Below, piece by piece: positions 1 through 64,000 of a stretch of 64,000 nucleotides of DNA. The DNA lies in the sequence record OM858838; one strand, 5' to 3'. The translations under genes and the position numbers were made by a program. The stretch is from Shigella phage B2. Each line of letters begins with the position of its first letter. Within the stretch, counting starts at the first letter, position 1. The notes under the pieces are model-generated. The model was given only the letters and a program-made list of their open reading frames with translations. It did no database searches and had not been told where the DNA came from.

Positions 1-2
1 TA

Positions 3-962
3 ACAGTAAGGGATGATTACCGAACAGGTAAAACATTCACTGCTAAGGGCAAAAACTTTATACCTCTATCCGACACTCTCATCCTTATGGATGAATCCTC
101 AATGGCGGATACTCAACTACTGAAGTTAATCGATGAAGGTACTGCTAAAAACTGTAAGATAGTTTTTATTGGTGACCATTGTCAGTTGGCTCCAGTCTCA
201 GAAACAATGAGTCCAGTTTTCAACTCGGGCTACATTACTTCATATCTAAATACCCAAATGCGAACTAACAATAGTCCAGCATTAACTCTACTTAATGACC
301 AGTTACGTCAGACAGTAGAAACGGGTGTCTTCAGACCAATCATTCCTGTTCCCGGTGTTATCGATTTCGTTAATGACGATGAGATGCGCCGACTGATGAA
401 TGCAAATTTCATTTTGCAGGAAACTCCCGGTCATAAAATCCTAGCTTATACAAATAATGGGGTTCAAGAGTACAACTCGTACATACGAACCAAGAAGCAT
501 TTACCTCCAACTTTGATGGTAGGTGATGCTGTCGTATCAAATAACAGCATTGAAACTGCTGGTTCTCGTACCATTATCGAAAAGGTATACCGAGTACATT
601 CAATATCTGGTGTACATCATAATGATGGTATTCCTTACTACATGGTAGATATTGGAGTAGGTGGTTTAGTTAAACAACCTGTTAACTATAGCCAGTTACA
701 ACAAGCAATCAGAGAAGCAGCCAATAATAAAGATTGGGTTGAGTACTTTCGTTTAAAGAATGAATTTGCTGACTTACGGTTTGCATATGCATCTACTGTA
801 CATAAGTCTCAAGGCTCAACATTTGATACTGTCTATATCGATTTAGGTGACTTGTGCATCTGCAAGGATATGGAACAATTAGCTCGTATGCTTTATGTAG
901 CTGCCAGTCGTGCTACTACTCGTGTTGTGTTCTATGGTAATCCTCCTCACTTCATGAGGTGA
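3..962 (+). CDS. SF1 DNA helicase (Dda/RecD-like), 5'-truncated at window edge
   Basis: Frame open from nt 3 with no stop before the annotated Met at 87; motifs LILMDESSM (Walker B), IGDHCQLAPV (motif III), TVHKSQGSTFDTVYI (motif V/VI). Confidence 0.7.
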   Translation, partial: TVRDDYRTGKTFTAKGKNFIPLSDTLILMDESSMADTQLLKLIDEGTAKNCKIVFIGDHCQLAPVSETMSPVFNSGYITSYLNTQMRTNNSPALTLLNDQLRQTVETGVFRPIIPVPGVIDFVNDDEMRRLMNANFILQETPGHKILAYTNNGVQEYNSYIRTKKHLPPTLMVGDAVVSNNSIETAGSRTIIEKVYRVHSISGVHHNDGIPYYMVDIGVGGLVKQPVNYSQLQQAIREAANNKDWVEYFRLKNEFADLRFAYASTVHKSQGSTFDTVYIDLGDLCICKDMEQLARMLYVAASRATTRVVFYGNPPHFMR

Positions 963-1438
963 TTATGTCCACACTCACTACTCCAACAAGTAGGCATAAA
1001 GAAGATATTCTGGATTGGTTACTTAACTTAATTACAGATAACTTCTGTACTTTTGTACATAATAAAGAATTGCAATTATGCATTGATAACAATGCTCCTG
1101 ATGGATTCATGTTTAATAATATGACATTCAGAGGAACTGACAGAATGGTTTTCACATGTAAACCAGAACTGGAAGAAACTGCAAAAGAAGTATGGGAATT
1201 GAAGCAAAAAGTTAAGAGAGACTGGATGTATCTCGAAAACTACTTCAAAAGAGTATTGGCTCGTATGACTAACTATGGTCAGTTGTACTGCTATGTACCT
1301 CCCTTTATGCATAACAAGCTTAATGAAATCTTTGTTCATGCTTTCATAGGCGAGAAAGAACCAATCAGAGGTATGCCTCCTGATGAGTCTATTCATAAAC
1401 TTATCTCGTTCTATGTGATGACTAAATTGGTTATCTAA
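959..1438 (+). CDS. hypothetical protein
   Basis: 159-aa ORF, start overlaps upstream stop (translational coupling); no recognisable motif. Confidence 0.45.
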   Translation: MIMSTLTTPTSRHKEDILDWLLNLITDNFCTFVHNKELQLCIDNNAPDGFMFNNMTFRGTDRMVFTCKPELEETAKEVWELKQKVKRDWMYLENYFKRVLARMTNYGQLYCYVPPFMHNKLNEIFVHAFIGEKEPIRGMPPDESIHKLISFYVMTKLVI

Positions 1439-1683
1439 TGGATATCGCATTTGTAGTATCAAAAGTAATTGTTACAGAGTACACACTGCTTAGGCAGTGG
1501 TGGCCTGAACAGTTACGCGAGTCTAGATATGTCGATACAGATATGACTAGAACCTACTTCTTAGATAGACTTCCCTCTCCTGAATTGTATGAGCTTATGG
1601 ATAGGCTTAATGCAGAAGGAAGAACCTATCGATTTATGGACTTAAGAGGAGTGGACTCAGAAGATGCGTCACATAATCTTTGA
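1438..1683 (+). CDS. hypothetical protein
   Basis: 81-aa ORF in tightly packed + strand operon. Confidence 0.4.
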   Translation: MDIAFVVSKVIVTEYTLLRQWWPEQLRESRYVDTDMTRTYFLDRLPSPELYELMDRLNAEGRTYRFMDLRGVDSEDASHNL

Positions 1684-3319
1684 ACAGAACCAAAGATATC
1701 CAATAGCAATTCTCATCAAACCACAGCAACTAAAGAAGCGTGAGTTACAGGAAGCGTATATCGACCCTACTGGAATCAAGCCAAAGCAATTCATTGCATT
1801 TGACCTTGAGTACAATGGTAAGAAAGCTCCTGTATCTATGCAGAAAGACTATCTTAAAGACCTGTTACCAGAGCTATGCAACTTAAGAACAGAGTATGTT
1901 CTATGTTGCGATAGTGCTTACTTCAAGACTCTAACCAAGCAAACCAAAGCAGAACCTCATTATGGTTATGTATTGCCTTGTGCTATTGCTGGTTTCGAGC
2001 ACTTGAATATTATCTTTTGTCCTAACTATGCTCAGATTTTCTATGACCCATCAGTTCAGGATAAAGTCGATTTAGCACTTAAAGCATTGGTAGATAAAGT
2101 GAATGGGCAATACCAAGAGATTGGTAAGGATATTATTCATTCTGCTTATTACCCTTCAACAGTTGAAGACATTGAAGCTTGGCTTGAATCTCTTCATCAA
2201 TATCCAGTATTGGCGTCAGATATTGAGGCATTTAGCCTCAAATTCTATACAGCAGGTGTAGGTACTATTGGTTTTGCATGGGACCAACACAATGGAGGAG
2301 CATTCGCTGTTGATTACACGAATGAACCAGACAAGGCTAATAGGATAAGGCAGGCTCTTAAGAAGTTCTTTGAAACTTATAAAGGCAAACTGATTTGGCA
2401 TAACGCTAGTTATGACTTAACAGTGCTTATCCATCAGCTTTGGATGAAAGGTCTAATAGACCAGAAAGGACTGCTTAAGGGGTTGCATATTATGTGTCGT
2501 GATTTTCACGATACTAAGATTGTAACTTATCTGGCTACAAACTCTTGTGCAGGTAATGAATTGGGACTGAAAGCTCAGGCTCATGAATTTGCTGGCAACT
2601 ATGCACAAGAAGATATTAATGACATTACTAAGATTCCTCTTCCAGAGTTACTGGAATACAACTTAGTTGACTGTTTAAGCACTTGGTATGTTGCAGACAA
2701 ACATGCAGATACTATGGTGCTGGATGAACAGTGGGAAATCTATAATGACCTAATGTTACCTTCGCTGAAGAATATTATTCAGATGCAATTAACTGGTATG
2801 CCTATTGATATGGCAGAAGTTAAGAAGGTTAAAATAGAGATGACTAAAGAGCGTGATGGATATCTCAATGCTATCCGTTCATTTGCTGTAGTAGATTTAC
2901 TAGTTCATAACTTGCGTGAACAACATGTAGCTACTCGTAATGCTGCCCTTAAAACCAAGCAAATTACAATGTCTGATGATGAGACATTAAAAATAGAGTT
3001 TAATCCAAACTCTAACCCTCAGATGCAAGAACTCTTGTATGAGATTATGGGATTACCTGTAATCGATTATACCGAATCTAAACAACCTGCTACTGGAGCA
3101 GATACTTTAGATAAGTTAATTAACCATACAACAGATGACCGTCAGAAAAAGATACTCGAATGCCTTATTAAGTATTCTAAGGTAGAGAAGATTTTATCTG
3201 CATTCATCCCTGCATTTGAAGAAGCACCTTTAGCCGAAGATGGTAACTACTATCTGTTCGGTAGCTATAACTTAGGTGGTACTGTATCCGGTCGTTTGAG
3301 TTCATCAAAGCCTAAATAA
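1664..3319 (+). CDS. family-A DNA polymerase, 5' part (3'-5' exonuclease + N-terminal polymerase region); putative exon 1 ends at 3313
   Basis: 551-aa ORF with exo motif FDLEY and C-terminal GRLSSSKP, the first half of the conserved Pol A motif RLSSS-PNLQNIP; stop codon 3317-3319 lies inside the proposed intron. Confidence 0.8.
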   Translation: MRHIIFEQNQRYPIAILIKPQQLKKRELQEAYIDPTGIKPKQFIAFDLEYNGKKAPVSMQKDYLKDLLPELCNLRTEYVLCCDSAYFKTLTKQTKAEPHYGYVLPCAIAGFEHLNIIFCPNYAQIFYDPSVQDKVDLALKALVDKVNGQYQEIGKDIIHSAYYPSTVEDIEAWLESLHQYPVLASDIEAFSLKFYTAGVGTIGFAWDQHNGGAFAVDYTNEPDKANRIRQALKKFFETYKGKLIWHNASYDLTVLIHQLWMKGLIDQKGLLKGLHIMCRDFHDTKIVTYLATNSCAGNELGLKAQAHEFAGNYAQEDINDITKIPLPELLEYNLVDCLSTWYVADKHADTMVLDEQWEIYNDLMLPSLKNIIQMQLTGMPIDMAEVKKVKIEMTKERDGYLNAIRSFAVVDLLVHNLREQHVATRNAALKTKQITMSDDETLKIEFNPNSNPQMQELLYEIMGLPVIDYTESKQPATGADTLDKLINHTTDDRQKKILECLIKYSKVEKILSAFIPAFEEAPLAEDGNYYLFGSYNLGGTVSGRLSSSKPK

Positions 3320-4025
3320 ATTGGGCTGTTTAAACTTCGTGAATTCGGGGAAAATCCAGAACGGACAATCCCGAGCCAAGTCAACCAATCATGTCTTAAG
3401 AGGCAGAATGGACACTAAAAAATTAGAATATTTATATGAAAACACTTCTTTATCTCAGAAAGAGATTGCTAAGTGTTTAGGATTAAAATCTGCTAGGGCT
3501 GTTCAAAAATATTGTTACAGACACTATACAAGTGCCTATCGTAAAGAAAGGCATTCCAAGCTATTAGCTAAAGCTAAACTAGGAAGTTTAAACCCTATGT
3601 TTGGTAAATCTGGTTTATACCACCCCAGATATCTAGGAGTTGTCTCTGACAACAAAGGGTATTGGATGGTATTAAAACCAGAGTGGTATACAGGGCGTAA
3701 AAGCAGTAAGCATGTATTTTTACATTCTGTAGTTGTATGTGAACATCTAGGATGGACAGAAATACCGAAAGGGTATGTAGTTCATCATTGTGATTTTGAC
3801 CCATCAAATAATGATTTTGATAATTTAGTGGTGCTTACTGTAGCAGAACATATGAGCTTACATGCAGCATTGAAAGGTGTAACGACTATCTCGAAAGAGA
3901 GTACACTCAAGTGGGTGGAAGCGCGAAGGGCTGGTAACAGCCATGATATAGTCTGACCTGTATAGGAATATACAGCAGCACTGAATAGTGCGAGTACAGC
4001 TTAACGAACTGTACTGAACGTAGTG
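3314..4025 (+). other. putative group I intron in DNA polymerase gene (carries HNH endonuclease ORF)
   Basis: 5' splice site after U3313; exon agccu can pair with intron gggcu (3323-3327) as P1 with U.G at the splice site; intron ends on G4025; hairpins ctgtata-ggaa-tatacag and gtacag-n9-ctgtac in 3' region; splicing 3313/4026 gives in-frame GRLSSSKP-NMQQIP. Confidence 0.55.
3418..3956 (+). CDS. HNH homing endonuclease (intron-encoded)
   Basis: HNH motif HHCDFDPSNNDFDNLVVLTVAEHMSLH; start moved to ATG 3418 with GAGG RBS (track start 3321 lies in intron 5' structure). Confidence 0.75.
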
Positions 4026-4967
4026 AATATGCAACAAATCCCATCCTCTAAGAGTCCTTATGCCAAGCCTATTAAGCGATGCTTTAAAGCTGGTAAAGGT
4101 TGGCTTCTTATTGGGTTAGACTTTGCATCTCTAGAGGACCGTATTTCAGCTCTGACAACCAAAGACCCCAATAAACTTAAAGTTTATACTGATGGGTATG
4201 ATGGTCATTCTCTCAGAGCATTCGCTTACTTTGGCGACCAAATGCCTGATATTCAGAATACAGTGGATAGTATTAATAGTATTCAGGACTTATATAAGGA
4301 CTTTAGACAAGAATCTAAAGCTCCTACTTTTGCACTTACCTATCAAGGTACTTATCACACATTGATGGCTAACTGTGGCTTCCCAGAAGACAAAGCGAAA
4401 ATGGTTGAAAAGAGGTATCACGAACTCTATTTCGTCTCTGACCAATGGGTAGACGCCAAGTTAGCACAAGCCAGCAAAGATGGTTATATCACTGCTGCAT
4501 TCGGATTAAGAATCCGTACTCCATTACTCAAAAATGTTGTCTGGGGAATTAAACAAACACCATATGAAGCCAAAGCAGAAGGCAGAACTGCTGGTAATGC
4601 TTTAGGTCAGTCTTGGTGCTTGTTAAATAACCGAGCAGCAAATGAGTTTATGGAACGTGTATGGAATTCTCCTTATGCAGATGTAATCAAACCATGCGCT
4701 CAAATTCATGATGCTCAGTATTATCTGGTTCCAGATGATATTGATATTGTTCATTGGGTTAATGAGAACTTAGTTGAGTGTGTTCAATGGCAAGACCATC
4801 CCGATATCTATCACGAGGAAGTGAAGTTAGGAGGAGATTTAAGTGTCTTTTACCCATCATGGGCTAATGATATCTCCTTAAAGAATGGAGCTTCTAGAGA
4901 AGAAATCTTAGATACATGTGAAGTTGGATTGGATAAGTATCTTCACCCGGAGAAATATAAAAAATGA
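4026..4967 (+). CDS. family-A DNA polymerase, 3' part (palm/fingers); putative exon 2
   Basis: NMQQIP completes the split motif; motif A LDFASLEDRI, motif B KAPTFALTYQGTY, motif C QIHDAQY. Track ORF starts at GTG 4023. Confidence 0.8.
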   Translation, partial: NMQQIPSSKSPYAKPIKRCFKAGKGWLLIGLDFASLEDRISALTTKDPNKLKVYTDGYDGHSLRAFAYFGDQMPDIQNTVDSINSIQDLYKDFRQESKAPTFALTYQGTYHTLMANCGFPEDKAKMVEKRYHELYFVSDQWVDAKLAQASKDGYITAAFGLRIRTPLLKNVVWGIKQTPYEAKAEGRTAGNALGQSWCLLNNRAANEFMERVWNSPYADVIKPCAQIHDAQYYLVPDDIDIVHWVNENLVECVQWQDHPDIYHEEVKLGGDLSVFYPSWANDISLKNGASREEILDTCEVGLDKYLHPEKYKK

Positions 4968-5341
4968 GTATCTTACAGTCCCCTATTGATAATGCTCCTG
5001 CAATCTTACAGGAAGCACATCGTTGTATTGCTGACAGAGCACATGAACGTGACCAAGAATCTGAACGTTCAATGGAACGCACTGTAGCAGCCTTCAATGC
5101 AATGTATAAGCTCAACCTGACAGAAGAACAGGGTTGGATGTTTATGGTCTTCCTGAAAGCTGCAAGAGCTTCAGGAGGCTCATTCAAGCTTGATGACTAT
5201 GTTGATGGCTCTGCTTACTTTGCGTTAGCTGGTGAAGCTGCTATGCCACATCCTCAATTAGAACTGTCACTTTCTGAACCAGAAATGACTAGAAAACATG
5301 CAGAACATTTCGGAATTCCATTAGGAAAGGAACAAATCTAA
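4964..5341 (+). CDS. hypothetical protein
   Basis: 125-aa ORF, start overlaps polymerase stop. Confidence 0.45.
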   Translation: MSILQSPIDNAPAILQEAHRCIADRAHERDQESERSMERTVAAFNAMYKLNLTEEQGWMFMVFLKAARASGGSFKLDDYVDGSAYFALAGEAAMPHPQLELSLSEPEMTRKHAEHFGIPLGKEQI

Positions 5342-6105
5342 TGCAAGTTAAGTATGTAGACCATATGGGTAATGACCAACGTATTGTTGATGTTGCTCGT
5401 CAGTCATTTGCTAAGACAGATGCCACTGTACGTACTGAAGCTCAGAACCAAGGATTGATTCGTTATTTAGCTGAAGGTATTTCTTCTAAAGAAAGAGATT
5501 CAATTATCTTATCTATCCTGAAAGGTGTAAGTAATGAATTCTATTTTGATACTGAAGAAGATGCCGAGAAAGCTGCTGAAGAATTGTATAGAGATATTCG
5601 TCACCAAGCAGTGCATTGGACTCCATTTGCTCATACTGCAATAACCCTTCAGATGCAGGCTCCTATTCCTATTCGTACCCAAGCTTTTAAACATAAGCAG
5701 GGTTTAGTAGAGAATGAGGAATCTCGTCGATATATCAGTACAACGCCTGAAATATTTGTACCTGAATTTCGTTTAAGACCTGAAGGTTCAATCAAGCAAG
5801 GTAGTGCTGGTATTCATCCTGCTAATGATGATTGGAAACATACATACATTCAGATGACACAGGATGCTGTGTTTACTTATGAACGTATGATTGCAGAAGG
5901 TATTGCTCCTGAACAAGCCAGATTCATCTTACCTCAAGGTGTAGAAGTTAACTGGACTTGGACTGGCAACTTATTAGCTTTTGCTAACTTCTATAACAAA
6001 AGAAGTGATGCCCATGCTCAACAAGAAATCCAAGATTTAGCTGAGATGGTTCGTGCAATCATTGAACCACTATTTCCAATATCTTGGAAAGCTCTTACTC
6101 AATAA
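5341..6105 (+). CDS. ThyX-like flavin-dependent thymidylate synthase (variant signature)
   Basis: Recalled ThyX blocks: VDHMGNDQRIVDVARQSF, TPFAHTAITLQMQAPIPIRTQAF, ESRRY, ARFILPQGVEVNWTWTGNLLAFANFYNKRSDAHAQQEIQDLA; canonical RHR appears as KHK. Confidence 0.65.
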   Translation: MQVKYVDHMGNDQRIVDVARQSFAKTDATVRTEAQNQGLIRYLAEGISSKERDSIILSILKGVSNEFYFDTEEDAEKAAEELYRDIRHQAVHWTPFAHTAITLQMQAPIPIRTQAFKHKQGLVENEESRRYISTTPEIFVPEFRLRPEGSIKQGSAGIHPANDDWKHTYIQMTQDAVFTYERMIAEGIAPEQARFILPQGVEVNWTWTGNLLAFANFYNKRSDAHAQQEIQDLAEMVRAIIEPLFPISWKALTQ

Positions 6106-6115
6106 GGATTAACTT

Positions 6116-6745
6116 ATGTCTGTACGTTTAACTAATGCTGCTCGTGATGAAATCGTAAAAGCTGCTGTAAATAAATCTGGTTTTCCTAAACGTATCGAAG
6201 AAGCACGTACTGCTTTAGAAGATATTAAAATGGAATGCTGGATTGCAGCATTTGGTGGATTAAAAGCTTATCGTCGTTTATGTGACCGCTTTGAAACCAT
6301 TGAAGAAAAGATTAGTGAACTTCGCAAATCAGGTGTGAATGTACCAAGTCTTGGTTCAGGGCATACTTGGAGCAATTCCAAACTGAACCTCGCAGGTATG
6401 CAAGTTCCATCTCCCGATATGAATTGGGTATCGGATAAGTTTAAAGAGTTACGTGTCATTTATATGTATGACAGTAAACCTACTTTAACTGCGGATAACC
6501 CATTGGTTCAGAAATTCCTTGATGCTGAAAAAGCATTAGAAGATTTGAAATCATCTCGTCAACAAATCAAAGACAACGTTCAAGCAGTAGTTTACTCAGT
6601 ATCTACTACCAAACGTTTGATTGAAGTATGGCCTGAATCTGCTGAACTGATTCCAAGAGAAGTTGAAGTAGTTCGTGCAGGTTTACCTGCTATTAACTTT
6701 GAAAGTCTGAACGCATCAATTGGTATTCCATCCGAGAAGAAATAA
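6116..6745 (+). CDS. hypothetical protein
   Basis: 209-aa ORF in replication module. Confidence 0.45.
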   Translation: MSVRLTNAARDEIVKAAVNKSGFPKRIEEARTALEDIKMECWIAAFGGLKAYRRLCDRFETIEEKISELRKSGVNVPSLGSGHTWSNSKLNLAGMQVPSPDMNWVSDKFKELRVIYMYDSKPTLTADNPLVQKFLDAEKALEDLKSSRQQIKDNVQAVVYSVSTTKRLIEVWPESAELIPREVEVVRAGLPAINFESLNASIGIPSEKK

Positions 6746-6747
6746 TT

Positions 6748-7734
6748 ATGAAGCTAACCAATAATACTAACATCGCTTTATCGATGGCTGTCTGGTTAGC
6801 GGCTGATGATTATGACTACGTTGAGAAACCAAACTATATCTCTGCCACCAGCTTACTTAAGAGCGTTCGTCAATTAGTCTTGATGAAGCGTCTCACAGGC
6901 TCTCTGGAGGCTTCTGCTGATGTATCTGGACGAATCTCTAACCGTATGGGTTCAGCCTTCCACGATGCGATTGAGAGAGCTTGGAAGGAGAAATACAAAC
7001 AGTCCTTAACTGACCTTGGTTATCCAAAAAGAGTCATTGAAGCTGTGCGTATTAATCCAACAGAGGAAGAACTCAATGATGATGTGATTCCTGTCTGGTT
7101 AGAACAGAGAGTTGAGAAGGATTTCCGAGGATGGACTATCGGAGGTAAGTTCGACATGGTTATGGAGTACAGACTGAGAGATGTTAAATCTACCAGTGTG
7201 TTCACATACCAGAACAAATCCAATGATGAAAAGTTTCGTATGCAGGGAAGTATTTACCGTTGGCTTAACCCAGAGAAAATCAAGCATGACCACATGTACA
7301 TTGATTATCTCTTCGTAGATTGGTCTGCCAATCAAGCCAAAGGTAATAAAGATTACCCTCAACAGAAGATTTTAGAATATCCATTGCAGTTGAAATCTGT
7401 GCATGAAACGGAGCAGTATGTTGCCTCCAAGCTAACTGCTTTGGAAAGGTACATGGATACCCCTGAACCAGAACTTCCTGAGTGTACAGAAGAAGACTTA
7501 TGGCGCTCTGACCCTGTCTATAAGTATTACAAAAACCCTGCCTCTACAGGCCGTAGTACAAAGAACTTTGATAACTTACACGATGCTAATCTGAGGTTTG
7601 CTGAAGATGGTGCAGTAGGTATTGTTGTCACTGTTCCGGGTGAAGTTAAAGCGTGTAAATACTGTCCAGTATTTGCTATCTGTACTCAGAAAGATAAGTA
7701 TTTGGCTTCAGGGGAACTTAACGTTTCAGATTGA
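6748..7734 (+). CDS. PD-(D/E)XK-family nuclease with C-terminal Cys cluster (Cas4/RecB-like)
   Basis: FDMVMEYRLRDVKST (D...D-x-K) plus C-terminal Cys pattern CTEED...ACKYC...AIC. Confidence 0.45.
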   Translation: MKLTNNTNIALSMAVWLAADDYDYVEKPNYISATSLLKSVRQLVLMKRLTGSLEASADVSGRISNRMGSAFHDAIERAWKEKYKQSLTDLGYPKRVIEAVRINPTEEELNDDVIPVWLEQRVEKDFRGWTIGGKFDMVMEYRLRDVKSTSVFTYQNKSNDEKFRMQGSIYRWLNPEKIKHDHMYIDYLFVDWSANQAKGNKDYPQQKILEYPLQLKSVHETEQYVASKLTALERYMDTPEPELPECTEEDLWRSDPVYKYYKNPASTGRSTKNFDNLHDANLRFAEDGAVGIVVTVPGEVKACKYCPVFAICTQKDKYLASGELNVSD

Positions 7735-9905
7735 GGAACCCAATGTTTGACTTATCATCTGCCCAATATCATCCAATCTCTGAACAGATTGTAGATGTGT
7801 TAACAAAGAAAACTCTAAACAGTAACCGATTGTTCTTCAGAGTTCAGGTTAGTTACTTTTTAGCTAAGATGGCATCCAGTATGAGATGTACTCTGGATAC
7901 CTTAGATAGAGGAAAGATTCCTGTTAATGTATATGCCTTGAACTTAGCTCCGTCAGGCTCAGGCAAAGGGCATTCCACTAACATCATTGAAGGCCAGTTC
8001 TTGAACCAGTTTAAGAACACATTCCTTCAAGATACTTTCCCCTATATAGCTCAACAGAATCTTGTTGATATAGCTGCTAAAAGAGCCAATAAAAATGGAA
8101 CAGACCCTGCTGATGAGTTAGTGAAACTGGAGAAGGAATTTGCTTCTACAGGTGCATTAGCATTCTCATTTGATAGTGGTACTGTGCCTGCTCTCAAGCA
8201 GTTACGTCACAAGCTGTTACTGGCTAATGCAGGTGCTGCATCCTTCGAGTGTGATGAGTTAGGTAAGAACCTTATCGCTAACATGGACTTGTTAACAGCT
8301 TTTTTAGAGTTGTATGACCAAGGACTTATCAAACAGAAGTTAACCAAGAATACAGCAGACTCCCAACGTGCTGAGGAATTGGAGGGTAAAACTCCAACCA
8401 ATATGCTCCTGTTTGGTACTCCAAGTAGTTTGCTGAATGGCGGTAAGGAAGAAGACGAATTCTATGCATTACTGGAAACAGGATATGCTAGACGTTGTTT
8501 GTTTGGTTATTCTCGTAAAGAGGATTTCCAACAAGAAATGTCTCCAGAACAAGTCTTCGATATGCTGACTGACTCTACATCCAACTCAACCATTGCTCAG
8601 TTATCCCAGCACTTTGGTATGTTGGCTGATGCCATAAAGTACAATCAGCAAATCATGGTTAACAGGGATGTGAGTATCAAACTCATTGCCTACAAACTCC
8701 ATTGTGAACAGATAGCTGACAAGCTGCCTGACCATGAGGAGATTCGTAAAGCTGAATTACGTCATAGATATTTCAAAGCACTGAAGCTTGCAGGTGTGTA
8801 TGCATTTGTGGATGAAACTCCTGAAGTAACTGAAGCCCAGCTTTTATCTGCAATCAAACTCGTAGAAGAGTCTGGTGAAGCATTCAATAGAATTCTCAGC
8901 CGTGAGAAGAACTATGTGAAGTTAGCCAATTATATTGCAGAAGTAGGTAAGGAAGTTACCCACGTAGATTTGGTAGAGGATTTACCATTCTATAAAGGTA
9001 GCAATGCGCAGAAGCAAGAGCTAATGAACTTAGCTATCGCATATGGCTACAAGCACCACATCATCATCAAGAAAACATTTGTTGATGGCATTGAGTTCTT
9101 TAAGGGTGAGGCTCTTAAGCCAACAGACTTAAGTAAACTCATTGCTTCTTATAGTGGGCATGTAGCTTATAACTATCTCTCTGAACCAATCTCCTTTAGT
9201 AATCTTCAGGCTTTATGCCAGATGGATGATATGCATTGGATTAATCATGCATTGATTAAAGGTGCTGATGGAGATGGGCATAGAGATGGTTCAAACATTC
9301 TGCCGGGCTTTAACGTTATCGTCATCGATGTAGATGAAGGAACATCATTAGATGAAGTTAGAGTATTGATGAAAGATTATACATATTTCATTCATACAAC
9401 TAAACGTCATCAAACAGAAGGATATGGCGATAGATTCAGGCTTATCATGCCTATCAATTATCATCTTAAACTTGATGAAAATGAATTCAGAGAGTTTATG
9501 AATAACGTCTATGAATGGCTTCCATTTAAAGTCGATGAACAAACTAGTCAACGTTGTCGTAAGTGGGCAACACATCAAGGAATCACATTCTCCAATGAAG
9601 GAGAGATTCTAGATGCTTTAGCTTTCATTCCGAAAACAAGTAAGAATGATGAGTTGAAGAAGACTATGGTTGATTTAGGTAATTTAGATAATCTTGAACG
9701 TTGGTTTGCTCAGCGAATGGGTAACGGAAATCGCAACAATCAACTGCTGAAATTTGCTATGATGTTGGCAGATACTGGATTGGATTATCAAGGAATCTTG
9801 GATAAGGTTCTTGGCTTCAATGCCAAACTGGATAGCGGACTTCCAGAGATTGAAATTCACAGTACTATCATGCGCAGCGTTAGCAAGAAACTTTCCGAGA
9901 AGTAA
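7731..9905 (+). CDS. putative replication protein, primase-like
   Basis: 724-aa ORF; VIVIDVDEG resembles primase-polymerase motif I; position in replication module. Confidence 0.35.
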   Translation: MRNPMFDLSSAQYHPISEQIVDVLTKKTLNSNRLFFRVQVSYFLAKMASSMRCTLDTLDRGKIPVNVYALNLAPSGSGKGHSTNIIEGQFLNQFKNTFLQDTFPYIAQQNLVDIAAKRANKNGTDPADELVKLEKEFASTGALAFSFDSGTVPALKQLRHKLLLANAGAASFECDELGKNLIANMDLLTAFLELYDQGLIKQKLTKNTADSQRAEELEGKTPTNMLLFGTPSSLLNGGKEEDEFYALLETGYARRCLFGYSRKEDFQQEMSPEQVFDMLTDSTSNSTIAQLSQHFGMLADAIKYNQQIMVNRDVSIKLIAYKLHCEQIADKLPDHEEIRKAELRHRYFKALKLAGVYAFVDETPEVTEAQLLSAIKLVEESGEAFNRILSREKNYVKLANYIAEVGKEVTHVDLVEDLPFYKGSNAQKQELMNLAIAYGYKHHIIIKKTFVDGIEFFKGEALKPTDLSKLIASYSGHVAYNYLSEPISFSNLQALCQMDDMHWINHALIKGADGDGHRDGSNILPGFNVIVIDVDEGTSLDEVRVLMKDYTYFIHTTKRHQTEGYGDRFRLIMPINYHLKLDENEFREFMNNVYEWLPFKVDEQTSQRCRKWATHQGITFSNEGEILDALAFIPKTSKNDELKKTMVDLGNLDNLERWFAQRMGNGNRNNQLLKFAMMLADTGLDYQGILDKVLGFNAKLDSGLPEIEIHSTIMRSVSKKLSEK

Positions 9906-9925
9906 TCCCCAAGCAGGAGATAAAA

Positions 9926-10653
9926 TGTCAGAACCAATTAAAGACCTAGTCTTAATTGCAGGTGCATCATCATCTGGTAAATCAGCTTCATTGATGAATC
10001 TGGAAGACCATCCGGGAGTGATGTATCTAAACTGTGAATCTGGTAAACGTCTGCCATTTCCAAACAAGTTTGATAAGTATGTAATCACTGACCCACTACA
10101 AGTGTATGAAGCATTTGATGCTGCTGAGACTATGCCTCACATTCATACCATTGTAGTTGATTCAATTACATTCCTGATGGATATGTTTGAATCCCTTTAT
10201 GTTATTGGTTCAGCCAATACCATGAAAGGTTGGGCTGATTACAATCAGTTCTTTAAGAATCTGATGCAGGTTAAGGTAGCCAAATCTACCAAACGAGTAA
10301 TCTTTACTGCTCATACTCTGTCTCAGTTAAATGAGAATGAGATGATTGTAGAAACCAAAGTTCCAGTGAAAGGTGCACTGAAGAACCAAGGTATTGAAGC
10401 TTACTTTACCTGTATTGTTTATGCCAAGAAGATGCAGCTTAAGCATCTGAAGCCTTATGAGAATGACCTATTGGTTATTACTCCAGAGGAAGAAATCCTT
10501 GGCTATAAGCATGTCTTCCAAACTTGTATCACCAAAGATACTGTCCATGAACGTATTCGTTCTCCACGCTTTATGTGGAAGATGAATGAAAGTTTCATCG
10601 ATAACGATGTAACTAAAGTACTTGGTCGTATCAAAGAATTTTACGAAGAATAA
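9926..10653 (+). CDS. P-loop ATPase (RecA-like; replication/recombination)
   Basis: Walker A GASSSGKS, Walker B IHTIVVDS; start set at ATG 9926 after AGGAG RBS (track start 9811 overlaps upstream gene). Confidence 0.45.
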
Positions 10654-10662
10654 GGAACAAAT

Positions 10663-11406
10663 ATGTCTCTGTTAAAAAATCTGGAAACTAAAGCTGGCAT
10701 CGAAGGTGAAAAGGATATTCTGGGCGGTGATGGTGCTCTTGAATCAGGTCTGTATGACCTGACTATCAAAGTAGCATACGTCACTACCTCTAGTGGTGGT
10801 GCATTAGCTTTGAATACCGTATTTGACTATAACGGTAAAGAAGTACGTCAGCAGTTCTGGATGACTTCTGGTACTGCCAAAGGTGGCAAGAACACCTATA
10901 TCGATAAGAGAACTGGTAAAGAACAGTATCTCCCAGGATTCCTGACAGCTAATAGCTTGGCTCTCCTGACTGTTGGTAAGGAAATTAGCCAACTGGAGTT
11001 GGAAGAGAAAACCATCAAACTGTATGACTTTGATGCCAAAGGTGAAGTACCTACTAAAGTACAGGTATTCACTGAACTGACTGGTCAAACAATCACTGCT
11101 GGTGTACAGAAACAGACTGTTGATAAGAACATTGATTCTGGTCAGGTAGATGGGCAAGGTCAGAAAATCTATGTCCCATCTGGGGAGACTCGTGATATTA
11201 ACGAAGTTGTTAAGTTCTTCCGTGCAGATGATGGTCTGACTGTTCCTGAAATTGAAGCTCAGGTAACTGAAGCTAAATTTAAAAATGATTGGGATGCCAA
11301 GTATACTGGTAAAACCATCAATAAAGCCAAAGGCTCTAAAGATGGTGTAACAGCAGGTGCTCCATCAGCAGGAGCTAAACCTACTAAATCCCTGTTTGCT
11401 AAATAA
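10663..11406 (+). CDS. putative single-stranded DNA-binding protein
   Basis: 247-aa ORF at end of replication module, where N4-like phages place SSB; no motif proof. Confidence 0.3.
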   Translation: MSLLKNLETKAGIEGEKDILGGDGALESGLYDLTIKVAYVTTSSGGALALNTVFDYNGKEVRQQFWMTSGTAKGGKNTYIDKRTGKEQYLPGFLTANSLALLTVGKEISQLELEEKTIKLYDFDAKGEVPTKVQVFTELTGQTITAGVQKQTVDKNIDSGQVDGQGQKIYVPSGETRDINEVVKFFRADDGLTVPEIEAQVTEAKFKNDWDAKYTGKTINKAKGSKDGVTAGAPSAGAKPTKSLFAK

Positions 11407-11414
11407 GGATTTGT

Positions 11415-11660
11415 ATGGATTCTACAATTAGTTCAAATGACCATTTGCCTGTAATAATCATTAAGATTAAAGAGATTAAAACTTTCAAAGGTACATTTAC
11501 AATTATTCCTGAGAATGAAGAACAAACTGAGTTCGAAGTTCGTCCAGAATATATTGCTAAATTTGCACCGAAGGTTGGAGGCTACTATATAGTCTATGCA
11601 GGAGGGTACGAATCTTACTCAGAAGAAGACCCTACTCCACCTAAAGTTGAAATCCAATAA
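11415..11660 (+). CDS. hypothetical protein
   Basis: 81-aa ORF followed by terminator. Confidence 0.4.
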   Translation: MDSTISSNDHLPVIIIKIKEIKTFKGTFTIIPENEEQTEFEVRPEYIAKFAPKVGGYYIVYAGGYESYSEEDPTPPKVEIQ

Positions 11661-11665
11661 AAAAT

Positions 11666-11690
11666 AAGCCCTCATTAGAGGGCTTTTTTA
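11666..11690 (+). terminator. rho-independent terminator
   Basis: aagccctc-atta-gagggctt followed by T-run. Confidence 0.7.
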
Positions 11691-11703
11691 ATAGGTAAAT
11701 GGT

Positions 11704-11937
11704 ATGACAATCAAAGTAAGGATGTTCCAAAATGTTTCTGGTACAGCTTACCAGAAAGTGTCATATAAAATCATCCAAGGGATTGTAGAAAATCCACATG
11801 ACAAAGAGATTGATGTTCTTTTAACTGGATGGGAACATGCTTGTTCTAAATCATTAATGAGAACACAAATCTTACAGCAACTAGAATGGTTTAAGTCTCA
11901 GGGATACACTGTCATTTTTAATGACAAGAGACTATAA
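11704..11937 (+). CDS. hypothetical protein
   Basis: 77-aa ORF. Confidence 0.35.
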   Translation: MTIKVRMFQNVSGTAYQKVSYKIIQGIVENPHDKEIDVLLTGWEHACSKSLMRTQILQQLEWFKSQGYTVIFNDKRL

Positions 11938-11939
11938 CC

Positions 11940-12323
11940 ATGTACAAACTTATCGCTCCCCTCCGAGTACATAAATCCAAAGCCAAACTATTAAGTCTCA
12001 ATCTTAATGCTTATAGAAATGAGCATCATATGAGTCTTAATAATGCTAAGGCTAACTTTAAAAAGATTATGGAAGAACAGATTAGAGCACTACCTAAGTT
12101 CTCTAAGGTGCATCTTACCTATGTCTTTTATCCCGGAACCAAACATCTAAGTGATGTTGGTAATGCTTGTACCATAGTTGATAAGTTTTTTGCTGATGCT
12201 TTAGTCGAACTAGGGAAACTCCCAGATGACAATTATCTTTACATTCCTGAGTTGGTTTTTCGGATGGGGTCTATAGACCGCGAAAACCCTCGTGTAGAAA
12301 TCTTTATTAAGGAAATTGATTAG
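11940..12323 (+). CDS. hypothetical protein
   Basis: 127-aa ORF. Confidence 0.4.
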   Translation: MYKLIAPLRVHKSKAKLLSLNLNAYRNEHHMSLNNAKANFKKIMEEQIRALPKFSKVHLTYVFYPGTKHLSDVGNACTIVDKFFADALVELGKLPDDNYLYIPELVFRMGSIDRENPRVEIFIKEID

Positions 12324-12771
12324 TATGCAAATCACTCTGAACCAAGACGAAATCATGGAAGCCCTGAAAGATTATGCTTTCCGTGTAATCAATGTAGCTC
12401 CGGGCAATGATATCACTATCGACCTGAAAGCTGGTCGTGGTGAGAATGGCTATTCAGCCACTCTGGAAATCACTCCACAGCGTTTAACGGAATCACATGA
12501 CCCAAAGGGTCCTAATGTACGTGCAAGCTCCTCAGAAGGCTCTGTAGGCTTACGTACAGAAGTAATTGAACGTACAGTTGTTGAGCCAAGTAAGGGAATC
12601 CTGCGTGAGGTAGCTCCTGAACTTCCAGTTGAAGGTGAAACTGTAGTTGATACTGCTCCTACGGAGCCAGTGGACCCAGCAGCCCATCTGTCTGAAGAAC
12701 AGGTTGATGCTGAAGTTGATGAATTCTTAGCTATCCAGAATCCTACCAAATCACTCTTCGCACGTAACTGA
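12316..12771 (+). CDS. hypothetical protein (acidic C-terminus)
   Basis: 151-aa ORF. Confidence 0.4.
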   Translation: MISMQITLNQDEIMEALKDYAFRVINVAPGNDITIDLKAGRGENGYSATLEITPQRLTESHDPKGPNVRASSSEGSVGLRTEVIERTVVEPSKGILREVAPELPVEGETVVDTAPTEPVDPAAHLSEEQVDAEVDEFLAIQNPTKSLFARN

Positions 12772-12784
12772 TTAAGGAGCCAAG

Positions 12785-12931
12785 ATGAAAGCACTTAAAG
12801 CTGCTTTCATTACTGCTCTCATAGTAGGGGTCTTCTTTGCATGGCCCCTAGTATTAACAGTAGCTGTGATAGCAGGTATATTCTGGTTCATCTATATGGC
12901 TCTTAACCAAACAGAAGAGGAAGACGAGTAA
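12785..12931 (+). CDS. small membrane protein (48 aa)
   Basis: Strong RBS AAGGAG then ATG; hydrophobic MKALKAAFITALIVGVFFAWPLVL...; below the track's 60-aa cutoff. Confidence 0.4.
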   Translation: MKALKAAFITALIVGVFFAWPLVLTVAVIAGIFWFIYMALNQTEEEDE

Positions 12932-13158
12932 TGTATATCTGGCTTTTAATTGGCTTAGCTGTATCCATTTATGTAGTACATGGACCTAAGCTAGATAATG
13001 AAGAAGCAAAGAGAATCAGAAAGAATGTTAAATTAGCGTTCGAACGTGTGGCTCTATTCAGAGCTATTATGATTCCTGCATATATATTTTGGATGTGTGT
13101 GTTCTCTTTGATATGGCCTCTGATGATTTACATCAGATTCTTCTATAAAGATAAATAA
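12931..13158 (+). CDS. small membrane protein
   Basis: 75-aa hydrophobic ORF. Confidence 0.4.
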   Translation: MYIWLLIGLAVSIYVVHGPKLDNEEAKRIRKNVKLAFERVALFRAIMIPAYIFWMCVFSLIWPLMIYIRFFYKDK

Positions 13159-13162
13159 AATT

Positions 13163-13186
13163 AAGCCCCATCCTTGGGGCTTTTCT
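13163..13186. terminator. bidirectional terminator between convergent genes
   Basis: aagcccca-tcct-tggggctt with T-rich flanks on both strands, between + strand operon end and vRNAP stop. Confidence 0.6.
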
Positions 13187-13187
13187 T

Positions 13188-16100
13188 TTAGTACAAACTC
13201 ACCAGAGGGTGTACTGTAAGTCCATTCAATGCTGTACCCATCCCAACGTTATAACTCAGACTACCAGTTACTAAGTTGGCTTCAGTAATGTTAGGTAATC
13301 CAGATTCAACACTGTTACCAAACATCAGGAACAATGCTCTCAATGGATTCTCTCTAATCGTTCTCAGAATGATTTTCTGGATACGAATCTTATAGTTCAG
13401 GAACCAAGTTAAACCAATAGCATCCAGATAGAATCTGGTACGACTTGGTAACACATCATAGTTCACGAACTCATCCATCACTCTGTTAAGCGCACTGTCT
13501 TTATCCATTGGATTACTCTTACGAGTAGTCAAATGTTTATACAATGAATACTTAGCAACAAAGTCACCATACTGGATTGAACGGTTCAGTAAGAAGTACA
13601 CGTTACTATCTCTTGAAAGGGTAACTTCCTTAGCAACACGTTTAACACTATCTGGAATACCAGATGTGTATTCATCCATCTTATTAAGTAATTTATCTTT
13701 CAATGAATAGTTATCTTGCTGTCCTAAATCCTCTGCAATGGTAGGCAGTAAACCTGCTTTGATTAAATCAGCAACAGGGTTACGAGCCTGAGAATCTTTC
13801 AGTTCTGAAATCTTTCTCTGATATTCGTCAGCCATTTTAGGATTATGGTTTACAGCCAGATAGTGAGAATACTCGTTAATCAGTTTCTCATTCTTTCTGT
13901 ACTCCTCAGCAGCCAGTACAGCAGTAGACATATCCTTAGCCATAGTCACAGGGCTTACACCAACAGTAGCTAAGTGAACCATGTTAGAAACAATGTTCGC
14001 TGCTGATACAACTATTGAACGAACTACAATCCAATCCTTCATTTCCTTCACGAATTCCATCAGACCACGTTCACCAAGTCTCAGATAGCGAGCAGCATTC
14101 TTACCTAAGAAGGTTTCAGCAATGCTGGTGAAAGCTTTCTGGAACTCTTTAGAGTAACCAGTCTGACCAGTCCACATATTCAGTACAGAAGGTTCACGAT
14201 AACCAAATGCGTTATTCAGTAAATCCTTACGTACTTTAATCTTACCATCAGGCCAAATCTTCTTAGCTTGTTCCTTCATCTCAATAGGCATCAGTTCATA
14301 AATCTCTTTTAACTGATGGTCTGTAGAGTTCTCATCCATAGTAATGTATTGGTATGCCCTGCCTTCTCTGGCATCCTTCACATACATTTCATGGAGTCTC
14401 TGGAGCAACATTTCATTGTATCTGGCTGCCTGAATCTCCTCAGCAATACGACCTTCCCAAGCACCGATTACCTTAGTGAAATCATTATCTACATCCAAAT
14501 GTGCTTCTTTGTTAGCTCTAGGCATCTGATATGAGTAACCCATAATTGAACCAGCACGATTCAATACAGGTTGCATATATGAGTTATTGCCAGTAGGCAT
14601 AGGAGCATTTGCATCAAATAAATTATCAATACTGCTTCTCTTACGAGTAGATAAATTATTCTTCTCAGTAGCTCTCCATATACCCGGAGTCATAGCACCA
14701 TTCACAGTTCTACCTGTAATTGGGTTTACTCCACCTACGGTGTTTTGCAGGGTACTCATTACACCAGCAATCCAACGAGGTTCACCACCATTGTTTGAAT
14801 GGTAGTAATACATTGGTTCCTTGTTGGTATCCTGTGGGTCACGAGCAACCTGAGCACCTCTGGTATACCCTCTACGAGATAAGCTTGGTTCATCTTTAAT
14901 AGATGCAATAATCACTTTCTTGTTAGGGTCTGACAGAGTAGGAGTAAATCCTTTAATCCCAGCTAGTGCTTGGTTTTGACCAGACTTAGCTAACTCTGCA
15001 CCCTGCAAGCTTGAATAATATTTGAGAGTGAAAGTCATCCCATTATTATTTGGTTCACCTTTAGTCATCTCTCTATTAATCAAATTACTTACAGTAGCAA
15101 TATCAGTCTGAGATAACTCTTTCAGTGCTGCCAGAGAAGCCATAGTATCAACCAATTGAGTAACAGTATTAACTGTTGCATCATTAGGTCTAACTCTGCC
15201 AGTACCAATTAAACGAGCAATAGCTGCTGCGTTAGGTAACTGATAAGCCAGTGGACTAACTCCATGAACCATTTGTTTAGCTAATCCATATGCAGACTTA
15301 ATATAGAAAGGAGCATTCTGTGCACCTGCTGTCTGCAATTGAGATTCAATAGAAGCAATCTCTTTAGCCAGTTCAGTTGGATTGGTTAAGAGTTCATTCA
15401 GTCGTGCCAAGTCATATCCATTGGCAAACAGATAAGCCATATCAGTATTAGCAACTACTCTCTGAATAGCTTCTTTCTCTGTTTGGTTCAGGGATACAAA
15501 TGTACTCTCAATCATACCCGGAACCATCTCACGAATAATCTGACGTGCTCTATCAGCAGCCATATTCTTCTGAGTCAGTAAGGTATGAATGGTGCTATTG
15601 GTTTCGTTAGAACCAATGAACTCATTAATCAGTTCAGCAACAGTACCTAACTTGCCATTCTGGTGAATGGTCATATAAATGTTAGTGATAGCATCACGTA
15701 CATCCTGAGCATCTTGGTCATTGAATACTGCTGAACCAGCAGTGATACCAAATGCTACAGACTTAGGTACTTTCTTCTCTACCTTGAGTAACTGTCTACG
15801 GATAGTGTGACCAAAGGATTTGAGTTTATCCTGAGTAGTATCAGTGATTTTCTCTGCACCTCTAACCAATCTACCAAACAGATTGTCTCTGGCTTCACTA
15901 TCAACATGACTAATATTCTTAGCCAGTTTAGTTAAGCGAGAAGCAACGTCAGTATTACCCAAAGACTTAGTAGCCAAACCCGATAACCAAGTAAGAATGG
16001 CATTGGTTAAATCACCAATACGTTCTCTCAGAGTTGTAGCTGGAGTCTGTCTGGTACGCTTAACACTAATCTGAGAAAGTTTATTTCTCAGTTGTTCATT

Positions 16101-19100
16101 GGTTTCTGCCAGTGCAATGAAGTTAGCCAGTCTATTAGTACGACCAGTAGCATCAGTAGTCACAGCAGTGTTACCAAATACAGCATCATATCTTTGTTTA
16201 GCTAATGCCATTTCACTAGCTGAACGATTATTAGGGTCAGTTAAGAAGTCTTCTACTTTCAAGGTATCTCTGGCTTGTGCATACAAACTACGTGCAACCA
16301 GAACACTTGGAGAAAAGTTCTCTAAACCATACTTCATAGAAACTTGCAGCATCTTGAATACAAATGCTTCTTTCTCACTCATGTTAAAACCATGAGCAAT
16401 CAATGCATTTGGAGAGTTATCAATCTCTGGGTCGATACTATCTACCAGAAGTTTTTCCTGATAATGGTCTAAACCAGAGATTTGCTGACCAGTATTCTTA
16501 ATCACTTTAATGATATTTGACTGGAGATAATCCAGTGTATCAGTCAAATGATTCACATGGTCTTGCGTAGCTTTACCAGCATCCAGTTTATTAAACAGAG
16601 TTTCTGCATCTAATCTATTGATGTTATTAGCATTGGTTTGAGCATAGCTAGTTTCATCATTAGATTTAACCGGATTAGTAGAGTCAGTTAAAGCAACTGT
16701 ATGCCCTAACAGACGTGACCAGTAAGAGGTAACATCTGGATTAGAGCCAATAGCAAACAGGCGCTTAATAGAATCAGCTAACTGTTTGAGTACATTGGTA
16801 ACAGTCCCAGCAATAGTCTTCTGAGTCATTGCATCAATCATTCTTGGGTTAACTAATCCCCATGCAATAAACTCAGCAGTAGCTTGAGACATATTACCAG
16901 AAGCGATATGAGTATTAATCAGGTCTACTACAGCATCAGTTTCTGGATTGGTGCTTGAATATTCATTCACAAACTTATTCATCAATCCTTCAATTGAAGC
17001 TACTTCTACTCTCTGAGCAGGAGTAATTGCTTCTGGATTGCTGTAATAGTTATGAACAGTATCAGCAGTAGCAGCATGAATTAACTCATGCATTACTGTC
17101 TCAATAGACTGAGAACCAATATAGATGTTCTGGCCTTGTGTAAGACCCAAGAACGTGTCATTAAACTCAACCTTAGTATCAGGTGTCATTTCCTGTTGAA
17201 CGCCTGAGAGAGCTTCTGGTGAGCCTACATACACATTAATATCATTAGGGATAGAATTGATAATCTTATCCAGAATGAAACCAGTGATTCTATTCTGGCG
17301 AGAAGGCAGAGATTTAGCTGCCTCTCTTACAGCAGCAACCACATCACCTTTAGCCAGAACTTTAACACCTTCATGACCTTTTACAGTTCTACCATTTCTA
17401 TCCAGAGCCTCAGTCATCTGACGAGTAGGAGGAATGGTTACTCTACCTTTAGGTAGAGATACAGAATCCATAGTAGGTAATTCAGTATTGGCTACTAACT
17501 GTTCCAGAGGAGTTCTGGTATCAGTTGCTTCTCCATCAGTCTGTTTACCATTCTTAACATTGAATGGAATATTGGCACCAGTCATCTGGTTAATGGAGGT
17601 AATAGCCTCACCACCTAACAGACCTTGTTTAATAGCAGTCTGAGTAGCAGCTTCTCTCTTAAGCAGAGTAGTGAATGCTTCAACCACTTCTGGACTAGTA
17701 GGTGCATTAGTTTCATCAGCACCAATCATTTCCATAATTCCACGGAAAGACTGTTCCAGACGAACATCTGCTTCTGGACCTAATTCCTCTGCCAGATTCA
17801 CTCCATCCATTGCTTGCTCAAAACGGTTAGTGAAATCTTGCAGTAAATCGAATTCATTCCAGCTTTGCAGAACACCTTGGTTAATAGCCTGAGAACCAGT
17901 ATCCAAATGAGATACAGCATTGATGTAGCCATCGAATACGTTCAGAGCATTGTTAGGATTGATATCACGAGCAATAGCCTGCATAGCTGCTTCTACAGAC
18001 TGAACCAGTAAAGGCATTACACGAGTACCCGGTTCAGTATAAGTAGGCATATCTACACCGAAGGTAGAACGACGCATCTTACCATCCAGTTCTCTACGTC
18101 CTCTGGATTCCATTCTGTGTACGTCAGATGGAACACGCCCTTCCTCACTCAGAAGAATACCTTCATTCAGCTTTTCAACATCTAAGTTGTTAGCAGTAAA
18201 CCAAGAATTGAAGATTGGCATTGAACCAATCAAGTAATTCTTAATGTCGTTGTACTGCTGCTGAGATAGAGATTCATATTTAGATAACTTACCTTCTTTA
18301 CGAAGTTCAGTTTCTAATCTCTCTACTTCTTTATTCCAACGAGACATGAATACTTCATGCATTACAGCAGCAGCATAGACCATCATCTTGCCACGATTAA
18401 CTACAGTACCAAATTCATTAGCAATGGATTCGTTTACTGCTGCACCAATACCAATCTTGATGTTCTGAGTAATAGCTTCGATTTGTTCACCGTCAAATTC
18501 AAACATAGTCACATCCTGACCTAAGTTGATAGGTGAACCAATCTGAACCCAAGAACCATTTCTGAATACCCGAGCAGTAGTCAGTTCATTAGTTGTATTA
18601 GTTAAGTCATTGATGTGTTCAATAGCAGCATCACGTTCTTCCTGATTAGTAGCTGCATCAACTGCTCTCAATGCTTCTGTGATTGCTTCGTAATATCCAT
18701 TAGCAATACCCATAGCAATCTTTCTATTGATTGCAGTAGCACCGCCTGAATAAACAGTTACTGTTACTGGATTCTTAAGTAAACCTCGACCAATCTGAAT
18801 TGGATGGTCTACATTTTCACCTTCAACAATATTCACATCACCAATCAGTTTGGATGCAGCAAGAGTAACCCTCATCTGATTCTTCAGACGTTCAATTTCA
18901 CGCATTTCTTTTTGCTGGAATTGACGTGGTTTATTCTTCATTGCAGCAATTCGGTTAGGAATATTTCTAACTGAATCCATCATTCTATTGATGTATTGCT
19001 GACTATCAGCAGCAGCAGTCTTATACAGGTCTAAGAATCCCGGTTCTTCAGCAGCATCATTATACAGACGGTCAGACTGCCCATAGAAGAAACCGCCCTT

Positions 19101-22100
19101 CTCCAATTTATTCAGTAAGTCCTGGTTCACATCTTTCAAACCAAGCTGAACAATGGAGTTAAATGGTCCATTAGTAACACCATCAAGCTCCAGCATTACA
19201 TGAGTCTGGAATGAGGTCTTACCTTGTTCTACAGCCAGTTCATATTGAGCCTGTGCATACAGAGCATGGAGAGTCTTAGTCTTCTCCTTACCTGCTTTAA
19301 CAGCCTGCAACAAAGTCTCAGCATCACTATCACTGATGGCATCCTGATTCTCAGCAGCTTTAAGGATATCGATAGCATCTCTGAACAGACCAGTACTGAT
19401 AGCTTTATTCAGTCTATCTCTGGCTGTTTCAGAAGACAGCTTATCAACAGCAATATCTAAGCCCTGAGCAATTGCATAATCAAGGAATGCACCATGCTGA
19501 GGGTTATTCAGTTCAATGGTAGATGGTTCAACAGTAACCAGTTCACGATGTAATTTAGCTGACTGAGGATTCAGGTCACCAGAGTTAAGCATCATACGGA
19601 AGTTACTGATTACGTTATAACCAAAGTAAACAGGAGTGGTAGCCAAAGGTAATCCAGCTTCAACCATTCTAGTTAAACCATTAACCAGAGTATTTATATC
19701 TCTTTCAATGGTACGGTTAGAACCCTGAATAGATTTCAGGTGAGCACCGTTAGTATTCTCTTCTGACTGAATGCCTAACATTCTACCAATCCACTGAGTA
19801 CCTAACTTATCAAGCATCAGGTCATGCAGACCCATGTTAATGAAGTGAGGTTGTTTGCTAGCTTTGTTACGAGCAGCAAGCATCTTCTCAGGGATATCCT
19901 GACCACCACCATTCTTAACTTTAGTGCTTTGACCTTTTGGTGGAGTACCAAAGTATGCACCTGCTCTTTCTCTCTGAGGATTAGTCAGTTGACCTAACAG
20001 GTCATTAGAATTCTGCATCAATTCTACTAAACGAGTAGCAGCAGGAGACTCTTCATTCATACGAATGAATACACGAGAGTTCTTCATGTTTGAGTCATTT
20101 ACTTTAGTAGAACCAACAGCAGCTAATTCAGAGTTTTTAACAACTGATTCCTGAACCAGATTAGCATTAATCATTACGTTCAATACTTCAGATGCCATTG
20201 CTTTAGACACAGCATCACGTACAGAGATAGGTGCATTAGGGTCTGCATTGATACCTAATACTCCAAAGATTTCTCTGCTTAAATCATCAATAACATTCTG
20301 ACGGTCAGTACCAACGTTACGCAGTAAGTCAGTCTGTTCTACAGTTGGCCTAGTCTTGTTATCTAAACCAAGAATATCCATTACTGTACGGTCATCATTG
20401 AATGTAGTTTCAGATGCATTACGTACAAACCACTGCATCATTCCAGCAGTCATTGCTTCAATTACTGGCTGCGGTAAGAAGTAAACATTCTCACCATTGA
20501 TGTTTCTAACTTCATCAAAGTACTCAACAGGATAAGTTTCCCAGAAGATACGCTGACCTTCAGGAGTTAATTTACCCCAAGACTGAATCAGAGATTGTTC
20601 AATAGCAGGGACTAAACCAGCAAACTGACGAAGTACATTTACTTCTTTCTCAGTTACTTGTTCTGGTTTGATATAACCTTTAAACAGATTCTGAATCTGA
20701 GTAATAGGATTAGAACCATTAGTAAAGATGCTATTAAGTCTCCCAGAGAAATTAGAAGTTCTCAGGAAAGCTGAACGTTTACCGGTAGGTTTAAACCATT
20801 TCTTAACTTGGTTTGTAGCTTGATATTCTTTATCTACATCAGAAGTAGACTTAGCATCAGAGCGTATTGTCTCTGCTTGCAGTCCATTCAGAATGTCATA
20901 GTTAACACCTTTCTCTGAACCAAGGTCTAATTGAGACTCATCCATCAGGTCAGTTTCTACATCAGTAGGTTTTTCCTGTAACTGGATATCAGATTCTACA
21001 GTATCTGGTTTCTCAAACAGTTCACCCTGTACAGGTTCAGTACGTACAGCTTCCTCAGACGCTACTGGCTGAGTTATTTCAGGCTGTACTGGTGTTTGTA
21101 CCTCTTCCTGAGAAGTCTGCTCAGAAGTCTCTACAGGAGCTTCTACAGTAGTCTGCTGAGATACAGGTTGAGGGAAAGTATTCCTGACGTGGTTCAGGAA
21201 ATCAGTACGTGCCTGAGAAGGTGTAGCCCATACTTCACGAGTACTACGTAAACTGAAGATATGCCCATCTGGTGTCATAACGTAAGGTACATTAGTGTCA
21301 CCATAATTAAAGGAAGACAGAACATCCTGTTTACCAGTAACTGTGTCCTCTCCAGGAATAATAGTAGTTTTACCACCATTAACCGGAACGGCACGAATAC
21401 CCCCCATGTCTTTACCAATAGCAATATAGTCTTTGCCATTATAGGTAAAGTACTGACCTAACTGCATATACAGTGCCTGCTGCTGTCCAGTAAATTCAGC
21501 AGATTTCATCTCAGGACCGGCAGGGATACCACTAGAAGTAGTCTGCTGAGGAGCTGGTTTAGTTTCTTTTTTAACAGGTGCAGATTCCTGAGTCTGGTTG
21601 TTCACTTCTTCAGAAGCAACAGGAGCAGACTGTGCAGGGATATCTACAGGTTTACCATCTACCAGTTGACTGGTAAGGGTATGAGCCAGTCTTACTGCAT
21701 CAGCATCATTACGAATCTCTTGGATTAATCCTTTAGAACGTACCGGATGGTACGTCATTGGATTTCCATCGAGAGACAGGTATGGCTGACCAGTAGTAGG
21801 ATTAATTACTTCTACAGGTTGATTTCCAGTAAAGTTCTGAGCAGCTTGGTCAAAGGCAGCAGCCTTAGTTTCCATATGTTCAGCAAAGCGATTCAGGTGG
21901 TCTAACAGACCCTGAGCACGAGCAGTATCACCTAATGATAATGCACGGAAGATACCTTGCTGATATTGCTGGATACCAATAAAGCCATCCGAACCTTCAC
22001 GTACATCTTTACCTACTTGGCTCATAGCCTTACCAGTAGCAGAGATGACCTTAAGTTTATCCACATCCTGCTGACTTAAACCAAGAGTATCAGCAGAGTT

Positions 22101-24413
22101 AACTAAACGGTCAGCTACATCTGGAGTAATAGAAGATGCATCTAAGTTCATCTGAGCCAGAACAGATTTAACATTCTTCTGAACTTCAGGAGATTTGTAA
22201 GTCTCTGGAGTAATCTCAGAAGGTAATGATTCCATGACTTTAGTCATTTCATCAGGAGTCAGTTTAAATCCTTCAGCAGTAGTCTTAACTGCCTGTACAT
22301 CAGGATGATTCAGTACAGCATTAATATTATCAATAGCAGTCTGATACTGAGCTTTCTGGTCTTCTGGAGCAGCATCCATCTGTGCCTGAATCTGAGGTAA
22401 TGCTTCTTCATATGCAGAGATAACACTGTTACCAACAGTAGCTAAATCTCTACGAGAAGCTTCATCTAGATTACGTTCTTTAATGGCACGAGAGATTCTC
22501 AGAATAGAATCAGGAGAACTGATTTCTTCTTCTGGAATAGCTTTGAATACTTCTTTGGCAGCAGGTTCAGTAACAGCATCTACAGCTTTAGTAGTTACAG
22601 TTGGTTCTACTGGCGCTTCAGTATTAGTTTGTGGGGCAGCTTGTTTAACTGATTCATTGGCAGCAGATACAGTATTTCTAAAGTCTTGTGCTCTGCTTTC
22701 AGTTCTACGAGTCTGTCTTGCATCAAATGCTGTACGACCTTGTTGAACTCCTTCTTGGATTGCTCTAGGTGTCTCACTGATAGCTGAACCAACAGCACCC
22801 ATACCCGCACCAGCAATAGCAGATTCAGCAACGTTTGAACCAATACCCTCAATGAGGGATTGAGATTCGTCAGCAGAGCTACGTACCCCGAGATTAGAAG
22901 CGAACTGACCAGAAGCGCCCTGTAATGCTTCCTCAACAGTCTCTTTAGCAGCATTCTGTGAAACCCTTGAAGATGCAGCCAGTAATCCTTTACCTTCCAG
23001 TAAAGATGGAGTTAACAGACGTGATTCAAAGGGAGCAGCAACCTTACCAGTTAATGCACCTAAAGTACCTGCCACAGCAGAAGTAACATTACCTGCTTGA
23101 GTACGTACCTGACTTCTAGCCTGAGATGGTGTAGCACCTTCAGCAATAAGGTCACGATACATTGGTGATTTTTCAGCTAACTGAGCATCAGTTAATTTAT
23201 CAATCTCATCCAGTGACTGTTGAGCATTTGAACCAGCTTCTTGGAAACCAACGTAACCAATAAATGCTCTTTCAGCAGCATCCTGTAGACGCTTTCTACC
23301 AAACTCAGTAGCAGCTAATTTAGTAGCAAAGTCCTCACCATACTCTTGAGCCAATTGCTTCAAAGCACCACGAGTAGCTAACTTACCTACGATACCACCA
23401 GTCAGTAAGTCTGGAGCAGATTCAGCAATCAGAGTAGTTAATGCACCTGGTGAAGTACCATACTGTTCAGCAGTATTAACGAACTGACGTAACTGTTCCT
23501 TAGCACCAGCTACTAATGGATTATCACCTTTAGCAATATCAGCAGCTTCTCTTGCTGCACCGCCTTGTTCAAAGCGTTGCTTATTGGCTTCGATAACAGA
23601 TTGTTCATATTGAACAGCAGGAGAATACTGAGAACGCTGTTCATCAACGAATTCTTTTAATGGCTTATCAATACCTGCTTGGTCTAACAGAGTAGGTTGC
23701 CCTACTTGGTCTTCTTGACCAGTAACATTAGCAATTAAATCCTGAGCATTCTGTAATGCTAAGTTACCTAAACTAGTAGCAAATCTTGCAGTATTACCTG
23801 CCCATACTTGGGCAGCATTACCAATGTCTGAAAGTTCCATAGGAGCATTTTCAAACTGGTCTGTATTAGCTTGAGCAATATTTAATGCAAGTTTGTCTCT
23901 AGCCGCTTGAGGACCATACTTCTGCTGTAAAGCAGAGATAGGCATATCTTTTAAATCAGCAAGATATTGGTCATTTGGATTAGTCTGTGCAGCTTGATTA
24001 GGAGCTACATAGTTAGGATGACTTGGGTCAAAAGGACCAGTACCACCAAATTCAGGAGATACTTGAGGATTAATCATCCTACGATAGAAAGGCTTAGTTG
24101 CTGCAATAGCATCATAGTTAGCCTGCATATCAGGAGTGGTTGGTTGAGTCTCAGGAATATTAAAATTATTAATATTCTGACCAGTCAACATTGCCTGCAT
24201 CTGTTCACGAGTATATTTAGGACCAGATTCAGCCAGACGAATAGCTTCCTGTCCTCTCTGATATTCAGGAGAACCTACAGGGAAATCTGTTTCTACTCCG
24301 GGTACTGGAGCACCCATCTCTACTTGTTTCTGCTGAGTGGCTTGATTTAGTTGTTGTGTTTTTTGTAAATCAACTCCAGCTAATTGTTGTTCTTTTTCAA
24401 ATCCGGTAGCCAT
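13188..24413 (-). CDS. virion RNA polymerase (N4 gp50-like vRNAP)
   Basis: 3741-aa ORF, the N4-like hallmark; T7-like motif B candidate IGRGLLKNPVTVTVYSGG; RBS GAGGA before start. Confidence 0.8.
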   Translation of the reverse strand: MATGFEKEQQLAGVDLQKTQQLNQATQQKQVEMGAPVPGVETDFPVGSPEYQRGQEAIRLAESGPKYTREQMQAMLTGQNINNFNIPETQPTTPDMQANYDAIAATKPFYRRMINPQVSPEFGGTGPFDPSHPNYVAPNQAAQTNPNDQYLADLKDMPISALQQKYGPQAARDKLALNIAQANTDQFENAPMELSDIGNAAQVWAGNTARFATSLGNLALQNAQDLIANVTGQEDQVGQPTLLDQAGIDKPLKEFVDEQRSQYSPAVQYEQSVIEANKQRFEQGGAAREAADIAKGDNPLVAGAKEQLRQFVNTAEQYGTSPGALTTLIAESAPDLLTGGIVGKLATRGALKQLAQEYGEDFATKLAATEFGRKRLQDAAERAFIGYVGFQEAGSNAQQSLDEIDKLTDAQLAEKSPMYRDLIAEGATPSQARSQVRTQAGNVTSAVAGTLGALTGKVAAPFESRLLTPSLLEGKGLLAASSRVSQNAAKETVEEALQGASGQFASNLGVRSSADESQSLIEGIGSNVAESAIAGAGMGAVGSAISETPRAIQEGVQQGRTAFDARQTRRTESRAQDFRNTVSAANESVKQAAPQTNTEAPVEPTVTTKAVDAVTEPAAKEVFKAIPEEEISSPDSILRISRAIKERNLDEASRRDLATVGNSVISAYEEALPQIQAQMDAAPEDQKAQYQTAIDNINAVLNHPDVQAVKTTAEGFKLTPDEMTKVMESLPSEITPETYKSPEVQKNVKSVLAQMNLDASSITPDVADRLVNSADTLGLSQQDVDKLKVISATGKAMSQVGKDVREGSDGFIGIQQYQQGIFRALSLGDTARAQGLLDHLNRFAEHMETKAAAFDQAAQNFTGNQPVEVINPTTGQPYLSLDGNPMTYHPVRSKGLIQEIRNDADAVRLAHTLTSQLVDGKPVDIPAQSAPVASEEVNNQTQESAPVKKETKPAPQQTTSSGIPAGPEMKSAEFTGQQQALYMQLGQYFTYNGKDYIAIGKDMGGIRAVPVNGGKTTIIPGEDTVTGKQDVLSSFNYGDTNVPYVMTPDGHIFSLRSTREVWATPSQARTDFLNHVRNTFPQPVSQQTTVEAPVETSEQTSQEEVQTPVQPEITQPVASEEAVRTEPVQGELFEKPDTVESDIQLQEKPTDVETDLMDESQLDLGSEKGVNYDILNGLQAETIRSDAKSTSDVDKEYQATNQVKKWFKPTGKRSAFLRTSNFSGRLNSIFTNGSNPITQIQNLFKGYIKPEQVTEKEVNVLRQFAGLVPAIEQSLIQSWGKLTPEGQRIFWETYPVEYFDEVRNINGENVYFLPQPVIEAMTAGMMQWFVRNASETTFNDDRTVMDILGLDNKTRPTVEQTDLLRNVGTDRQNVIDDLSREIFGVLGINADPNAPISVRDAVSKAMASEVLNVMINANLVQESVVKNSELAAVGSTKVNDSNMKNSRVFIRMNEESPAATRLVELMQNSNDLLGQLTNPQRERAGAYFGTPPKGQSTKVKNGGGQDIPEKMLAARNKASKQPHFINMGLHDLMLDKLGTQWIGRMLGIQSEENTNGAHLKSIQGSNRTIERDINTLVNGLTRMVEAGLPLATTPVYFGYNVISNFRMMLNSGDLNPQSAKLHRELVTVEPSTIELNNPQHGAFLDYAIAQGLDIAVDKLSSETARDRLNKAISTGLFRDAIDILKAAENQDAISDSDAETLLQAVKAGKEKTKTLHALYAQAQYELAVEQGKTSFQTHVMLELDGVTNGPFNSIVQLGLKDVNQDLLNKLEKGGFFYGQSDRLYNDAAEEPGFLDLYKTAAADSQQYINRMMDSVRNIPNRIAAMKNKPRQFQQKEMREIERLKNQMRVTLAASKLIGDVNIVEGENVDHPIQIGRGLLKNPVTVTVYSGGATAINRKIAMGIANGYYEAITEALRAVDAATNQEERDAAIEHINDLTNTTNELTTARVFRNGSWVQIGSPINLGQDVTMFEFDGEQIEAITQNIKIGIGAAVNESIANEFGTVVNRGKMMVYAAAVMHEVFMSRWNKEVERLETELRKEGKLSKYESLSQQQYNDIKNYLIGSMPIFNSWFTANNLDVEKLNEGILLSEEGRVPSDVHRMESRGRRELDGKMRRSTFGVDMPTYTEPGTRVMPLLVQSVEAAMQAIARDINPNNALNVFDGYINAVSHLDTGSQAINQGVLQSWNEFDLLQDFTNRFEQAMDGVNLAEELGPEADVRLEQSFRGIMEMIGADETNAPTSPEVVEAFTTLLKREAATQTAIKQGLLGGEAITSINQMTGANIPFNVKNGKQTDGEATDTRTPLEQLVANTELPTMDSVSLPKGRVTIPPTRQMTEALDRNGRTVKGHEGVKVLAKGDVVAAVREAAKSLPSRQNRITGFILDKIINSIPNDINVYVGSPEALSGVQQEMTPDTKVEFNDTFLGLTQGQNIYIGSQSIETVMHELIHAATADTVHNYYSNPEAITPAQRVEVASIEGLMNKFVNEYSSTNPETDAVVDLINTHIASGNMSQATAEFIAWGLVNPRMIDAMTQKTIAGTVTNVLKQLADSIKRLFAIGSNPDVTSYWSRLLGHTVALTDSTNPVKSNDETSYAQTNANNINRLDAETLFNKLDAGKATQDHVNHLTDTLDYLQSNIIKVIKNTGQQISGLDHYQEKLLVDSIDPEIDNSPNALIAHGFNMSEKEAFVFKMLQVSMKYGLENFSPSVLVARSLYAQARDTLKVEDFLTDPNNRSASEMALAKQRYDAVFGNTAVTTDATGRTNRLANFIALAETNEQLRNKLSQISVKRTRQTPATTLRERIGDLTNAILTWLSGLATKSLGNTDVASRLTKLAKNISHVDSEARDNLFGRLVRGAEKITDTTQDKLKSFGHTIRRQLLKVEKKVPKSVAFGITAGSAVFNDQDAQDVRDAITNIYMTIHQNGKLGTVAELINEFIGSNETNSTIHTLLTQKNMAADRARQIIREMVPGMIESTFVSLNQTEKEAIQRVVANTDMAYLFANGYDLARLNELLTNPTELAKEIASIESQLQTAGAQNAPFYIKSAYGLAKQMVHGVSPLAYQLPNAAAIARLIGTGRVRPNDATVNTVTQLVDTMASLAALKELSQTDIATVSNLINREMTKGEPNNNGMTFTLKYYSSLQGAELAKSGQNQALAGIKGFTPTLSDPNKKVIIASIKDEPSLSRRGYTRGAQVARDPQDTNKEPMYYYHSNNGGEPRWIAGVMSTLQNTVGGVNPITGRTVNGAMTPGIWRATEKNNLSTRKRSSIDNLFDANAPMPTGNNSYMQPVLNRAGSIMGYSYQMPRANKEAHLDVDNDFTKVIGAWEGRIAEEIQAARYNEMLLQRLHEMYVKDAREGRAYQYITMDENSTDHQLKEIYELMPIEMKEQAKKIWPDGKIKVRKDLLNNAFGYREPSVLNMWTGQTGYSKEFQKAFTSIAETFLGKNAARYLRLGERGLMEFVKEMKDWIVVRSIVVSAANIVSNMVHLATVGVSPVTMAKDMSTAVLAAEEYRKNEKLINEYSHYLAVNHNPKMADEYQRKISELKDSQARNPVADLIKAGLLPTIAEDLGQQDNYSLKDKLLNKMDEYTSGIPDSVKRVAKEVTLSRDSNVYFLLNRSIQYGDFVAKYSLYKHLTTRKSNPMDKDSALNRVMDEFVNYDVLPSRTRFYLDAIGLTWFLNYKIRIQKIILRTIRENPLRALFLMFGNSVESGLPNITEANLVTGSLSYNVGMGTALNGLTVHPLVSLY

Positions 24414-24488
24414 TAGGAATCCTCAGAAGGGAAATAACTGATATGAAGTGTACTAAAAGAAATCCCTCACTAGGAGGGATTTTGTCAT

Positions 24489-25913
24489 TTATCTGGTAGA
24501 AGTATTCACTTTTGGATTACCTAACGTATCCTCAAGGAACTTTCTAAGCTCTTGCCGTTGTCCTGTGTAATCAGGAACAACTGGCTGGAATGCAGGTACA
24601 TCAGTACCAGTGATATTAGCTTTAGGAATATTCCTTTGAAACTGAACCAATGGAGCACTGGCTTGTTTCATTAAAGTATCACCTGACTTATCTACCAATC
24701 TTAATGCATCTGTTAATGCTTGCTTGGCAGCAGCATTGTTAGCAGTCTTCATAATGTCTTTAGCATTGGATTCAACATCCCCAAAAGAGATTGTTACACC
24801 ATCTGCTAAACCACCCCATCTAGATGGGCTAAGAGACTTCTCAACAATGTATCCAATGGTTGCTGGAGTAGCATTAGGATACGCTTTCTTAGCTCTAGTA
24901 TAGGCTTCTGTGGCTTCATTAGGGTCTGCTAATCTACCTTGCAAACTCTTAATTACATCATCAGCAGAAGTCTTTTTATCGTCCTGTAAATTAAATACAG
25001 TTGGGTCAATACCAGAACTTAAGAATGCAGCATTAACTTCCTGTGTAGCATCAGCTTTATACTGGTCAGCAGCTTCTTTAATCAATGCACTCTGGTTCTG
25101 AATAACTGCTGTTTGAGAAGGAGTAGGAGCACCAAGAGTAGCAATGTTTTGAGCTACAGCACCAGCAACCTGATTACCTGTAACAGGGTTAATATCATAT
25201 TTCTTCTGCAACTCAGCAGCTTTAGCAGCAGGAGATTTATCTGGATTATCCAGAACCCATTGGTTTAATTCCTGACCATAAGAACGTAAATTACTACGCT
25301 CTTTATTAGCAGCATTCCTTTCAGCATTAGCAGAAGCTCTAGCAGCACGAGATTCAGCAAGCTGTGCTCTCTGTAATCCCATCTGTTCAATCTGCTGTCT
25401 ACGGTTAGTCAAATCACCATACAATTGACGAGAGTCAGCAAAATTAGCTTCATTGGCTCTCAAGAACTGTTCAGCCTGATTAGGATTAGAAGCCAATAAA
25501 GAATAGAACTGATTCTCAAATGGTTGAGAAGCCTGTTCCTTCTGTGCTTGTTCTAATTGAATCTGACCTTGTAAGTCCTGTCTCAATTGTCCGGGACGAG
25601 TAGCCAATGTCTGGTTAATAGCAGACTGGTCTACAGCAGCACCAAACCTTTCTCTTAAAGCATCTGGATTAAAGTCTGCTCTTGCAGCATCTAATTGAGA
25701 TGGGTCAGTAAAACCAAGTAATTGATTCTGAATATCAGCAGTATTTTGAGTACGTGCCGTATTAAAATTGATATTACTTAGCTGTTGATTCTGCTGAATA
25801 GGGGCTAATAAACCAGAGATTGCATCTCTGATACTTTGATTGCCAGCAAGTTGAAGTCTGGCTACTCCACCTAAGTCTGGAGCATCAATATTTCTCCAAG
25901 TAATCTGAGCCAT
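24489..25913 (-). CDS. virion-associated protein (Q/N-rich)
   Basis: 474-aa ORF directly upstream of vRNAP in the late operon. Confidence 0.45.
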   Translation of the reverse strand: MAQITWRNIDAPDLGGVARLQLAGNQSIRDAISGLLAPIQQNQQLSNINFNTARTQNTADIQNQLLGFTDPSQLDAARADFNPDALRERFGAAVDQSAINQTLATRPGQLRQDLQGQIQLEQAQKEQASQPFENQFYSLLASNPNQAEQFLRANEANFADSRQLYGDLTNRRQQIEQMGLQRAQLAESRAARASANAERNAANKERSNLRSYGQELNQWVLDNPDKSPAAKAAELQKKYDINPVTGNQVAGAVAQNIATLGAPTPSQTAVIQNQSALIKEAADQYKADATQEVNAAFLSSGIDPTVFNLQDDKKTSADDVIKSLQGRLADPNEATEAYTRAKKAYPNATPATIGYIVEKSLSPSRWGGLADGVTISFGDVESNAKDIMKTANNAAAKQALTDALRLVDKSGDTLMKQASAPLVQFQRNIPKANITGTDVPAFQPVVPDYTGQRQELRKFLEDTLGNPKVNTSTR

Positions 25914-25922
25914 GATTTCCCC

Positions 25923-26387
25923 TTACAGACGGTTCTTATCTAAATAGCTTTGAACGTCCTGTTCTTTACCAGCATAGTCAGAAGTACGACCTCTAATACG
26001 GTCTTCTAAAGCAGTATTATAAGTCTGTCTCTGGTTAGCCAAGTTTGTATTAAAAGCATTCTTCTGGAAGTTCAATTGGTCTTTAGCTAAGCCAAGAGTC
26101 TGCATACCATTCCATGCTTGGAACAATGAACCAAGACCTTGTAAGGTAGGAGATACTATACCCATAGATTGAAAGCCTGTAGATGGGTCAGTACCACCAA
26201 ACAAAGAACGACTAGTATCGCCATTTAACCAATTAGAGAATGCTGAAAACATTCCATTATCTGCAACTGGAGCATTACCTGTACTCAAAGGAGCATTTAA
26301 TACAGAACTTTGAGTAGGATTATATCCACCCGTTAATAGTTGAGCTTGGTCTGGGGCTTGATACCCAAAATTTAAATCAAATGCCAT
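25923..26387 (-). CDS. virion-associated protein
   Basis: 154-aa ORF in late operon. Confidence 0.4.
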   Translation of the reverse strand: MAFDLNFGYQAPDQAQLLTGGYNPTQSSVLNAPLSTGNAPVADNGMFSAFSNWLNGDTSRSLFGGTDPSTGFQSMGIVSPTLQGLGSLFQAWNGMQTLGLAKDQLNFQKNAFNTNLANQRQTYNTALEDRIRGRTSDYAGKEQDVQSYLDKNRL

Positions 26388-26389
26388 CG

Positions 26390-28717
26390 TTAACTCCTTA
26401 ATGAATTTAAGTCAGTAGGTAATGTTAAAGCATAATCCACATAACTACCGATACTATCTAGTGTAACAGTACCTGGATTCATATTTAATGTTCTGGCGAA
26501 AAATTCATCTGGTTGTTCAAACAGATTAAAGAATGCAGCATTCATTAAACCATCAATATCAATATTGGGATTTGGATTACCAAGAGCATCCATAGCATCT
26601 TCGATATCTTGCATCTGCTTCTGGTAGTTTTCTTGGTTCTTCTGCATGTCTTTAATTACATCTTGTAATTCTCTCTGTAGCTCTCCCTGAGCACCTTTTG
26701 ATACAGCAGGTACTAATCCCATTACCTCATTAGCATAAGGCAACCCAGCATTGCCTGTAGAGCCATATGATTGGTATGCAGATACTGCCCCATATGCCAG
26801 CATAGCTACAGCAGCAATAAACATGATATTTGGTCCAAGGTATCTAGCCAACAAAGACATACCTACACCAATAGCAATACCAATTGCTACTTGAGTAGCT
26901 AAGTAAATTGCTACAGCTAATGCCACTGATGTACCAGCAGCAGTTGCACCTGCGGCAGCAGCAGCTACCCCAGCAGATAATGTACCAGCAGAGTACACAG
27001 CAATTACAACAGCAATGATAATGGTTACTACTTTGAATATACCTGTCTGATACCACTTAGCTTTAGTAACTTCATATGAGTTAACCACTATATGTAAGCA
27101 GTCAAACGTCATCTGAGTACGTTGAACAATCTGCTGTGCTTCTACTACGTTTACACATAAAGGAATTAAGAAGCCTTCATTGTCTGGGTCATTCAAACTA
27201 GCTTCACCAGTGATATTTACTGAGTGTCCTTTATATACATAATTAACATGTTCTAAACCACATACCTCTACTTCTTCATATTGAGTAGCTGAAATCTGTT
27301 TACGGAAAGTAATGACAGTTACATCAGCAGTCATCTCTGTTGATTGGTTAAATTGATTAATTATCTGGATAGCAGCAGCAGGTCCAGATGTTCTAGTCAC
27401 AGTTCCTTTAGGACCAATAGAACCAGTCTTCACAATCAATGATGAGTATTGGTAAGCAATAGAAATATTGTATGGGTCTTCCTTAAGACTCAATCTGTTT
27501 ACAGGAGGCTTAGGGGATATGTTTGATATGCTACCTGTATCTGGGTCAACATTCTCATTATACCAAGTTACGTACTTGGTTTTATCTGAGGGGGATACCT
27601 GAGCCAAGTACTTAAAAAACTCATGTAAGTAATCCATAGAGGATTCATATTGTGAGTTCAGTGAGATGCCTAATACAAAAAATGCATGGTCAATATCATC
27701 AACATCAGGGTTCTCATTAATCTTATCTCCAAGCATAGTGTACTTGAGATTAAGTTTATTCATGAGAGTCTTAGATGTTTTAAACATCTCAGGGCTTACA
27801 TTAGCAGGGTCAGTGTAATCAGTGTTATTTACTCGTAATGGAACTACAGGATAGTAAGCAGAATCCTTAATGAAACTATCTTGAATAACATCAAGAGTAG
27901 GATACGTACCTAAGCCAGCCTGATAAATGAAGTACTGCTTACGAGACAAATCATCAACAATGACAGTTGTTGTAATCTTGGTTTCAGTCTCAGCATCATT
28001 TACTTCAGTCACTACTGTAGTTGTAGTGATAGTGAAATGACCAAAGTTATTATCTGTAGTCTCACTAGTAGTAGTGCCATCTACATCGCCCGGTTCAAAT
28101 GGTCTGGTTTCAGTAGTGACAGTAGGAGTACCGGGAGTACGTACACGGTAAATAACTTGGTAGTATTCTTTGGTGTAATCGATATCAGGGAATGATTTAT
28201 TCTCTGTAAAATCTATATCAGGTGGAGTATTACTCATCTGAATAGTAGCTACACCGTTGTTATCAATTGTCCAATCAATAACAGCATTAGCATTTACACC
28301 GGATGGTGGATTACCCATGCCTCCATAGTCTGCATCCCATTGGTATTGGTCAGTAAGATACTGCTCAATCCAATAAGATAAATCAGCTACGTTATAATCA
28401 GACATGACTATAGATACTTGTTTGCCTGCATTCAGAGATGATAATACAGCCAGCAAATCATCATTATTAGGTGTTCCATAGAAGATGGAACCATCAGGTA
28501 AACCAAGTTCATAGTAATCTCTACCGTATCTATAGACCTGTCTAATCTTGGTTCCCATTCCTTTGAGATATGCTTGTGGGATAGCTGTACCAAAGTCACT
28601 ACCCTGCATTACAGAAGACGTGATTAGTTTCTGTAAAAAGTTAGTAGGGTTATCCCCTGCTAAGTTAACAGTGACTGAAGATACAGAGATGATTTTCTTT
28701 CTACTGAATAATCCCAT
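26390..28717 (-). CDS. internal virion / ejection-type protein with hydrophobic segment
   Basis: 775-aa ORF with long Ala/Gly-rich transmembrane-like stretch. Confidence 0.45.
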   Translation of the reverse strand: MGLFSRKKIISVSSVTVNLAGDNPTNFLQKLITSSVMQGSDFGTAIPQAYLKGMGTKIRQVYRYGRDYYELGLPDGSIFYGTPNNDDLLAVLSSLNAGKQVSIVMSDYNVADLSYWIEQYLTDQYQWDADYGGMGNPPSGVNANAVIDWTIDNNGVATIQMSNTPPDIDFTENKSFPDIDYTKEYYQVIYRVRTPGTPTVTTETRPFEPGDVDGTTTSETTDNNFGHFTITTTTVVTEVNDAETETKITTTVIVDDLSRKQYFIYQAGLGTYPTLDVIQDSFIKDSAYYPVVPLRVNNTDYTDPANVSPEMFKTSKTLMNKLNLKYTMLGDKINENPDVDDIDHAFFVLGISLNSQYESSMDYLHEFFKYLAQVSPSDKTKYVTWYNENVDPDTGSISNISPKPPVNRLSLKEDPYNISIAYQYSSLIVKTGSIGPKGTVTRTSGPAAAIQIINQFNQSTEMTADVTVITFRKQISATQYEEVEVCGLEHVNYVYKGHSVNITGEASLNDPDNEGFLIPLCVNVVEAQQIVQRTQMTFDCLHIVVNSYEVTKAKWYQTGIFKVVTIIIAVVIAVYSAGTLSAGVAAAAAGATAAGTSVALAVAIYLATQVAIGIAIGVGMSLLARYLGPNIMFIAAVAMLAYGAVSAYQSYGSTGNAGLPYANEVMGLVPAVSKGAQGELQRELQDVIKDMQKNQENYQKQMQDIEDAMDALGNPNPNIDIDGLMNAAFFNLFEQPDEFFARTLNMNPGTVTLDSIGSYVDYALTLPTDLNSLRS

Positions 28718-28748
28718 AAGTATTAAAGGAGGCTTTCGCCTCCTCTCC

Positions 28749-29369
28749 TTAGTAGTTTACGCTAACCCCATCTGCTACTTTCCTCGTAAACGCATCCACC
28801 GCAGCAGTGTCGAATCCTGTTGGTAATGGCGTACCATCATCAACTGTCTTACGAGTAATCCAAGTATCAGAAATAATCTTCAATGCCTTCTGTTCAGCAT
28901 CTCTGATGAAGCCATCTTTCTGTTGTTTATACAGTGCAATCTGAGCACCAATAATACCGGTTACAGGTACACTATCAACAGTATCTGAAATCTGTGCTTT
29001 CTCAGTCTTAACCTTCTGAGCAATAAGTTCCTTGTTAAGCTCTAACAGTTCAATCTCTTTATCAGCTTTCTCAAGTTCCTTATCAGCCAGTTCAATTTGC
29101 TTATTGGCTAATTCAATCTGAGCATTAATCAGAAGGTTATTGAGATAGGTTTTATCCTTTTCAATAAGGAAAGTAACAGCTTGTTGTAGAACTGCTGTTA
29201 ACTGGCCTAAGTATACCTCTGCATACTGAGTACCAGTGATTCTTTCCATATCCCACTGAGCACTAAGATGAGCATTGGCTGCTGTCATCAACTCATCAAA
29301 GATACCAGTACCATCAACTACTTTAGTAGTCAGGTCTTCATTTGTAATTGGTTCGATAACAACAGCCAT
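28749..29369 (-). CDS. coiled-coil structural protein
   Basis: 206-aa ORF with heptad-rich K/E/L segment. Confidence 0.4.
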   Translation of the reverse strand: MAVVIEPITNEDLTTKVVDGTGIFDELMTAANAHLSAQWDMERITGTQYAEVYLGQLTAVLQQAVTFLIEKDKTYLNNLLINAQIELANKQIELADKELEKADKEIELLELNKELIAQKVKTEKAQISDTVDSVPVTGIIGAQIALYKQQKDGFIRDAEQKALKIISDTWITRKTVDDGTPLPTGFDTAAVDAFTRKVADGVSVNY

Positions 29370-29379
29370 TATCTACTCC

Positions 29380-29928
29380 TTAATCGATAGATTTAGCAGC
29401 AGCCTGTTGGTTCTTCAGGTCTTCTAACTCAGCAGGAGTCAGATTAGGAAGAACTTCAATTGCATAAGCATTGGCTTGAACAGACTGTTGTGTATCACCC
29501 TTAGGACCTTTGATGGTCTTAATGGATGCATACTTACGGTCACGTAAGAACTTATAAATGATGTTAGGTACGTGGTAACCATTCTCGTAGAACTCTTCAC
29601 GATAAGGTACGAACACTTTAATGTTACCTACCACGTCATTGGAGACAGTAATAATCTCACCTTGATAATCTGCTTTGTTTGGGTCCATACAAGTCAGACG
29701 AATACGTACAAGCTTCATAGCTTCATCTGCTGCTTCAGCACGTAACTGTGCAGGGGATTTGGTTTTAGTTTCAGTCACAGTTTCTACCTCAGCAGTTGTA
29801 TTGGATTCACCATTTAATTTAGCTTGGACTTTCTCACGTAACTTTTCCAAACCAATGTTTGGATGATAAGCAATACCTAGCTGGTCAGCTTGTGTTTTTA
29901 GTAAATCAAGTTCGTTTAAATCAGACAT
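29380..29928 (-). CDS. structural protein, unknown role
   Basis: 182-aa ORF downstream of capsid gene. Confidence 0.4.
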   Translation of the reverse strand: MSDLNELDLLKTQADQLGIAYHPNIGLEKLREKVQAKLNGESNTTAEVETVTETKTKSPAQLRAEAADEAMKLVRIRLTCMDPNKADYQGEIITVSNDVVGNIKVFVPYREEFYENGYHVPNIIYKFLRDRKYASIKTIKGPKGDTQQSVQANAYAIEVLPNLTPAELEDLKNQQAAAKSID

Positions 29929-30000
29929 ACAGTTTCCTTTTAAATTTCTGGGTGGAACCAGTTTTAACTAGTCTCGGTAAGTTTACCGTATTTTATAGAT

Positions 30001-30027
30001 AAAAAAAGAGTGGGTTTCCCCACTCTT
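30001..30027 (-). terminator. rho-independent terminator after capsid gene
   Basis: On - strand: agagtgggg-aaa-cccactct followed by T7. Confidence 0.7.
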
Positions 30028-30043
30028 AGTTAGTTTTAGCTCA

Positions 30044-31213
30044 TTACATAGCAGCTACAGTTTTGAACAGAGCAATCCATTCAGGACGCAGAATCAGTGA
30101 ACCGTAGTACCACTTGATTGAGGTCAGGCCCATTTCACCATACGGGTCAGCATAAGACACAGTCTCAATGCCTGGTTTCTTAGTATAAGTGGTGAACTTA
30201 ACAGTCTTACCATCAGTCTGGAAACCGATAGTGGTGAAGGAACCAGAACCAACACACAGCATTGGGAATACATCATACTTACCAGAGGTAGCATAGTAAC
30301 CCGGATTGGTAGTAACGGTAGCACCAGCACCTGCCCATTTCAGCATCTTAGGAACGACGATGACACGGAAAGAAGCGATGGAACCAATCTCACCTTTTAA
30401 CAGGTTACCAGCATCAGCATACTGCTGTACTGGAATGAATGCTGCATTATCAAACGGGTCTTTCATCTTACGAAGCTGAAGTTCCAATTCAGAACCAATG
30501 TACAGAGCACGAGCACCTTGAATGGTACGAGTGTCAGTCATCAGAGAACCAGCAATCAGCTTAGTCTGCATAGGACACAGGTTATCGTTCAGGGTAATAC
30601 CCATCTTAACCAGACCTTCGTAGGTAACTACAGTAGCAGTACCTTCACCAGTCATATCAGCATTAGATGTAGCAGCACCTGGATAACGAACAACACCTGC
30701 ACCATTCAGCAAATCAATTTGCAATTGGTCTTCAGTGATTTCGTTAGCACCTTTAACTGCTTCCTGAATCAGATGGCTATCCAGTTCTTCATCAGTATCG
30801 AAATCCATTGCTTCCTGAGTCCACTCATAGAAGAAACCGAATTTCTTGATTGAACCAATCAGTTGGATACGGGTGAAACCAACACGGTTAACTCGACCAC
30901 CATTCTCAGTCAGAGCAGGCAGTTTAGATGGGATAGTACCAATGTCTTTGCTAGAACCATACAGGTTACCGTTAGCAATGGTAGCACCAGCAGCATCAAT
31001 ACCTTGGTCGTTAACGTTACGGTCATCTAACAGCGGTACATAGTGATACAGCTTAATTTGTTTACCCATGTTCTTAGGCATGTTGGTAACTTCAGCCAAC
31101 TGACCAAAGTACATTTCTTTAGCTGCATCAACCAGTGCTTTCTTGTAGTAGTAGTCCAGACGAATCTGAGGACCAATACTAGAAGGGGTTGTATTCGGAG
31201 CATTATACTTCAT
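30044..31213 (-). CDS. major capsid protein
   Basis: 389-aa ORF between scaffold-like gene and a strong terminator; call is positional. Confidence 0.6.
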
Positions 31214-31229
31214 AAGTTATCATCCTCGT

Positions 31230-32321
31230 TTAACGGAATTTTGATTTAAACGCTTTCTCAAACTCTTCATCAGACATAGCCAGAGGATTTAACTCTGGTT
31301 CTTTTGCCTGACCTGAAGGCTTGCTTGGACTTGCAGCTTTACGCTTTGCAGCCCTATCAGAATCTTCTTGCGTAGGAACACGAGGCTTAACTTCTACCGG
31401 CTGTTGTGGAGGTGCTTTACCAAAGGCTCCTTTAGCCGCTAACTGTTTACCTACTGCTTCATACGCCTGTAAATCTGAAAGACCACTCAAATTCCCCAAT
31501 GCTCTTTGCTTCATCATCTCAGATGCGATTGTGTCAAAGATTCCATTTGCCACATGCTCATTGATGAGTGGAATAAGATTTGGTTCATTCGCAAGTGCAC
31601 GTTTACTGTTATCATCCCATTCATCGAGAATGACGGTCATTGTCCGACCATATGTTGGAGTATGCTCAATGCTATCCAACACTGTATCTAGATTAACCTG
31701 TGCATCCGGGACAGAATAATTACCAGGTGTGTACTTAGGTTCTTCCTGTGTATTTACATCAAGTGGGTCAATCCCACTGTCTTTAATAAGTTTGCTGATT
31801 GCTTCAGGGTTCTTCTTATCTAAGTCGATTAGATAAGTAAGTTTCTGTTCATCAAGCAATCCATTATTTTCTAACATCTTAAGAACTTTTAAAGATGGTT
31901 TCAAGGCTGCCATCTTTTTATTATAGTTCGCTCCTTGTTGCATAAGCTTAATAGCATCATCAACATTATCAATTTGAATGTCTCTACCATTAGCTTTGAA
32001 CGGACTAAATAATTTCTTAAGTTGTTCTTCAGCAGAACCAGTCTCTACTTCCTGAGTAGTTTCAGTTTCCTGATTCTCAGTATTAGTTTCTTGGTTCTTA
32101 TCTGTATTTTCTTCTGTAGTAGTTTCTTGTTCAGTAGTAGTGGTTTGTTCAACCTCTTCATTCTGCTGAGTAGTTTCTACTTCAGTTTCTTCTGTAGTCT
32201 GTTCCTGAGTAGTTTCCTGTTGCTCTTGTGAAGATGCCGACTCAAAGGTCGGCATCGGAGCTTTCAGGAAATCAGCATCAGACATTGCAAGAATTGATTG
32301 TTCAACGCTGTTTCCAGACAT
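31230..32321 (-). CDS. scaffolding-like protein (acidic T/E/Q-rich)
   Basis: 363 aa, strongly acidic low-complexity region; sits between portal and capsid genes. Confidence 0.45.
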   Translation of the reverse strand: MSGNSVEQSILAMSDADFLKAPMPTFESASSQEQQETTQEQTTEETEVETTQQNEEVEQTTTTEQETTTEENTDKNQETNTENQETETTQEVETGSAEEQLKKLFSPFKANGRDIQIDNVDDAIKLMQQGANYNKKMAALKPSLKVLKMLENNGLLDEQKLTYLIDLDKKNPEAISKLIKDSGIDPLDVNTQEEPKYTPGNYSVPDAQVNLDTVLDSIEHTPTYGRTMTVILDEWDDNSKRALANEPNLIPLINEHVANGIFDTIASEMMKQRALGNLSGLSDLQAYEAVGKQLAAKGAFGKAPPQQPVEVKPRVPTQEDSDRAAKRKAASPSKPSGQAKEPELNPLAMSDEEFEKAFKSKFR

Positions 32322-32327
32322 AAGCTA

Positions 32328-32666
32328 TTACTCCTGTGCTTCTTCTTGTAACAGTTCTACCTGAGTTTCTTCATCCTCTGGCAGAGCCTTACGAGCCAAT
32401 TCAGCCATATACTGAGTACGACCTAAGAAGCTACGGAAATAGGCAATAGCCAACATCTGATTACGAATCTCTTTCTGGGAAGCCTCATCTTGCATATCAG
32501 GATGAGCCATAAGATGAACCAATCGAGCAGGTTCTTTATCAAAGAATTCACTATCGATAATACGTTTCCAGTCACGAGACTTAGAAATACGAGTGATAGC
32601 ATCACCTAACGCAATTGTTTCTTTCTTCTGTTCAATGCTGATACGAATTTGTTCTGACTGACTCAT
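32328..32666 (-). CDS. hypothetical head protein
   Basis: 112-aa ORF. Confidence 0.4.
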   Translation of the reverse strand: MSQSEQIRISIEQKKETIALGDAITRISKSRDWKRIIDSEFFDKEPARLVHLMAHPDMQDEASQKEIRNQMLAIAYFRSFLGRTQYMAELARKALPEDEETQVELLQEEAQE

Positions 32667-32687
32667 ACGTGTGTCCTCATAATGAGA

Positions 32688-34808
32688 TTATATTTCACTT
32701 AGTGGCTTACCAGATTTAAGGATGTAATCCACAATCTTGGTTTGAGTTTGGCTTTCAGCTTGTGCAGAAATCTTCTGAACATCTCTAGCCTGTTTAACAC
32801 CGGACTCTTGTTCAACGTAATCCAAGTTTTTAAGGTCTGTATCACTTTGAACATTCTGAGCTTGTGTAGCTTTATACCCTGCTGAAGCTCTATTTTCAAT
32901 TGCTTTAGATTGGGTTTCAGCAATTTGAGCCTCTAAAAGTGCAATTTCAAGCTCTGCTTTACGTTGTGCCAATGGGTCAGGTTGTGGCTGATAGGATTCA
33001 ATTCTCTTAGCTAAGTCAGGCATATTTCTAAGACGAGCAATATCACTTAATACCATCTGAGACATTTCAAATGGTAAGCTATTACCCATAGTCTGAAGCA
33101 TGAAAGCTAATTCCTGTGCTTTCTGGTTATCTGCCTCAGCAGTAGAAATACTTAACTTAAGGTCAAATTCCCCAGCTAATTCATCTCTTCTAACAGTAAC
33201 GAATTGTTCATTGGTTACTCGTACCACTTCCTCTTCTGATAAGAACTCTGAGTTCATAGAAATAATCTTACGACCAATCTCTACAACACCTTGAGCCAAT
33301 CTACGAAGAATACCTAACTCACGTTTAGAAGCTGCATCCAATGCTCCTCTAATACCAGCAGCAACATCACCTAATGCTTGTGATGCAATACCTTGTGAGA
33401 AGGATTTAACACCTGTAAGAGACTCTGCTTCATTATTCTGATATTGAATCATCATAGGAGCAGATTGAGGAATCTCAGGGGATACATGCATGTAGATACC
33501 TTGTCTTGGGTCTACGTTAGCATTGAACTCATAATCCTCACCTTTATCAAATTTACGTCTATTGGTTACATCCAACATATCCTTACGAATACCTGTCTGA
33601 CCATTAGCACTACGAGCCAAGATATCAATCATTGCTCTAGTAGTAGCACCAATAATCTTTTGGTTATCCTCAAGTAATGCACCATCAGGTTCACCATAAA
33701 TAGAACGTGGTACAGGTAAATATGGAACCACAACAAATGGAATCTTTTTATCTGGGAATGGATTCTCTTCAAGACGAATCATAGTATTACCAACAAAGGT
33801 AGCTACGATTGGTACAGTCTTACCATTACCATTAATATCCCACCAACCCCAATACTCATAAGCTACAAACTTCTTACGAGGTTCATCTTTAAAGTTGAAA
33901 CCAGATTGGTCTTCTACTTGATGGTCAGGGGTATTCAGGGGATTAGACATACTGGCAGAAATCTTATCCAGATTCTTATATCTACCATCTTTCTCTAAGT
34001 CAGATTTAGAGGTTTCAAAACTATAAATAACAAACTGAGCTTGAGAAATATCACCATTACATGTTGGGTCAATAACTACGTTCTGTGAGTTAACTACTTC
34101 AACAGTAGGTTGATTCTTAATTACCTTCTCATACTCAACTTCTTCCGTACCAGTTTGTACAGCAACAAAAGCACCACGATTCTCAAATGAGTAATCAACT
34201 GATGCGATGATATCATCTGGCAAACTATTGTAGGCATTAGGATTCTCTAACTTAAGTTGTAGAGCTTCTTGTAATGCAGCTACTTGGTCTTCATTAGCAG
34301 CAGGGTAATAAGCATATACAGGAACGGTTTCTTTAACCATTTGAGTATAGTTACACCAACCAACACGAACAATTACAGTACCCTCATTTACAGCATTACG
34401 AACATAATCATCAATGAAACGTACCTTATCAATCTTAATATTGAATTGATAATTAAGTACTAACTGGTTCTGTATAGCTGCTTCACGGTCTTCCCATGTA
34501 ACAGGGGATACAGCAAATAATTCATCTGTACTTAGAAATGGTTCAGTAAGAGCAGAGTATCTCCATTCAGCTTGCTTACGAATAAGCATAGGCTGTACAG
34601 AAGACCTCCCCGGAACTTTCTTAGGTTTAGCTGAACCTTCAACATTCAGGTTATTGAGCCAAGTAGTAATCTGACTCATCTGTGCAGAATGAGAACTATA
34701 GGCAGAATCATAGTCTGACTTCAAATCAGATACTGTTGGTTCATTATCCCAATCTGTCAGGTTTCCAGTCTCTTCTGGATTAACAATTGGTAACTCGTCT
34801 TTAGCCAT
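32688..34808 (-). CDS. portal protein
   Basis: 706-aa ORF heading the head operon; call by size and position. Confidence 0.5.
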   Translation of the reverse strand: MAKDELPIVNPEETGNLTDWDNEPTVSDLKSDYDSAYSSHSAQMSQITTWLNNLNVEGSAKPKKVPGRSSVQPMLIRKQAEWRYSALTEPFLSTDELFAVSPVTWEDREAAIQNQLVLNYQFNIKIDKVRFIDDYVRNAVNEGTVIVRVGWCNYTQMVKETVPVYAYYPAANEDQVAALQEALQLKLENPNAYNSLPDDIIASVDYSFENRGAFVAVQTGTEEVEYEKVIKNQPTVEVVNSQNVVIDPTCNGDISQAQFVIYSFETSKSDLEKDGRYKNLDKISASMSNPLNTPDHQVEDQSGFNFKDEPRKKFVAYEYWGWWDINGNGKTVPIVATFVGNTMIRLEENPFPDKKIPFVVVPYLPVPRSIYGEPDGALLEDNQKIIGATTRAMIDILARSANGQTGIRKDMLDVTNRRKFDKGEDYEFNANVDPRQGIYMHVSPEIPQSAPMMIQYQNNEAESLTGVKSFSQGIASQALGDVAAGIRGALDAASKRELGILRRLAQGVVEIGRKIISMNSEFLSEEEVVRVTNEQFVTVRRDELAGEFDLKLSISTAEADNQKAQELAFMLQTMGNSLPFEMSQMVLSDIARLRNMPDLAKRIESYQPQPDPLAQRKAELEIALLEAQIAETQSKAIENRASAGYKATQAQNVQSDTDLKNLDYVEQESGVKQARDVQKISAQAESQTQTKIVDYILKSGKPLSEI

Positions 34809-34968
34809 TGCGGTTATCCCTCATTTACTTTGCAAGCAGTATATATGTTTTGGTCTAATTCTGTACTTAGTTTGCTTCCTCCCTTAAGAATTATCTAATC
34901 TTTTTAGATGTATCAGGGTATTCTGAGCACACTTCTTAGGAAGTAATTCTAATATTGGAGGCTTTCAA

Positions 34969-35343
34969 ATGCATGAACCAGTTTCTGGAACTGCTATTAC
35001 GTCAGGATTGGGTGCAACTACCTTACTATCTTATTGGGCTGGGATTCCATCAGGAGTCATTATTGGTTCCTTTGCTGGTGCAGTTGTCTATGTTCTGACT
35101 AATTCAGATGTTCCCTTATTCAAAAGATTATCTTTTTTCTTTATATCTTTTGTAGTGGGAATCATTGGGGCTGGGTATACAGCTAAAGTTATAGAAGGAT
35201 TCACTCGTCTATGGACCCAATCTGAAATCAACGTGGACCATTCTGTAGGAGCTTTGATAGCAGCAGCACTAGCTATTAAAGTTTTAATCAGTTTGATTGC
35301 TAAGGCTAAAGTTCCCGACTTACCAACGGGAGGAAAATCATAA
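34969..35343 (+). CDS. membrane protein (holin-like)
   Basis: 124 aa with several hydrophobic helices, directly upstream of lysozyme. Confidence 0.4.
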   Translation: MHEPVSGTAITSGLGATTLLSYWAGIPSGVIIGSFAGAVVYVLTNSDVPLFKRLSFFFISFVVGIIGAGYTAKVIEGFTRLWTQSEINVDHSVGALIAAALAIKVLISLIAKAKVPDLPTGGKS

Positions 35344-35633
35344 TGACTATCGTTGAGTATCTGAAATCATTCTCTCCAATGGAGCTAGGTAATGCATTCA
35401 TTTGCATGGGTATAGCCCTACGTTTGATGATATTTAGACAAGGTACTGCAAGACATAAGTTTTGGTATTCAGTCTTTGCCTATGTACTCATCGTATCTTC
35501 AGCAGCAATAGCAATACGTATCCTAATGAAGCACTATATCCAAGTAGACTTATGGGAACTTGTTCTCAATAGTTCAGTACTCTTGGGTGTAGTATTAGCT
35601 AAAGGTAACGTAGGAAGACTATTGAGGAACTAA
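35343..35633 (+). CDS. membrane protein (holin/antiholin-like)
   Basis: 96 aa, hydrophobic. Confidence 0.4.
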   Translation: MTIVEYLKSFSPMELGNAFICMGIALRLMIFRQGTARHKFWYSVFAYVLIVSSAAIAIRILMKHYIQVDLWELVLNSSVLLGVVLAKGNVGRLLRN

Positions 35634-35637
35634 CTTC

Positions 35638-36138
35638 ATGAAACGTACTATCTCTAATAATGGTTTAAAATTTACTGCTGCTTGGGAACAACTGAAAACC
35701 AAAGCATATAGAGCTACTAGTCAGGAAGAGTATCTCACTATTGGATATGGGCATTATGGTCCTGATGTAAAACCAGGAGATACAATTACTCCAGATGGTG
35801 CTTTAAATCTTTTAAACAGTGATATGGCTAAAGCTACACGTAAAGCTAATGAACTGGTCCATCCTAACTTTAACCAAGCTCAATTCGATGCAATCGTTGA
35901 CCTATGTTTTAACGTGGGTACAGGTGTTATTGAAAAAGATAATGTCTTAGGTGACTTTGATGATGCTGTCAGATTAGGTAACGTCAAAGAAGCTAGACGT
36001 ATTATGTCTCAATTTATCTATCAGAATAAGAAACCATTACTTGGATTAAAAAGACGTACTGAAGGACGTCTTGCACTCTTTGATGGTAAGACTTGGTCTG
36101 AAGCAGAAAGAATTGGGAGAGAGGTGAAGTCGTTATGA
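35638..36138 (+). CDS. endolysin, T4-type lysozyme fold
   Basis: WEQLKTKAY...YLTIGYGH and C-terminal RRTEGRLALF resemble phage lysozymes. Confidence 0.6.
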   Translation: MKRTISNNGLKFTAAWEQLKTKAYRATSQEEYLTIGYGHYGPDVKPGDTITPDGALNLLNSDMAKATRKANELVHPNFNQAQFDAIVDLCFNVGTGVIEKDNVLGDFDDAVRLGNVKEARRIMSQFIYQNKKPLLGLKRRTEGRLALFDGKTWSEAERIGREVKSL

Positions 36139-36680
36139 CAGATAGAACCAAGTTAATATTACTTGGTTTAGTTGCTGTAGCTCTCATTTCGGTGGGAGCT
36201 TTTTTTGCTTGGTACATTACCAGCAATAAATATGAAAAGGACTTAGCAACTTTAACCAGTGAATATAATACTCAACTCAAAAAGATATCTGACAAAGCTT
36301 CAGCAGATATGGCTGATGAAATCAAAAGACATAATGCTACTCAAGCTCAGTTAGATGCTCTTGATGCTAAACATACTAAAGAGAATCTTGAACATGAAAA
36401 AGCTAATGCTCAGCTTAAACTTGATATTGCTACTGGCAATCGTAAGCTGCAATTCGCCAACGCAGGTCTTGCAACCTGTAAGCTCTCCAAAGATACAGGA
36501 GACAAAGCCAGCAGCTTGGGCAATGGAACCGAAGTCGAACTCTCTCCAACTGTTCAACAAGACCTTCTCGATATCAGAAATGGAATCCAATCAGACCAAG
36601 ATAAATTAGACTATCTTCAGAATTACATAAGAGTAAGAGGATGGGATGATGGCAGTACTATCCAGCAAACAGAGAAATAA
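36135..36680 (+). CDS. i-spanin (Rz-like)
   Basis: N-terminal TM helix then coiled-coil; follows endolysin. Confidence 0.5.
   Translation: MTDRTKLILLGLVAVALISVGAFFAWYITSNKYEKDLATLTSEYNTQLKKISDKASADMADEIKRHNATQAQLDALDAKHTKENLEHEKANAQLKLDIATGNRKLQFANAGLATCKLSKDTGDKASSLGNGTEVELSPTVQQDLLDIRNGIQSDQDKLDYLQNYIRVRGWDDGSTIQQTEK
36394..36609 (+). CDS. o-spanin (Rz1-like lipoprotein), nested in i-spanin gene
   Basis: +1 frame inside 36135-36680; lipoprotein signal MKKLMLSLNLILLLAIVSC then Pro/Ser-rich tail. Confidence 0.5.
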   Translation: MKKLMLSLNLILLLAIVSCNSPTQVLQPVSSPKIQETKPAAWAMEPKSNSLQLFNKTFSISEMESNQTKIN

Positions 36681-36849
36681 ACTTCCTGATTCTGCATTTG
36701 CAGGACCAGATAGAAGTTATCCAGTACATGATAAAGCTCATGCTGCTAACGCTAAAGCCAGAGCAACTCAACAATATGAAGCAGGTAATCTAAGTAAATC
36801 AGCCAGAGATAAGATTCGTGCCAAAGCCAATAAAGTGTTGTATGGCTAA
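36646..36849 (+). CDS. hypothetical protein
   Basis: 67-aa basic ORF. Confidence 0.3.
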   Translation: MMAVLSSKQRNKLPDSAFAGPDRSYPVHDKAHAANAKARATQQYEAGNLSKSARDKIRAKANKVLYG

Positions 36850-36890
36850 TTAGTTATGTATACTCATACTGCCAACTTATAGGAGGTCTT

Positions 36891-37190
36891 ATGGCATACT
36901 CAGATGTTGATGCAATTCTTGCTGATGGTAAACAAGCTGTAGCTGTTAAACATGGTGGTGGTTTAGTTGTTGTAGGTGAACTTGGTGCTCAAGTACTTGC
37001 AGCTAAAGACGTAAGTGAATTACCAGATGGTGTAGGTGGTACTGCTCCAGGTGCTGCTACTACTACTACTGCTGGTGTAGTTAAACAATCAACTACTCAA
37101 GCAGCTTCAGTAGCTACTGATGTAGCAGGTGTAGTTACTGATTTGAATGCTTTAATTACTAAGCTAAAAGCTGCTGGTATTATGGCTTAA
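36891..37190 (+). CDS. MAYSD-family protein, paralog A
   Basis: Shares N-terminal ~45 aa (MAYSD.D...DGK...GGG..V...L.AKD..ELP) and upstream leader with 37268-37903. Confidence 0.5.
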   Translation: MAYSDVDAILADGKQAVAVKHGGGLVVVGELGAQVLAAKDVSELPDGVGGTAPGAATTTTAGVVKQSTTQAASVATDVAGVVTDLNALITKLKAAGIMA

Positions 37191-37210
37191 TTCTTACGAA
37201 AGAATATACA

Positions 37211-37236
37211 AAGCTCCTTCGGGAGCTTTTTTTGTA
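37211..37236 (+). terminator. rho-independent terminator
   Basis: aagctcc-ttcg-ggagctt followed by T7. Confidence 0.7.
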
Positions 37237-37267
37237 TACTGTCATTGCCTACTTATAAGGAGGGCAT

Positions 37268-37903
37268 ATGGCTTATTCAGATTTGGATGATGTATTTGAA
37301 GATGGTAAAGATATCATTCCAAAACAAGGTGGAGGAATTGCTGTAATTAGTCCTTTTGGAGAAGAAATACTTTCTGCTAAAGATGCTACAGAACTTCCAT
37401 TTGTTGTTACTCCTCCAGAGACACCTGAAGATATCTTCTTATTAGATATCTTTAACTGGACTGGTAATTTATCTATTCCTACAAGTGCTACTACATTCAC
37501 TAACTTCTTTGCATTATCAGGTATAACCAAGAATCCTATTGGTACTGCTGGGTTGACTATTACTTCTGGTAATCTCCTATTCCCATTGAGAACCAAACAT
37601 AGTCAAGTAATCTTCTCCATTCGTGTTTCTGGAAGTGTTGCTGGTGCAGCAGGTACTGATAGAGAATGGAAGATTCAAACCAGAAGACCTAATGGAGATA
37701 TTGTTGGTTCTGATTTTGCTGTTAAAACTGTAGCTGATACAGATATCAGTAACCGTGATACTACTTTATCAAGTTATGCACTAGCCAATACTGACCCATT
37801 CTTTACTCAGGGTATTCAGTTAGGTCTATTTAATAACTCGGGTCAAACTATCACTCTTACTTCAGTATCTGTTCGAATACTACAAACAATTAATCCAAGC
37901 TAA
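37268..37903 (+). CDS. MAYSD-family protein, paralog B
   Basis: Same N-terminal module as 36891-37190 with a longer, unrelated C-terminal domain. Confidence 0.5.
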   Translation: MAYSDLDDVFEDGKDIIPKQGGGIAVISPFGEEILSAKDATELPFVVTPPETPEDIFLLDIFNWTGNLSIPTSATTFTNFFALSGITKNPIGTAGLTITSGNLLFPLRTKHSQVIFSIRVSGSVAGAAGTDREWKIQTRRPNGDIVGSDFAVKTVADTDISNRDTTLSSYALANTDPFFTQGIQLGLFNNSGQTITLTSVSVRILQTINPS

Positions 37904-37908
37904 ATATA

Positions 37909-37930
37909 AGGCCCTACGGGGCCTTTTCTT
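37909..37930 (+). terminator. rho-independent terminator
   Basis: aggccc-tacg-gggcct followed by T-run. Confidence 0.65.
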
Positions 37931-37943
37931 ATTGAGGTAATAC

Positions 37944-38264
37944 ATGAGAGTCAAAACATATCTAAGACGCCAGAGAGAAGGCTCTATACCTGTTAAATCA
38001 AGTAATGATGATATAGGTATACAAGAGTATCCTGACGTACTCTTAACCATGTACATCAACACACTTGAAAATGGAGATTCTCCGAGAGCCTTACGTGAAG
38101 GTATTAAGGAAATTATGAAACGAGTTCAATCTCCTAGAGTTAAGTCCATCCTCCAAGATATCAAACGAGCTACATCACCAGTAGGCAGATTACATTTTTA
38201 CTATGGTGCTTTGGAACGTGACTTAGAAGAGATTAGAGACATATCAAAAGAAAGCCCCCAATAA
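37944..38264 (+). CDS. hypothetical protein
   Basis: 106-aa ORF. Confidence 0.4.
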   Translation: MRVKTYLRRQREGSIPVKSSNDDIGIQEYPDVLLTMYINTLENGDSPRALREGIKEIMKRVQSPRVKSILQDIKRATSPVGRLHFYYGALERDLEEIRDISKESPQ

Positions 38265-38275
38265 GGGGGCTATTT
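38253..38275. terminator. bidirectional terminator
   Basis: gccccc-aataa-gggggc between convergent genes; T-rich run on - strand side. Confidence 0.55.
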
Positions 38276-38277
38276 AC

Positions 38278-40611
38278 TTAGATGGATGCTTCAGAGTTAC
38301 CAAACATATCCCAAGCTTCTAACTCAATATTCCAGTATGAAGTTGGAGGAGTAGAAGGCCACGTTATATTAATATCTAAAACAAGTCCGCCATTCCCTGC
38401 ACCTACACCAATAGTGACATAAGAAGCCATATCAATATCTCGTATGGTTTCTAATGGCATATTAGGGCCATTAGCTCCAGCAACTTTAAGGTCTTTCATA
38501 CTATAGTGGGCCGCAGTTGCTGTAATAGCTGTTGGTTGGTTACCTGTTGCATATGTAGTCTTAAGGATTTTACCAGTGAATACATACCCACCACCAGTAG
38601 TCTTGATTAATAAGACCTCTAAATAATCCCCACTACTGTTACTAATTTTAAGTACGGAATGCCCACAGTTATAGAAATTAGTACCTAAATCTCCAGAAAT
38701 AGATGGAGTAGTAGGAAGCATACTTTGTGGCATTGGTACTTGAAAATTAACTAATGCAGTAGCCGTAGGCAAAGTTGCTTGGTTATATGCCTGCGGAATT
38801 TTTTTAGAATAAACAGCACGATGACCTTTATCAAATCTAGCCCAATTACGTGCTTGAACAGACATACCTACAGGCACAGGTTGTACAGTCAAAGAGTTAA
38901 GATAAAAATCTCCTCCAGTACCCTGTAAATTGGTAAAAAATGTAAGAGTTTTCCAACCACGACCCAGAATTCTACCAACAAATTTCCTATCTGCTGAGTA
39001 TGTAGTACTCAGGTCAACAATGGCATTATTCGCTGCTTGAGGTGAGTTAGAAAAATTAATGGACTGGTTATTAGCGAAATCATAATAATCTTGTGCGCCA
39101 TTATTCCACCAACTAGGAGCATCAACAAGAACGTTTATTGGACCAGCACCACTACCATGTACAAAAATATGTGCTGCTTCTGCATCTAAATAAAAACTGA
39201 ATGTTGCAATAGATGCTACATTAGCAAGCATACCCCCCACAACTTTAGTACGGGTATACGCACCATCAGAACGACCTAAGTTAATATTACCCGTAGCATC
39301 GCAATAGCCAATGCTATCATCTAAACGACCACACCAAGTATTAATCTCATTAGTGAGTGGACGGTAGGTTGGTAACAAACCACCAGCCATAAACATAGAT
39401 GCTAGCATCTGACCATGAATCGCATAACCCATGGAGTTAAAGTGACCACCATCAGATTGCACTGCACCATTATGACGATAGTACTGAACTTCATCAGCAT
39501 TGAAATGAGCACAACCATATGTGTCAGCCATCATACGCATACGTTTTGCCCACAGGTTAGCAACAACACCGCCAGAACCCTGACCACCAGTAGAGCAAGT
39601 CTGGACAACTACACCCATACCCCAATCAATGAAGCGACGGATGAGTTTTTCCATATACTCCATGTAAATATCTTCAGTAGTTCCAGCAACACCACCAGCA
39701 TCGTTCAAACCTAACATTAAAATAACAACATCACAGTTAGGATTGGATTGCCATGATGGTTCATTGTATGACTGAATTGCTGTATGTCCTGAAATAGCAC
39801 GATATACACCAGTAACACTACAACCTGACTGTTCTGGTAAGTAAGCCATAAAACGTTGAGGATAAGTCATACTAGCATGAGTAGCCCAATCCCCGTTGTT
39901 AGCAGGAACACGGTCAGTAGAAGTAGTATCGTAACCAGCAGTCATTGAGTCACCCTGGAACAATACTTTGATTGAACCACGACTATGAACTTGCTTATCT
40001 ACCCAAGCTAATTTCTGGATATTACGTGCACGGTAATTTGCTGAATCATTAGCAATAATCCACTGTTGTACAGTTTTACCATCAGACGTACCAATCTGGG
40101 ATGCACCACCAGTAGTAGCTAATTCATCTCGTAACTCTTCACCAGTAACTTCAATCCATGCTGATGCACTAATACCTCCACTTGAAGCAGGAGTTGAACC
40201 AGCAGGAACTACTTTAGGTACTGCCCCCGCCCAACGATATTGAGCGCCATTAGAATGGGTAAGAATTTCATTCTTAACCTGAATGGTTGCACCAGAAGTA
40301 AAGTCACCAGGAATAGTCACATACTCTTTACGCAAAACAGCTACTGCTCCAAGGTCTACAGAACCTTGTGAATGTACAAGTACAGCAGCAGTACTAAGAC
40401 TGATGGCAGTAGTACCAGCAGGAATACCAATAGGTAAGGAGTAAGCTCTTTGCGTGGTCTTGTCATAAATTACTTTATATCCAGAGATATCAACACCAAC
40501 AGAGAAATAAACAACCTCAGACTGTTTAACTCCGAAGTGTCTAGCTACTGCTTGTTTATTGGTTAGGATTCCAGCAGAACCTTTACCACCTTGACTAAAT
40601 AACTGATTCAT
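38278..40611 (-). CDS. tailspike / tail protein with SGNH (GDSL) esterase domain
   Basis: SGNH blocks VLFQGDSMTAGY, GLNDAG, DGGHFN. Confidence 0.6.
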   Translation of the reverse strand: MNQLFSQGGKGSAGILTNKQAVARHFGVKQSEVVYFSVGVDISGYKVIYDKTTQRAYSLPIGIPAGTTAISLSTAAVLVHSQGSVDLGAVAVLRKEYVTIPGDFTSGATIQVKNEILTHSNGAQYRWAGAVPKVVPAGSTPASSGGISASAWIEVTGEELRDELATTGGASQIGTSDGKTVQQWIIANDSANYRARNIQKLAWVDKQVHSRGSIKVLFQGDSMTAGYDTTSTDRVPANNGDWATHASMTYPQRFMAYLPEQSGCSVTGVYRAISGHTAIQSYNEPSWQSNPNCDVVILMLGLNDAGGVAGTTEDIYMEYMEKLIRRFIDWGMGVVVQTCSTGGQGSGGVVANLWAKRMRMMADTYGCAHFNADEVQYYRHNGAVQSDGGHFNSMGYAIHGQMLASMFMAGGLLPTYRPLTNEINTWCGRLDDSIGYCDATGNINLGRSDGAYTRTKVVGGMLANVASIATFSFYLDAEAAHIFVHGSGAGPINVLVDAPSWWNNGAQDYYDFANNQSINFSNSPQAANNAIVDLSTTYSADRKFVGRILGRGWKTLTFFTNLQGTGGDFYLNSLTVQPVPVGMSVQARNWARFDKGHRAVYSKKIPQAYNQATLPTATALVNFQVPMPQSMLPTTPSISGDLGTNFYNCGHSVLKISNSSGDYLEVLLIKTTGGGYVFTGKILKTTYATGNQPTAITATAAHYSMKDLKVAGANGPNMPLETIRDIDMASYVTIGVGAGNGGLVLDINITWPSTPPTSYWNIELEAWDMFGNSEASI

Positions 40612-40629
40612 AAATACCTCTATTTTTTC

Positions 40630-41862
40630 TTATACAACAGCACCAGTTGAGTCTACCCATGCAGTTCCATTAAACCAAATAGGTTTACCTAACGTAGTAT
40701 CAAAATGTTGTGTACCAGTTAATACTCCAATAGGTCTTTGTGCAGTAGTACCACTCAGTCCTAACGTAACAATAGGAGTCAAGGTTACTACAATATTACC
40801 CGGCAGATAAGTTAACTGACCATTCACTACACTTTGAATATATACGTTGTTAGGTACACTAGAAGGAATCCAATAGTAAACCTGAGACACAATATCATAC
40901 AGGATACGCTTACCATTTAGAGTCTCTACAGTGTTATCACTTTTGATAACCTCTGAGTCCTTCATGTTAGTTGCTCTAGCAATCTCATACAGGCTTCTAT
41001 CTGGAGATTCTAATGTAACTAACTCACCTCCAAGCTGAACTACTAATCTATCATTAGTAGATAATGGTTCAGTCAGTAAGATACGTTTGTTATCTTGGTC
41101 TACAGTATAAGATTGAGTTGATAATCCACCTTGATATCTCAATCCATTCTTAAAGATTGCTGGTACAGTTTGGAAGGTATATGGAATAACAATTACCTGT
41201 TCTCCGCCAACTGCTGCACCATTGTTATAAATCCAGTTAATAACAGTCCAACTATCAATGTTTGGATTATCAGGTACAGCAGGATTACCTGAAAGCATCA
41301 GAACAACTTCATCACCTTGCTCTAATGGCTGAGCTAAAGTAACAGTCAGATTAACAGAGTTAAAAGTAAATCCTCTGCCTACCTGTTGACGGAAACCTTC
41401 CACATAAATTTCTGGAACACCAATAGTGTAATCAGGAACTACAATAGTAGTTTCTCCACCAGCAGCAGAACCATTATTAAATACAAATGGGATATATGCA
41501 CCAGTGCCTGTAGCAGCACCGCTATTAGATGAGCCAACAACTACCCAGCTACCAGTAGCAGTAGGGTCACTTGGTAATACTCCAGTACGGTCACCTTCTA
41601 CATAGAGGTAATCAGTATAGATTCTGACACCTGTAGGGGTAGAAGAATACACACGAGTATACTTAGCAGTTGTAGGTAATTCCTGTAACTCTGTAACTGA
41701 GTCAACTGTAATCAATACACCATAATCATTTAAAAAATTATAGATGAACTGAATCTCACCCAGATTATCATATACAGTTTTAACTACATCGTAAGCAGTA
41801 CCAATGAATTTCTCCACCATACCTGCTTGATTACCACAGCACGTATTTGTAGTTCGAATCAT
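40630..41862 (-). CDS. tail/structural protein with internal tandem domain duplication
   Basis: Two ~70-aa repeats (PFVFNNGSAAGGETTIVVPDYTIGVPEIYVEGFRQ / NWIYNNGAAVGGEQVIVIPYTFQTVPAIFKNGLRYQ). Confidence 0.45.
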   Translation of the reverse strand: MIRTTNTCCGNQAGMVEKFIGTAYDVVKTVYDNLGEIQFIYNFLNDYGVLITVDSVTELQELPTTAKYTRVYSSTPTGVRIYTDYLYVEGDRTGVLPSDPTATGSWVVVGSSNSGAATGTGAYIPFVFNNGSAAGGETTIVVPDYTIGVPEIYVEGFRQQVGRGFTFNSVNLTVTLAQPLEQGDEVVLMLSGNPAVPDNPNIDSWTVINWIYNNGAAVGGEQVIVIPYTFQTVPAIFKNGLRYQGGLSTQSYTVDQDNKRILLTEPLSTNDRLVVQLGGELVTLESPDRSLYEIARATNMKDSEVIKSDNTVETLNGKRILYDIVSQVYYWIPSSVPNNVYIQSVVNGQLTYLPGNIVVTLTPIVTLGLSGTTAQRPIGVLTGTQHFDTTLGKPIWFNGTAWVDSTGAVV

Positions 41863-41863
41863 C

Positions 41864-42568
41864 TTATACCCATCCTCTCATTTCTGGTTTAACGTTAGTT
41901 TGTGCAATGTGAGCATTGTCCAAATCTAGATTCTCAATCTTCGTACACTCTGCTTCAAATCTCTGACTCCATTCAACCCCTTTAGCTGCTGTCTCTGGAT
42001 TAGGTGAATTGGAATAAAGCTGTGAAGCAATGTAATACGTCAGAGCCTTTTCATGACTAGCTGGGATACGTACTTCTGTATTCAAGTCTGTAGTCGTCAG
42101 AGCAATCTTAGGATGATTTGCCCTATAAGTCACAAACAATGCATTAGTTTCAATTGGATAAACAATCTGAATGCAGTCAAATGAAGGGGTCACAATAGAA
42201 CCACAGCAAGGTTCATTGTTTAAATACAACGGACAACCACATTCATCAAAGACTCTCTCTACTCTAATAACATCATCTAAGAATCTTTCAGTTGGTGAAT
42301 CCATTAAGTACTTATACTTTTCTGTAGAAGTAGTATTCATCTGAGCAAACTCACTGCGCAGATAATACTTAGAAATTTGCTCATATTGCTGAATGATTAC
42401 TTCTTTTTCTAACAGAGGAAATCTGGCATGAAGGTTAGTTAAGCCAGCATTCAATTGAGCAATAACTTTAGGATAATCTTGAGTACGAATACCCTGTCCA
42501 TCATTACCAGTTCGAATGAGGCTTAACTCACCTACAGATAACATCTGAAATAATTCTGACAATTTCAT
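41864..42568 (-). CDS. structural protein, unknown role
   Basis: 234-aa ORF between terminase and tail genes. Confidence 0.4.
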   Translation of the reverse strand: MKLSELFQMLSVGELSLIRTGNDGQGIRTQDYPKVIAQLNAGLTNLHARFPLLEKEVIIQQYEQISKYYLRSEFAQMNTTSTEKYKYLMDSPTERFLDDVIRVERVFDECGCPLYLNNEPCCGSIVTPSFDCIQIVYPIETNALFVTYRANHPKIALTTTDLNTEVRIPASHEKALTYYIASQLYSNSPNPETAAKGVEWSQRFEAECTKIENLDLDNAHIAQTNVKPEMRGWV

Positions 42569-42611
42569 AATGTAGCTCCGAGAGTTAACGTCACCACATT
42601 ATAAGCCAGAG

Positions 42612-44237
42612 TTAAACCAGATAACTATCTATTCCATTGGATTGGGTTGGTTCAGGCATGTCCCATATACCATCATCCTGTACACCTCCTGTAGAGCCTT
42701 GTGAGGGCTTCCATACTTTAAGACACCCTAACATACTGATGGTATCAATAAAGTCGTCATGCTTGCTCTTAAAGCCCTCTACAGTAGCTAACTGAAGCTC
42801 ATCCATAGCTTCTAACATAATCTTCTCTTCTTTGAGTTCTTCAGGGAAATACATCTTACCTGCTTTGAACCAAGGAAGAACTGAGTTGAATCTCACCATC
42901 TTATTACTATTAGGTCGAATACCCGGTCTACTGTTATTGCCATCAGAGGCAAAATTGAACCAAATATTACGAGTCATCATCTCATTCTGAAGTAGCGGGA
43001 TGAATCCACCTTGCTGACCTGTAACTTCAATGCCTACAGATTGAGGTTGGTACTCTACAACTAGTCTAAATAGGTCATCAAAGTTCTTATCCATAAGCTG
43101 GCGTCTACAAATACCATCAACCCAGAACCAATCACCATTAGAGTTGATGGCCCATACAGAAATAACTGAATAGTCAGCAGACTGTTTCTCAGAAGTAGCA
43201 AAGTCAGTAGTGATATAGAAATTAAAATGACCTCTATTCAGCAGAAGAGACTTACGCTTATACCATTGGATATCAGAATCCATGACAAGCCTCTCTTCAT
43301 CAGAGGTAATTCGTAGCATCAATTCCTGATTGAATGCAGCAACCTGTCCAGTTGATACAGCAAGGTCGTATTGCCCTTTAACGAAGTCATATGAGAAGCG
43401 GTCTTCCCAAGCTCCTACAAATTCTTCACGAGAACATGGGAATTTCTCACAAATAGGGAATACGTTTACATACCAACCACCTGATTCTACTGCTTCATAA
43501 AGAATATCGTTCTTATTAAAGGGTGTTCCACTGAAAACAATCTTTCTACGTACAGGGTCGAGAGCATAATCGACACCTTTGTACACAGTATCCTTGATTG
43601 CCTGCATAGTTGACTTAGATTTAGCATCATCATCACTAACTAAGTCATCCAATACAGCTAAAACAGGACGTTTACCAAAGATTTTAGTACCACGAAGACC
43701 TGTCTTAGCACCAAACATACGAACACCTAGCTTATGCCCATCAGCATTAGTGAATTCTAGGTATGCATCAGTGAATTTGGCTTCAGGAATGTACTTCTGA
43801 AGGAATTCAGAGTTGTTATAACGGTATTCGATATTCTTTCTAAGTGATTTTACCCCGTTCTCCATTGAGTCAGAGACATAAATCATACCTTCGATTTCAC
43901 CAAATCCATCAATCTCCCCATATAAGGCAATATACAGAACCAGATACTCACCAAATAAGGTAGTTTTAGCCATACCACGAGAACAAAGATTGGCTAATCG
44001 AGTACGTTTACCTGCTAACTCATCAAGCATTTTAAGATGAACAACAGGAGTAAGGTTAGATTCACCTGCTTCACCATTAACCATCTTGATAAAGTTCACA
44101 TAGTTAATTGCGAATACAGAAGGAACATAGTTACCGTCATTGAGAGTGCTGTAATCAACAGTATTCAGCCACTCTACAACTGACTTTTTAACCATTGGGT
44201 CTTCTTTAATCATCGACACGTTCAGATTCTCCATCAA
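42612..44237 (-). CDS. terminase large subunit
   Basis: 541 aa; Walker A-like LCSRGMAKTTL, Walker B VLAVLDDLVSDDD. Confidence 0.7.
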   Translation of the reverse strand: MMENLNVSMIKEDPMVKKSVVEWLNTVDYSTLNDGNYVPSVFAINYVNFIKMVNGEAGESNLTPVVHLKMLDELAGKRTRLANLCSRGMAKTTLFGEYLVLYIALYGEIDGFGEIEGMIYVSDSMENGVKSLRKNIEYRYNNSEFLQKYIPEAKFTDAYLEFTNADGHKLGVRMFGAKTGLRGTKIFGKRPVLAVLDDLVSDDDAKSKSTMQAIKDTVYKGVDYALDPVRRKIVFSGTPFNKNDILYEAVESGGWYVNVFPICEKFPCSREEFVGAWEDRFSYDFVKGQYDLAVSTGQVAAFNQELMLRITSDEERLVMDSDIQWYKRKSLLLNRGHFNFYITTDFATSEKQSADYSVISVWAINSNGDWFWVDGICRRQLMDKNFDDLFRLVVEYQPQSVGIEVTGQQGGFIPLLQNEMMTRNIWFNFASDGNNSRPGIRPNSNKMVRFNSVLPWFKAGKMYFPEELKEEKIMLEAMDELQLATVEGFKSKHDDFIDTISMLGCLKVWKPSQGSTGGVQDDGIWDMPEPTQSNGIDSYLV

Positions 44238-44901
44238 TTACTAACTTGGTATGAGCTACTTCTTTAGCTGAATAGACTCCGCCTTCAATCAGTTGTCGCT
44301 GCTTCGCAGCTAGCTGTGAGGTTAATTCCCTCAGTTCACTAATTACACCACCTTCCTGCAATCCAACATTAAGTTCAATCTTATTGGCTTCAGGACGTTT
44401 GAGATGATTAAGTAATGAGTTAGCTGCTTCACACTTAACCTTCTCACTTTTAGCATTAAGCATTAAATCTGCTTGAACGTTAATAGCTTTCTGAAAGATA
44501 TCAGCATTAAGAACATGAGTTGGAACCAAAGTCTGTTCATAGATAAGGTTAACTAACTTACCTTTGTTGTATGCAGATACATAACAATGAATATCTTTAG
44601 TGGAAGTACCGGAGTTCAAGAAGTTTTGATATCGGTCTGGGAAAGTTTTTATATAAGCTTCAAAGTTGGTATGTCCCATTAGTTTAAAACTGACATACTT
44701 AACTGCGGATAAGTAGTCTTCAATCTTAAACTTACCATCCTTCATTACATGGGTATAAGACATTAAGTTATCTCTCAATACTTCACCCATAATGGGGTCA
44801 GAGAGAATCTTATTAATCTTATCCATTAAATCCTGATTAACACTGCCTTTATGATTTTGAGGCATTACAGCTTTAAACTGTTCTACTGATAACTGAGTCA
44901 T
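44206..44901 (-). CDS. hypothetical protein (terminase small subunit candidate by position)
   Basis: 231-aa ORF immediately upstream of and overlapping TerL. Confidence 0.35.
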   Translation of the reverse strand: MTQLSVEQFKAVMPQNHKGSVNQDLMDKINKILSDPIMGEVLRDNLMSYTHVMKDGKFKIEDYLSAVKYVSFKLMGHTNFEAYIKTFPDRYQNFLNSGTSTKDIHCYVSAYNKGKLVNLIYEQTLVPTHVLNADIFQKAINVQADLMLNAKSEKVKCEAANSLLNHLKRPEANKIELNVGLQEGGVISELRELTSQLAAKQRQLIEGGVYSAKEVAHTKLVIDGESERVDD

Positions 44902-44934
44902 AGTTACTCCGAAGGGGTTTACAAATAGATTATC

Positions 44935-44950
44935 AGTACTATATAGTACT
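44935..44950. promoter_or_regulatory. perfect 16-bp palindrome upstream of late operon
   Basis: agtactatatagtact, ~35 nt upstream of the - strand start at 44901. Confidence 0.3.
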
Positions 44951-45075
44951 TTTCACAGAAAGTAGAAGATTCTTAAGTGAGAGGTGTATTAGAACGTAAC
45001 GGACTCATTATCCAATCTACGTTCAGTTGTTAAGATTGCAGTCTTAATAACATTTGATGATACATCTCTCTCTTA

Positions 45076-45090
45076 AGCACCTTCGGTGCT
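45076..45090 (+). promoter_or_regulatory. TTC-loop hairpin (vRNAP-type promoter candidate) before tRNA cluster
   Basis: agcacc-ttc-ggtgct, no T-run after it. Confidence 0.35.
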
Positions 45091-45106
45091 CTCTTTGGAA
45101 AGTTTT

Positions 45107-45178
45107 GGTTCTATGGTCCAGTGGAAAGGATATTCCCCTGTCACGGGAAAGGCCCGAGTTCAATTCTCGGTAGAACCG
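45107..45178 (+). tRNA. tRNA-Asp (anticodon GTC)
   Basis: Hand-folded cloverleaf: acceptor ggttcta/tagaacc, D gtcc/ggat, anticodon stem ttccc/gggaa loop ctGTCac, T ccgag-ttcaatt-ctcgg, CCA encoded. Confidence 0.8.
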
Positions 45179-45185
45179 CCAATTA

Positions 45186-45260
45186 CAGGATATAGCTCAA
45201 GTTGGTTAGAGCACTCGGCTCATAACCGAGAGTGTCCAGGTTCGAAACCGGGTGGAACCA
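45186..45260 (+). tRNA. tRNA-Met-like element (anticodon CAT), acceptor stem unresolved
   Basis: Good D arm (gctc/gagc) and anticodon arm (ctcgg-ctCATaa-ccgag); the 5' end does not pair with the 3' tggaacc-a-cca in my fold. Confidence 0.35.
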
Positions 45261-45270
45261 CCAAATAATG

Positions 45271-45355
45271 AAGAGAGTCGTATAGCGGCCCAATACGCCA
45301 CCCGAACGTTACGACTAGTACGGAGAACACGCAGGTTCGAATCCTGCCTCTCTTC
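45271..45355 (+). tRNA. tRNA-like element without canonical anticodon arm (possible pseudo-tRNA)
   Basis: Perfect 7-bp acceptor aagagag/ctctctt, D arm gtat/atac, T arm gcagg-ttcgaat-cctgc; the 33-nt middle has no 5-bp/7-nt-loop hairpin. Confidence 0.3.
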
Positions 45356-45361
45356 ACAAAT

Positions 45362-45435
45362 TGTCTCATAGCTCAGTAGGTCAGAGCGTTCCCCTGATAA
45401 GGGAAAGGTCACTAGTTCGATTCCAATTGAGACAA
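45362..45435 (+). tRNA. tRNA-Ile (anticodon GAT)
   Basis: Acceptor tgtctca/tgagaca + a + CCA, D gctc/gagc, anticodon ttccc-ctGATaa-gggaa; T stem has two mismatches. Confidence 0.6.
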
Positions 45436-45579
45436 CCATCCAATAGATTACAGTTCGTATCTCTTAGGGGAATACACTTGTAATTGCGGCCCGATAGGAA
45501 AGGGTAATTTCTCGACGATGGGAGTAGACCATTGACTGTTTGGAATAGACAACTGACGCTGTGAACGAGAACAGGAACA

Positions 45580-45666
45580 AGATGAGTCGTATAATAGGCA
45601 AATACAATATTCATGTTTCGCTATAGGCATGGAGAAGGAACGTGAGTTCGAGTCTCACCTCATCAA
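45580..45666 (+). tRNA. tRNA-like element, paralog of 45271-45355
   Basis: Shares agaNgag-tc-gtat...atac 5' half and a ttcgagt T arm (gtgag/ctcac); 1:72 mismatch and no canonical anticodon arm. Confidence 0.25.
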
Positions 45667-45766
45667 TAGTTCTTATCAGGGATTACTTACTACTATATAT
45701 CATACATTACCTCGCCTGGTGTGTTGGTGTTACCTCGGTAGATAAGTAATCCACTAATAAGAATTT

Positions 45767-45849
45767 GGAAGATTCCGCTCAGTGGTGGGCAATCCGGTTT
45801 GAACCCGGAGGTGCTGGTAACGGTAGGGGTTCGACTCCTCAATCTTCCG
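45767..45849 (+). tRNA. tRNA-Ser (anticodon TGA), type II
   Basis: Acceptor ggaagat/atcttcc + g + CCA, anticodon tccgg-ttTGAac-ccgga, long variable arm. Confidence 0.7.
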
Positions 45850-45858
45850 CCAATATTT

Positions 45859-45931
45859 GATAGGATAGCTAACTCGGTAAAGCGGCAGACTGTTAATCTG
45901 CGACATTAGGGTTCAAATCCCTATCCCATCG
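45859..45931 (+). tRNA. tRNA-Asn (anticodon GTT)
   Basis: Anticodon gcaga-ctGTTaa-tctgc, T taggg-ttcaaat-cccta, acceptor with one A.C mismatch, CCA encoded. Confidence 0.75.
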
Positions 45932-46099
45932 CCAAACTTGCAGGTAACTCTGCAATCCGTGACCAGTCGGTATGTTTATTAGTATGTAAAAGGCTGGGCT
46001 TCCTGCCTCTCATAGCCATACTCTTAAATGAATAACTGGTAGTCCAGCCAAGCGCACGAAGATGGGGACCCTCACCATCGGACAAAACGAGGGTACTAA

Positions 46100-46173
46100 G
46101 CATCCTTAGCTCAGTTGGATAGAGCAGTAGCCTTCTAAGCTATTGGTCACTGGTTCGAATCCAGTAGGGTGTA
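46100..46173 (+). tRNA. tRNA-Arg (anticodon TCT)
   Basis: D gctc/gagc, anticodon gtagc-ctTCTaa-gctat, T actgg-ttcgaat-ccagt, acceptor with two G.U pairs, CCA encoded. Confidence 0.8.
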
Positions 46174-46177
46174 CCAA

Positions 46178-46250
46178 GCTCACTAAGTTCATATGGGTGA
46201 ACGCCTGCCTTGTAAGCAGGATGAACGCGGTTCGATTCCGTGGGTGAGCA
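46178..46250 (+). tRNA. tRNA-Thr (anticodon TGT)
   Basis: Acceptor gctcact/ggtgagc, D gttc/gaac, anticodon cctgc-ctTGTaa-gcagg, T cgcgg-ttcgatt-ccgtg, CCA encoded; unusual A at position 8. Confidence 0.75.
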
Positions 46251-46255
46251 CCAAT

Positions 46256-46338
46256 GGGAGTATGGTGAAATCGGTAGACACAAGGGATTTAAAATCCCTC
46301 GGCTTATAGCTGTACGAGTTCGAGTCTCGTTACTCCCA
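46256..46338 (+). tRNA. tRNA-Leu (anticodon TAA), type II
   Basis: Acceptor gggagta/tactccc + a + CCA, anticodon aggga-ttTAAaa-tccct, long variable arm, T acgag-ttcgagt-ctcgt. Confidence 0.85.
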
Positions 46339-46363
46339 CCAAATTAATACAAGGAAAATCCCA

Positions 46364-46540
46364 ATGCGTTTTATCCAAATGAATTCTGGACCTAATCGTG
46401 CAGAACGCCGTAAAGCGTCTCATAATATTCGCAGAACAGAAGTAAAATCTCGTGTAGCCAAACGTATGGACCGTCCTCACAAGATGGATATCATCGATGC
46501 TGGCTATAACAAAACGATGAATTTCTTCTTCCCAGCGTAA
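46364..46540 (+). CDS. small basic protein (58 aa)
   Basis: RBS AAGGA then ATG; MRFIQMNSGPNRAERRKASHNIRR...; host-like codon usage; below track cutoff. Confidence 0.35.
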   Translation: MRFIQMNSGPNRAERRKASHNIRRTEVKSRVAKRMDRPHKMDIIDAGYNKTMNFFFPA

Positions 46541-46670
46541 AGAACTCGCTGCCAGCGGGTGCCTGAGTACAACTGAGTGTGGGAGCTATCAACTCCACGG
46601 TATACTTTCCTTAAAGTCGGCTCACGAGTACAAGCCTCTCAGCTATGAGTAAATAGCACTAAGCCTCCTT

Positions 46671-46701
46671 GGTCACGCAGGGAGGCTTTTTTATTTCTCT
46701 T
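46671..46701 (+). terminator. rho-independent terminator
   Basis: agcctcc-n12-ggaggct followed by T6. Confidence 0.7.
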
Positions 46702-46727
46702 TTTCATAACATCTGAAGGATTACAAA

Positions 46728-47336
46728 ATGTCTGAAGTTAAAAAAGTTATTACCGTTTCTGACCGTTCTACCAAAGCTCTGGTAGTTGCTATTGCTGGCT
46801 TAGGCAAGATTGCCACTGACCTTCAAGGTCTAGGTGATATTACCGTTAAGTTGGCTGATGATATTGAATTCAAACAGTCCCAATTGGACAATCTGGATTC
46901 TGAATTCGAAAACAAATTCCGTGAATCTGCCGCACAACTGCGTCTGCGCGTACTGGAAGATGAAGAAGGTGTACTTCTGAACATGCTCCAGCAGCGTGGT
47001 CTGGCACATGTCACAACCTTAGCACTGAACGAACTGCAAGATAAGCTGGTTGAAGCCACCTCTGATAACTCAGAAGCTCTGGCTCAAGCTGAATCCGCTG
47101 GCTTCCGTAAAGGTGCTGCACAGTTCGAACAGAAACTGAAAGATGCCGATGCAAACCATCGTATTGCAATGGCTGAACTTACCGCTAAATCCAACGCGAA
47201 AGACGATAAAATCGCTCTGCTGGAAAGCCAACTGGAAGATGCACGTAAGCAGATTACTGCTGAACGTGAAACCCGTCTGGCAGTAGCACAGGCTGAATCT
47301 GCTCGTCAGGGTGTTGTAGTAAACACCGGTAAGTAA
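46728..47336 (+). CDS. coiled-coil protein
   Basis: 202 aa, Ala/Glu/Leu/Gln-rich; GC-richer, host-like codon usage. Confidence 0.5.
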   Translation: MSEVKKVITVSDRSTKALVVAIAGLGKIATDLQGLGDITVKLADDIEFKQSQLDNLDSEFENKFRESAAQLRLRVLEDEEGVLLNMLQQRGLAHVTTLALNELQDKLVEATSDNSEALAQAESAGFRKGAAQFEQKLKDADANHRIAMAELTAKSNAKDDKIALLESQLEDARKQITAERETRLAVAQAESARQGVVVNTGK

Positions 47337-47964
47337 TAAACTCAGATTGTCGTTTTACTACGACGATTGGGATAGCAAGCTGGCTCTGCTTAAACCAGCG
47401 CATAGTAATGAGAGCATTTGCAGGGGCGATGGATTGATGTTATTTAACCATGCGTGTAAGTGTTCTCTTTACTATGCTGCCATAGTAACCCGAAGATTGC
47501 TTTCCTTAGAGGAAGCAGAGTTTAAACAGGTATATCCTGTCCTGTATTGAAGGTGTAACAACTGAATATACCAGAGTACTAGAACTCTGTTACCGAACTC
47601 AGGGAGTTGCTGGCCTAACCAGCTTAACATCCTATCAATGAGTACACTTGATTGAGGTCAGAAGATGAAATGAAGCTTCTGTAAAATGAATCCACAGAGT
47701 GTACTCTTTGATAGTTTTCGTATGCGATTATGCGGTTTTTTAAAAACGAACCATAAAACATAAATGCAAACGATGATGTTGTTCTGATGGCGGCTTAACA
47801 GCCTATAAATCAGTGAGGTATTCCAGTTCCTCATAACAGAATCTGGCGCACTGGCCCGGTGTGATTAATAATGGGCAACCAATATCTCTTTAAGTGTATT
47901 GAATCAGTATATTTACAGAGATACGCGCCAAGTATATCTCACTTCCGAATACGTTGATTATTTT

Positions 47965-47991
47965 GCCCATCTCCCTTGATGGGCTTTTTTT
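47965..47991 (+). terminator. rho-independent terminator-like hairpin
   Basis: gcccatc-tccctt-gatgggc followed by T7. Confidence 0.6.
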
Positions 47992-48085
47992 ATCCCAATC
48001 CCCGCCTTACGCTTATGCGCTTCCATCGCTCACTACGTTCGCTCGGAGCGCTTCGCTTCAGGCTAGTCGTAGGAGACTCTTAAGA

Positions 48086-49348
48086 ATGTCTACCCCTTGT
48101 GAAAGATTAGGTTATAAAGAAGGAATGCAGTTCACTCTCGTCAACGATGATGTTGATGGATTGAGTGCTGGTGATACCCTCTGGCTTCATAGTGATGATG
48201 GTTCACATAATCCTGAATTCCGTGATACTGAAAAAGTAAACGATGATACTGAAACCTACTACATCGATTTAAACTGTGTAGCTCGTTGTACCGAAGATGA
48301 AACACTCGCCTATAACCGTGGCTTAAGAGAAGGAGATATCCTTCAGATGGTTATGGATGATGATGGTGAGGAAGCCTATGAAGGCGATATCATCACATTC
48401 ATCAAAGATGATGGAGATACCTGTCCTCAATTTGAAGTACAGAAGGATGGTAATAAGGCTTACCTGTACCTCTCTCATGTAGGTGGATTAGAACCTAAAG
48501 TAGGTCGTAAGGTTCGTGTAATCCATAACTGTACTGGTGGGTTCTCTTCAGGTACTGAAGGAACTATTGTTGATATCTGTTCTGATGGGGACTATTTGAT
48601 TGCAGCACGTGGAGATACCATGTATCACCATGCTGACTCCTGTATTGTCTTCGGCTATGCAGATGACGAATCCTCTGACAGTAAAGACCCTGAACCAGTA
48701 AAAGAAGATTACCCAACTAAACCTGCTTCTGAATGGAAACAAGGTGATAGAGGTATTGTTCGTGGTCAGCAAGATAATGACCCACATAACTTCCAGATTG
48801 GTGAAGAGATTACCTTTGAACGGGGAAGAGACTCAGAAAGAGGTATCTTCCGAGGTACTAAGTACACTTCTACTCAAAACATTCAATATGATTTGATTGA
48901 AGTAGTCTCTATTGAACCGTACCCAATCACTGTTACTAAAGTATCCAAAGAGAATCCTGTAGCCTGTATCAAAGCTATACGTGCTGCTACTGGGTTAGGT
49001 TTGTATGAAGCTAAACAAGCTTATGACTTTGTTAGAGATAACGAAGAACCATACAGCTTACAGATAATCATCTCTAAAGGTGAGTTAACTCATCTCTTTA
49101 CTGAAGCAGGTATCGAATACTTCTTTGATAGACAAACTGAAGTATCTGGAACCAAACCAACAGTAATCATCTGTGATGAGTTAGCTGATACTTCTAAGAA
49201 GTATAAATACTTCATTGATGGTGATTCCATTGAAGTAACATTAGTTGGATACTTCGAAGGTGAACCCATCTGTGCTTACAAAGACAGATGGGGTGATATT
49301 CAAACCTTCGTAGCTAAACAATCACTTCTGGTATCTGATGATGACTAA
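48086..49348 (+). CDS. acidic protein with ribosomal L7/L12 C-terminal-domain-like segment
   Basis: Start set at ATG 48086 after TAGGAG RBS (track 47954 start runs through the terminator); segment PVACIKAIRAATGLGLYEAKQ and following ISKGELTHLFTEAGIEY resemble E. coli L7/L12 CTD (recalled as [26 protein letters not shown]). Confidence 0.5.
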   Translation: MSTPCERLGYKEGMQFTLVNDDVDGLSAGDTLWLHSDDGSHNPEFRDTEKVNDDTETYYIDLNCVARCTEDETLAYNRGLREGDILQMVMDDDGEEAYEGDIITFIKDDGDTCPQFEVQKDGNKAYLYLSHVGGLEPKVGRKVRVIHNCTGGFSSGTEGTIVDICSDGDYLIAARGDTMYHHADSCIVFGYADDESSDSKDPEPVKEDYPTKPASEWKQGDRGIVRGQQDNDPHNFQIGEEITFERGRDSERGIFRGTKYTSTQNIQYDLIEVVSIEPYPITVTKVSKENPVACIKAIRAATGLGLYEAKQAYDFVRDNEEPYSLQIIISKGELTHLFTEAGIEYFFDRQTEVSGTKPTVIICDELADTSKKYKYFIDGDSIEVTLVGYFEGEPICAYKDRWGDIQTFVAKQSLLVSDDD

Positions 49349-49517
49349 ACTACCTGGCATTGGTACTAAACCTTTGTTTGTAATTGATGGCCTCAATCCT
49401 GTTGAGGTCTCTATTGTCGCCCACTACAAAGACAAAGCTGTATTCATCTACTTAACCAAAGATAAGTTTGAACGAGTAGATATGGCTACAGCTCCCTGCT
49501 TCAGGAACCAAAAGTAA
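49341..49517 (+). CDS. small ORF (58 aa), possibly translationally coupled
   Basis: ATG 49341 precedes the upstream stop at 49346-49348 by 5 nt. Confidence 0.25.
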   Translation: MTKLPGIGTKPLFVIDGLNPVEVSIVAHYKDKAVFIYLTKDKFERVDMATAPCFRNQK

Positions 49518-49519
49518 TC

Positions 49520-49762
49520 ATGGTAAAAGACCCACTTGCTCTCTCATTAGAAAAACGTAAGCTATGGAGAAGGGCTGCTACTCGATGGTTAGAACTATTA
49601 ACATCCAGAGACTTAACAGCTACTGAGATGGATTGGGTCTTAGCCAGAAGAGACTATTGCACTAGAAAGACTAAGAGAGCAGAACCTCTTATAGATTCTG
49701 GAGTAATACACGGAGCACCTAACTCATTTATCTATGATTACTTTGGCTTTCTCCGTAAATGA
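49520..49762 (+). CDS. hypothetical protein
   Basis: 80-aa ORF followed by a 9-bp hairpin at 49766-49788. Confidence 0.35.
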   Translation: MVKDPLALSLEKRKLWRRAATRWLELLTSRDLTATEMDWVLARRDYCTRKTKRAEPLIDSGVIHGAPNSFIYDYFGFLRK

Positions 49763-49878
49763 ATAATGGGGTACAGATAGTACCCCATTTCATAAACCAG
49801 TATCAAACCAATAGTAACTAACTCTATCACTAACCATTTCATCTCCCTACCCTCATAACATTCATAGGAACCAATCCA

Positions 49879-50121
49879 ATGAACGAAATCATTATACTCT
49901 CTTCTCTTGGTTTTATCTTTGGTTGGATTACATCAAGAGTTAACTACAAACGTAAGATTATTAGATGCATTAGTAACATTACCTTTGAATCTAACTCTTC
50001 TAACAAGGATTTCAAGAATGGTATAGACAGGGGAATAGAATCTACTAAAGACTACATAATCAGAGTACTTATCAACAACAAGTTAGATAAGGATTATAGT
50101 AAAAGATATAATAAAGACTAA
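49879..50121 (+). CDS. hypothetical small membrane protein
   Basis: 80 aa, N-terminal hydrophobic helix, very AT-rich. Confidence 0.3.
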   Translation: MNEIIILSSLGFIFGWITSRVNYKRKIIRCISNITFESNSSNKDFKNGIDRGIESTKDYIIRVLINNKLDKDYSKRYNKD

Positions 50122-50332
50122 CTAACTACTGTCAATATGTAATTTAATACAGTACTAACTAAGGAATACCAATGAAGTTACATGATATCTTATTCATAGT
50201 ACTAGCTATTGTACTGTTTGGATTAGCAGTATATCTAAGTAAATAATTATTATTTTTTAAAGGGTTAGAGAATTTTTAATAATTACTTACCAATGTAGTA
50301 TTACTGCACACAATCTTTTATTAATCCGAATA

Positions 50333-50343
50333 CCCCCCCCCCC
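50333..50343. repeat. C11 homopolymer tract
   Basis: atac-c(11)-atac in an AT-rich intergenic region. Confidence 0.9.
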
Positions 50344-50360
50344 ATACTTCACACATCCAT

Positions 50361-50373
50361 GAGTCTTCGACTC
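50361..50373 (+). promoter_or_regulatory. TTC-loop hairpin + GTGGAG (vRNAP-type promoter candidate)
   Basis: gagtc-ttc-gactc then ta-gtggag, ~45 nt upstream of 50419 ORF. Confidence 0.4.
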
Positions 50374-50418
50374 TAGTGGAGCAATGGTGCTCTACTTAAT
50401 CATGATTAGGAGTATGTT

Positions 50419-50760
50419 ATGAAACCTGTTAACTCTATCGGTATCTTCGGTGCTGTATCTTCCTCAACTGTATCTGCATTGAATGCAATTGAACGTGGTG
50501 CAGTAGCTGTAGCCAATACTGCCAACATGGCTGTAGCTGTTACTGAATGGGGCAATGATGAAATCGAGAACCTTCGTCATCACCGTGCTATCAAACGTGA
50601 GGTAGAGGGTGAAATCTTCCGTACTAAATATGTTATGGAAGCTGCTAAAGAAGTAGCAGAAGTACATGCAGAAGCAGAGAAATCCATGAAGGATGCATCA
50701 CCAGAGGTTAAAGCAGTGTTCGATGCACTGGTAGCCAAACATTTGGGTAACAAGAAATAA
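50419..50760 (+). CDS. hypothetical early protein
   Basis: 113-aa ORF with AGGAG RBS. Confidence 0.45.
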   Translation: MKPVNSIGIFGAVSSSTVSALNAIERGAVAVANTANMAVAVTEWGNDEIENLRHHRAIKREVEGEIFRTKYVMEAAKEVAEVHAEAEKSMKDASPEVKAVFDALVAKHLGNKK

Positions 50761-51173
50761 TCACTAAGGCTCAAGGATGAGCCAAGGAACAATTATGTTA
50801 ATCAACATTGAAATTATTATCCGTAAACTAAAGTGCAAAGCAATCTATCATCTGAATGTTATTGCTCTACATGCATACGCTAAAGGTCTACGTACCTCCG
50901 GTAATATTACATCAGTAGCTGTACGGTATGTACGTATCAAAACCATATCTTCATCACTGTAATCAATCTCTTACCTCTGGCTAATGCTGGAGGTCAAGAG
51001 CAAATCACACATTACACATATGATAGATAGTATGTATATATTACCAGTGTATAAACATACACCATGCTGTAACGCTCTAGGAAGCTCTACAAGAGGTTTT
51101 GAGAAGAGGTAATAGGGTAGGAGAGTTGATACTATTCTATCTCAATCTAGGTAGCATTGAGGACTTATATTGC

Positions 51174-51203
51174 ACTTACTTCGTAAGTATCTCACTTCGT
51201 GAG
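51174..51203 (+). promoter_or_regulatory. tandem pair of TTC-loop hairpins (promoter candidates)
   Basis: acttac-ttc-gtaagt and ctcac-ttc-gtgag, 3 nt apart. Confidence 0.4.
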
Positions 51204-51205
51204 TA

Positions 51206-51544
51206 ATGGGTAGAGCAAAAGAGAGAATTCACATGGCTATCATCCATTCAATCATTGGTTCTAATTCAGAACCATCAACAGTAGTAGTCAACAAGTATAA
51301 GGAACCATACGATGTATATATCGGTAGAGGTAGTCTATGGGGAAATCCTTATACAGTTCAAGAACATGGCAGAGAACTATGCATTGCAATGTATGAGCAA
51401 TACATACGTGCAAGACTACATCAAGAACCTGATTTATATCTTCAATTACTTGAGCTTAAAGGTAAGAAGCTAGGCTGCTTCTGTAAACCTAAACCATGTC
51501 ATGGTGATGTATTAGTTAGACTCATCCAAGAGTACTCAAACTAA
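51206..51544 (+). CDS. conserved-domain protein (YIGR...WGNP...CxC...CHGD motif), start uncertain
   Basis: DVYIGRGSLWGNPY...GKKLGCFCKPKPCHGDVL; true start may be the internal Met at 51233 because the hairpins abut 51206. Confidence 0.45.
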   Translation: MGRAKERIHMAIIHSIIGSNSEPSTVVVNKYKEPYDVYIGRGSLWGNPYTVQEHGRELCIAMYEQYIRARLHQEPDLYLQLLELKGKKLGCFCKPKPCHGDVLVRLIQEYSN

Positions 51545-51602
51545 TAATCTAATACCCTTCAATTCCAATAAACATACTATAGAGCACTTAGTTACTATCT
51601 AG

Positions 51603-51827
51603 GTGTTCAGGAGTGTATTTATGTCTATTAAATTAACTGTTGTTGCTAAACGTTATAACTCAGAGAAACTCATCAGAATACTTATGCCATGGGGTTCTAA
51701 CATCTCATATGGTAGACGTTGGCAAGTGTCATTTAGGGATGGTAGAGGTAGACACTATGACCATTCATTCGTAGCTAAACCAACTCGTAAACAGATTCGT
51801 AAACTCATCAAGGATATCAACAAATGA
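51603..51827 (+). CDS. hypothetical protein
   Basis: 74-aa ORF. Confidence 0.35.
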   Translation: MFRSVFMSIKLTVVAKRYNSEKLIRILMPWGSNISYGRRWQVSFRDGRGRHYDHSFVAKPTRKQIRKLIKDINK

Positions 51828-52114
51828 AACAGTACAAATTACTTGAAGGCTTTCACTCTATGCTTCCTCAAGAAGCTATCGTTCCATCTCAACCATCAGA
51901 CGTTCAGGAAGGTGATTACGTCAAGATTGGTGTAGAAACCAATGATGGTAAAGCAACAGAGAAGTTCTGGGCTGTTGTGTACTGCATTGACAGAGATAAC
52001 TGGAAGTATGGAGTACGTATCAATCAAGACCTCTGTCAAACTCAATTACATGGTCTTAGTGATGGTGATGAACTCATTGTTGAATTCAAACATATCGTAG
52101 CTGTTATTAAATAG
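51824..52114 (+). CDS. hypothetical protein
   Basis: 96-aa ORF. Confidence 0.4.
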   Translation: MKQYKLLEGFHSMLPQEAIVPSQPSDVQEGDYVKIGVETNDGKATEKFWAVVYCIDRDNWKYGVRINQDLCQTQLHGLSDGDELIVEFKHIVAVIK

Positions 52115-52200
52115 GAGCTATCAAATGGAATGGTGGTTAGCAGAGATTGTACCTAGCTTATTCGGAGCTATCGTAGGTGGTCTGGTTGTATATCTAGCTG

Positions 52201-52446
52201 TTGCTAAAGGAGAGGATGATGATGATGCGTAAGTCATTACATGTAGGTACTAAAACTGATGTTATTAAACGTCGCTCTAAACCAGTATTAGATGTGGAAT
52301 TTTTACATGTACGTATTAGTGAAACTTATAATGAATGTGGTCAGATGATTGCTGCTGGTGTTAATCCTTATGCTGCTGTTGTAGCTATGGATACCAAGCT
52401 CAGTCGTATTGTTACATTCAATCATCCTAATCTTCTGAACATGTAA
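52201..52446 (+). CDS. hypothetical protein
   Basis: 81-aa ORF. Confidence 0.3.
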   Translation: MLKERMMMMRKSLHVGTKTDVIKRRSKPVLDVEFLHVRISETYNECGQMIAAGVNPYAAVVAMDTKLSRIVTFNHPNLLNM

Positions 52447-52453
52447 TATCTTC

Positions 52454-52470
52454 ATCACCGTCTTCGACGG
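52454..52470 (+). promoter_or_regulatory. TTC-loop hairpin + GTGGAG (vRNAP-type promoter candidate)
   Basis: caccgtc-ttc-gacggtg followed immediately by gtggag. Confidence 0.45.
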
Positions 52471-52506
52471 TGGTGGAGTTCTCCCTTAAGTTCTCCTTCT
52501 CCTGTA

Positions 52507-52521
52507 AGAGCGACTTCGTCG
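52507..52521 (+). promoter_or_regulatory. TTC-loop hairpin + GGTGGA (vRNAP-type promoter candidate)
   Basis: agcgac-ttc-gtcgct followed by ggtggaa; ~45 nt upstream of 52565 ORF. Confidence 0.45.
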
Positions 52522-52564
52522 CTGGTGGAATAATCCAATTCAATTAACTATCGAGGTAATTATC

Positions 52565-52981
52565 ATGGCAGTATTAAACGGTTCTAACAACGCTTCTTCT
52601 ATCATCGGTGCTGCTCTGGGTGGTAAACCTGCTGCTGGTGCACAGCGTCCACAAGCTGAAGTATTTATCAACGTTGGTATCAACGTACAGATGCCTAACG
52701 AAGAAGGTGAGATGGTTGATACCTTCCTGTCTCTGCCTTTCGGCCTGCCGTTGGATACCATGAATGAACTGGTGATTCGTGGTAATAACCAGCAGTGGAA
52801 TGAGCAGGCTGCTGCTCGTAATGAGCTTCTGAAAGCTCTGGTCAAAATGGGTGAAGCTCTGGATGCTGGTACTGGTACAGAGATGCCTAAGCTCAGTGTT
52901 CAACTGTATCGCCGTAAGGCTCAGGAAGAACATCAGGCCAGCAACAACGCAATGGCTCAGATTCTGGCTGCATTGAGCTAA
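52565..52981 (+). CDS. early protein, host-like codon usage
   Basis: 138-aa ORF with ctg/cgt/ggt-rich codons, flanked by two hairpin promoter candidates and a strong terminator. Confidence 0.55.
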   Translation: MAVLNGSNNASSIIGAALGGKPAAGAQRPQAEVFINVGINVQMPNEEGEMVDTFLSLPFGLPLDTMNELVIRGNNQQWNEQAAARNELLKALVKMGEALDAGTGTEMPKLSVQLYRRKAQEEHQASNNAMAQILAALS

Positions 52982-52990
52982 TCGAATAAT

Positions 52991-53019
52991 GGGATACCTT
53001 CGGGTATCCCTTATTTTTT
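52991..53019 (+). terminator. rho-independent terminator
   Basis: gggatacc-cttc-gggtatccc then ttatttttt. Confidence 0.8.
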
Positions 53020-53028
53020 GGAGGGGAC

Positions 53029-53211
53029 ATGCGTGTATTAGCAGTGTTAATTCTGTTTCTAGTTATCTTCGGGAAACTAGTACTCAATGTTATCGAAGAA
53101 GATACAGTGCAATACCAGCATCAAATGAAATGCGTCAAAGAGAAGATTGCCAACGGGATTCCTCGTAGTGCAATCAAGTTAACTACTGATTCATGTGAGG
53201 TTATCAAATGA
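53029..53211 (+). CDS. small membrane protein
   Basis: 60 aa, N-terminal hydrophobic helix. Confidence 0.35.
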   Translation: MRVLAVLILFLVIFGKLVLNVIEEDTVQYQHQMKCVKEKIANGIPRSAIKLTTDSCEVIK

Positions 53212-53375
53212 ATTTATTCTTGTTGTTAGTGTTCATCGTGCTGCGCACGCTCATTGGGTTGTTCTGGTTTGTAGTGGAAATGGTATGGTTCCTGTTCTGC
53301 GTAATGATTGGAATCCTATCTTTACCCTATTACTTAGGTGTCATCATCAGAGCAGTAGCTAAGCCCTCGAAATGA
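53208..53375 (+). CDS. small membrane protein (55 aa)
   Basis: ATGA overlap with upstream stop; MNLFLLLVFIVLRTLIGLFWFVV...; below track cutoff. Confidence 0.35.
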   Translation: MNLFLLLVFIVLRTLIGLFWFVVEMVWFLFCVMIGILSLPYYLGVIIRAVAKPSK

Positions 53376-53405
53376 GGGCTATATTACGCTTAAGGTAGAT
53401 AGTCA

Positions 53406-53609
53406 ATGAATGGAGATTTGATAGATATATTAGAACTAATAGTTGTTCTCAAATTAGGTAATAGAAATAAAGTATGTAACCACATAATGATACATAGAAT
53501 GTGTAATGATATTCCATGTAGTGAATGCCTACTTAATACAAGTAAAGTATATATTTCTGACTATCCAATTCAAATCATTGAAATGAAAGGTAAGCTAAAT
53601 GAACAATGA
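53406..53609 (+). CDS. small four-Cys protein, paralog family member 1
   Basis: MNGDLIDIL... with C-x8-C-x4-C-x2-C. Confidence 0.5.
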   Translation: MNGDLIDILELIVVLKLGNRNKVCNHIMIHRMCNDIPCSECLLNTSKVYISDYPIQIIEMKGKLNEQ

Positions 53610-53811
53610 TTTATTCTTAATTCTTAGTTCTATTAAAGCTGCATTAGGTGAAGGTAGAGGTAAAAATACTTCTGCTGATTTTCTATGTAATGGTATTCAT
53701 GATACTGACCCTGAACAATGTCATTATGTTAATTGTATTGATTGTATAGTTGGATATAAAGATTCAACTAAATATGCACATCAGATAATCCAGACATGGA
53801 AAATATTATGA
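53599..53811 (+). CDS. small four-Cys protein, paralog 2
   Basis: MNNDLFLILSSIK..., C-x10-C-x4-C-x2-C, C-terminal YAHQIIQTW. Confidence 0.5.
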   Translation: MNNDLFLILSSIKAALGEGRGKNTSADFLCNGIHDTDPEQCHYVNCIDCIVGYKDSTKYAHQIIQTWKIL

Positions 53812-54017
53812 ATAAAGAACTTAAGTTAATTTTATTTACTTTAAAAATGAAAATTAAATTTGGTAATGGAACTGCCGAAAACTTATGTAGAAGTATGGTA
53901 ATAGATATTGATGGAGAATTAATTCCTCAATGTACTCAAATTTCTTGTTTTAATTGTCTATTTTATCAAGATTCTACTTATGCAGAAAAGGTAATACATG
54001 TCTGGCATCAACTCTGA
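53808..54017 (+). CDS. small four-Cys protein, paralog 3
   Basis: Start at ATGA overlap; MNKELKLILFTLK..., four Cys, YAEKVIHVW. Confidence 0.5.
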   Translation: MNKELKLILFTLKMKIKFGNGTAENLCRSMVIDIDGELIPQCTQISCFNCLFYQDSTYAEKVIHVWHQL

Positions 54018-54243
54018 ATTATTATTCATACTTCAAAGTATTAAAAACTCTATGGCAAAAGAAGAAGTACAAAATAAGAGAGGTATTCAATGGGGAGAAT
54101 CAGATAAATTGTGTACAGAACATTTATATAATGTATGTGGGGATAAAACATCTAAAAATATATGTGATGATTGCTTAATTGGATACAAAGATAATGTTGG
54201 ATATGCATCCAATATGATTATTGTAATTCAAAAGTTAATCTAA
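53998..54243 (+). CDS. small four-Cys protein, paralog 4
   Basis: ...NSELLFILQSIK..., C-x8-C-x8-C-x2-C, YASNMIIVIQ. Confidence 0.5.
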   Translation: MSGINSELLFILQSIKNSMAKEEVQNKRGIQWGESDKLCTEHLYNVCGDKTSKNICDDCLIGYKDNVGYASNMIIVIQKLI

Positions 54244-54316
54244 GGGCTATCAATATTGGTAGTCCAATATTAATGTCTCGTTAGATAGTTGTACTTCAAT
54301 CCAAGAGGATATCAAT

Positions 54317-54556
54317 ATGTCAAAGAAAACTAAGTCAGCTAAACCAGTAGAAGTTAAGTTAGGTAATGTTCCTGATTATACAGTGACTTATAGTCGTCAA
54401 GAACAGTTATGGGGAGTCCATATTAATGGTATCTCTGCATACATTCTCAAACGACCTATTGGTAAAAAGAATATGTATTACGTAGGTACTCGTTATTTCA
54501 AAACACTACGTGATGCAATCTTCAGTGTTGTATTGGGGAATTCACTTCCCTTCTAG
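54317..54556 (+). CDS. hypothetical basic protein (not of the Cys family)
   Basis: 79-aa ORF preceded by an AT-rich 8-bp hairpin at 54252-54271. Confidence 0.4.
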   Translation: MSKKTKSAKPVEVKLGNVPDYTVTYSRQEQLWGVHINGISAYILKRPIGKKNMYYVGTRYFKTLRDAIFSVVLGNSLPF

Positions 54557-54564
54557 GAGAAGTA

Positions 54565-54738
54565 ATGAACCAAGAGTTAATACTTATTCTCTCAGCCATT
54601 AGAGAAAATAAAGGAATATGTACTAAATATTCTGTTAAATGTCATGGAATAGATTGTGGAAACTGTATTCTAGCAGAAGTATATATACAAAACTTCTACA
54701 AAGATTATATAGTTAAAATGGGTGAGAGAATATTATGA
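54565..54738 (+). CDS. small four-Cys protein, paralog 5 (57 aa)
   Basis: MNQELILILSAIR..., C-x6-C-x4-C-x2-C; below track cutoff; stop overlaps next start. Confidence 0.45.
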   Translation: MNQELILILSAIRENKGICTKYSVKCHGIDCGNCILAEVYIQNFYKDYIVKMGERIL

Positions 54739-54965
54739 ATAGAGAATTACTAACAATAATAGAATCTCTATGTAAAAAGGTAGTATTTAAAAGCCATTCA
54801 GGGCTAGAGTTCATAGAAACTAAGCCTGAAATGTGTCGTATTATTTCATTAAGAGTTCCTCGTAGATGCGAAGGAACTAGTTGCTGTAATTGTTATTTCT
54901 CAAGGAGTAAACAATTACATGAAGTTTATACTTTATATTTAAAAAGACTTATTCAACGTATTTAG
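54735..54965 (+). CDS. small Cys-rich protein, paralog 6
   Basis: MNRELLTIIESL..., Cys cluster ending CCNC. Confidence 0.5.
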   Translation: MNRELLTIIESLCKKVVFKSHSGLEFIETKPEMCRIISLRVPRRCEGTSCCNCYFSRSKQLHEVYTLYLKRLIQRI

Positions 54966-54987
54966 TTTTCCTTGTCGCTTCGCTCCT

Positions 54988-55000
54988 CAGCCTTCGGCTG
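54988..55000 (+). promoter_or_regulatory. TTC-loop hairpin + GGTGAA (promoter candidate)
   Basis: cagcc-ttc-ggctg then ttctggtgaa, ~30 nt upstream of 55031 ORF. Confidence 0.35.
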
Positions 55001-55030
55001 TTCTGGTGAATTATAAACTTAGAGGTAAAT

Positions 55031-55534
55031 ATGTTAGAAGCTCGCGGTAATATGCTTGAAATGGAATGTGATGCGTTGTGCATTACTACCAATGGATTTG
55101 TTAAAAGCAATGGTGCATCAGTTATGGGTGCTGGTATTGCAAAGCAGATGCGAGTAACTATTCCTGGACTGGATAAAATTCTAGGTCAGAAGATTGCTCG
55201 TGAAGGTAACAATGTTCATTTCTTATTAAATTATAACAATATTGGAATTGTATCCTTCCCTGTTAAACCAATAACAGAAATTAGTAATGGTGAGAACTTT
55301 GTTAAACATAAGTTCTTCCCTGTAGGTACAACAGTTCCGGGATGGGCATGTAAAGCAAACATCGATTTGATTGTACGTTCATGCCAGCAACTGGTAGCAC
55401 TGGCTGACCAATATGGTTGGCAGAAAGTCTTATTACCAAGACCGGGATGTGGTGCTGGTGAGCTTAACTGGAGCCATGTGAAGAAGGTTATTGAACCTTT
55501 GTTAGATGACAGGTTTATCGTCTGCACCTATTGA
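55031..55534 (+). CDS. macro-domain-like protein (possible ADP-ribose binding/hydrolase)
   Basis: N-terminal DALCITTNGFVKSNGASVMGAGIA resembles the macro-domain Gly-rich block; 167 aa. Confidence 0.4.
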   Translation: MLEARGNMLEMECDALCITTNGFVKSNGASVMGAGIAKQMRVTIPGLDKILGQKIAREGNNVHFLLNYNNIGIVSFPVKPITEISNGENFVKHKFFPVGTTVPGWACKANIDLIVRSCQQLVALADQYGWQKVLLPRPGCGAGELNWSHVKKVIEPLLDDRFIVCTY

Positions 55535-55541
55535 GGTGAGT

Positions 55542-55745
55542 ATGGGTAACCAATTAATAGTAATATTTAAAGAATTACTTCACTCAGGAGTGAATCCTAC
55601 TTTATGTCATAACTATATTGGCACTGAATGTGTAGACATACCATCATGCGCAAATTGCCCTTTATCTAGTACTTCATTCGCAAAACATCCTGAAAGAAAT
55701 TTCCCTAATCAGTTATTTACTGTATTGGAGAAGTTGAATGGATAA
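55542..55745 (+). CDS. small four-Cys protein, paralog 7
   Basis: Start at ATG 55542 after GAGGTGAG; MGNQLIVIFKELL..., C-x8-C-x6-C-x2-C. Confidence 0.45.
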   Translation: MGNQLIVIFKELLHSGVNPTLCHNYIGTECVDIPSCANCPLSSTSFAKHPERNFPNQLFTVLEKLNG

Positions 55746-55968
55746 ATTAATTACCATTTTAAATGGAATATATAATTTACCTGAACGCAAAGACTACGCT
55801 CCAAAAGAGTACATATGTGATTTAATCATATGTCCTGATGTACTTTGCAGTAATTGTCCAATGGGCAACCCACATTATTTAAATCCTGACAAAGAATTAT
55901 TTGTCACTCAAATCCATAAAACATTGGAAGTCATGAACCATGAAACAAGAAACTCAACTCCTGATTGA
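55738..55968 (+). CDS. small four-Cys protein, paralog 8
   Basis: MDKLITILNGIY..., C-x4-C-x4-C-x2-C. Confidence 0.45.
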   Translation: MDKLITILNGIYNLPERKDYAPKEYICDLIICPDVLCSNCPMGNPHYLNPDKELFVTQIHKTLEVMNHETRNSTPD

Positions 55969-56863
55969 ATCTATGTTCAACCGTCACCAATCTCGTGACC
56001 TAATTAGAAATGAAATTAGAACTTCACCTGAAGTTATGGAGTTAGTTAGTGCTGCTGTAGATAAAGCACTGGAATGGGTAGAAGGTGATTACTTTGAAAG
56101 TAAGAACAAACGTCTGGCATTATTGGATACCAATATCCTAGAAGACTTCTACATTGATGTTGCTGGTTCATTGGCTCAATTTGGTAAGGCTAAGTATACC
56201 CAGATAGTAGGTATGGTATCTGGAATGATTTCTACTATGCCTCAGAAAGAGGCTATAAGGACTGCTGGAGAGCTTATCTCATTAGCAGCTATGGTAGACC
56301 TCATTGACCTGATTCCAGCCTCTATGAGCGTTACAGGCTCTATGGAACTGGTATCCCGTATACAGCTTGAACCAAAGACATTGGAACTGATTAACCAGTA
56401 TCAATATCTGCCTCCTATGCTTGTTCCCCCTGAACCAGTTAAATCAAATACTGGTAGTGGGTATCTGTCCATCAAATGGGATTCCCTGATTCTGAAGAAG
56501 AATCATCATGAGTTTGATATCTGTTTGGATAATATCAACAGATTTAACTCAGTAGCTTTCTCTCTGGATGACCGTGTAATCCGTAATATTAGGGATAACC
56601 GTAAACATCTGGATAGTGCTAAAGCTGATGAATCTGCTGATGAGTACAAAGCACGAGTTGATTCATTTCTGAAAATGGAAAAGGAATCTATGCGTGTATT
56701 TGCAATGCTCATCAATGAAGGGAACAGATTCTATCTGACTCACAAGTATGACAAACGAGGTCGTACTTACTGTCAGGGCTATCATGTCTCCTACCAAGGG
56801 AATACCTATCGTAAAGCTATTCTTGAATTAGCTGATAAAGAAATCGTACCCATTGAGGAATAA
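55940..56863 (+). CDS. RNA polymerase II small subunit candidate
   Basis: 307-aa ORF lying 770 bp upstream of the catalytic subunit gene, matching the two-gene RNAP II layout of N4-like phages; assignment is positional. Confidence 0.45.
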   Translation: MKQETQLLIESMFNRHQSRDLIRNEIRTSPEVMELVSAAVDKALEWVEGDYFESKNKRLALLDTNILEDFYIDVAGSLAQFGKAKYTQIVGMVSGMISTMPQKEAIRTAGELISLAAMVDLIDLIPASMSVTGSMELVSRIQLEPKTLELINQYQYLPPMLVPPEPVKSNTGSGYLSIKWDSLILKKNHHEFDICLDNINRFNSVAFSLDDRVIRNIRDNRKHLDSAKADESADEYKARVDSFLKMEKESMRVFAMLINEGNRFYLTHKYDKRGRTYCQGYHVSYQGNTYRKAILELADKEIVPIEE

Positions 56864-56865
56864 TC

Positions 56866-57006
56866 ATGTTTTGCATTATTACAGCAGCATATCTACGTCT
56901 TAAGAATAAGGTAGATGAAGATATAGTAATTGGTTCATGGCTTGCTGGTTTATTAGAGCTATGTCTTGAAGTACCAATGATTTTAACTTTAGCAGGTAAA
57001 CTTTAA
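56866..57006 (+). CDS. small hydrophobic ORF (46 aa)
   Basis: Tight coupling to flanking genes. Confidence 0.25.
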   Translation: MFCIITAAYLRLKNKVDEDIVIGSWLAGLLELCLEVPMILTLAGKL

Positions 57007-57242
57007 TGGCTGAATTATCCAAACCAGAACAACTCATTAAGATTACGCTATTACTGCGTGATATTCCTGATGAGTTAGAAAAACATTTCTGTAGTACTCA
57101 TCCTGCATGTGAAAAGTTTTGTGGTGCTGAGCATGACAAAACTAAATGTGCATTGTTCTATCTCTCTGAAGAAGAGATTAAGAAAACCATCTTTGGTCTA
57201 GATGCAGCAGGGAGGATGCTGGGAATCATTCCTGATGAATAA
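57006..57242 (+). CDS. small Cys-containing protein
   Basis: 78 aa with C-x5-C-x3-C-x7-C; possibly a divergent relative of the paralog family. Confidence 0.4.
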   Translation: MAELSKPEQLIKITLLLRDIPDELEKHFCSTHPACEKFCGAEHDKTKCALFYLSEEEIKKTIFGLDAAGRMLGIIPDE

Positions 57243-57417
57243 GGAATTAGTATTAATTCTTAGAGAATTGAAAAAAGCATCTGAAATACAAAACTCATGT
57301 TTTGGAACTAATTTCAGAGATTTTTCATGTACAAATGTTGATTGCCCTCAATGTATATTAAGTAACGTTAATAAATCTTTCAGATATTCAAGCCAAATTG
57401 TATTGGTGAATCTATGA
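57235..57417 (+). CDS. small four-Cys protein, paralog 9
   Basis: Start at internal ATG 57235; MNKELVLILRELKK..., C-x9-C-x4-C-x2-C. Confidence 0.45.
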   Translation: MNKELVLILRELKKASEIQNSCFGTNFRDFSCTNVDCPQCILSNVNKSFRYSSQIVLVNL

Positions 57418-57626
57418 ATGATGAATTGATTCTTATATTGGATTCATTCAGAAATTATTCAGTTAAAGATGGCTCATGTAGAGGAGATATATTCAATTTA
57501 ACAGGAACTTTTACACGTACACAGCAATGTGATGGCAAGTGTATTTCATGCCCATTAGTACAAATACGTGATAAAAAAATATATCCAGACCAAATCATTA
57601 TAACTTTCTCTCAACTAAATAAGTGA
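57414..57626 (+). CDS. small four-Cys protein, paralog 10
   Basis: MNDELILILDSFR..., C-x16-C-x3-C-x2-C, YPDQIIITFSQL. Confidence 0.5.
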   Translation: MNDELILILDSFRNYSVKDGSCRGDIFNLTGTFTRTQQCDGKCISCPLVQIRDKKIYPDQIIITFSQLNK

Positions 57627-57634
57627 GACTCAAG

Positions 57635-64000: not shown

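Follow-up and report, generated by a model that had tools for sequence, protein, structure and literature searches.

Organization of the gp2 region

The sequence analysed here (the window) is a 64,000-nucleotide stretch of Shigella phage B2 (OM858838). It derives from an N4-like phage (Schitoviridae, Ithacavirus-like) that is 97–99% identical to the Salmonella phages UTK0001/2 and FSL SP-058, and the region under study shows 78–81% identity to the corresponding regions of Pollock, Pylas, MY01, KpCHEMY26 and TR2. Positions 52454–53019 contain two tandem inverted repeats, a gene of 138 codons, and a stem-loop followed by a T run, as listed below.

52456..52472, + strand: distal candidate hairpin promoter P-gp2a (hairpin 1), CACCGTC-TTC-GACGGTG, with a perfect 7-bp stem
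52475..52477, + strand: predicted start GGA of P-gp2a; +1 at 52475, 11 nt from the loop centre at 52464, by analogy with N4 P1–P3
52509..52523, + strand: proximal candidate hairpin promoter P-gp2b (hairpin 2), AGCGAC-TTC-GTCGCT, with a 6-bp stem
52527..52529, + strand: predicted start GGA of P-gp2b; +1 at 52527, giving a leader of 38 nt
52553..52556, + strand: Shine-Dalgarno sequence GAGG, 8 nt 5' of the ATG and invariant among the aligned relatives
52565..52981, + strand: N4 gp2 homologue of 138 aa (PF26984 Phage_N4_Gp2; PHROG 4099), a predicted ssDNA-binding RNAPII cofactor
52991..53019, + strand: predicted intrinsic-type terminator, stem-loop GGGATACC-TTCG-GGTATCCC at 52991–53010, then TTATTTTTT

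Some 2.2 kb separate the gene from the presumed left end, a poly-C tract at position 1 of the SP-058 record, and five other early ORFs precede it. A previous inspection of the letters and open reading frames (the sequence-only reading) had described the region as a self-contained early cassette of a double hairpin, a 138-aa gene and a strong terminator. The ORF (52565–52981) is indeed present, and the region forms a compact unit of putative promoters, gene and terminator at the left end, where the early genes of the phage lie.

Two hairpins upstream of gp2 follow the N4 promoter grammar

The stems of hairpins 1 and 2 are separated by 36 nt and their loop centres by 52 nt, in good agreement with the two tandem TTC-loop hairpins, 37 nt apart, that had been noticed earlier. 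When folded as ssDNA, both hairpins were more stable than shuffled sequences on both strands (z −2.7 to −4.5). On the sense strand, hairpin 1 has an imperfect stem extension spanning 52450–52478, and as RNA this sense stem reaches 13 bp via G·U pairs (−22 kcal/mol), whereas pairing on the template strand is limited to the 7-bp core.

The promoter rules were drawn from a 2015 review (PMC4496689), according to which N4 requires, on the template strand, a 3'G:C5' closing pair, a loop with 5'G and 3'A, A or G at −11, G at −10, G at −8 and C at +1. In N4, the template −8G is contacted by R904. We scanned the non-template strand for C-TYC-G in a stem of 5 bp or more, with a G (+1) placed 11 nt from the loop centre. 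Within its first 9 kb, N4 had only three such sites, at 94, 563 and 4552, which are taken here as P1–P3; the site at 563 matches the published P2 oligonucleotide. The window contained five (50365, 51195, 52462, 52514 and 54992), all on the + strand, all intergenic and all in the early region, and its − strand gave no match to the grammar. By comparison, 500 dinucleotide-preserving shuffles of the window had a mean of 0.02 sites and a maximum of 1. The five hairpins thus lie at 50.36–55.0 kb by the presumed left end, in a window that also encodes a virion RNA polymerase (vRNAP) ORF. The three sites outside the gp2 region are as follows.

50361..50373, + strand: further putative hairpin promoter, GAGTC-TTC-GACTC then TAGT-GGA, before the gp1-like gene 50419–50760; the N4 P1 equivalent
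51191..51203, + strand: hairpin promoter candidate, CTCAC-TTC-GTGAG then TAAT-GGG, before a DUF4326 gene
54988..55000, + strand: hairpin promoter candidate, CAGCC-TTC-GGCTG then TTCT-GGT, before a macro-domain/phosphatase gene and the RNAPII genes; by position, the N4 P3 equivalent

Both gp2 hairpins have the 5–7-bp stem and 3-nt loop of N4-type promoters. Their template loop is 5'-GAA-3' with a C:G closing pair (non-template C-TTC-G), and at the sequence level both have a template C at +1, 11 nt from the loop centre (non-template G at 52475 and 52527, within T-GGA). T-GGA is found at the predicted transcription start of three of the five window hairpins and at that of N4 P1 and P2, and N4 P3 has T-GGT. 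The GTGGA of hairpin 1 (within −4 to +3) is common to the proximal hairpin and the gp1 promoter. The −8 rule of N4 does not hold in this phage: on the template strand hairpin 1 has T and hairpin 2 has A at this position, and none of the five window hairpins has G, so the polymerase of this lineage would have to read the stem differently. We predict from these sequence features that both gp2 hairpins are N4-type vRNAP early promoters, read on the template strand. The sequence-only reading had correctly placed hairpins before the gene but had not recognised them as DNA promoters of this type.

Conservation and covariation of the hairpins

In an alignment of relatives, 6 of the 13 base pairs in the stems of hairpins 1 and 2 had changed on both sides, and 96% of cells were paired; the lineages that contribute independently to this covariation are few (TR2 in the case of hairpin 1, a single metagenomic contig in that of hairpin 2). 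None of 500 shuffles did as well, and slid controls were 16–76% paired. This test excluded the 37 distinct hairpins that the grammar scan had yielded, because pairing was a criterion by which they had been selected. In TR2, hairpin 1 carries two compensatory pairs and has lost one outer pair. Hairpin 2 is invariant in seven related phages and, together with the leader, nearly invariant across Pollock, Pylas, MY01, KpCHEMY26 and TR2; a more distant relative has AAGCCC/GGGCTT in its place. In the GenBank records examined the hairpins are never annotated as promoters, and that of Pylas labels the hairpin 1 homologue a terminator.

A hairpin of this kind preceded gp2 in 12 of 12 genomes examined, all of which had been retrieved via the gene or the region and not via the hairpin. 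Six unrelated stems were found before gp2 homologues (AGCGAC, AAGCCC, GGGGC, CACGGAC, CGCAC and AAGAAGC). In a survey of six other genera, Gamaleyavirus and Kaypoctavirus had a single N4-like hairpin before gp2, and Erwinia S6, Axy10, ZC03 and RHEph22 had no hairpin of this grammar there, indicating that their promoters must differ.

The 138-aa protein belongs to the N4 gp2 family

A homology search, which had been proposed together with the original description, placed the product in the N4 gp2 family (PF26984). BLASTP against N4 gp2 gave E = 3e-15 with 33% identity over 111 aa, and PHROG 4099 was matched at E = 1.8e-40. The copy of Pfam-A that was scanned contains no PF26984 model and returned no match for the 138-aa protein; precomputed PF26984 assignments are attached to the 100%-identical cluster protein P0001, to other close relatives and to relatives of N4 gp2. 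GenBank notes on relatives read "N4 gp2-like" or "gp2; similar to N4". Homologues were found solely in N4-like phage genomes or in phage-sized contigs (~70 kb).

N4 gp2 is an ssDNA-binding protein that recruits RNAPII to middle promoters, binds without sequence specificity and is required for middle transcription (PMC4496689). We therefore predict that the 138-aa protein is an ssDNA-binding cofactor that recruits the phage RNAPII to middle promoters. The term "effector" used in the sequence-only reading named the wrong class, because the homology points to a cofactor of the phage's own middle transcription and not to a host-directed effector.

Structural comparison added little to this assignment. 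A sequence search of the PDB with the single protein and with a 42-sequence family profile gave chance-level matches only (E ≥ 0.26), and no match of the profile to Drc, the RNAPII cofactor of LUZ7, was among them. The AlphaFold2 model built from the family alignment had a mean pLDDT of 61 and a pTM of 0.41; at that confidence it consists of a beta-hairpin (38–56), a helix (76–98) and disordered ends. Foldseek with this low-confidence model found nothing in the PDB at E ≤ 0.001, and its top matches were meaningless. Because the model is weak and has no fold relatives, the biochemical function is read from the 33% identity to N4 gp2.

Codon usage and terminator of the unit

The gene had been described as host-codon, that is, markedly E. 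coli-like in its codon choice. CTG accounts for 67% of its Leu codons (20% in the other ORFs), CGT for 80% of its Arg codons (47%) and GGT for 92% of its Gly codons (62%). The E. coli codon adaptation index (CAI), calculated with Sharp-Li weights, was 0.526 for the gene against a window mean of 0.274 (sd 0.104), ranking 5th among 88 ORFs in the CAI check that had been suggested. When the same protein was recoded with window-wide synonymous usage, none of 20,000 simulations reached the observed CAI (z = +8.1). The GC content of the gene is 48.7%, the second highest of the 88 ORFs, versus 39.6% for the window.

The immediate neighbours lack this bias (z +1.4, −0.6 and −2.0). It is also present in the major head protein gene (z +12.9), the SSB gene (+5.5), the gp1-like gene (+3.8) and two other genes. 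Since the bias is common to the major head protein, SSB and gp1-like genes, it marks high expression and not host origin. Thus, E. coli-like codon usage was confirmed, but a host-like origin was not, given a family that occurs in N4-like phages and a bias shared by capsid and SSB genes.

Downstream of the gene, the predicted terminator consists of a stem of 8 bp, five of them GC pairs, a TTCG loop and the T run TTATTTTTT, the hairpin and U run of an intrinsic terminator. Its RNA folds at −17.1 kcal/mol (z −3.6), and none of 200 shuffles was as good. The near-perfect terminator said to close the unit is therefore supported by stem, T run and fold energy. A homologous terminator follows gp2 in N4; the TTCG loop is shared, and the stem is kept through compensatory changes from N4 to the window phage.

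Phage polymerases and a proposed course of early transcription

The polymerases that would act before and after the gp2-like protein are both encoded in the window.

13188..24413, − strand: virion RNA polymerase gene, 3741 aa, the predicted reader of the hairpin promoters
55940..58861, + strand: RNAPII subunit genes, gp15-like (55940–56863) and gp16-like (57635–58861), the predicted partners of the gp2-like protein

The vRNAP is 24% identical to that of N4 and retains the catalytic residues D559, K670, Y678 and D951 of N4 mini-vRNAP. At such divergence, the position aligned to R904 also seems to hold an Arg, and the N-terminal "−11 recognition" segment of N4 mini-vRNAP (K114, R119 and W129) gave no alignment to the window vRNAP at 24% identity. 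The two gene products 15 and 16 correspond to the heterodimeric RNAPII with which the gp2 family is associated.

Taken together, we consider it very probable that 52454–53019 constitutes the early transcription unit for gp2 in an N4-like phage, composed of tandem hairpin promoters, a gp2 homologue and a terminator. This assignment draws on the promoter grammar and its enrichment, on conservation and covariation, on protein homology and on codon bias. By analogy with N4, we infer that both hairpins fire, that transcripts begin at the sites given above, and that the protein binds ssDNA and recruits RNAPII. After injection, host gyrase supercoiling would extrude both inverted repeats as hairpins. 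The vRNAP carried in the virion would then bind the template-strand hairpin and start at the template C 11 nt downstream (52475 and 52527), and both transcripts would encode one protein, the gp2 homologue, and end at the terminator (52991–53019), which may keep the transcription flux on the gp2 gene alone. The gp2-like protein would bind ssDNA and bring the two-subunit RNAPII to middle promoters, resulting in the early-to-middle switch. Because coating amounts of the protein would be needed from few injected polymerases, the unit appears to be built for output: its promoter is doubled, its codons are optimal, its ribosome-binding site is good and a terminator closes it. The high early expression proposed in the sequence-only reading is likewise predicted here: the two promoters, the codon adaptation, the strong terminator and the precedent of LUZ7 all point in that direction.

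Alternative interpretations

The role of the distal hairpin is the point at which another interpretation deserves most weight. Only the proximal hairpin (52509–52523) might be the gp2 promoter, with the distal one acting mainly or also as an RNA stem-loop that ends or stabilises the transcripts of an upstream operon. That operon extends from the 51195 hairpin to the stop codon at 52444–52446. This would fit the 13-bp sense-RNA stem, which exceeds the 7-bp template core and is kept in TR2 with a different 5' arm, and it would also fit the start of the stem 4 nt past the upstream stop codon, the terminator label in Pylas, and the single hairpin before gp2 in N4 and more distant relatives. However, the distal hairpin lacks a U run (the next bases are GTTCTCCCTTAAG) and receives no call in the terminator scan. 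It also conforms to the promoter grammar, with C-TTC-G and a correctly spaced T-GGA, where 0.02 sites are expected per window, and its GTGGA is that of the proximal hairpin and the gp1 promoter. We regard a distal hairpin that is not a gp2 promoter as unlikely, and the promoter and RNA stem-loop roles are in any case mutually compatible.

The remaining two interpretations are much less probable. In one, the hairpins act as RNA leader structures affecting translation or mRNA stability, with transcription coming from a host sigma-70 promoter or from upstream read-through. In its favour, transcripts started at the distal site or further upstream would carry hairpin 2 as an RNA stem-loop. Yet a sigma-70 scan found no such site between 51255 and 53578, and an Rfam scan of 52300–53200 gave no match. 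Folding of the whole leaders showed no advantage over shuffles (z −0.55 and −0.30), and a structured RNA leader is rejected on that basis. The conserved features are those of a DNA promoter (the TTC loop, the closing C:G and GGA at a fixed distance), and four different genes whose leaders are unrelated are preceded by this motif. We therefore consider this explanation very improbable. A recent acquisition of the gene from the host or another GC-richer source, whose codons and GC would then reflect foreign origin, is the least probable of all. It would account for the GC of 48.7% against 39.6% and for the host-preferred codons, and the similarity blocks with other phages, which start at hairpin 1 and stop just past the terminator, resemble the behaviour of a mosaic module. 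Against it, every homologue found is in an N4-like phage genome or a ~70-kb phage-sized contig, and the Pfam family itself is Phage_N4_Gp2. From N4 to the window phage, gp2 keeps the same early position, promoter type and terminator, and core genes that are no recent imports have the same codon bias, among them those for the major head protein (z +12.9) and SSB (+5.5). Tandem vRNAP promoters driving a phage-borne gp2 gene thus remain our preferred interpretation.

Implications

Beyond this, we put forward a broader proposal only tentatively, and judge it possible but rather doubtful. The distal hairpin may be bifunctional, a vRNAP promoter through its 7-bp template stem and, through its 13-bp G·U-containing sense-RNA stem-loop, an element that ends or protects upstream transcripts; the doubling of the gp2 promoter in Humphriesvirinae and Triduovirus may have arisen independently of the tandem before LUZ7 Drc; and the vRNAP of this lineage may read the stem differently. 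If so, the two groups would have converged on the same means of producing coating amounts of an RNAPII cofactor from the roughly four polymerase molecules that are injected. Apart from this proposal, the gp2 unit adds a second case of predicted tandem hairpin promoters before an RNAPII recruiter, with an unrelated cofactor, which supports the idea that the amount of cofactor limits the early-to-middle switch.

The early promoters of Ithacavirus, Pollockvirus, Pylasvirus and Triduovirus carry no annotation in the public records examined, and one is labelled as a terminator. The grammar of C-TTC-G, a stem of at least 5 bp and GG 11 nt from the loop centre has almost no background and may be of practical use in annotation and phage engineering. 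Early start sites can be predicted from it, and at least one start codon that was probably mis-called moves from 51206 to 51233. The natural promoter variants at template −8 (T, A or G; A, T or C on the non-template strand) offer material for studying how divergent vRNAPs read hairpins.

Comparison with known systems

The unit is of a known kind, the N4-type early unit, and reveals no new kind of system. Its nearest relatives in organization are Pollock, Pylas, MY01 and KpCHEMY26 (Humphriesvirinae) and TR2 (Triduovirus), which have an orthologous double hairpin, leader, gene and terminator, with an upstream neighbour gene that differs between them.

The P2-gp2-terminator unit of N4 (NC_008720, ~555–1110) has the same gene family, promoter type and left-end early position. 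The promoters share the 3-nt loop, the C:G closing pair, a purine at −11, G at −10, A at −12, C at +1 and the 11-nt spacing, and in both phages a TTCG-loop terminator lies directly 3' of gp2. The two differ in several respects. N4 has one promoter before gp2, whereas the window phage has two, 52 nt apart, and the number of hairpin promoters is three in N4 and five, as candidates, in the window phage. The template loop GAA of the window phage is that of N4 P1, whereas N4 P2 has GGA, and the template −8 base of the gp2 hairpins is T or A in place of the G required in N4. Furthermore, gp2 is the second gene in N4 but follows five early ORFs in the window phage, and the two gp2 proteins are only 33% identical.

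The gene for the RNAPII cofactor Drc of LUZ7 is preceded by a tandem pair of start sites, 33 nt from each other, that rank among the strongest early ones (PMC9163698). There, drc is the most expressed phage gene, with up to 64% of phage transcripts, and gp01 and Drc together make up 90% of early transcripts (PMC9163698). The logic is the same as that predicted for the window phage, tandem hairpin-type vRNAP promoters before an ssDNA-binding RNAPII cofactor (drc, gp14), and in LUZ7 expression was determined by ONT-cappable-seq (PMC9163698). The promoter spacing is 33 nt in LUZ7 versus 52 nt in the window phage, and LUZ7 transcripts start 13–14 nt from the hairpin centre versus the predicted 11 nt. 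PSI-BLAST did not relate Drc to gp2, and the two have been treated as distinct SSB types (PMC7145618).

Organization of the gp2 unit

The gp2 unit consists of a double hairpin, a gene for a 138-aa gp2-like protein and a terminator. The sequence-only reading had described a self-contained early cassette at 52454-53019, and its coordinates were borne out when the hairpins, GAGG, ORF and terminator were all located on re-reading the sequence.

Features of the gp2 unit
52456-52472: hairpin 1 (distal), CACCGTC-TTC-GACGGTG, a perfect 7-bp inverted repeat with a TTC loop
52509-52523: hairpin 2 (proximal), AGCGAC-TTC-GTCGCT, a perfect 6-bp inverted repeat with the same TTC loop
52553-52556: GAGG, ribosome-binding site
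52565-52981: gp2-like ORF, 138 codons
52991-53019: terminator, an 8-bp GC-rich stem with a TTCG loop, then TTATTTTTT

The hairpins are separated by 36 nt between stems and 52 nt between loop centres, and as single-stranded DNA either strand folds with z-scores of -2.7 to -4.5 against dinucleotide shuffles. The terminator RNA folds at -17.1 kcal/mol, a value matched by none of 200 shuffles. It is the conserved counterpart of the N4 terminator after gp2, GGACTACC-TTCG-GGTAGTCC-TTTTT, with an invariant loop and a stem conserved through compensatory changes.

The gp2 region was 97-99% identical to Salmonella phages vB_SenP_UTK0001/2, FSL SP-058, SP-076, As2, SP154 and S5, and 78-81% identical to Escherichia phage Pollock, Klebsiella phages Pylas, MY01 and KpCHEMY26, and Salmonella phage TR2, all of them Schitoviridae, the N4-like phages. 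The window also encodes both N4-type transcription enzymes.

Phage polymerase genes
13188-24413, - strand: virion RNA polymerase (vRNAP) ORF, 3741 aa, with the catalytic D559, K670, Y678 and D951 of N4 mini-vRNAP conserved
55940-56863 and 57635-58861: both subunits of an N4-type RNAPII, the two-subunit phage polymerase

Hairpins 1 and 2 as predicted N4-type promoters

According to a 2015 review of the N4 polymerases (PMC4496689), N4 vRNAP recognises a template-strand hairpin whose 3-nt loop has G at its 5' end and A at its 3' end and is closed by a 3'G:C5' pair; -11, at the centre of the loop, must be a purine, -10 and -8 must be G, and +1 must be C. On the non-template strand this becomes C-TYC-G followed by G 11 nt after the loop centre; the numbering was checked against the N4 genome sequence and against the P2 oligonucleotide given in PMC13492108. 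Our scan asked for C-TYC-G enclosed by a perfect stem of 5 bp or more and followed by GG at +1/+2. Exactly three such sites occurred in the first 9 kb of N4 (94 before gp1, 563 before gp2 and 4552 before gp15), which were taken to be the early promoters P1-P3, site 563, the published P2, being the sole one matched to a printed sequence. In the window, the scan gave five on the + strand and none on the - strand.

Candidate promoter sites in the window
50365, + strand: before the gp1-like gene
51195, + strand: before a DUF4326 gene
52462 and 52514, + strand: hairpins 1 and 2, before the gp2-like gene
54992, + strand: before the macro-domain gene preceding the RNAPII genes

In 500 dinucleotide-preserving shuffles of the window, both strands together yielded a mean of 0.02 sites and a maximum of 1, and the cruder pattern CTYCGN7TGGA gave 3 matches in the window versus 0.40 expected. 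At -1 to +3, both hairpins 1 and 2 read T-GGA, the very sequence that N4 P1 and P2 have there. By their sequence, hairpins 1 and 2 are predicted N4-type early promoters, with predicted transcription starts at 52475 and 52527. None of the five window sites has the -8 G required in N4; at template -8, hairpin 1 has T and hairpin 2 has A. An Arg of the window vRNAP appears aligned to N4 R904, the -8G contact, in an alignment of 24% identity. The N-terminal segment with which N4 vRNAP recognises -11 does not align with the window enzyme. An RNA-leader structure and a sigma-70 promoter upstream of the gp2-like gene were also considered and rejected.

Conservation of the hairpins

We aligned the 138 nt upstream of the gp2 start codon from eight genomes. 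Hairpin 2, the TGGAATAATCC after it and the ribosome-binding site were invariant in seven; in the eighth, a metagenomic contig with a 61% identical gp2, AGCGAC/GTCGCT was replaced at the same position by AAGCCC/GGGCTT, a swap of four compensatory pairs with the leader kept. Hairpin 1 was identical in six genomes, and TR2 showed two compensatory pair changes (C:G to T:A and T:A to G:C). Over both hairpins, 96% of cells were paired and 6 of the 13 pairs had changed on both sides, which none of 500 shuffles reached; slid controls were 16-76% paired. Further contigs, retrieved via their gp2 proteins and not via the hairpin, each had one grammar hairpin before gp2, with the unrelated stems GGGGC, CACGGAC and CGCAC; the N4 stem there is AAGAAGC. 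The distal hairpin was limited to the Ithacavirus, Pollockvirus, Pylasvirus and Triduovirus group, with a single hairpin before gp2 in N4, Gamaleyavirus and Kaypoctavirus and no grammar hairpin in four more distant genera surveyed.

A terminator function has been ascribed to hairpin 1, whose homologue is labelled 'terminator' in the Pylas record (MH899585, 2545-2577). The hairpin starts 4 nt past the upstream stop codon. In sense RNA its stem extends through G.U pairs to 13 bp (-22 kcal/mol), and TR2 retains a 13-bp stem built with another 5' arm; on the template strand the stem is limited to the 7-bp core. On the other hand, hairpin 1 lacks a following U run and carries the full promoter grammar. 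It is unlikely to be a terminator only, and a dual role as promoter and terminator is possible, if rather doubtful. By the same grammar, Pylas 2545-2577 is a candidate vRNAP promoter.

In a comparison of 52441-53048 with related records, similarity blocks with most related phages start at hairpin 1 and stop just past the terminator. A mosaic joint coincides with the hairpin promoter. Upstream of the unit, the window and Pollock have an N4 gp6-like ORF, SP-058 has a different small ORF, and Pylas, MY01 and TR2 have a SLOG/'GTP-binding' gene.

The gp2-like protein and its codon usage

The 138-aa product aligned with N4 gp2 over 111 residues (E = 3e-15, 33% identity), a likeness also stated in the GenBank notes of Pollock and SP-058. 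Pfam PF26984 (Phage_N4_Gp2) is assigned to an identical protein in a large protein collection, to its relatives and to relatives of N4 gp2; the protein also matches PHROG 4099, a group without assigned function. An alignment of 42 family members has an invariant core around N36, G38 and S56-L57-P58-x-G60-x-x-L63-D64. No solved structure related by sequence was found, and a low-confidence AlphaFold2 model returned no fold relative. N4 gp2 is a sequence-independent ssDNA-binding protein that is necessary for middle transcription; it also binds RNAPII, bringing this enzyme to melted middle promoters (PMC4496689).

The sequence-only reading had also proposed host-like codon usage for this gene, and the bias proved real and strong. 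CAI was calculated with Sharp-Li E. coli weights for 88 non-overlapping ORFs called in the window. The gp2-like ORF scored 0.526 (window mean 0.274, sd 0.104), ranking fifth of 88, and its GC content (48.7% versus 39.6% for the window) was the second highest. Its Leu codons were CTG in 67% of cases, compared with 20% elsewhere; the figures were 80% and 47% for CGT among Arg codons, and 92% and 62% for GGT among Gly codons. None of 20000 recodings of the same protein with window-wide synonymous frequencies reached the observed CAI (z +8.1), whereas the flanking genes were unbiased (z +1.4, -0.6 and -2.0).

Other ORFs with high CAI
Major head protein: z +12.9
N4 gp45-type SSB: z +5.5
gp1-like early gene: z +3.8
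63020-63469, + strand: TerD-like protein, 149 aa, PHROG 632 'tellurite resistance'; z +7.4, CAI 0.639, highest in the window
46728-47336, + strand: 202-aa protein, PHROG 9325, function not assigned; z +9.8, CAI 0.577, second

Because these ORFs include the head protein, the SSB and the gp1-like gene, the bias is the phage's own high-expression signature and no sign of foreign origin. A host origin of the gene was rejected, the homologues found all belonging to N4-like phage genomes or phage-sized contigs and the capsid and SSB genes showing the same bias. Expression of the TerD-like and 202-aa proteins is presumably very high. Among the early genes, high CAI is confined to the gp1-like and gp2-like genes, whose promoters share the start region GTGGA; the other two hairpins (ATGGG and CTGGT) precede genes of ordinary codon usage. 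GTGGA appears to correlate with high CAI of the downstream early gene.

Neighbouring features

Counting stems of 5 bp or more, the whole window has ten C-TTC-G hairpins on the + strand and none on the - strand (shuffles, 0.38 for the two strands combined). Five are the promoter candidates, and at least one, at 62192, is terminator-like with a T run; the others lie at 44302, 45081, 51179 and 59802. A second adjacent TTC-loop pair occupies 51179-51203 (+), where ACTTAC-TTC-GTAAGT stands 16 nt before CTCAC-TTC-GTGAG; only the second hairpin has GG at +1, and the first is missing from FSL SP-058. The predicted start of the 51195 hairpin, 51208, falls within ATG 51206, the start codon in the equivalent SP-058 annotation (ORF 51206-51544, +). 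The true start codon is probably the in-frame ATG 51233; the annotated start of the equivalent Pylas gene lies 25 nt after the predicted +1.

Directly 3' of the gp2 unit, 53406-54965 (+) holds six or seven small ORFs of 57-81 aa (GC 26-29%), Cys-containing and with similar N-termini (M-N-x-[DE]-L-x-[LI]-I-L...), several matching the same PHROGs of unassigned function (32354, 16571). Judged by sequence, they look like a tandem paralogue family.

A poly-C tract just before the gp1 hairpin promoter (50330-50346, considered together with 49800-50330) resembles the poly-C near the N4 left end, and the FSL SP-058 record has its position 1 at about 50334 of the window. The window therefore crosses the physical genome end, in a permuted or circularised assembly.

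Proposed mechanism and comparison with known systems

By analogy with N4, supercoiling by the host gyrase would extrude the hairpins, host SSB would melt the non-template hairpin, and vRNAP would bind the template hairpin and initiate with GTP at +1. Two promoters would feed one short gene, and the strong terminator would return the polymerase. Promoter doubling, optimal codons and the conserved leader would be expected because the gp2-like product would be required in amounts that coat ssDNA and recruit RNAPII. Genes at 53029-54965, which have no hairpin of their own, may be transcribed by polymerases that read through the terminator, or else from middle promoters.

A measured precedent for tandem promoters, with the same unit logic, is drc of phage LUZ7, the functional analogue of gp2. 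Upstream of drc, two hairpin promoters spaced 33 nt apart are among the strongest early start sites of LUZ7. Up to 64% of phage transcripts come from drc, and gp01 and Drc together account for 90% of the early ones (PMC9163698). The literature regards Drc and gp2 as unrelated (PMC7145618), and neither a family-profile search of PDB sequences nor a fold search with the low-confidence model found a link between Drc and the gp2 family. The promoter assignment for this phage group, the five-promoter layout, the -8 deviation and the sense-strand extension of hairpin 1 were not on record in the sources searched; they are refinements within a well-understood system, in which the gp2 unit is the counterpart of N4 P2-gp2-terminator.

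Follow-up and report, generated by a model that had tools for sequence, protein, structure and literature searches.

Ten small genes in the early region of the N4-like Shigella phage B2 form a genuine paralogous expansion, i.e. they are true paralogues that go back to old duplications. They encode a single lineage-specific family, whose members are very small cytoplasmic proteins. The family genes hold fixed early-operon slots in Humphriesvirinae and Triduovirus phages, and between closely related phages they change at an unusual pace. We propose, with a probability of roughly 45%, that the products may be metal-clasped early binder proteins aimed at host targets. The ORFs encode 57-81 aa each, all on the + strand, at positions 53406-57626 of the window, i.e. 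the whole 64,000-nucleotide stretch that was analysed. All ten ORFs listed in the first-pass annotation are present, and the interleaving with the two RNAP II genes was correctly described. The features of the region are the following (F1 to F10 are the family members, with the E-values of the leave-one-out profile search).

52456..52523, +: pair of N4-type early-promoter-like hairpins (CACCGTC-TTC-GACGGTG, AGCGAC-TTC-GTCGCT) ahead of both the gp2-like gene and the first array block
52991..53010, +: hairpin resembling a terminator (stem of 8 bp, TTCG loop, T-run), located after the gp2-like gene and before the genes that lead into the array
53406..53609, +: F1, 67 aa, four Cys; E 3.2e-9; matches phrog_28062
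53599..53811, +: F2, 70 aa; E 4.7e-14; orthologues 69-96% identical
53808..54017, +: F3, 69 aa, alternative start 53796; ATGA overlap with F2; E 3.6e-9
53998..54243, +: F4, 81 aa, variant spacing C-x8-C-x2-C; E 1.9e-7
54317..54556, +: homologue of N4 gp8 (host DNA-replication inhibitor), not a member; Pfam PF25713 N4_GP8, E 1.2e-26
54565..54738, +: F5, 57 aa, the minimal member, on which the structure model is based; E 6.8e-11
54735..54965, +: F6, 76 aa, six Cys, basic; ATGA overlap with F5; E 2.1e-8
54988..55000, +: array-internal early-promoter-like hairpin, CAGCC-TTC-GGCTG, located between F6 and the macro-domain gene
55031..55534, +: macro-domain-like protein inside the array; phrog_335, E 3.4e-27; Pfam Macro at E 0.0019, which misses the curated cutoff
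55542..55745, +: F7, 67 aa, alternative start 55506; C-x5-C-x2-C; E 2e-7
55738..55968, +: F8, 76 aa; E 2.2e-4, the weakest of the ten
55940..56863, +: RNAP II small subunit (N4 gp15-like); phrog_2166 'N4-like RNA polymerase', E 5e-114
57006..57242, +: conserved four-Cys protein of 78 aa, encoded between the two RNAP II genes; phrog_22821; orthologues 97-100% identical
57235..57417, +: F9, 60 aa, alternative start 57202; E 5.6e-10
57414..57626, +: F10, 70 aa; C-x3-C-x2-C; ATGA overlap with F9; E 5.5e-10
57623..58861, +: RNAP II large subunit (N4 gp16-like); Pfam RNA_pol, E 4e-19; phrog_2051, E 6e-169

The unity of the family was investigated by leave-one-out HMM searches against all 474 window ORFs of at least 30 aa. 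Each of the ten ORFs was found by the profile of the other nine, with E-values from 2e-4 to 5e-14, which bears out the paralogy claimed earlier. The profile of all ten found no eleventh member among the 474 ORFs, the next one having an E-value of 0.26. Within the window the paralogues are 27-38% identical, and phmmer gives only weak matches when they are compared directly in pairs. The four-Cys ORF of 78 aa at 57006-57242 does not register as a member (HMM E 5, hhalign probability 1.8%), so the count in the window is ten.

The proteins share a conserved scaffold that starts with an amphipathic N-terminal helix (MNxELxxIL), continues with four near-invariant Cys and ends in a C-terminal helix with the Y..QII motif; three indel-rich variable segments lie between the conserved parts. 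All ten aligned sequences have M1, L5, I8 and three of the Cys, and 9 of the 10 also have the fourth Cys at the aligned column. The CxxC is found in all 162 unique members, at least four Cys in 160 and an MN start in 137, while the cluster takes the exact form C-x(n)-C-x4-C-x2-C in 119 (73%), the x4 spacing ranging from 1 to 13 in the family. The C-terminal Y/Q-I-I signal is present as well, and it is softer than the other motifs. In other words, the N-terminal helix motif, the Cys cluster and the C-terminal motif by which the array was originally described all hold. The consensus has the local motif C-x-N-C-P-[LV] and no conserved His.

The genes overlap head to tail, and Shine-Dalgarno-like sequences precede most of the starts. 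The "many" ATGA overlaps of the first-pass annotation come down to three exact family junctions (F2/F3, F5/F6 and F9/F10), so the overlaps are real and their number was slightly overstated. The remaining junctions overlap by 8-29 nt; F8 runs 29 nt into the 5' end of the RNAP II small-subunit gene, and F10 overlaps the large-subunit ORF by GTGA. The start of the latter is uncertain (GTG 57623 or ATG 57635), and relatives annotate a 408-aa form. Three family ORFs have longer alternative starts (see the list above); the short MN... starts were also picked by the annotators of related phages. Some GenBank records leave several copies unannotated.

The placement in the early region is supported by synteny with the N4 gp2, gp8, gp15 and gp16 homologues and by conserved N4-type promoter-like hairpins upstream of and inside the array. 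The array lies between the gp2-like and the RNAP II (gp15/gp16) homologues on the same strand, and is also interleaved with the gp8 homologue, which is 89-97% identical to its orthologues, and with the macro-domain gene, whose product is annotated as phosphatase or ADP-ribose-binding in relatives. Nine TTC-triloop hairpins were found in the window, on the + strand only, versus 0-1 in shuffles; those of the array region are located at 52456, 52509 and 54988. The same scan on N4 returns hairpins at 90, 557 and 4546, which we take to be its three early promoters. Stem-compensated copies are found at the same places in seven relatives. All relatives conserve the hairpin at 54988, which in Pollock has a compensatory change in its stem (CTGCC/GGCAG); its position ahead of the RNAP II genes corresponds to that of the N4 hairpin at 4546.

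The family is restricted to Humphriesvirinae and Triduovirus and is retained across four genera, whereas it is absent from N4, ECBP1, PW7, S6 and VCO139. Among 1.84 billion representative proteins it forms 88 clusters at 50% identity, all but one of them 57-89 aa long. Copy number varies, with 7-13 copies per genome and, among eight Ithacavirus genomes, 9-13 copies in 17 sequence classes. The array is a variation hotspot between near-identical phages. Family orthologues are 51-100% identical versus 91-100% for the flanking conserved genes, which are in fact 97-100% identical except for the large RNAP II subunit compared with that of FSL SP-058. The positional orthologue of F1, the first slot in As2, SP-058 and UTK0001, is 68-76% identical; F4 has an orthologue only in As2 (70%) and Pollock (43%); F8 is 100% identical to its orthologues in As2 and UTK0001 and 65% to that in SP-058. 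F9 is only 60-62% identical to its orthologues, next to the strongly conserved ORF at 57006. The slot of F10, i.e. the last copy before the RNAP gene, is kept in Pollock, Pylas, KpCHEMY26 and TR2. The nearest alleles are mosaic between strains, As2 being closest in some slots and UTK0001 in others.

The pooled Ka/Ks was 0.22 (95% CI 0.18-0.25) for the scaffold versus 0.44 (0.34-0.55) for the variable segments (Fisher p = 2e-7), i.e. the variable segments have twice the scaffold value, yet remain below 1. Values of 1.05-1.96 were seen in single pairs of F3, F5, F7 and F10, which are noisy at about 27 codons each. The family is under purifying selection, and the term "diversifying", if taken strictly to mean positive selection, is not supported. 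As Ks is raised too, allele replacement by recombination seems to account for much of the divergence. The turnover points to an arms race, although an overall Ka/Ks below 1 keeps this at the level of a suggestion.

The AlphaFold model of F5 (94 sequences, pLDDT 77.5, a moderate confidence) has helices at 3-14, 18-22 and 45-56 and no strands, with the Cys in the linker; the convergence of the four Cys in the model is an assumption. This three-helix architecture with one CxxC knuckle does not agree with the earlier description of the proteins as zinc-ribbon-like, and no zinc-ribbon or other fold was matched. A rubredoxin-type ribbon, which has two CxxC (or CxxH) knuckles on beta hairpins, is not supported on the same grounds, the two other Cys being lone and variably spaced. 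We found no similar sequences or folds in Pfam, NCBIfam, PADLOC, PDB or BFVD, and no similarity to known defence or anti-defence families in PADLOC, NCBIfam or Pfam; in agreement with the first-pass annotation, which did not recognise the family, no named family matches. The best PDB sequence match is a B-box zinc finger and is not significant (E 0.38). Zinc-ribbon, zinc-knuckle and B-box domains resemble the family in their four conserved Cys that include a CxxC, but the family is predicted to be helical, with a single knuckle and no beta hairpins. Family sequences are already contained in PHROGs, where they are split over several unnamed clusters (phrog_16571, 14146, 32354 and 28062) that are all of 'unknown function' and record neither paralogy nor motif; phrog_16571 was matched by 9 of the 11 scanned proteins (the ten members and the ORF at 57006).

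The binder reading can be spelled out as follows. The two helices would pack as a hairpin, clasped by a four-Cys metal site, which is predicted because the Cys are near-invariant in a cytoplasmic protein; Zn(Cys)4 is a priori the most likely occupant, an Fe-S cluster being the alternative. The variable segments would form the binding surface. Production of the proteins would be driven by vRNAP promoters during the first minutes of infection, and each paralogue would bind and neutralise a different host protein, which could belong to the immune defences or be a target of host takeover. This repertoire would be reshuffled between phages by gene-sized recombination, gene gain and gene loss. At 57-81 aa the proteins are too small for enzymes. 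The more specific version, in which a repertoire of binders on one metal-clasped mini-scaffold uses slot-specific variable loops against different host immune or housekeeping targets and trades alleles slot by slot, is tentative, and we consider it distinctly less probable than the general reading. If true, it would mean a previously unrecognised multi-target family for anti-defence or host takeover, and a natural small-binder scaffold. The fast variation between close relatives makes the family a good candidate set of host-directed inhibitors.

Alternatively, the fact that slots beside the RNAP II genes are conserved across genera may reflect a role inside the phage. Four of the copies are located beside or between the RNAP II subunit genes, with slots kept in Pollock and the three other phages named above, and translational overlaps tie F8 to the small and F10 to the large subunit; the proteins might then be accessory or specificity factors of RNAP II or vRNAP, such as promoter-class selectors, anti-terminators or assembly factors. 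Nevertheless, among the compared strains the small subunit is 99-100% and the large one 91-99% identical. The neighbouring family genes differ in number and are 51-97% identical, which is not expected of partners of so conserved an enzyme. Homologous RNAP II moreover exists in N4 and the four other phages named above that lack the family, and we regard such a role as unlikely. A slightly lower probability is given to a regulatory role, in which the proteins would be small metal fingers that bind nucleic acid and control host or phage DNA or RNA, for instance as repressors, mRNA-decay adaptors or DNA mimics. A zinc finger would be compatible with the four-Cys cluster, the weak B-box match goes in the same direction, and some members are strongly basic, e.g. 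F6 (pI 9.4, charge +6.6). However, the family is not uniformly basic: net charge spans -7 to +8.5 (median close to 0), 54% of the members are acidic, and no known nucleic-acid-binding fold or family was matched.

Rapid turnover and mosaicism would fit equally well with competition between phages, i.e. superinfection exclusion or the inhibition of co-infecting phages, satellites or prophages, and so would the early expression suggested by the hairpins; nothing specific favours this idea and we hold it to be rather improbable. Still more doubtful is an Fe-S cluster ligated by the four Cys, with which the proteins would respond to redox state or NO and switch as WhiB-like sigma-factor binders do, even though they are small and helical and their C-x-N-C-P-[LV] motif is similar to C-x-x-C-P in WhiB and ferredoxins. 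WhiB-like [4Fe-4S] proteins and ZAS domains are likewise small helical proteins in which a four-ligand metal site organises the fold and which act by binding another protein, but homology was not detectable (hhalign probabilities of 0.9% versus M. tuberculosis WhiB1 and 0.3% versus RsrA), and ligand order, spacing and taxonomic range differ, the WhiB motif being C-x(n)-C-x2-C-x5-C. The H-x3-C-x2-C of ZAS anti-sigma factors (zf-HC2) is absent, and there is no Pfam match. The ORFs are very improbably non-functional leftovers or untranslated. The copies lacking from some annotations could be taken that way, but Ka/Ks is 0.22-0.44 over hundreds of substitutions, the Cys are near-invariant across 162 members retained in four genera, and the genes have Shine-Dalgarno-like sites and coupled overlaps.

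For host-directed binders there is a precedent in the same operon. N4 gp8 (PF25713) is a small early protein that inhibits the clamp loader of the host, i.e. an example of an N4-type early ORF acting on a single host target, and its homologue lies inside the array. It differs from the family in its unrelated sequence, in having no Cys cluster, and in being single-copy and highly conserved. Lytic phages are also known for hyperplastic accessory-gene regions, such as the T4-type internal-protein cassettes and early-region anti-defence islands. The array resembles these in that small early or accessory genes are swapped between close relatives as gene-sized cassettes with near-identical flanks. 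In contrast to these regions, the cassettes of the array are not unrelated ORFans but are homologous to each other, i.e. one scaffold occupies the 7-13 slots.

All ten ORFs of the array (57-81 aa, + strand, 53406-57626; F1 to F10 in map order) are present as the first-pass annotation gave them. Profiles built from nine members recovered the tenth from the 474 ORFs of the window (E 5e-14 to 2e-4), which bears out the paralogous expansion claimed there. The ten-member profile matched those ten alone, the next best ORF of the window being at E 0.26, and direct comparison by phmmer linked just some of the pairs. At the level of sequence profiles the family signal is unambiguous despite the divergence of the paralogues. 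In the alignment of the ten copies M1, L5, I8 and three cysteines are invariant, and the fourth cysteine is found in 9 of 10. The set was extended to 162 unique members (the window, seven related genomes and 87 database representatives): CxxC occurs in all 162, at least four cysteines in 160, an N-terminal MN in 137 and the exact C-x4-C-x2-C spacing in 119. Three overlaps between family members are of the ATGA type, one is a GTGA overlap with the large RNAP II ORF, and the remaining overlaps at the junctions of the array are 8-29 nt long; most starts are preceded by a Shine-Dalgarno sequence of the GGAG/GAGG/AAGG type.

Recent tandem duplication was considered and rejected: the paralogues are 27-38% identical in pairwise comparisons within the window, and the DNA-level repeats are all at most 29 nt long and come from the conserved N-terminus. 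The ORF at 57006-57242 (78 aa, four Cys), which lies between the RNAP II subunit genes, resembles the family by eye, i.e. an N-terminal helix is followed by FC. It was rejected as an eleventh member (HMM E 5, hhalign probability 1.8%). This ORF is 97-100% conserved within Ithacavirus, its orthologue is gp029 of Erwinia phage S6, and it is possibly a factor associated with RNAP II.

Mapping of the 162 members onto the family profile gave a scaffold of four blocks, M1-N2-x-E4-L5-[IL]6-x-I8-L9-x-x-I12, L23-C24, C34-x-G-[VI]-x-C39-x-N-C42-x-L44 and Y53-x-x-Q56-I57-I58. The segments between the blocks (positions 13-22, 25-33 and 45-52) have high entropy, and most insertions, of up to 14 residues, fall in these three segments. 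An AlphaFold model from the ten paralogues alone was poor (pLDDT 58) and was set aside; with a 94-sequence alignment, F5, the minimal member of 57 aa, gave pLDDT 77.5 and pTM 0.55. In this model helices span residues 3-14, 18-22 and 45-56, and the cysteines are in the linker between helices, which points to a helical hairpin with a Cys-rich clasp, and no beta zinc ribbon, as the predicted fold. The zinc ribbon suggested in the first-pass annotation is therefore rejected, on the motif as well as on the helical model. The conservation of the four cysteines suggests that they converge on a single site.

The first reading had not recognised the family, and the searches agree: Pfam, NCBIfam and PADLOC gave no match, and PHROGs divides the sequences among several clusters of "unknown function". 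The sole profile match among PDB sequences, a B-box, was not significant (E 0.38). Homology to WhiB-like proteins and to ZAS anti-sigma factors was rejected, with hhalign probabilities below 1% against one reference protein of each kind. The family sequences are already in the databases as unnamed hypothetical proteins; neither the family nor its paralogy or architecture was described in the full texts searched (relevant genome papers; N4-like, anti-defence). We rate the array as a hypervariable early accessory region, a kind already known, built on a protein scaffold that has no detectable relatives.

Searched with the family profile, 1.84 billion representative proteins yielded 88 clusters (E up to 1e-3), of which all but one are 57-89 aa in length. 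Three of the most divergent metagenomic members share the synteny of the array, in the order macro gene, RNAP II small subunit, 80-aa ORF, family genes, RNAP II large subunit. Copy number varies across N4-like genomes, i.e. carriers have 7-13 copies and N4 has none.

Copy number of the family in individual phages
SP154: 13 copies
FSL SP-058, As2, S5 and UTK0002: 12 copies each
UTK0001 and TR2 (Triduovirus): 11 copies each
This window: 10 copies
FSL SP-076: 9 copies in the first 6 kb (the record starts inside the array)
Pollock and KpCHEMY26: 8 copies each
Pylas: 7 copies

No copy was found in the early regions of N4, ECBP1, PW7, Erwinia phage S6 and Vibrio phage VCO139. The sole sign of the module beyond N4-like phages is a 291-aa protein, P0018, with two tandem copies of it (LC...C-x-G-[VI]-x-C-x-N-C), encoded at 8001-8876 of an unrelated, phage-like metagenomic contig labelled as a Pacearchaeota MAG; it is a singleton, with no other annotated relatives found. 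We note that family copies are unannotated in several GenBank/RefSeq records, in several of which half of them were not called (5 of 12 in FSL SP-058, most in KpCHEMY26 and SP-076), so the published gene counts of these phages are too low.

The window region is ~90% identical in nucleotide sequence to the Salmonella phages FSL SP-058, As2 and vB_SenP_UTK0001 (Schitoviridae, Humphriesvirinae, Ithacavirus), and no record in the phage collection compared was identical to it. The array is located in the left-end operons, downstream of a DUF4326 gene, among the following genes:

51206, DUF4326 gene, start of the left-end reading
52565-52981, gp2-like gene, 5' of the array
54317-54556, 79-aa ORF inside the array, homologue of N4 gp8 (PF25713, E 1.2e-26)
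55031-55534, macro-domain-like gene inside the array
55940-56863, RNAP II small-subunit gene
57623-58861, RNAP II large-subunit gene

N4 gp8 is an inhibitor of host DNA replication; its homologue here is labelled merely hypothetical in related genomes. The start of the RNAP II large subunit is ambiguous, since translation could begin at the GTG at 57623, which shares bases with the stop codon of F10, the last family gene (GTGA), or at an ATG 12 nt downstream, the annotated start in the relatives (408 aa). Directly 5' of the array there are two additional small ORFs (53029-53375). The second of these, 53208-53375 (55 aa), is strongly hydrophobic with two likely transmembrane helices, and also belongs to the hypervariable early genes, since its identity to the corresponding ORFs of phages that are near-identical elsewhere is just 43-45%.

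A scan for perfect stems of 5-9 bp with a 3-nt loop found nine TTC-loop hairpins on the + strand of the window, with stems of 5-7 bp, against 0-1 in shuffled sequences and zero on the opposite strand. Those from 50361 to 59797 lie within 50-60 kb:

44298, + strand, TTC-loop hairpin
45076, + strand, TTC-loop hairpin, 31 nt upstream of a tRNA cluster
50361, + strand, TTC-loop hairpin
51191, + strand, TTC-loop hairpin
52456, + strand, TTC-loop hairpin, 5' of the gp2-like gene and of the array's first block
52509, + strand, TTC-loop hairpin, in the same position
54988, + strand, TTC-loop hairpin inside the array, 5' of the macro gene, F7, F8 and RNAP II
59797, + strand, TTC-loop hairpin
62186, + strand, TTC-loop hairpin, followed by a T-run

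The identical scan of N4 found hairpins at 90, 557 and 4546, which we take to be its three vRNAP early promoters; the one at 557 has the sequence GAAGC-NNN-GCTTC and lies shortly before gp2. The hairpins of the window have counterparts at homologous sites in SP-058, As2, UTK0001, Pollock, Pylas, KpCHEMY26 and TR2, where the stems vary yet remain paired through compensatory changes. The 54988 stem is CAGCC/GGCTG in most phages and CTGCC/GGCAG in Pollock, and the hairpin upstream of gp2 is CACCGTC/GACGGTG in most and ACTGGC/GCCAGT in TR2. A related motif (gtggag, ggtggaa or ttctggtga) is found downstream. The hairpins are likely to be the early promoters of this clade, and given their position upstream of the first block and inside the array, the array is very probably expressed early. 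The early setting suggested at first reading thus holds, on the conserved N4-type hairpins and on an early-operon position among host-takeover genes.

A terminator-like hairpin (52991-53010) is located between the 52456/52509 hairpins and the array, directly 3' of the gp2-like gene. It is a strong hairpin, GGGATACC-TTCG-GGTATCCC followed by a T-run, and only ~10 nt separate it from the ribosome-binding site of ORF 53029; this proximity suggests attenuated read-through into the array. A sigma-70 promoter scan gave fewer sites than in shuffled sequences and was uninformative, and Rfam gave no match in 49000-60500.

The slots of the array are positionally conserved between phages, i.e. the first copy pairs with the first and the last with the last, and the final slot, 5' of the large RNAP II gene, can still be made out in Pollock, Pylas and TR2, so the duplications predate these genera. 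In an early region that is otherwise near-identical, nothing varies more than this family. Its genes are 51-100% identical in amino acid sequence between Ithacavirus strains and fall into 17 sequence classes at 50% identity in eight Ithacavirus genomes, so that the variability noted earlier is upheld. For the conserved neighbours (gp2-like, gp8-like, macro, RNAP II and the 57006 ORF) identity is 97-100% in all comparisons but two, the large RNAP II subunit against FSL SP-058 (91%) and the gp8 homologue against UTK0001 (89%). Both Ka and Ks are raised in the family genes, and the closest allele depends on the slot, being that of As2 in some and of UTK0001 in others. In other words, much of the divergence reflects gene-sized allele replacement and not just fast point mutation.

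Ka/Ks was compared over allele pairs on minimum-spanning-tree edges (n=69). It was 0.22 in the scaffold (bootstrap 95% CI 0.18-0.25) and 0.44 in the variable segments (0.34-0.55), and the nonsynonymous-to-synonymous counts differed between the two (Fisher p = 2e-7). The family genes are thus clearly coding and constrained, with the variable segments twice as free as the scaffold. Single allele pairs in F3, F5, F7 and F10 reached 1.05-1.96 in the variable segments, on just ~27 codons; positive selection is no more than suggested, the pooled Ka/Ks being below 1 in both classes.

The ten genes belong to one lineage-specific paralogous family of scaffold and variable loops, under purifying selection and with high turnover. 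As to its role, we tentatively propose, with a probability of about 0.45, metal-clasped helical binders, each paralogue acting against a different host factor or defence component. The four cysteines would hold a metal, most likely Zn with Fe-S as the alternative, that stabilises the helical hairpin; the variable segments on the hairpin would bind protein targets, and each paralogue would neutralise a separate one.

The main rival, that the family works with the phage's own RNA polymerases, is favoured by the slot positions; we regard it as unlikely, as RNAP II is near-invariant beside the hypervariable family genes and N4-type phages that have the same polymerase lack the family. Nucleic-acid binding is somewhat more doubtful; the net charge of the members runs from -7 to +8.5 around a median close to zero, which argues against a uniform role of this kind. 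A part in competition between phages is a shade less probable again, an Fe-S redox switch is improbable, and we give hardly any weight to the family ORFs being non-functional.

If binders of separate host targets are indeed what the paralogues are, the array would help to explain host-range differences between near-identical phages, and would offer a compact new set of inhibitors to screen and a natural 57-aa scaffold with three insertion-tolerant loop positions. Several such phages (Salmonella, Klebsiella and E. coli N4-like podophages) are under consideration for biocontrol. Even without a function, one unnamed family accounts for 10-13 genes per genome, more than one tenth of the gene count (~92-105 annotated features per phage), and uniting scattered "hypothetical proteins" corrects the annotation of the clade.

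The tRNA cluster (45107-46341) contains seven tRNAs: Asp, Ile, Ser, Asn, Arg, Thr and Leu-UAA. Several of them read the A/T-ending codons AAT, ATT and TTA, which predominate in the conserved N-terminal MN.EL.LIL motif of the family.

Follow-up and report, generated by a model that had tools for sequence, protein, structure and literature searches.

A predicted stand-alone macrodomain protein of the DarG/TARG1 class in the early region of an N4-like Shigella phage

The locus at 55031..55534 (+ strand) of the 64,000-nucleotide stretch of Shigella phage B2 DNA analyzed here (record OM858838; hereafter the window) raises the question of what a small phage gene with a macrodomain-like product might do during infection. 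Reversal of an ADP-ribosylation defense and breakdown of signaling nucleotides are the two leading hypotheses for this protein, both put forward in the original prediction. The gene is an ATG-to-stop open reading frame (ORF, stop codon included) of 167 aa, located exactly where the original prediction had placed an ORF with an N-terminal Gly-rich block. A Shine-Dalgarno sequence, AGAGG (55021..55025, +), can be read 5 nt ahead of the ATG and is kept in all relatives compared. Comparison with orthologs of 75-98% nucleotide identity gave pN/pS values of 0.12-0.28, and homology searches returned 1142 sequences at E<=1e-3 in a 90%-clustered database and 3192 representative clusters in a 50%-clustered database, which together place the ORF well beyond chance expectation. 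It is confirmed as a real gene under purifying selection.

The window belongs to an Ithacavirus-like schitovirus, that is, an N4-like phage (Schitoviridae). The neighbors of the macro gene are small early phage genes and RNAPII genes, with an N4 gp8-like gene upstream and RNAPII subunit genes downstream. A hairpin with a 5-bp stem and a 3-nt loop, CAGCC-TTC-GGCTG (54988..55000, +), lies 31 nt upstream of the ATG and is followed by TTCTGG; from these features we infer the promoter activity of an N4-type virion-RNAP early promoter, whose predicted +1 is G55005, 26 nt ahead of the ATG. Relatives retain the element at a distance of 42-45 nt ahead of the orthologous ATG, its stem carries a compensatory change in phage Pollock (CTGCC/GGCAG), and template-strand -11A, -10G, -9C, and +1C agree with the rules established for N4 (PMC4496689). 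Hairpins with a T[AG]GTG tail occur four times in the window, compared with 0.01 in shuffled sequences. Synteny with N4 and the conserved hairpin thus both support the earlier placement of the gene among early genes. In the early region, sigma-70 promoters are fewer than expected (23, compared with 41 +/- 6.7) and therefore do not explain the expression of the macro gene.

The resemblance to macro domains, which had been called by eye, proved correct: dedicated DarG models, a family profile searched against the PDB, and structure prediction all agree. The NCBIfam model antitoxin_DarG (NF048014) matches the protein with E=1.2e-10 and 41.2 bits, in the macro part of the model only, and the PADLOC DarG model does so with E=1.9e-10. 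When the family profile was compared with PDB chains, DarG and TARG1 entries returned E-values ranging from 1.3e-8 to 5e-6, including M. tuberculosis DarG (5m3i, 1.3e-8), T. aquaticus DarG (5m31, 8e-8), a DarTG fusion (7omu, 6e-7), and TARG1 (3e-6). The AlphaFold (AF2) model reaches a pLDDT of 95.3 and a pTM of 0.90, and its best PDB matches in Foldseek are the DarG macrodomains 5m3e, 5m31, and 5m3i, followed by TARG1, with a probability of 1.00 and TM values of about 0.7. In Foldseek, PDB matches at E<=1e-3 numbered 81, and those listed with a name are all macrodomains; structural matches in BFVD are phage macro proteins. The modeled 167-aa protein is accordingly assigned to the macrodomains, with a predicted three-layer alpha/beta/alpha macro fold, and both sequence and structure place it nearest to the DarG antitoxin and human TARG1 macrodomains.

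Comparison with the Pfam Macro family, which had been proposed as a check, gave a weaker result. With the single sequence, PF01661 yields E=0.0019 and 18.6 bits, below the gathering threshold of 22, and covers only the C-terminal half (residues 98-153); by itself, this match is too weak to decide macrodomain identity, whereas the DarG profiles and the profile matches to PDB entries are clear. Because several homologs with 50-70% identity to the protein carry a precomputed PF01661 match, the sub-threshold score reflects divergence rather than a missing fold.

Residue invariance was scored over 40 homologs. The Gly-rich N-terminal block, NGFVKSNGASVMGAGIAKQ (residues 21-39), and its flank contain the invariant residues T20, N21, G22, G28, V31, M32, G33, G35, and A37. 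N21, which lies in the TTNG motif (T19-G22; 55085..55096, +), aligns with the Asn of the "ITVN" segment of AdfM from phage PhiKZ (gp104), in which mutation of this residue, in the construct "N23A", reduced activity (PMC13309987). Within the block, Gly-rich loop 1, VMGAGIA (V31-A37; 55121..55141, +), is predicted to bind ADP-ribose and aligns to VMGKGVA in DarG and MGAGIA in TARG1; it is this block that had first drawn attention to the gene. A second motif, FPVKP (F76-P80; 55256..55270, +), is matched in the alignment by FPTK, both in PhiKZ AdfM and in DarG from a Klebsiella plasmid; the TVN and GxG segments of these two proteins align as well. Both P77 and K79 are invariant, and K79 is predicted to correspond to the catalytic FPTK lysine of DarG and AdfM. 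We take this lysine to be K80 of TaqDarG and K84 of TARG1.

Gly-rich loop 2, PRPGCGAGELNW (P136-W147; 55436..55471, +), is invariant or nearly so and is predicted to bind the diphosphate; its segment PRPGCGAGEL (136-145) aligns with the matching loops of DarG and TARG1. The position of TARG1 D125 is occupied here by G143 (PRIGCGLDRLQW in TARG1 compared with the loop 2 sequence above). This Asp is also missing from DarG and AdfM (GNGGL), and its absence therefore makes the protein DarG-like rather than TARG1-like. The protein also has an insertion specific to its clade between K79 and W105, about 25 residues long (P80-G104; 55268..55342, +) and modeled as a beta-hairpin, in which V91, H93, G99, P103, and G104 are conserved among the 40 homologs. 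The insertion is present in long forms and absent from DarG, AdfM, and short-form relatives such as a 49% identical Rubrobacter plasmid protein. Since neither this insertion nor E144, the invariant Glu of loop 2, occurs in DarG or AdfM, they could mean a different substrate.

Existing annotations name homologs of the protein as macro or ADP-ribose-binding proteins. A search of 185,579 species genomes gave only 11 cellular matches, all on MAG contigs, compared with 129 matches on viral contigs and 59 in phage records from unrelated lineages, so that the clade is essentially confined to phages and plasmids. The same 11 MAG contigs did not lead to a cognate toxin. A DarT (DUF4433) search with the Klebsiella protein by jackhmmer and tblastn gave no match in 91 related loci or in the window itself, and no homolog of the DarG C-terminal domain was found in either; with neither the toxin nor this domain, the macro protein is therefore an orphan. 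In plasmids of Rubrobacter, Chondrocystis, and Methanomethylovorans, the homologs are surrounded by hypothetical genes, close to genes for relaxase or replication, and no ADP-ribosyltransferase (ART) is nearby. A DarT and DarG operon is carried by a plasmid of Klebsiella pneumoniae, and Klebsiella is also the genus infected by Pylas, a related phage.

Since the protein is most like the DarG antitoxin, its gene is probably a counter-defense gene of the kind already shown in T4 and PhiKZ. [quoted passage not shown] By analogy, the product of the window gene may be an orphan DarG-type macrodomain ADP-ribosyl-glycohydrolase that acts as an AdfM-like DNA de-ADP-ribosylase of an N4-like phage, a reading to which we give a probability of roughly 45%. 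The enzyme would be made at the very start of infection. Host DarT2 would attach ADP-ribose to thymidines in single-stranded phage DNA, and the macro enzyme would bind that ADP-ribose and hydrolyze the base-ribose bond, like AdfM of T4 (Tk.4) and PhiKZ (gp104). K79 is envisaged to attack or activate the C1'' position, and phage DNA replication could then continue in hosts carrying DarTG2.

Substrate specificity cannot be read from a macrodomain sequence, and a small-molecule ADP-ribose substrate is kept in play by linkage to SLOG and DUF4326 and by the insertion beside K79. According to this alternative, which appears possible but has distinctly less than an even chance, the enzyme would hydrolyze a low-molecular-weight ADP-ribose derivative that serves host immunity as a signal or toxin, and would share this work with DUF4326 and, in other phages, with a SLOG protein. 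Candidate substrates are the Thoeris signals 1''-2' and 1''-3' gcADPR, His-ADPR, ADPr-1''-phosphate, and O-acetyl-ADPr. The early region of the window contains a DUF4326 gene (51206..51544, +; Pfam PF14216, E=4.3e-26), which may encode a functional partner, given that in other phages DUF4326 adjoins this macro clade or is fused to it: the two are no more than 5 kb apart in 14 of the 91 related loci, directly adjoining in loci L004, L036, and L074, and are fused in 3 of 21 multidomain relatives. SLOG domains of the YAcAr/YpsA type (PF10686 or PF06908) are fused at either end of clade members (loci L064 and L073), occur within 5 kb in 25/91 loci (18/73 clusters at 70% identity), often directly adjoining, and also adjoin the macro gene on the plasmid of the archaeon Methanomethylovorans.

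This arrangement matches exactly the earlier prediction of a Macro-SLOG-NADAR-DUF4326 network that processes soluble ADP-ribose derivatives (Iyer et al. 2022, PMC9503650). The insertion, with its conserved His beside the catalytic Lys, likewise suggests a remodeled substrate pocket, and N4-like phages have been described as a reservoir of genes against Thoeris and CBASS (bioRxiv 10.64898/2026.06.04.730250). On the other hand, a SLOG partner is absent from the window phage, in which tblastn gave no match, and SLOG domains include the single-stranded DNA-binding DprA, so that the linkage is not strictly discriminating. The best homology of the protein is with macrodomains that deconjugate DNA or protein (DarG, TARG1), not with those that bind signals; since 2022, moreover, both phage macrodomains that were tested, together with NADAR, have proved to act on DNA ADP-ribosylation, and literature searches did not find a phage macrodomain that cleaves a Thoeris signal. 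A different view of the linkage, in which SLOG would mirror the architecture of DarG with its SLOG/DprA-like C-terminal domain, was not supported by Pfam or hhalign: the C-terminal region of Klebsiella DarG matches Pfam DprA below threshold (E=0.01, 15.5 bits), and a profile of 15 phage SLOG sequences aligns to it with an hhalign probability of 0.1%.

A more far-reaching form of the small-molecule alternative concerns the long-form clade as a whole, defined by the insertion, its conserved His, and the invariant Glu of loop 2. These proteins would not be directed against DarT at all but would be the glycohydrolases of a modular Macro, SLOG, and DUF4326 pathway of phages and plasmids whose target is a toxin or immune signal derived from ADP-ribose. 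Cleavage of His-ADPR, or of the bond between the two riboses in Thoeris gcADPR, would be examples of how the target is dismantled. The proposal is rather doubtful, a little more so than a small-molecule substrate in general; if true, it would provide the first macrodomain "signal eraser" in phage counter-defense.

Removal of ADP-ribose from protein or RNA, rather than from DNA, is improbable. In this case, the enzyme would undo an ART-based abortive infection of the host other than that by DarT2, and its targets could include Glu/Asp-linked mono-ADP-ribose on proteins (as for TARG1), phosphate-linked nucleic-acid ends, or mRNA ADP-ribosylated by a toxin of the host, for instance CmdT. By sequence profile and by structure, TARG1 comes almost as near to the macro protein as DarG does, and it has the same catalytic Lys; TARG1-class macrodomains are promiscuous toward ester-linked and phosphate-linked ADPr. 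The phage protein is also basic (pI 8.5), which is compatible with nucleic-acid substrates generally. However, dedicated DarG profiles score highest, the replacement of D125 by Gly is again a feature of DarG, and the data name no specific host ART as a partner.

A role in host takeover, in which the enzyme would trim the marks set by an ADP-ribosyltransferase of the phage or remove the Appr-1''-p that RNA repair produces, is very improbable: the RefSeq/PHROG label "phosphatase" of the homologs, which implies Appr-1-p processing, was inherited from the old A1pp family name and not from a test; the "Poa1p like macro superfamily" cited in the Pylas record has a counterpart in Foldseek matches to Poa1p structures (E about 1e-4), but the DarG matches are stronger by some four orders of magnitude; and ART, KptA/Tpt1, RNA ligase, and 2H phosphoesterase were found neither in the annotation of sister phages nor, among the 25 of 29 families listed, in a Pfam scan of the window that covered 41 of its ORFs, each 110 aa or longer and the giant vRNAP not among them. 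An ADP-ribosyltransferase partner of phage origin was likewise sought in the annotation of FSL SP-058 and in the first 40 kb of that of Pylas, and neither contains one.

If the preferred reading holds and the protein is of the AdfM type, counter-defense by orphan antitoxins against DarTG2 extends beyond T4-like and nucleus-forming jumbo phages to N4-like schitoviruses. The latter are candidates for phage therapy against Salmonella, Klebsiella, and E. coli, so the macro gene would in that case predict host range on strains carrying DarTG2. The linkage of macro, SLOG, and DUF4326 genes also offers a tractable three-gene set with which to distinguish modified DNA from soluble ADP-ribose signals as the target of the network. 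In phages, this network is large and mostly unstudied, and the question of DNA or soluble signals dates from the comparative-genomics prediction of 2022.

Among characterized proteins, human TARG1/OARD1 (C6orf130; 4J5Q, 4J5R, 4J5S) belongs to the same macrodomain class as the macro protein and has the Lys and the PR-x-GCG...L-x-W loop in common with it. In eukaryotic cells, the substrates of TARG1 are OAADPr and ADP-ribose linked to Glu of proteins, and it uses a Lys/Asp dyad, of which the Asp is absent from the phage protein. The DarG macrodomains of T. aquaticus (5M31/5M3E) and M. tuberculosis (5M3I) are the best match by profile and structure; the position of the Lys is common to both sides, as is Gly instead of Asp at the D125 position of TARG1. 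DarG, however, has two domains and a length of about 340-370 aa; it is encoded beside DarT and binds this toxin through its C-terminal domain, whereas the 167-aa phage protein has neither that domain nor a toxin neighbor. Identity to DarG macrodomains and PhiKZ AdfM amounts to 20-25%, and the score of 41 bits with NF048014 compares with an equivalog cut-off of 250.

The orphan macrodomains of phages provide further parallels. The macro protein belongs to PHROG 335 together with T4 Tk.4 and PhiKZ gp104, and alignment places it in a distinct clade with insertions relative to the AdfMs. T4 Tk.4 bears the old annotation "phosphatase / A1pp", as do the homologs of the macro protein, but it is only marginally similar to the macro clade (hhalign probability 36.5%), lacks the insertion, and has Gln at the position of the catalytic Lys that the macro protein shares with DarG and TARG1. 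With NF048014, PhiKZ AdfM scores 138 bits, compared with 41 for the macro protein and 30 for T4 AdfM, and is thus much closer to DarG. PhiKZ AdfM lacks two insertions, that of about 25 residues which follows the Lys and another of 5-6 residues which follows TTNG, and its loop 2 reads GCANGGL instead of GCGAGEL. It is also imported into the phage nucleus, a structure that N4-like phages do not build. Its activity has been demonstrated, whereas that of the macro protein is predicted from sequence. Nevertheless, PhiKZ AdfM is likewise a phage-encoded, stand-alone, DarG-like macrodomain of about 160 aa, which aligns with the macro protein in BLASTP (25% identity, E=2e-6) and hhalign (probability 96.5%) and shares with it the Asn of TxN, the VMGAG loop, the lysine of FP[TV]K, and the GC-x-G-x-L loop.

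The macro gene (55031..55534, + strand) reads from ATG to stop as an ORF of 167 aa, with the Shine-Dalgarno sequence AGAGG located 5 nt 5' of its ATG. It is real and constrained, showing a pN/pS of 0.12-0.28 against sister-phage orthologues that share 75-98% DNA identity. Homologues of its product number 1142 at E<=1e-3 in a 90%-clustered protein collection, and the protein matches 3192 representative clusters in a 50%-clustered collection, with E<=1e-10 reached for 1775. By megablast, the closest nucleotide relatives of the region are the N4-like Salmonella phages vB_SenP_UTK0001 (95%) and FSL SP-058 and SP-076 (both 91%), all members of Schitoviridae, Humphriesvirinae, Ithacavirus, while remoter relatives include Pollock (host E. 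coli) as well as Pylas and KpCHEMY26 (host Klebsiella).

The Gly-rich N-terminal block (residues 21-39, NGFVKSNGASVMGAGIAKQ), from which a macro-like domain was originally predicted, does belong to a macrodomain. The expected profile match was borne out by models of DarG, the macrodomain antitoxin of the toxin DarT (NCBIfam DarG-antitoxin equivalog, 1.2e-10; PADLOC DarG, 1.9e-10), but not by Pfam Macro, which aligns only the C-terminal half of the single sequence at 18.6 bits (E=0.0019) against a gathering score of 22, so that strict membership fails. The protein also matches PHROG 335 (3.4e-27), whose label 'phosphatase' is the old A1pp name. A family profile built from 40 sequences retrieves from the PDB the DarG macrodomains of M. 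tuberculosis (5m3i, 1.3e-8) and T. aquaticus (5m31, 8e-8), the Thermosipho DarTG fusion (7omu, 6e-7, residues 8-160 aligned) and human TARG1/OARD1 (3e-6). The AlphaFold2 model derived from the macro alignment (pLDDT 95.3, pTM 0.90) has as its top Foldseek matches the DarG macrodomains 5m3e, 5m31 and 5m3i, followed by TARG1 (probability 1.00, TM 0.65-0.78), with Poa1p and viral macrodomains approximately four orders of magnitude weaker. Because PHROG, NCBIfam, PADLOC, the family profile, AlphaFold2 and Foldseek agree, the macro fold is secure and its class is DarG/TARG1.

Across 40 homologues, aligned at identities down to 48%, the invariant residues of the N-terminal Gly-rich region are T20, N21, G22, G28, V31, M32, G33, G35 and A37; P77 and K79 are likewise invariant, as are P136, R137, G139, G141, G143, E144, L145 and W147 in a second Gly-rich block. 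The anatomy of the protein was compared, with the additional use of hhalign, in an alignment with the PhiKZ and T4 anti-DarT factor macros (AdfM; gp104 and Tk.4, respectively), a Klebsiella plasmid DarG and several relatives. Loop 1 is VMGAGIA and loop 2 is PRPGCGAGELNW. K79 (in FPVK) aligns with the Lys of the FPTK motif of DarG and AdfM, which is the catalytic Lys (K80 in TaqDarG, K84 in TARG1), whereas the position of the TARG1 catalytic Asp is occupied by Gly (G143), as it is in DarG. N21 of the TTNG motif aligns with the conserved Asn of PhiKZ AdfM whose mutation (construct 'N23A') is reported to reduce activity (PMC13309987). Two insertions are clade-specific: 5-6 residues after TTNG, and approximately 25 residues (P80-G104) between K79 and W105, in which V91, H93, G99, P103 and G104 are conserved and which is modelled as a beta-hairpin. 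Short-form relatives, such as a Rubrobacter plasmid protein 49% identical to the macro protein, lack the large insertion, carry a DarG-like GCGNGGL loop and bridge the clade to DarG.

The two phage macrodomains known as AdfM are proven counter-defence enzymes against DarTG2. In vitro, PhiKZ gp104 strips from DNA the ADP-ribose that DarT2 attaches; it also neutralizes DarT2 toxicity and is needed on DarTG2 hosts (PMC13309987). In T4, growth on DarTG2 depends on one gene alone, Tk.4 (bioRxiv 10.1101/2025.11.20.689424). Both share PHROG 335 with the macro protein, which scores 41 bits with the curated DarG model, compared with 138 for PhiKZ AdfM and 30 for T4 AdfM, and thus resembles DarG no less than one validated AdfM does. 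Furthermore, the relevant host group does contain DarT-DarG operons, one of them on an IncF/IncR plasmid of Klebsiella pneumoniae. On these grounds (validated AdfMs, PHROG 335 and DarG-model scores, and operons in the host group), the reading ranked first is that the protein may act as an AdfM-like DNA ADP-ribosyl-glycohydrolase against DarTG2, with a probability of about 0.45. The original observation is confirmed, and its interpretation as a macro-domain-like protein among early genes is supported.

The protein ends where the macrodomain ends, and neither the window nor any of 91 related loci has a match to the queries, a Klebsiella DarT and the DarG C-terminal domain. Among 185,579 prokaryotic genomes, one per species, relatives occur at only 11 loci, every one on a MAG contig. 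IMG/VR yields 129 confirmed loci (80 kept, on contigs of approximately 6-296 kb), and 59 GenBank phage records contain relatives in unrelated lineages, including N4-like podoviruses, Aeromonas, Shewanella and Vibrio phages, T4-like Proteus and Morganella phages, and Bacillus SP-15; a few plasmids bear a homologue near relaxase or replication genes. From this patchy distribution over mobile elements and the lack of a cognate toxin, we infer an accessory counter-defence gene.

The AdfM-like reading is placed no higher because the gene contexts of the 91 loci also point in another direction. A YAcAr- or YpsA-type SLOG gene lies within 5 kb of the macro gene at 25 of them, often directly adjacent; when the loci are collapsed at 70% identity, 18 of the 73 clusters have one. 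SLOG is fused N-terminally to the macrodomain at one locus (L064) and C-terminally at another (L073), and a Methanomethylovorans plasmid has a SLOG gene directly 5' of its homologue. DUF4326, which Aravind's group predicted to act on the terminal ribose phosphate of ADP-ribose derivatives, recurs adjacent or fused to the clade: it is within 5 kb at 14/91 loci and the immediate neighbour at three unrelated ones (L004, L036 and L074), and the 21 multidomain close relatives from a 1.8-billion-protein library include DUF4326 in three, YAcAr in three and DUF488-N3a in one. The window itself encodes a 112-aa DUF4326 protein in the early region (51206..51544, +; PF14216, E=4e-26). It has no SLOG gene by tblastn, while the early regions of the sister phages FSL SP-058 (record positions 2312-2671, or 1477-1836 of locus L014), Pylas and KpCHEMY26 encode YAcAr-type SLOG proteins of 119-125 aa, annotated 'GTP-binding domain'; the accessory ADP-ribose/nucleotide gene set thus varies between near-identical phages.

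Such associations belong to the Macro-SLOG-NADAR-DUF4326 network described by Iyer, Burroughs, Anantharaman and Aravind in 2022, which in phages was argued to target mostly soluble ADP-ribose derivatives (PMC9503650). This network favors hydrolysis of a soluble immune signal, such as Thoeris gcADPR or His-ADPR, whereas the phage Macro and NADAR proteins tested since 2022 act on DNA adducts and the literature searched yielded no macrodomain that cleaves a Thoeris signal; the weighing of the two sides leaves a soluble substrate rather unlikely. That the macrodomain is a 'signal eraser' working together with DUF4326 and SLOG is unlikely. It is quite improbable that the protein is a de-ADP-ribosylase of protein or RNA, and highly improbable that it serves the phage's own ART or RNA repair, a role for which no partner gene was found among the families listed (25 of 29) for 41 window ORFs of at least 110 aa, or in the annotations of FSL SP-058 and of the first 40 kb of Pylas.

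The gene was also claimed to be early, which its surroundings uphold. It lies in the left-end early region, whose genes are all on the same strand, downstream of an N4 gp8-like replication inhibitor (54317-54556, +; PF25713, E=1e-26) and upstream of two N4 RNAPII subunit genes (55940..56863 and 57623..58861, the latter PF00940); the RNAPII of N4 is made early, by the injected virion RNA polymerase (PMC4496689). The window has five hairpins in which a perfectly paired stem of 5 bp closes a TTC loop and is followed by TNNTGG; all are in the early region and on the + strand (50361-50380, 51191-51210, 52458-52477, 52510-52529 and 54988-55006), and they are probably early promoters of the phage. 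The search used a T[AG]GTG tail, carried by four of them (4 in the window vs 0.01 in shuffles), and the hairpin at 51191 was added by eye from the TNNTGG register. Their template strand presents -11A, -10G, -9C and +1C, the bases recognized by N4 vRNAP in its hairpin promoters (PMC4496689), although the -8 position is unlike N4. The last stem-loop (54988-55000) lies 31 nt 5' of the macro ATG. It is conserved in FSL SP-058, Pollock, Pylas and a metagenomic relative, where 42-45 nt separate the hairpin start from the ATG of the orthologue. Covariation of the stems is seen both inside the window and among related phages, the Pollock macro hairpin bearing a fully compensatory change (CAGCC/GGCTG to CTGCC/GGCAG). 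Sigma-70-like sites are depleted in 49000-59500 (23 vs 41 +/- 6.7 in shuffles), which fits transcription without reliance on host RNAP. Given this depletion and the conserved N4-rule hairpin, the macro gene appears to have its own predicted virion-RNAP promoter. One hairpin runs across the annotated DUF4326 start, suggesting that the gene begins at its second Met instead. Compared with the FSL SP-058 record the window is circularly permuted, the left end of the genome mapping to approximately 49.2 kb.

Several other genes deserve mention. At least 12 paralogous small ORFs (57-81 aa; 53406-54243, 54565-54965, 55506-55968 and 57006-57626, all +), which share M-N-x-E-L-x-L-I-L at the N terminus and a Cys-rich CxxC block in the middle, flank the macro gene on both sides and also lie between the RNAPII subunit genes; their paralogy accounts for repeats D5, D15 and D16 of the window. 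The gp8-like protein is of a type that inhibits host DNA replication, and a PerC-like transcriptional activator homologue (49520-49762, +; PF06069, E=1e-11) is unusual in a lytic phage. In the stretch made up of 1664-3319, 3321-3956 and 4023-4967 (+), the family-A DNA polymerase gene is interrupted by an HNH endonuclease ORF (PF13392, E=1e-10) exactly at Pfam profile position 126/127, resembling the polymerase of Pylas, annotated as intron- or homing-endonuclease-split, and unlike the uninterrupted gene of FSL SP-058. ThyX (5341-6105, +; PF02511), the adjoining Nmad5 'nucleotide modification associated domain 5' protein (6116-6745, +; PF18757, E=5e-56) and a dUTPase (61535-61984) may point to DNA modification or to a non-canonical pyrimidine metabolism; if true, this could in itself affect DarT targeting of thymidine.

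Public records already label the Pylas homologue 'ADP ribose binding protein; Poa1p like macro superfamily' (2018), the Pollock homologue 'macro domain-containing protein' (UniRef) and further homologues 'appr_1_p processing domain-containing protein' or 'phosphatase', and macrodomains are common in phages, being present in 11% of podoviruses. The macro protein belongs to a known kind of system; what is new here is its exact DarG-class placement with conserved catalytic residues, its clade-specific insertion, the predicted dedicated early hairpin promoter of its gene, and the linkage to SLOG and DUF4326 put in numbers.
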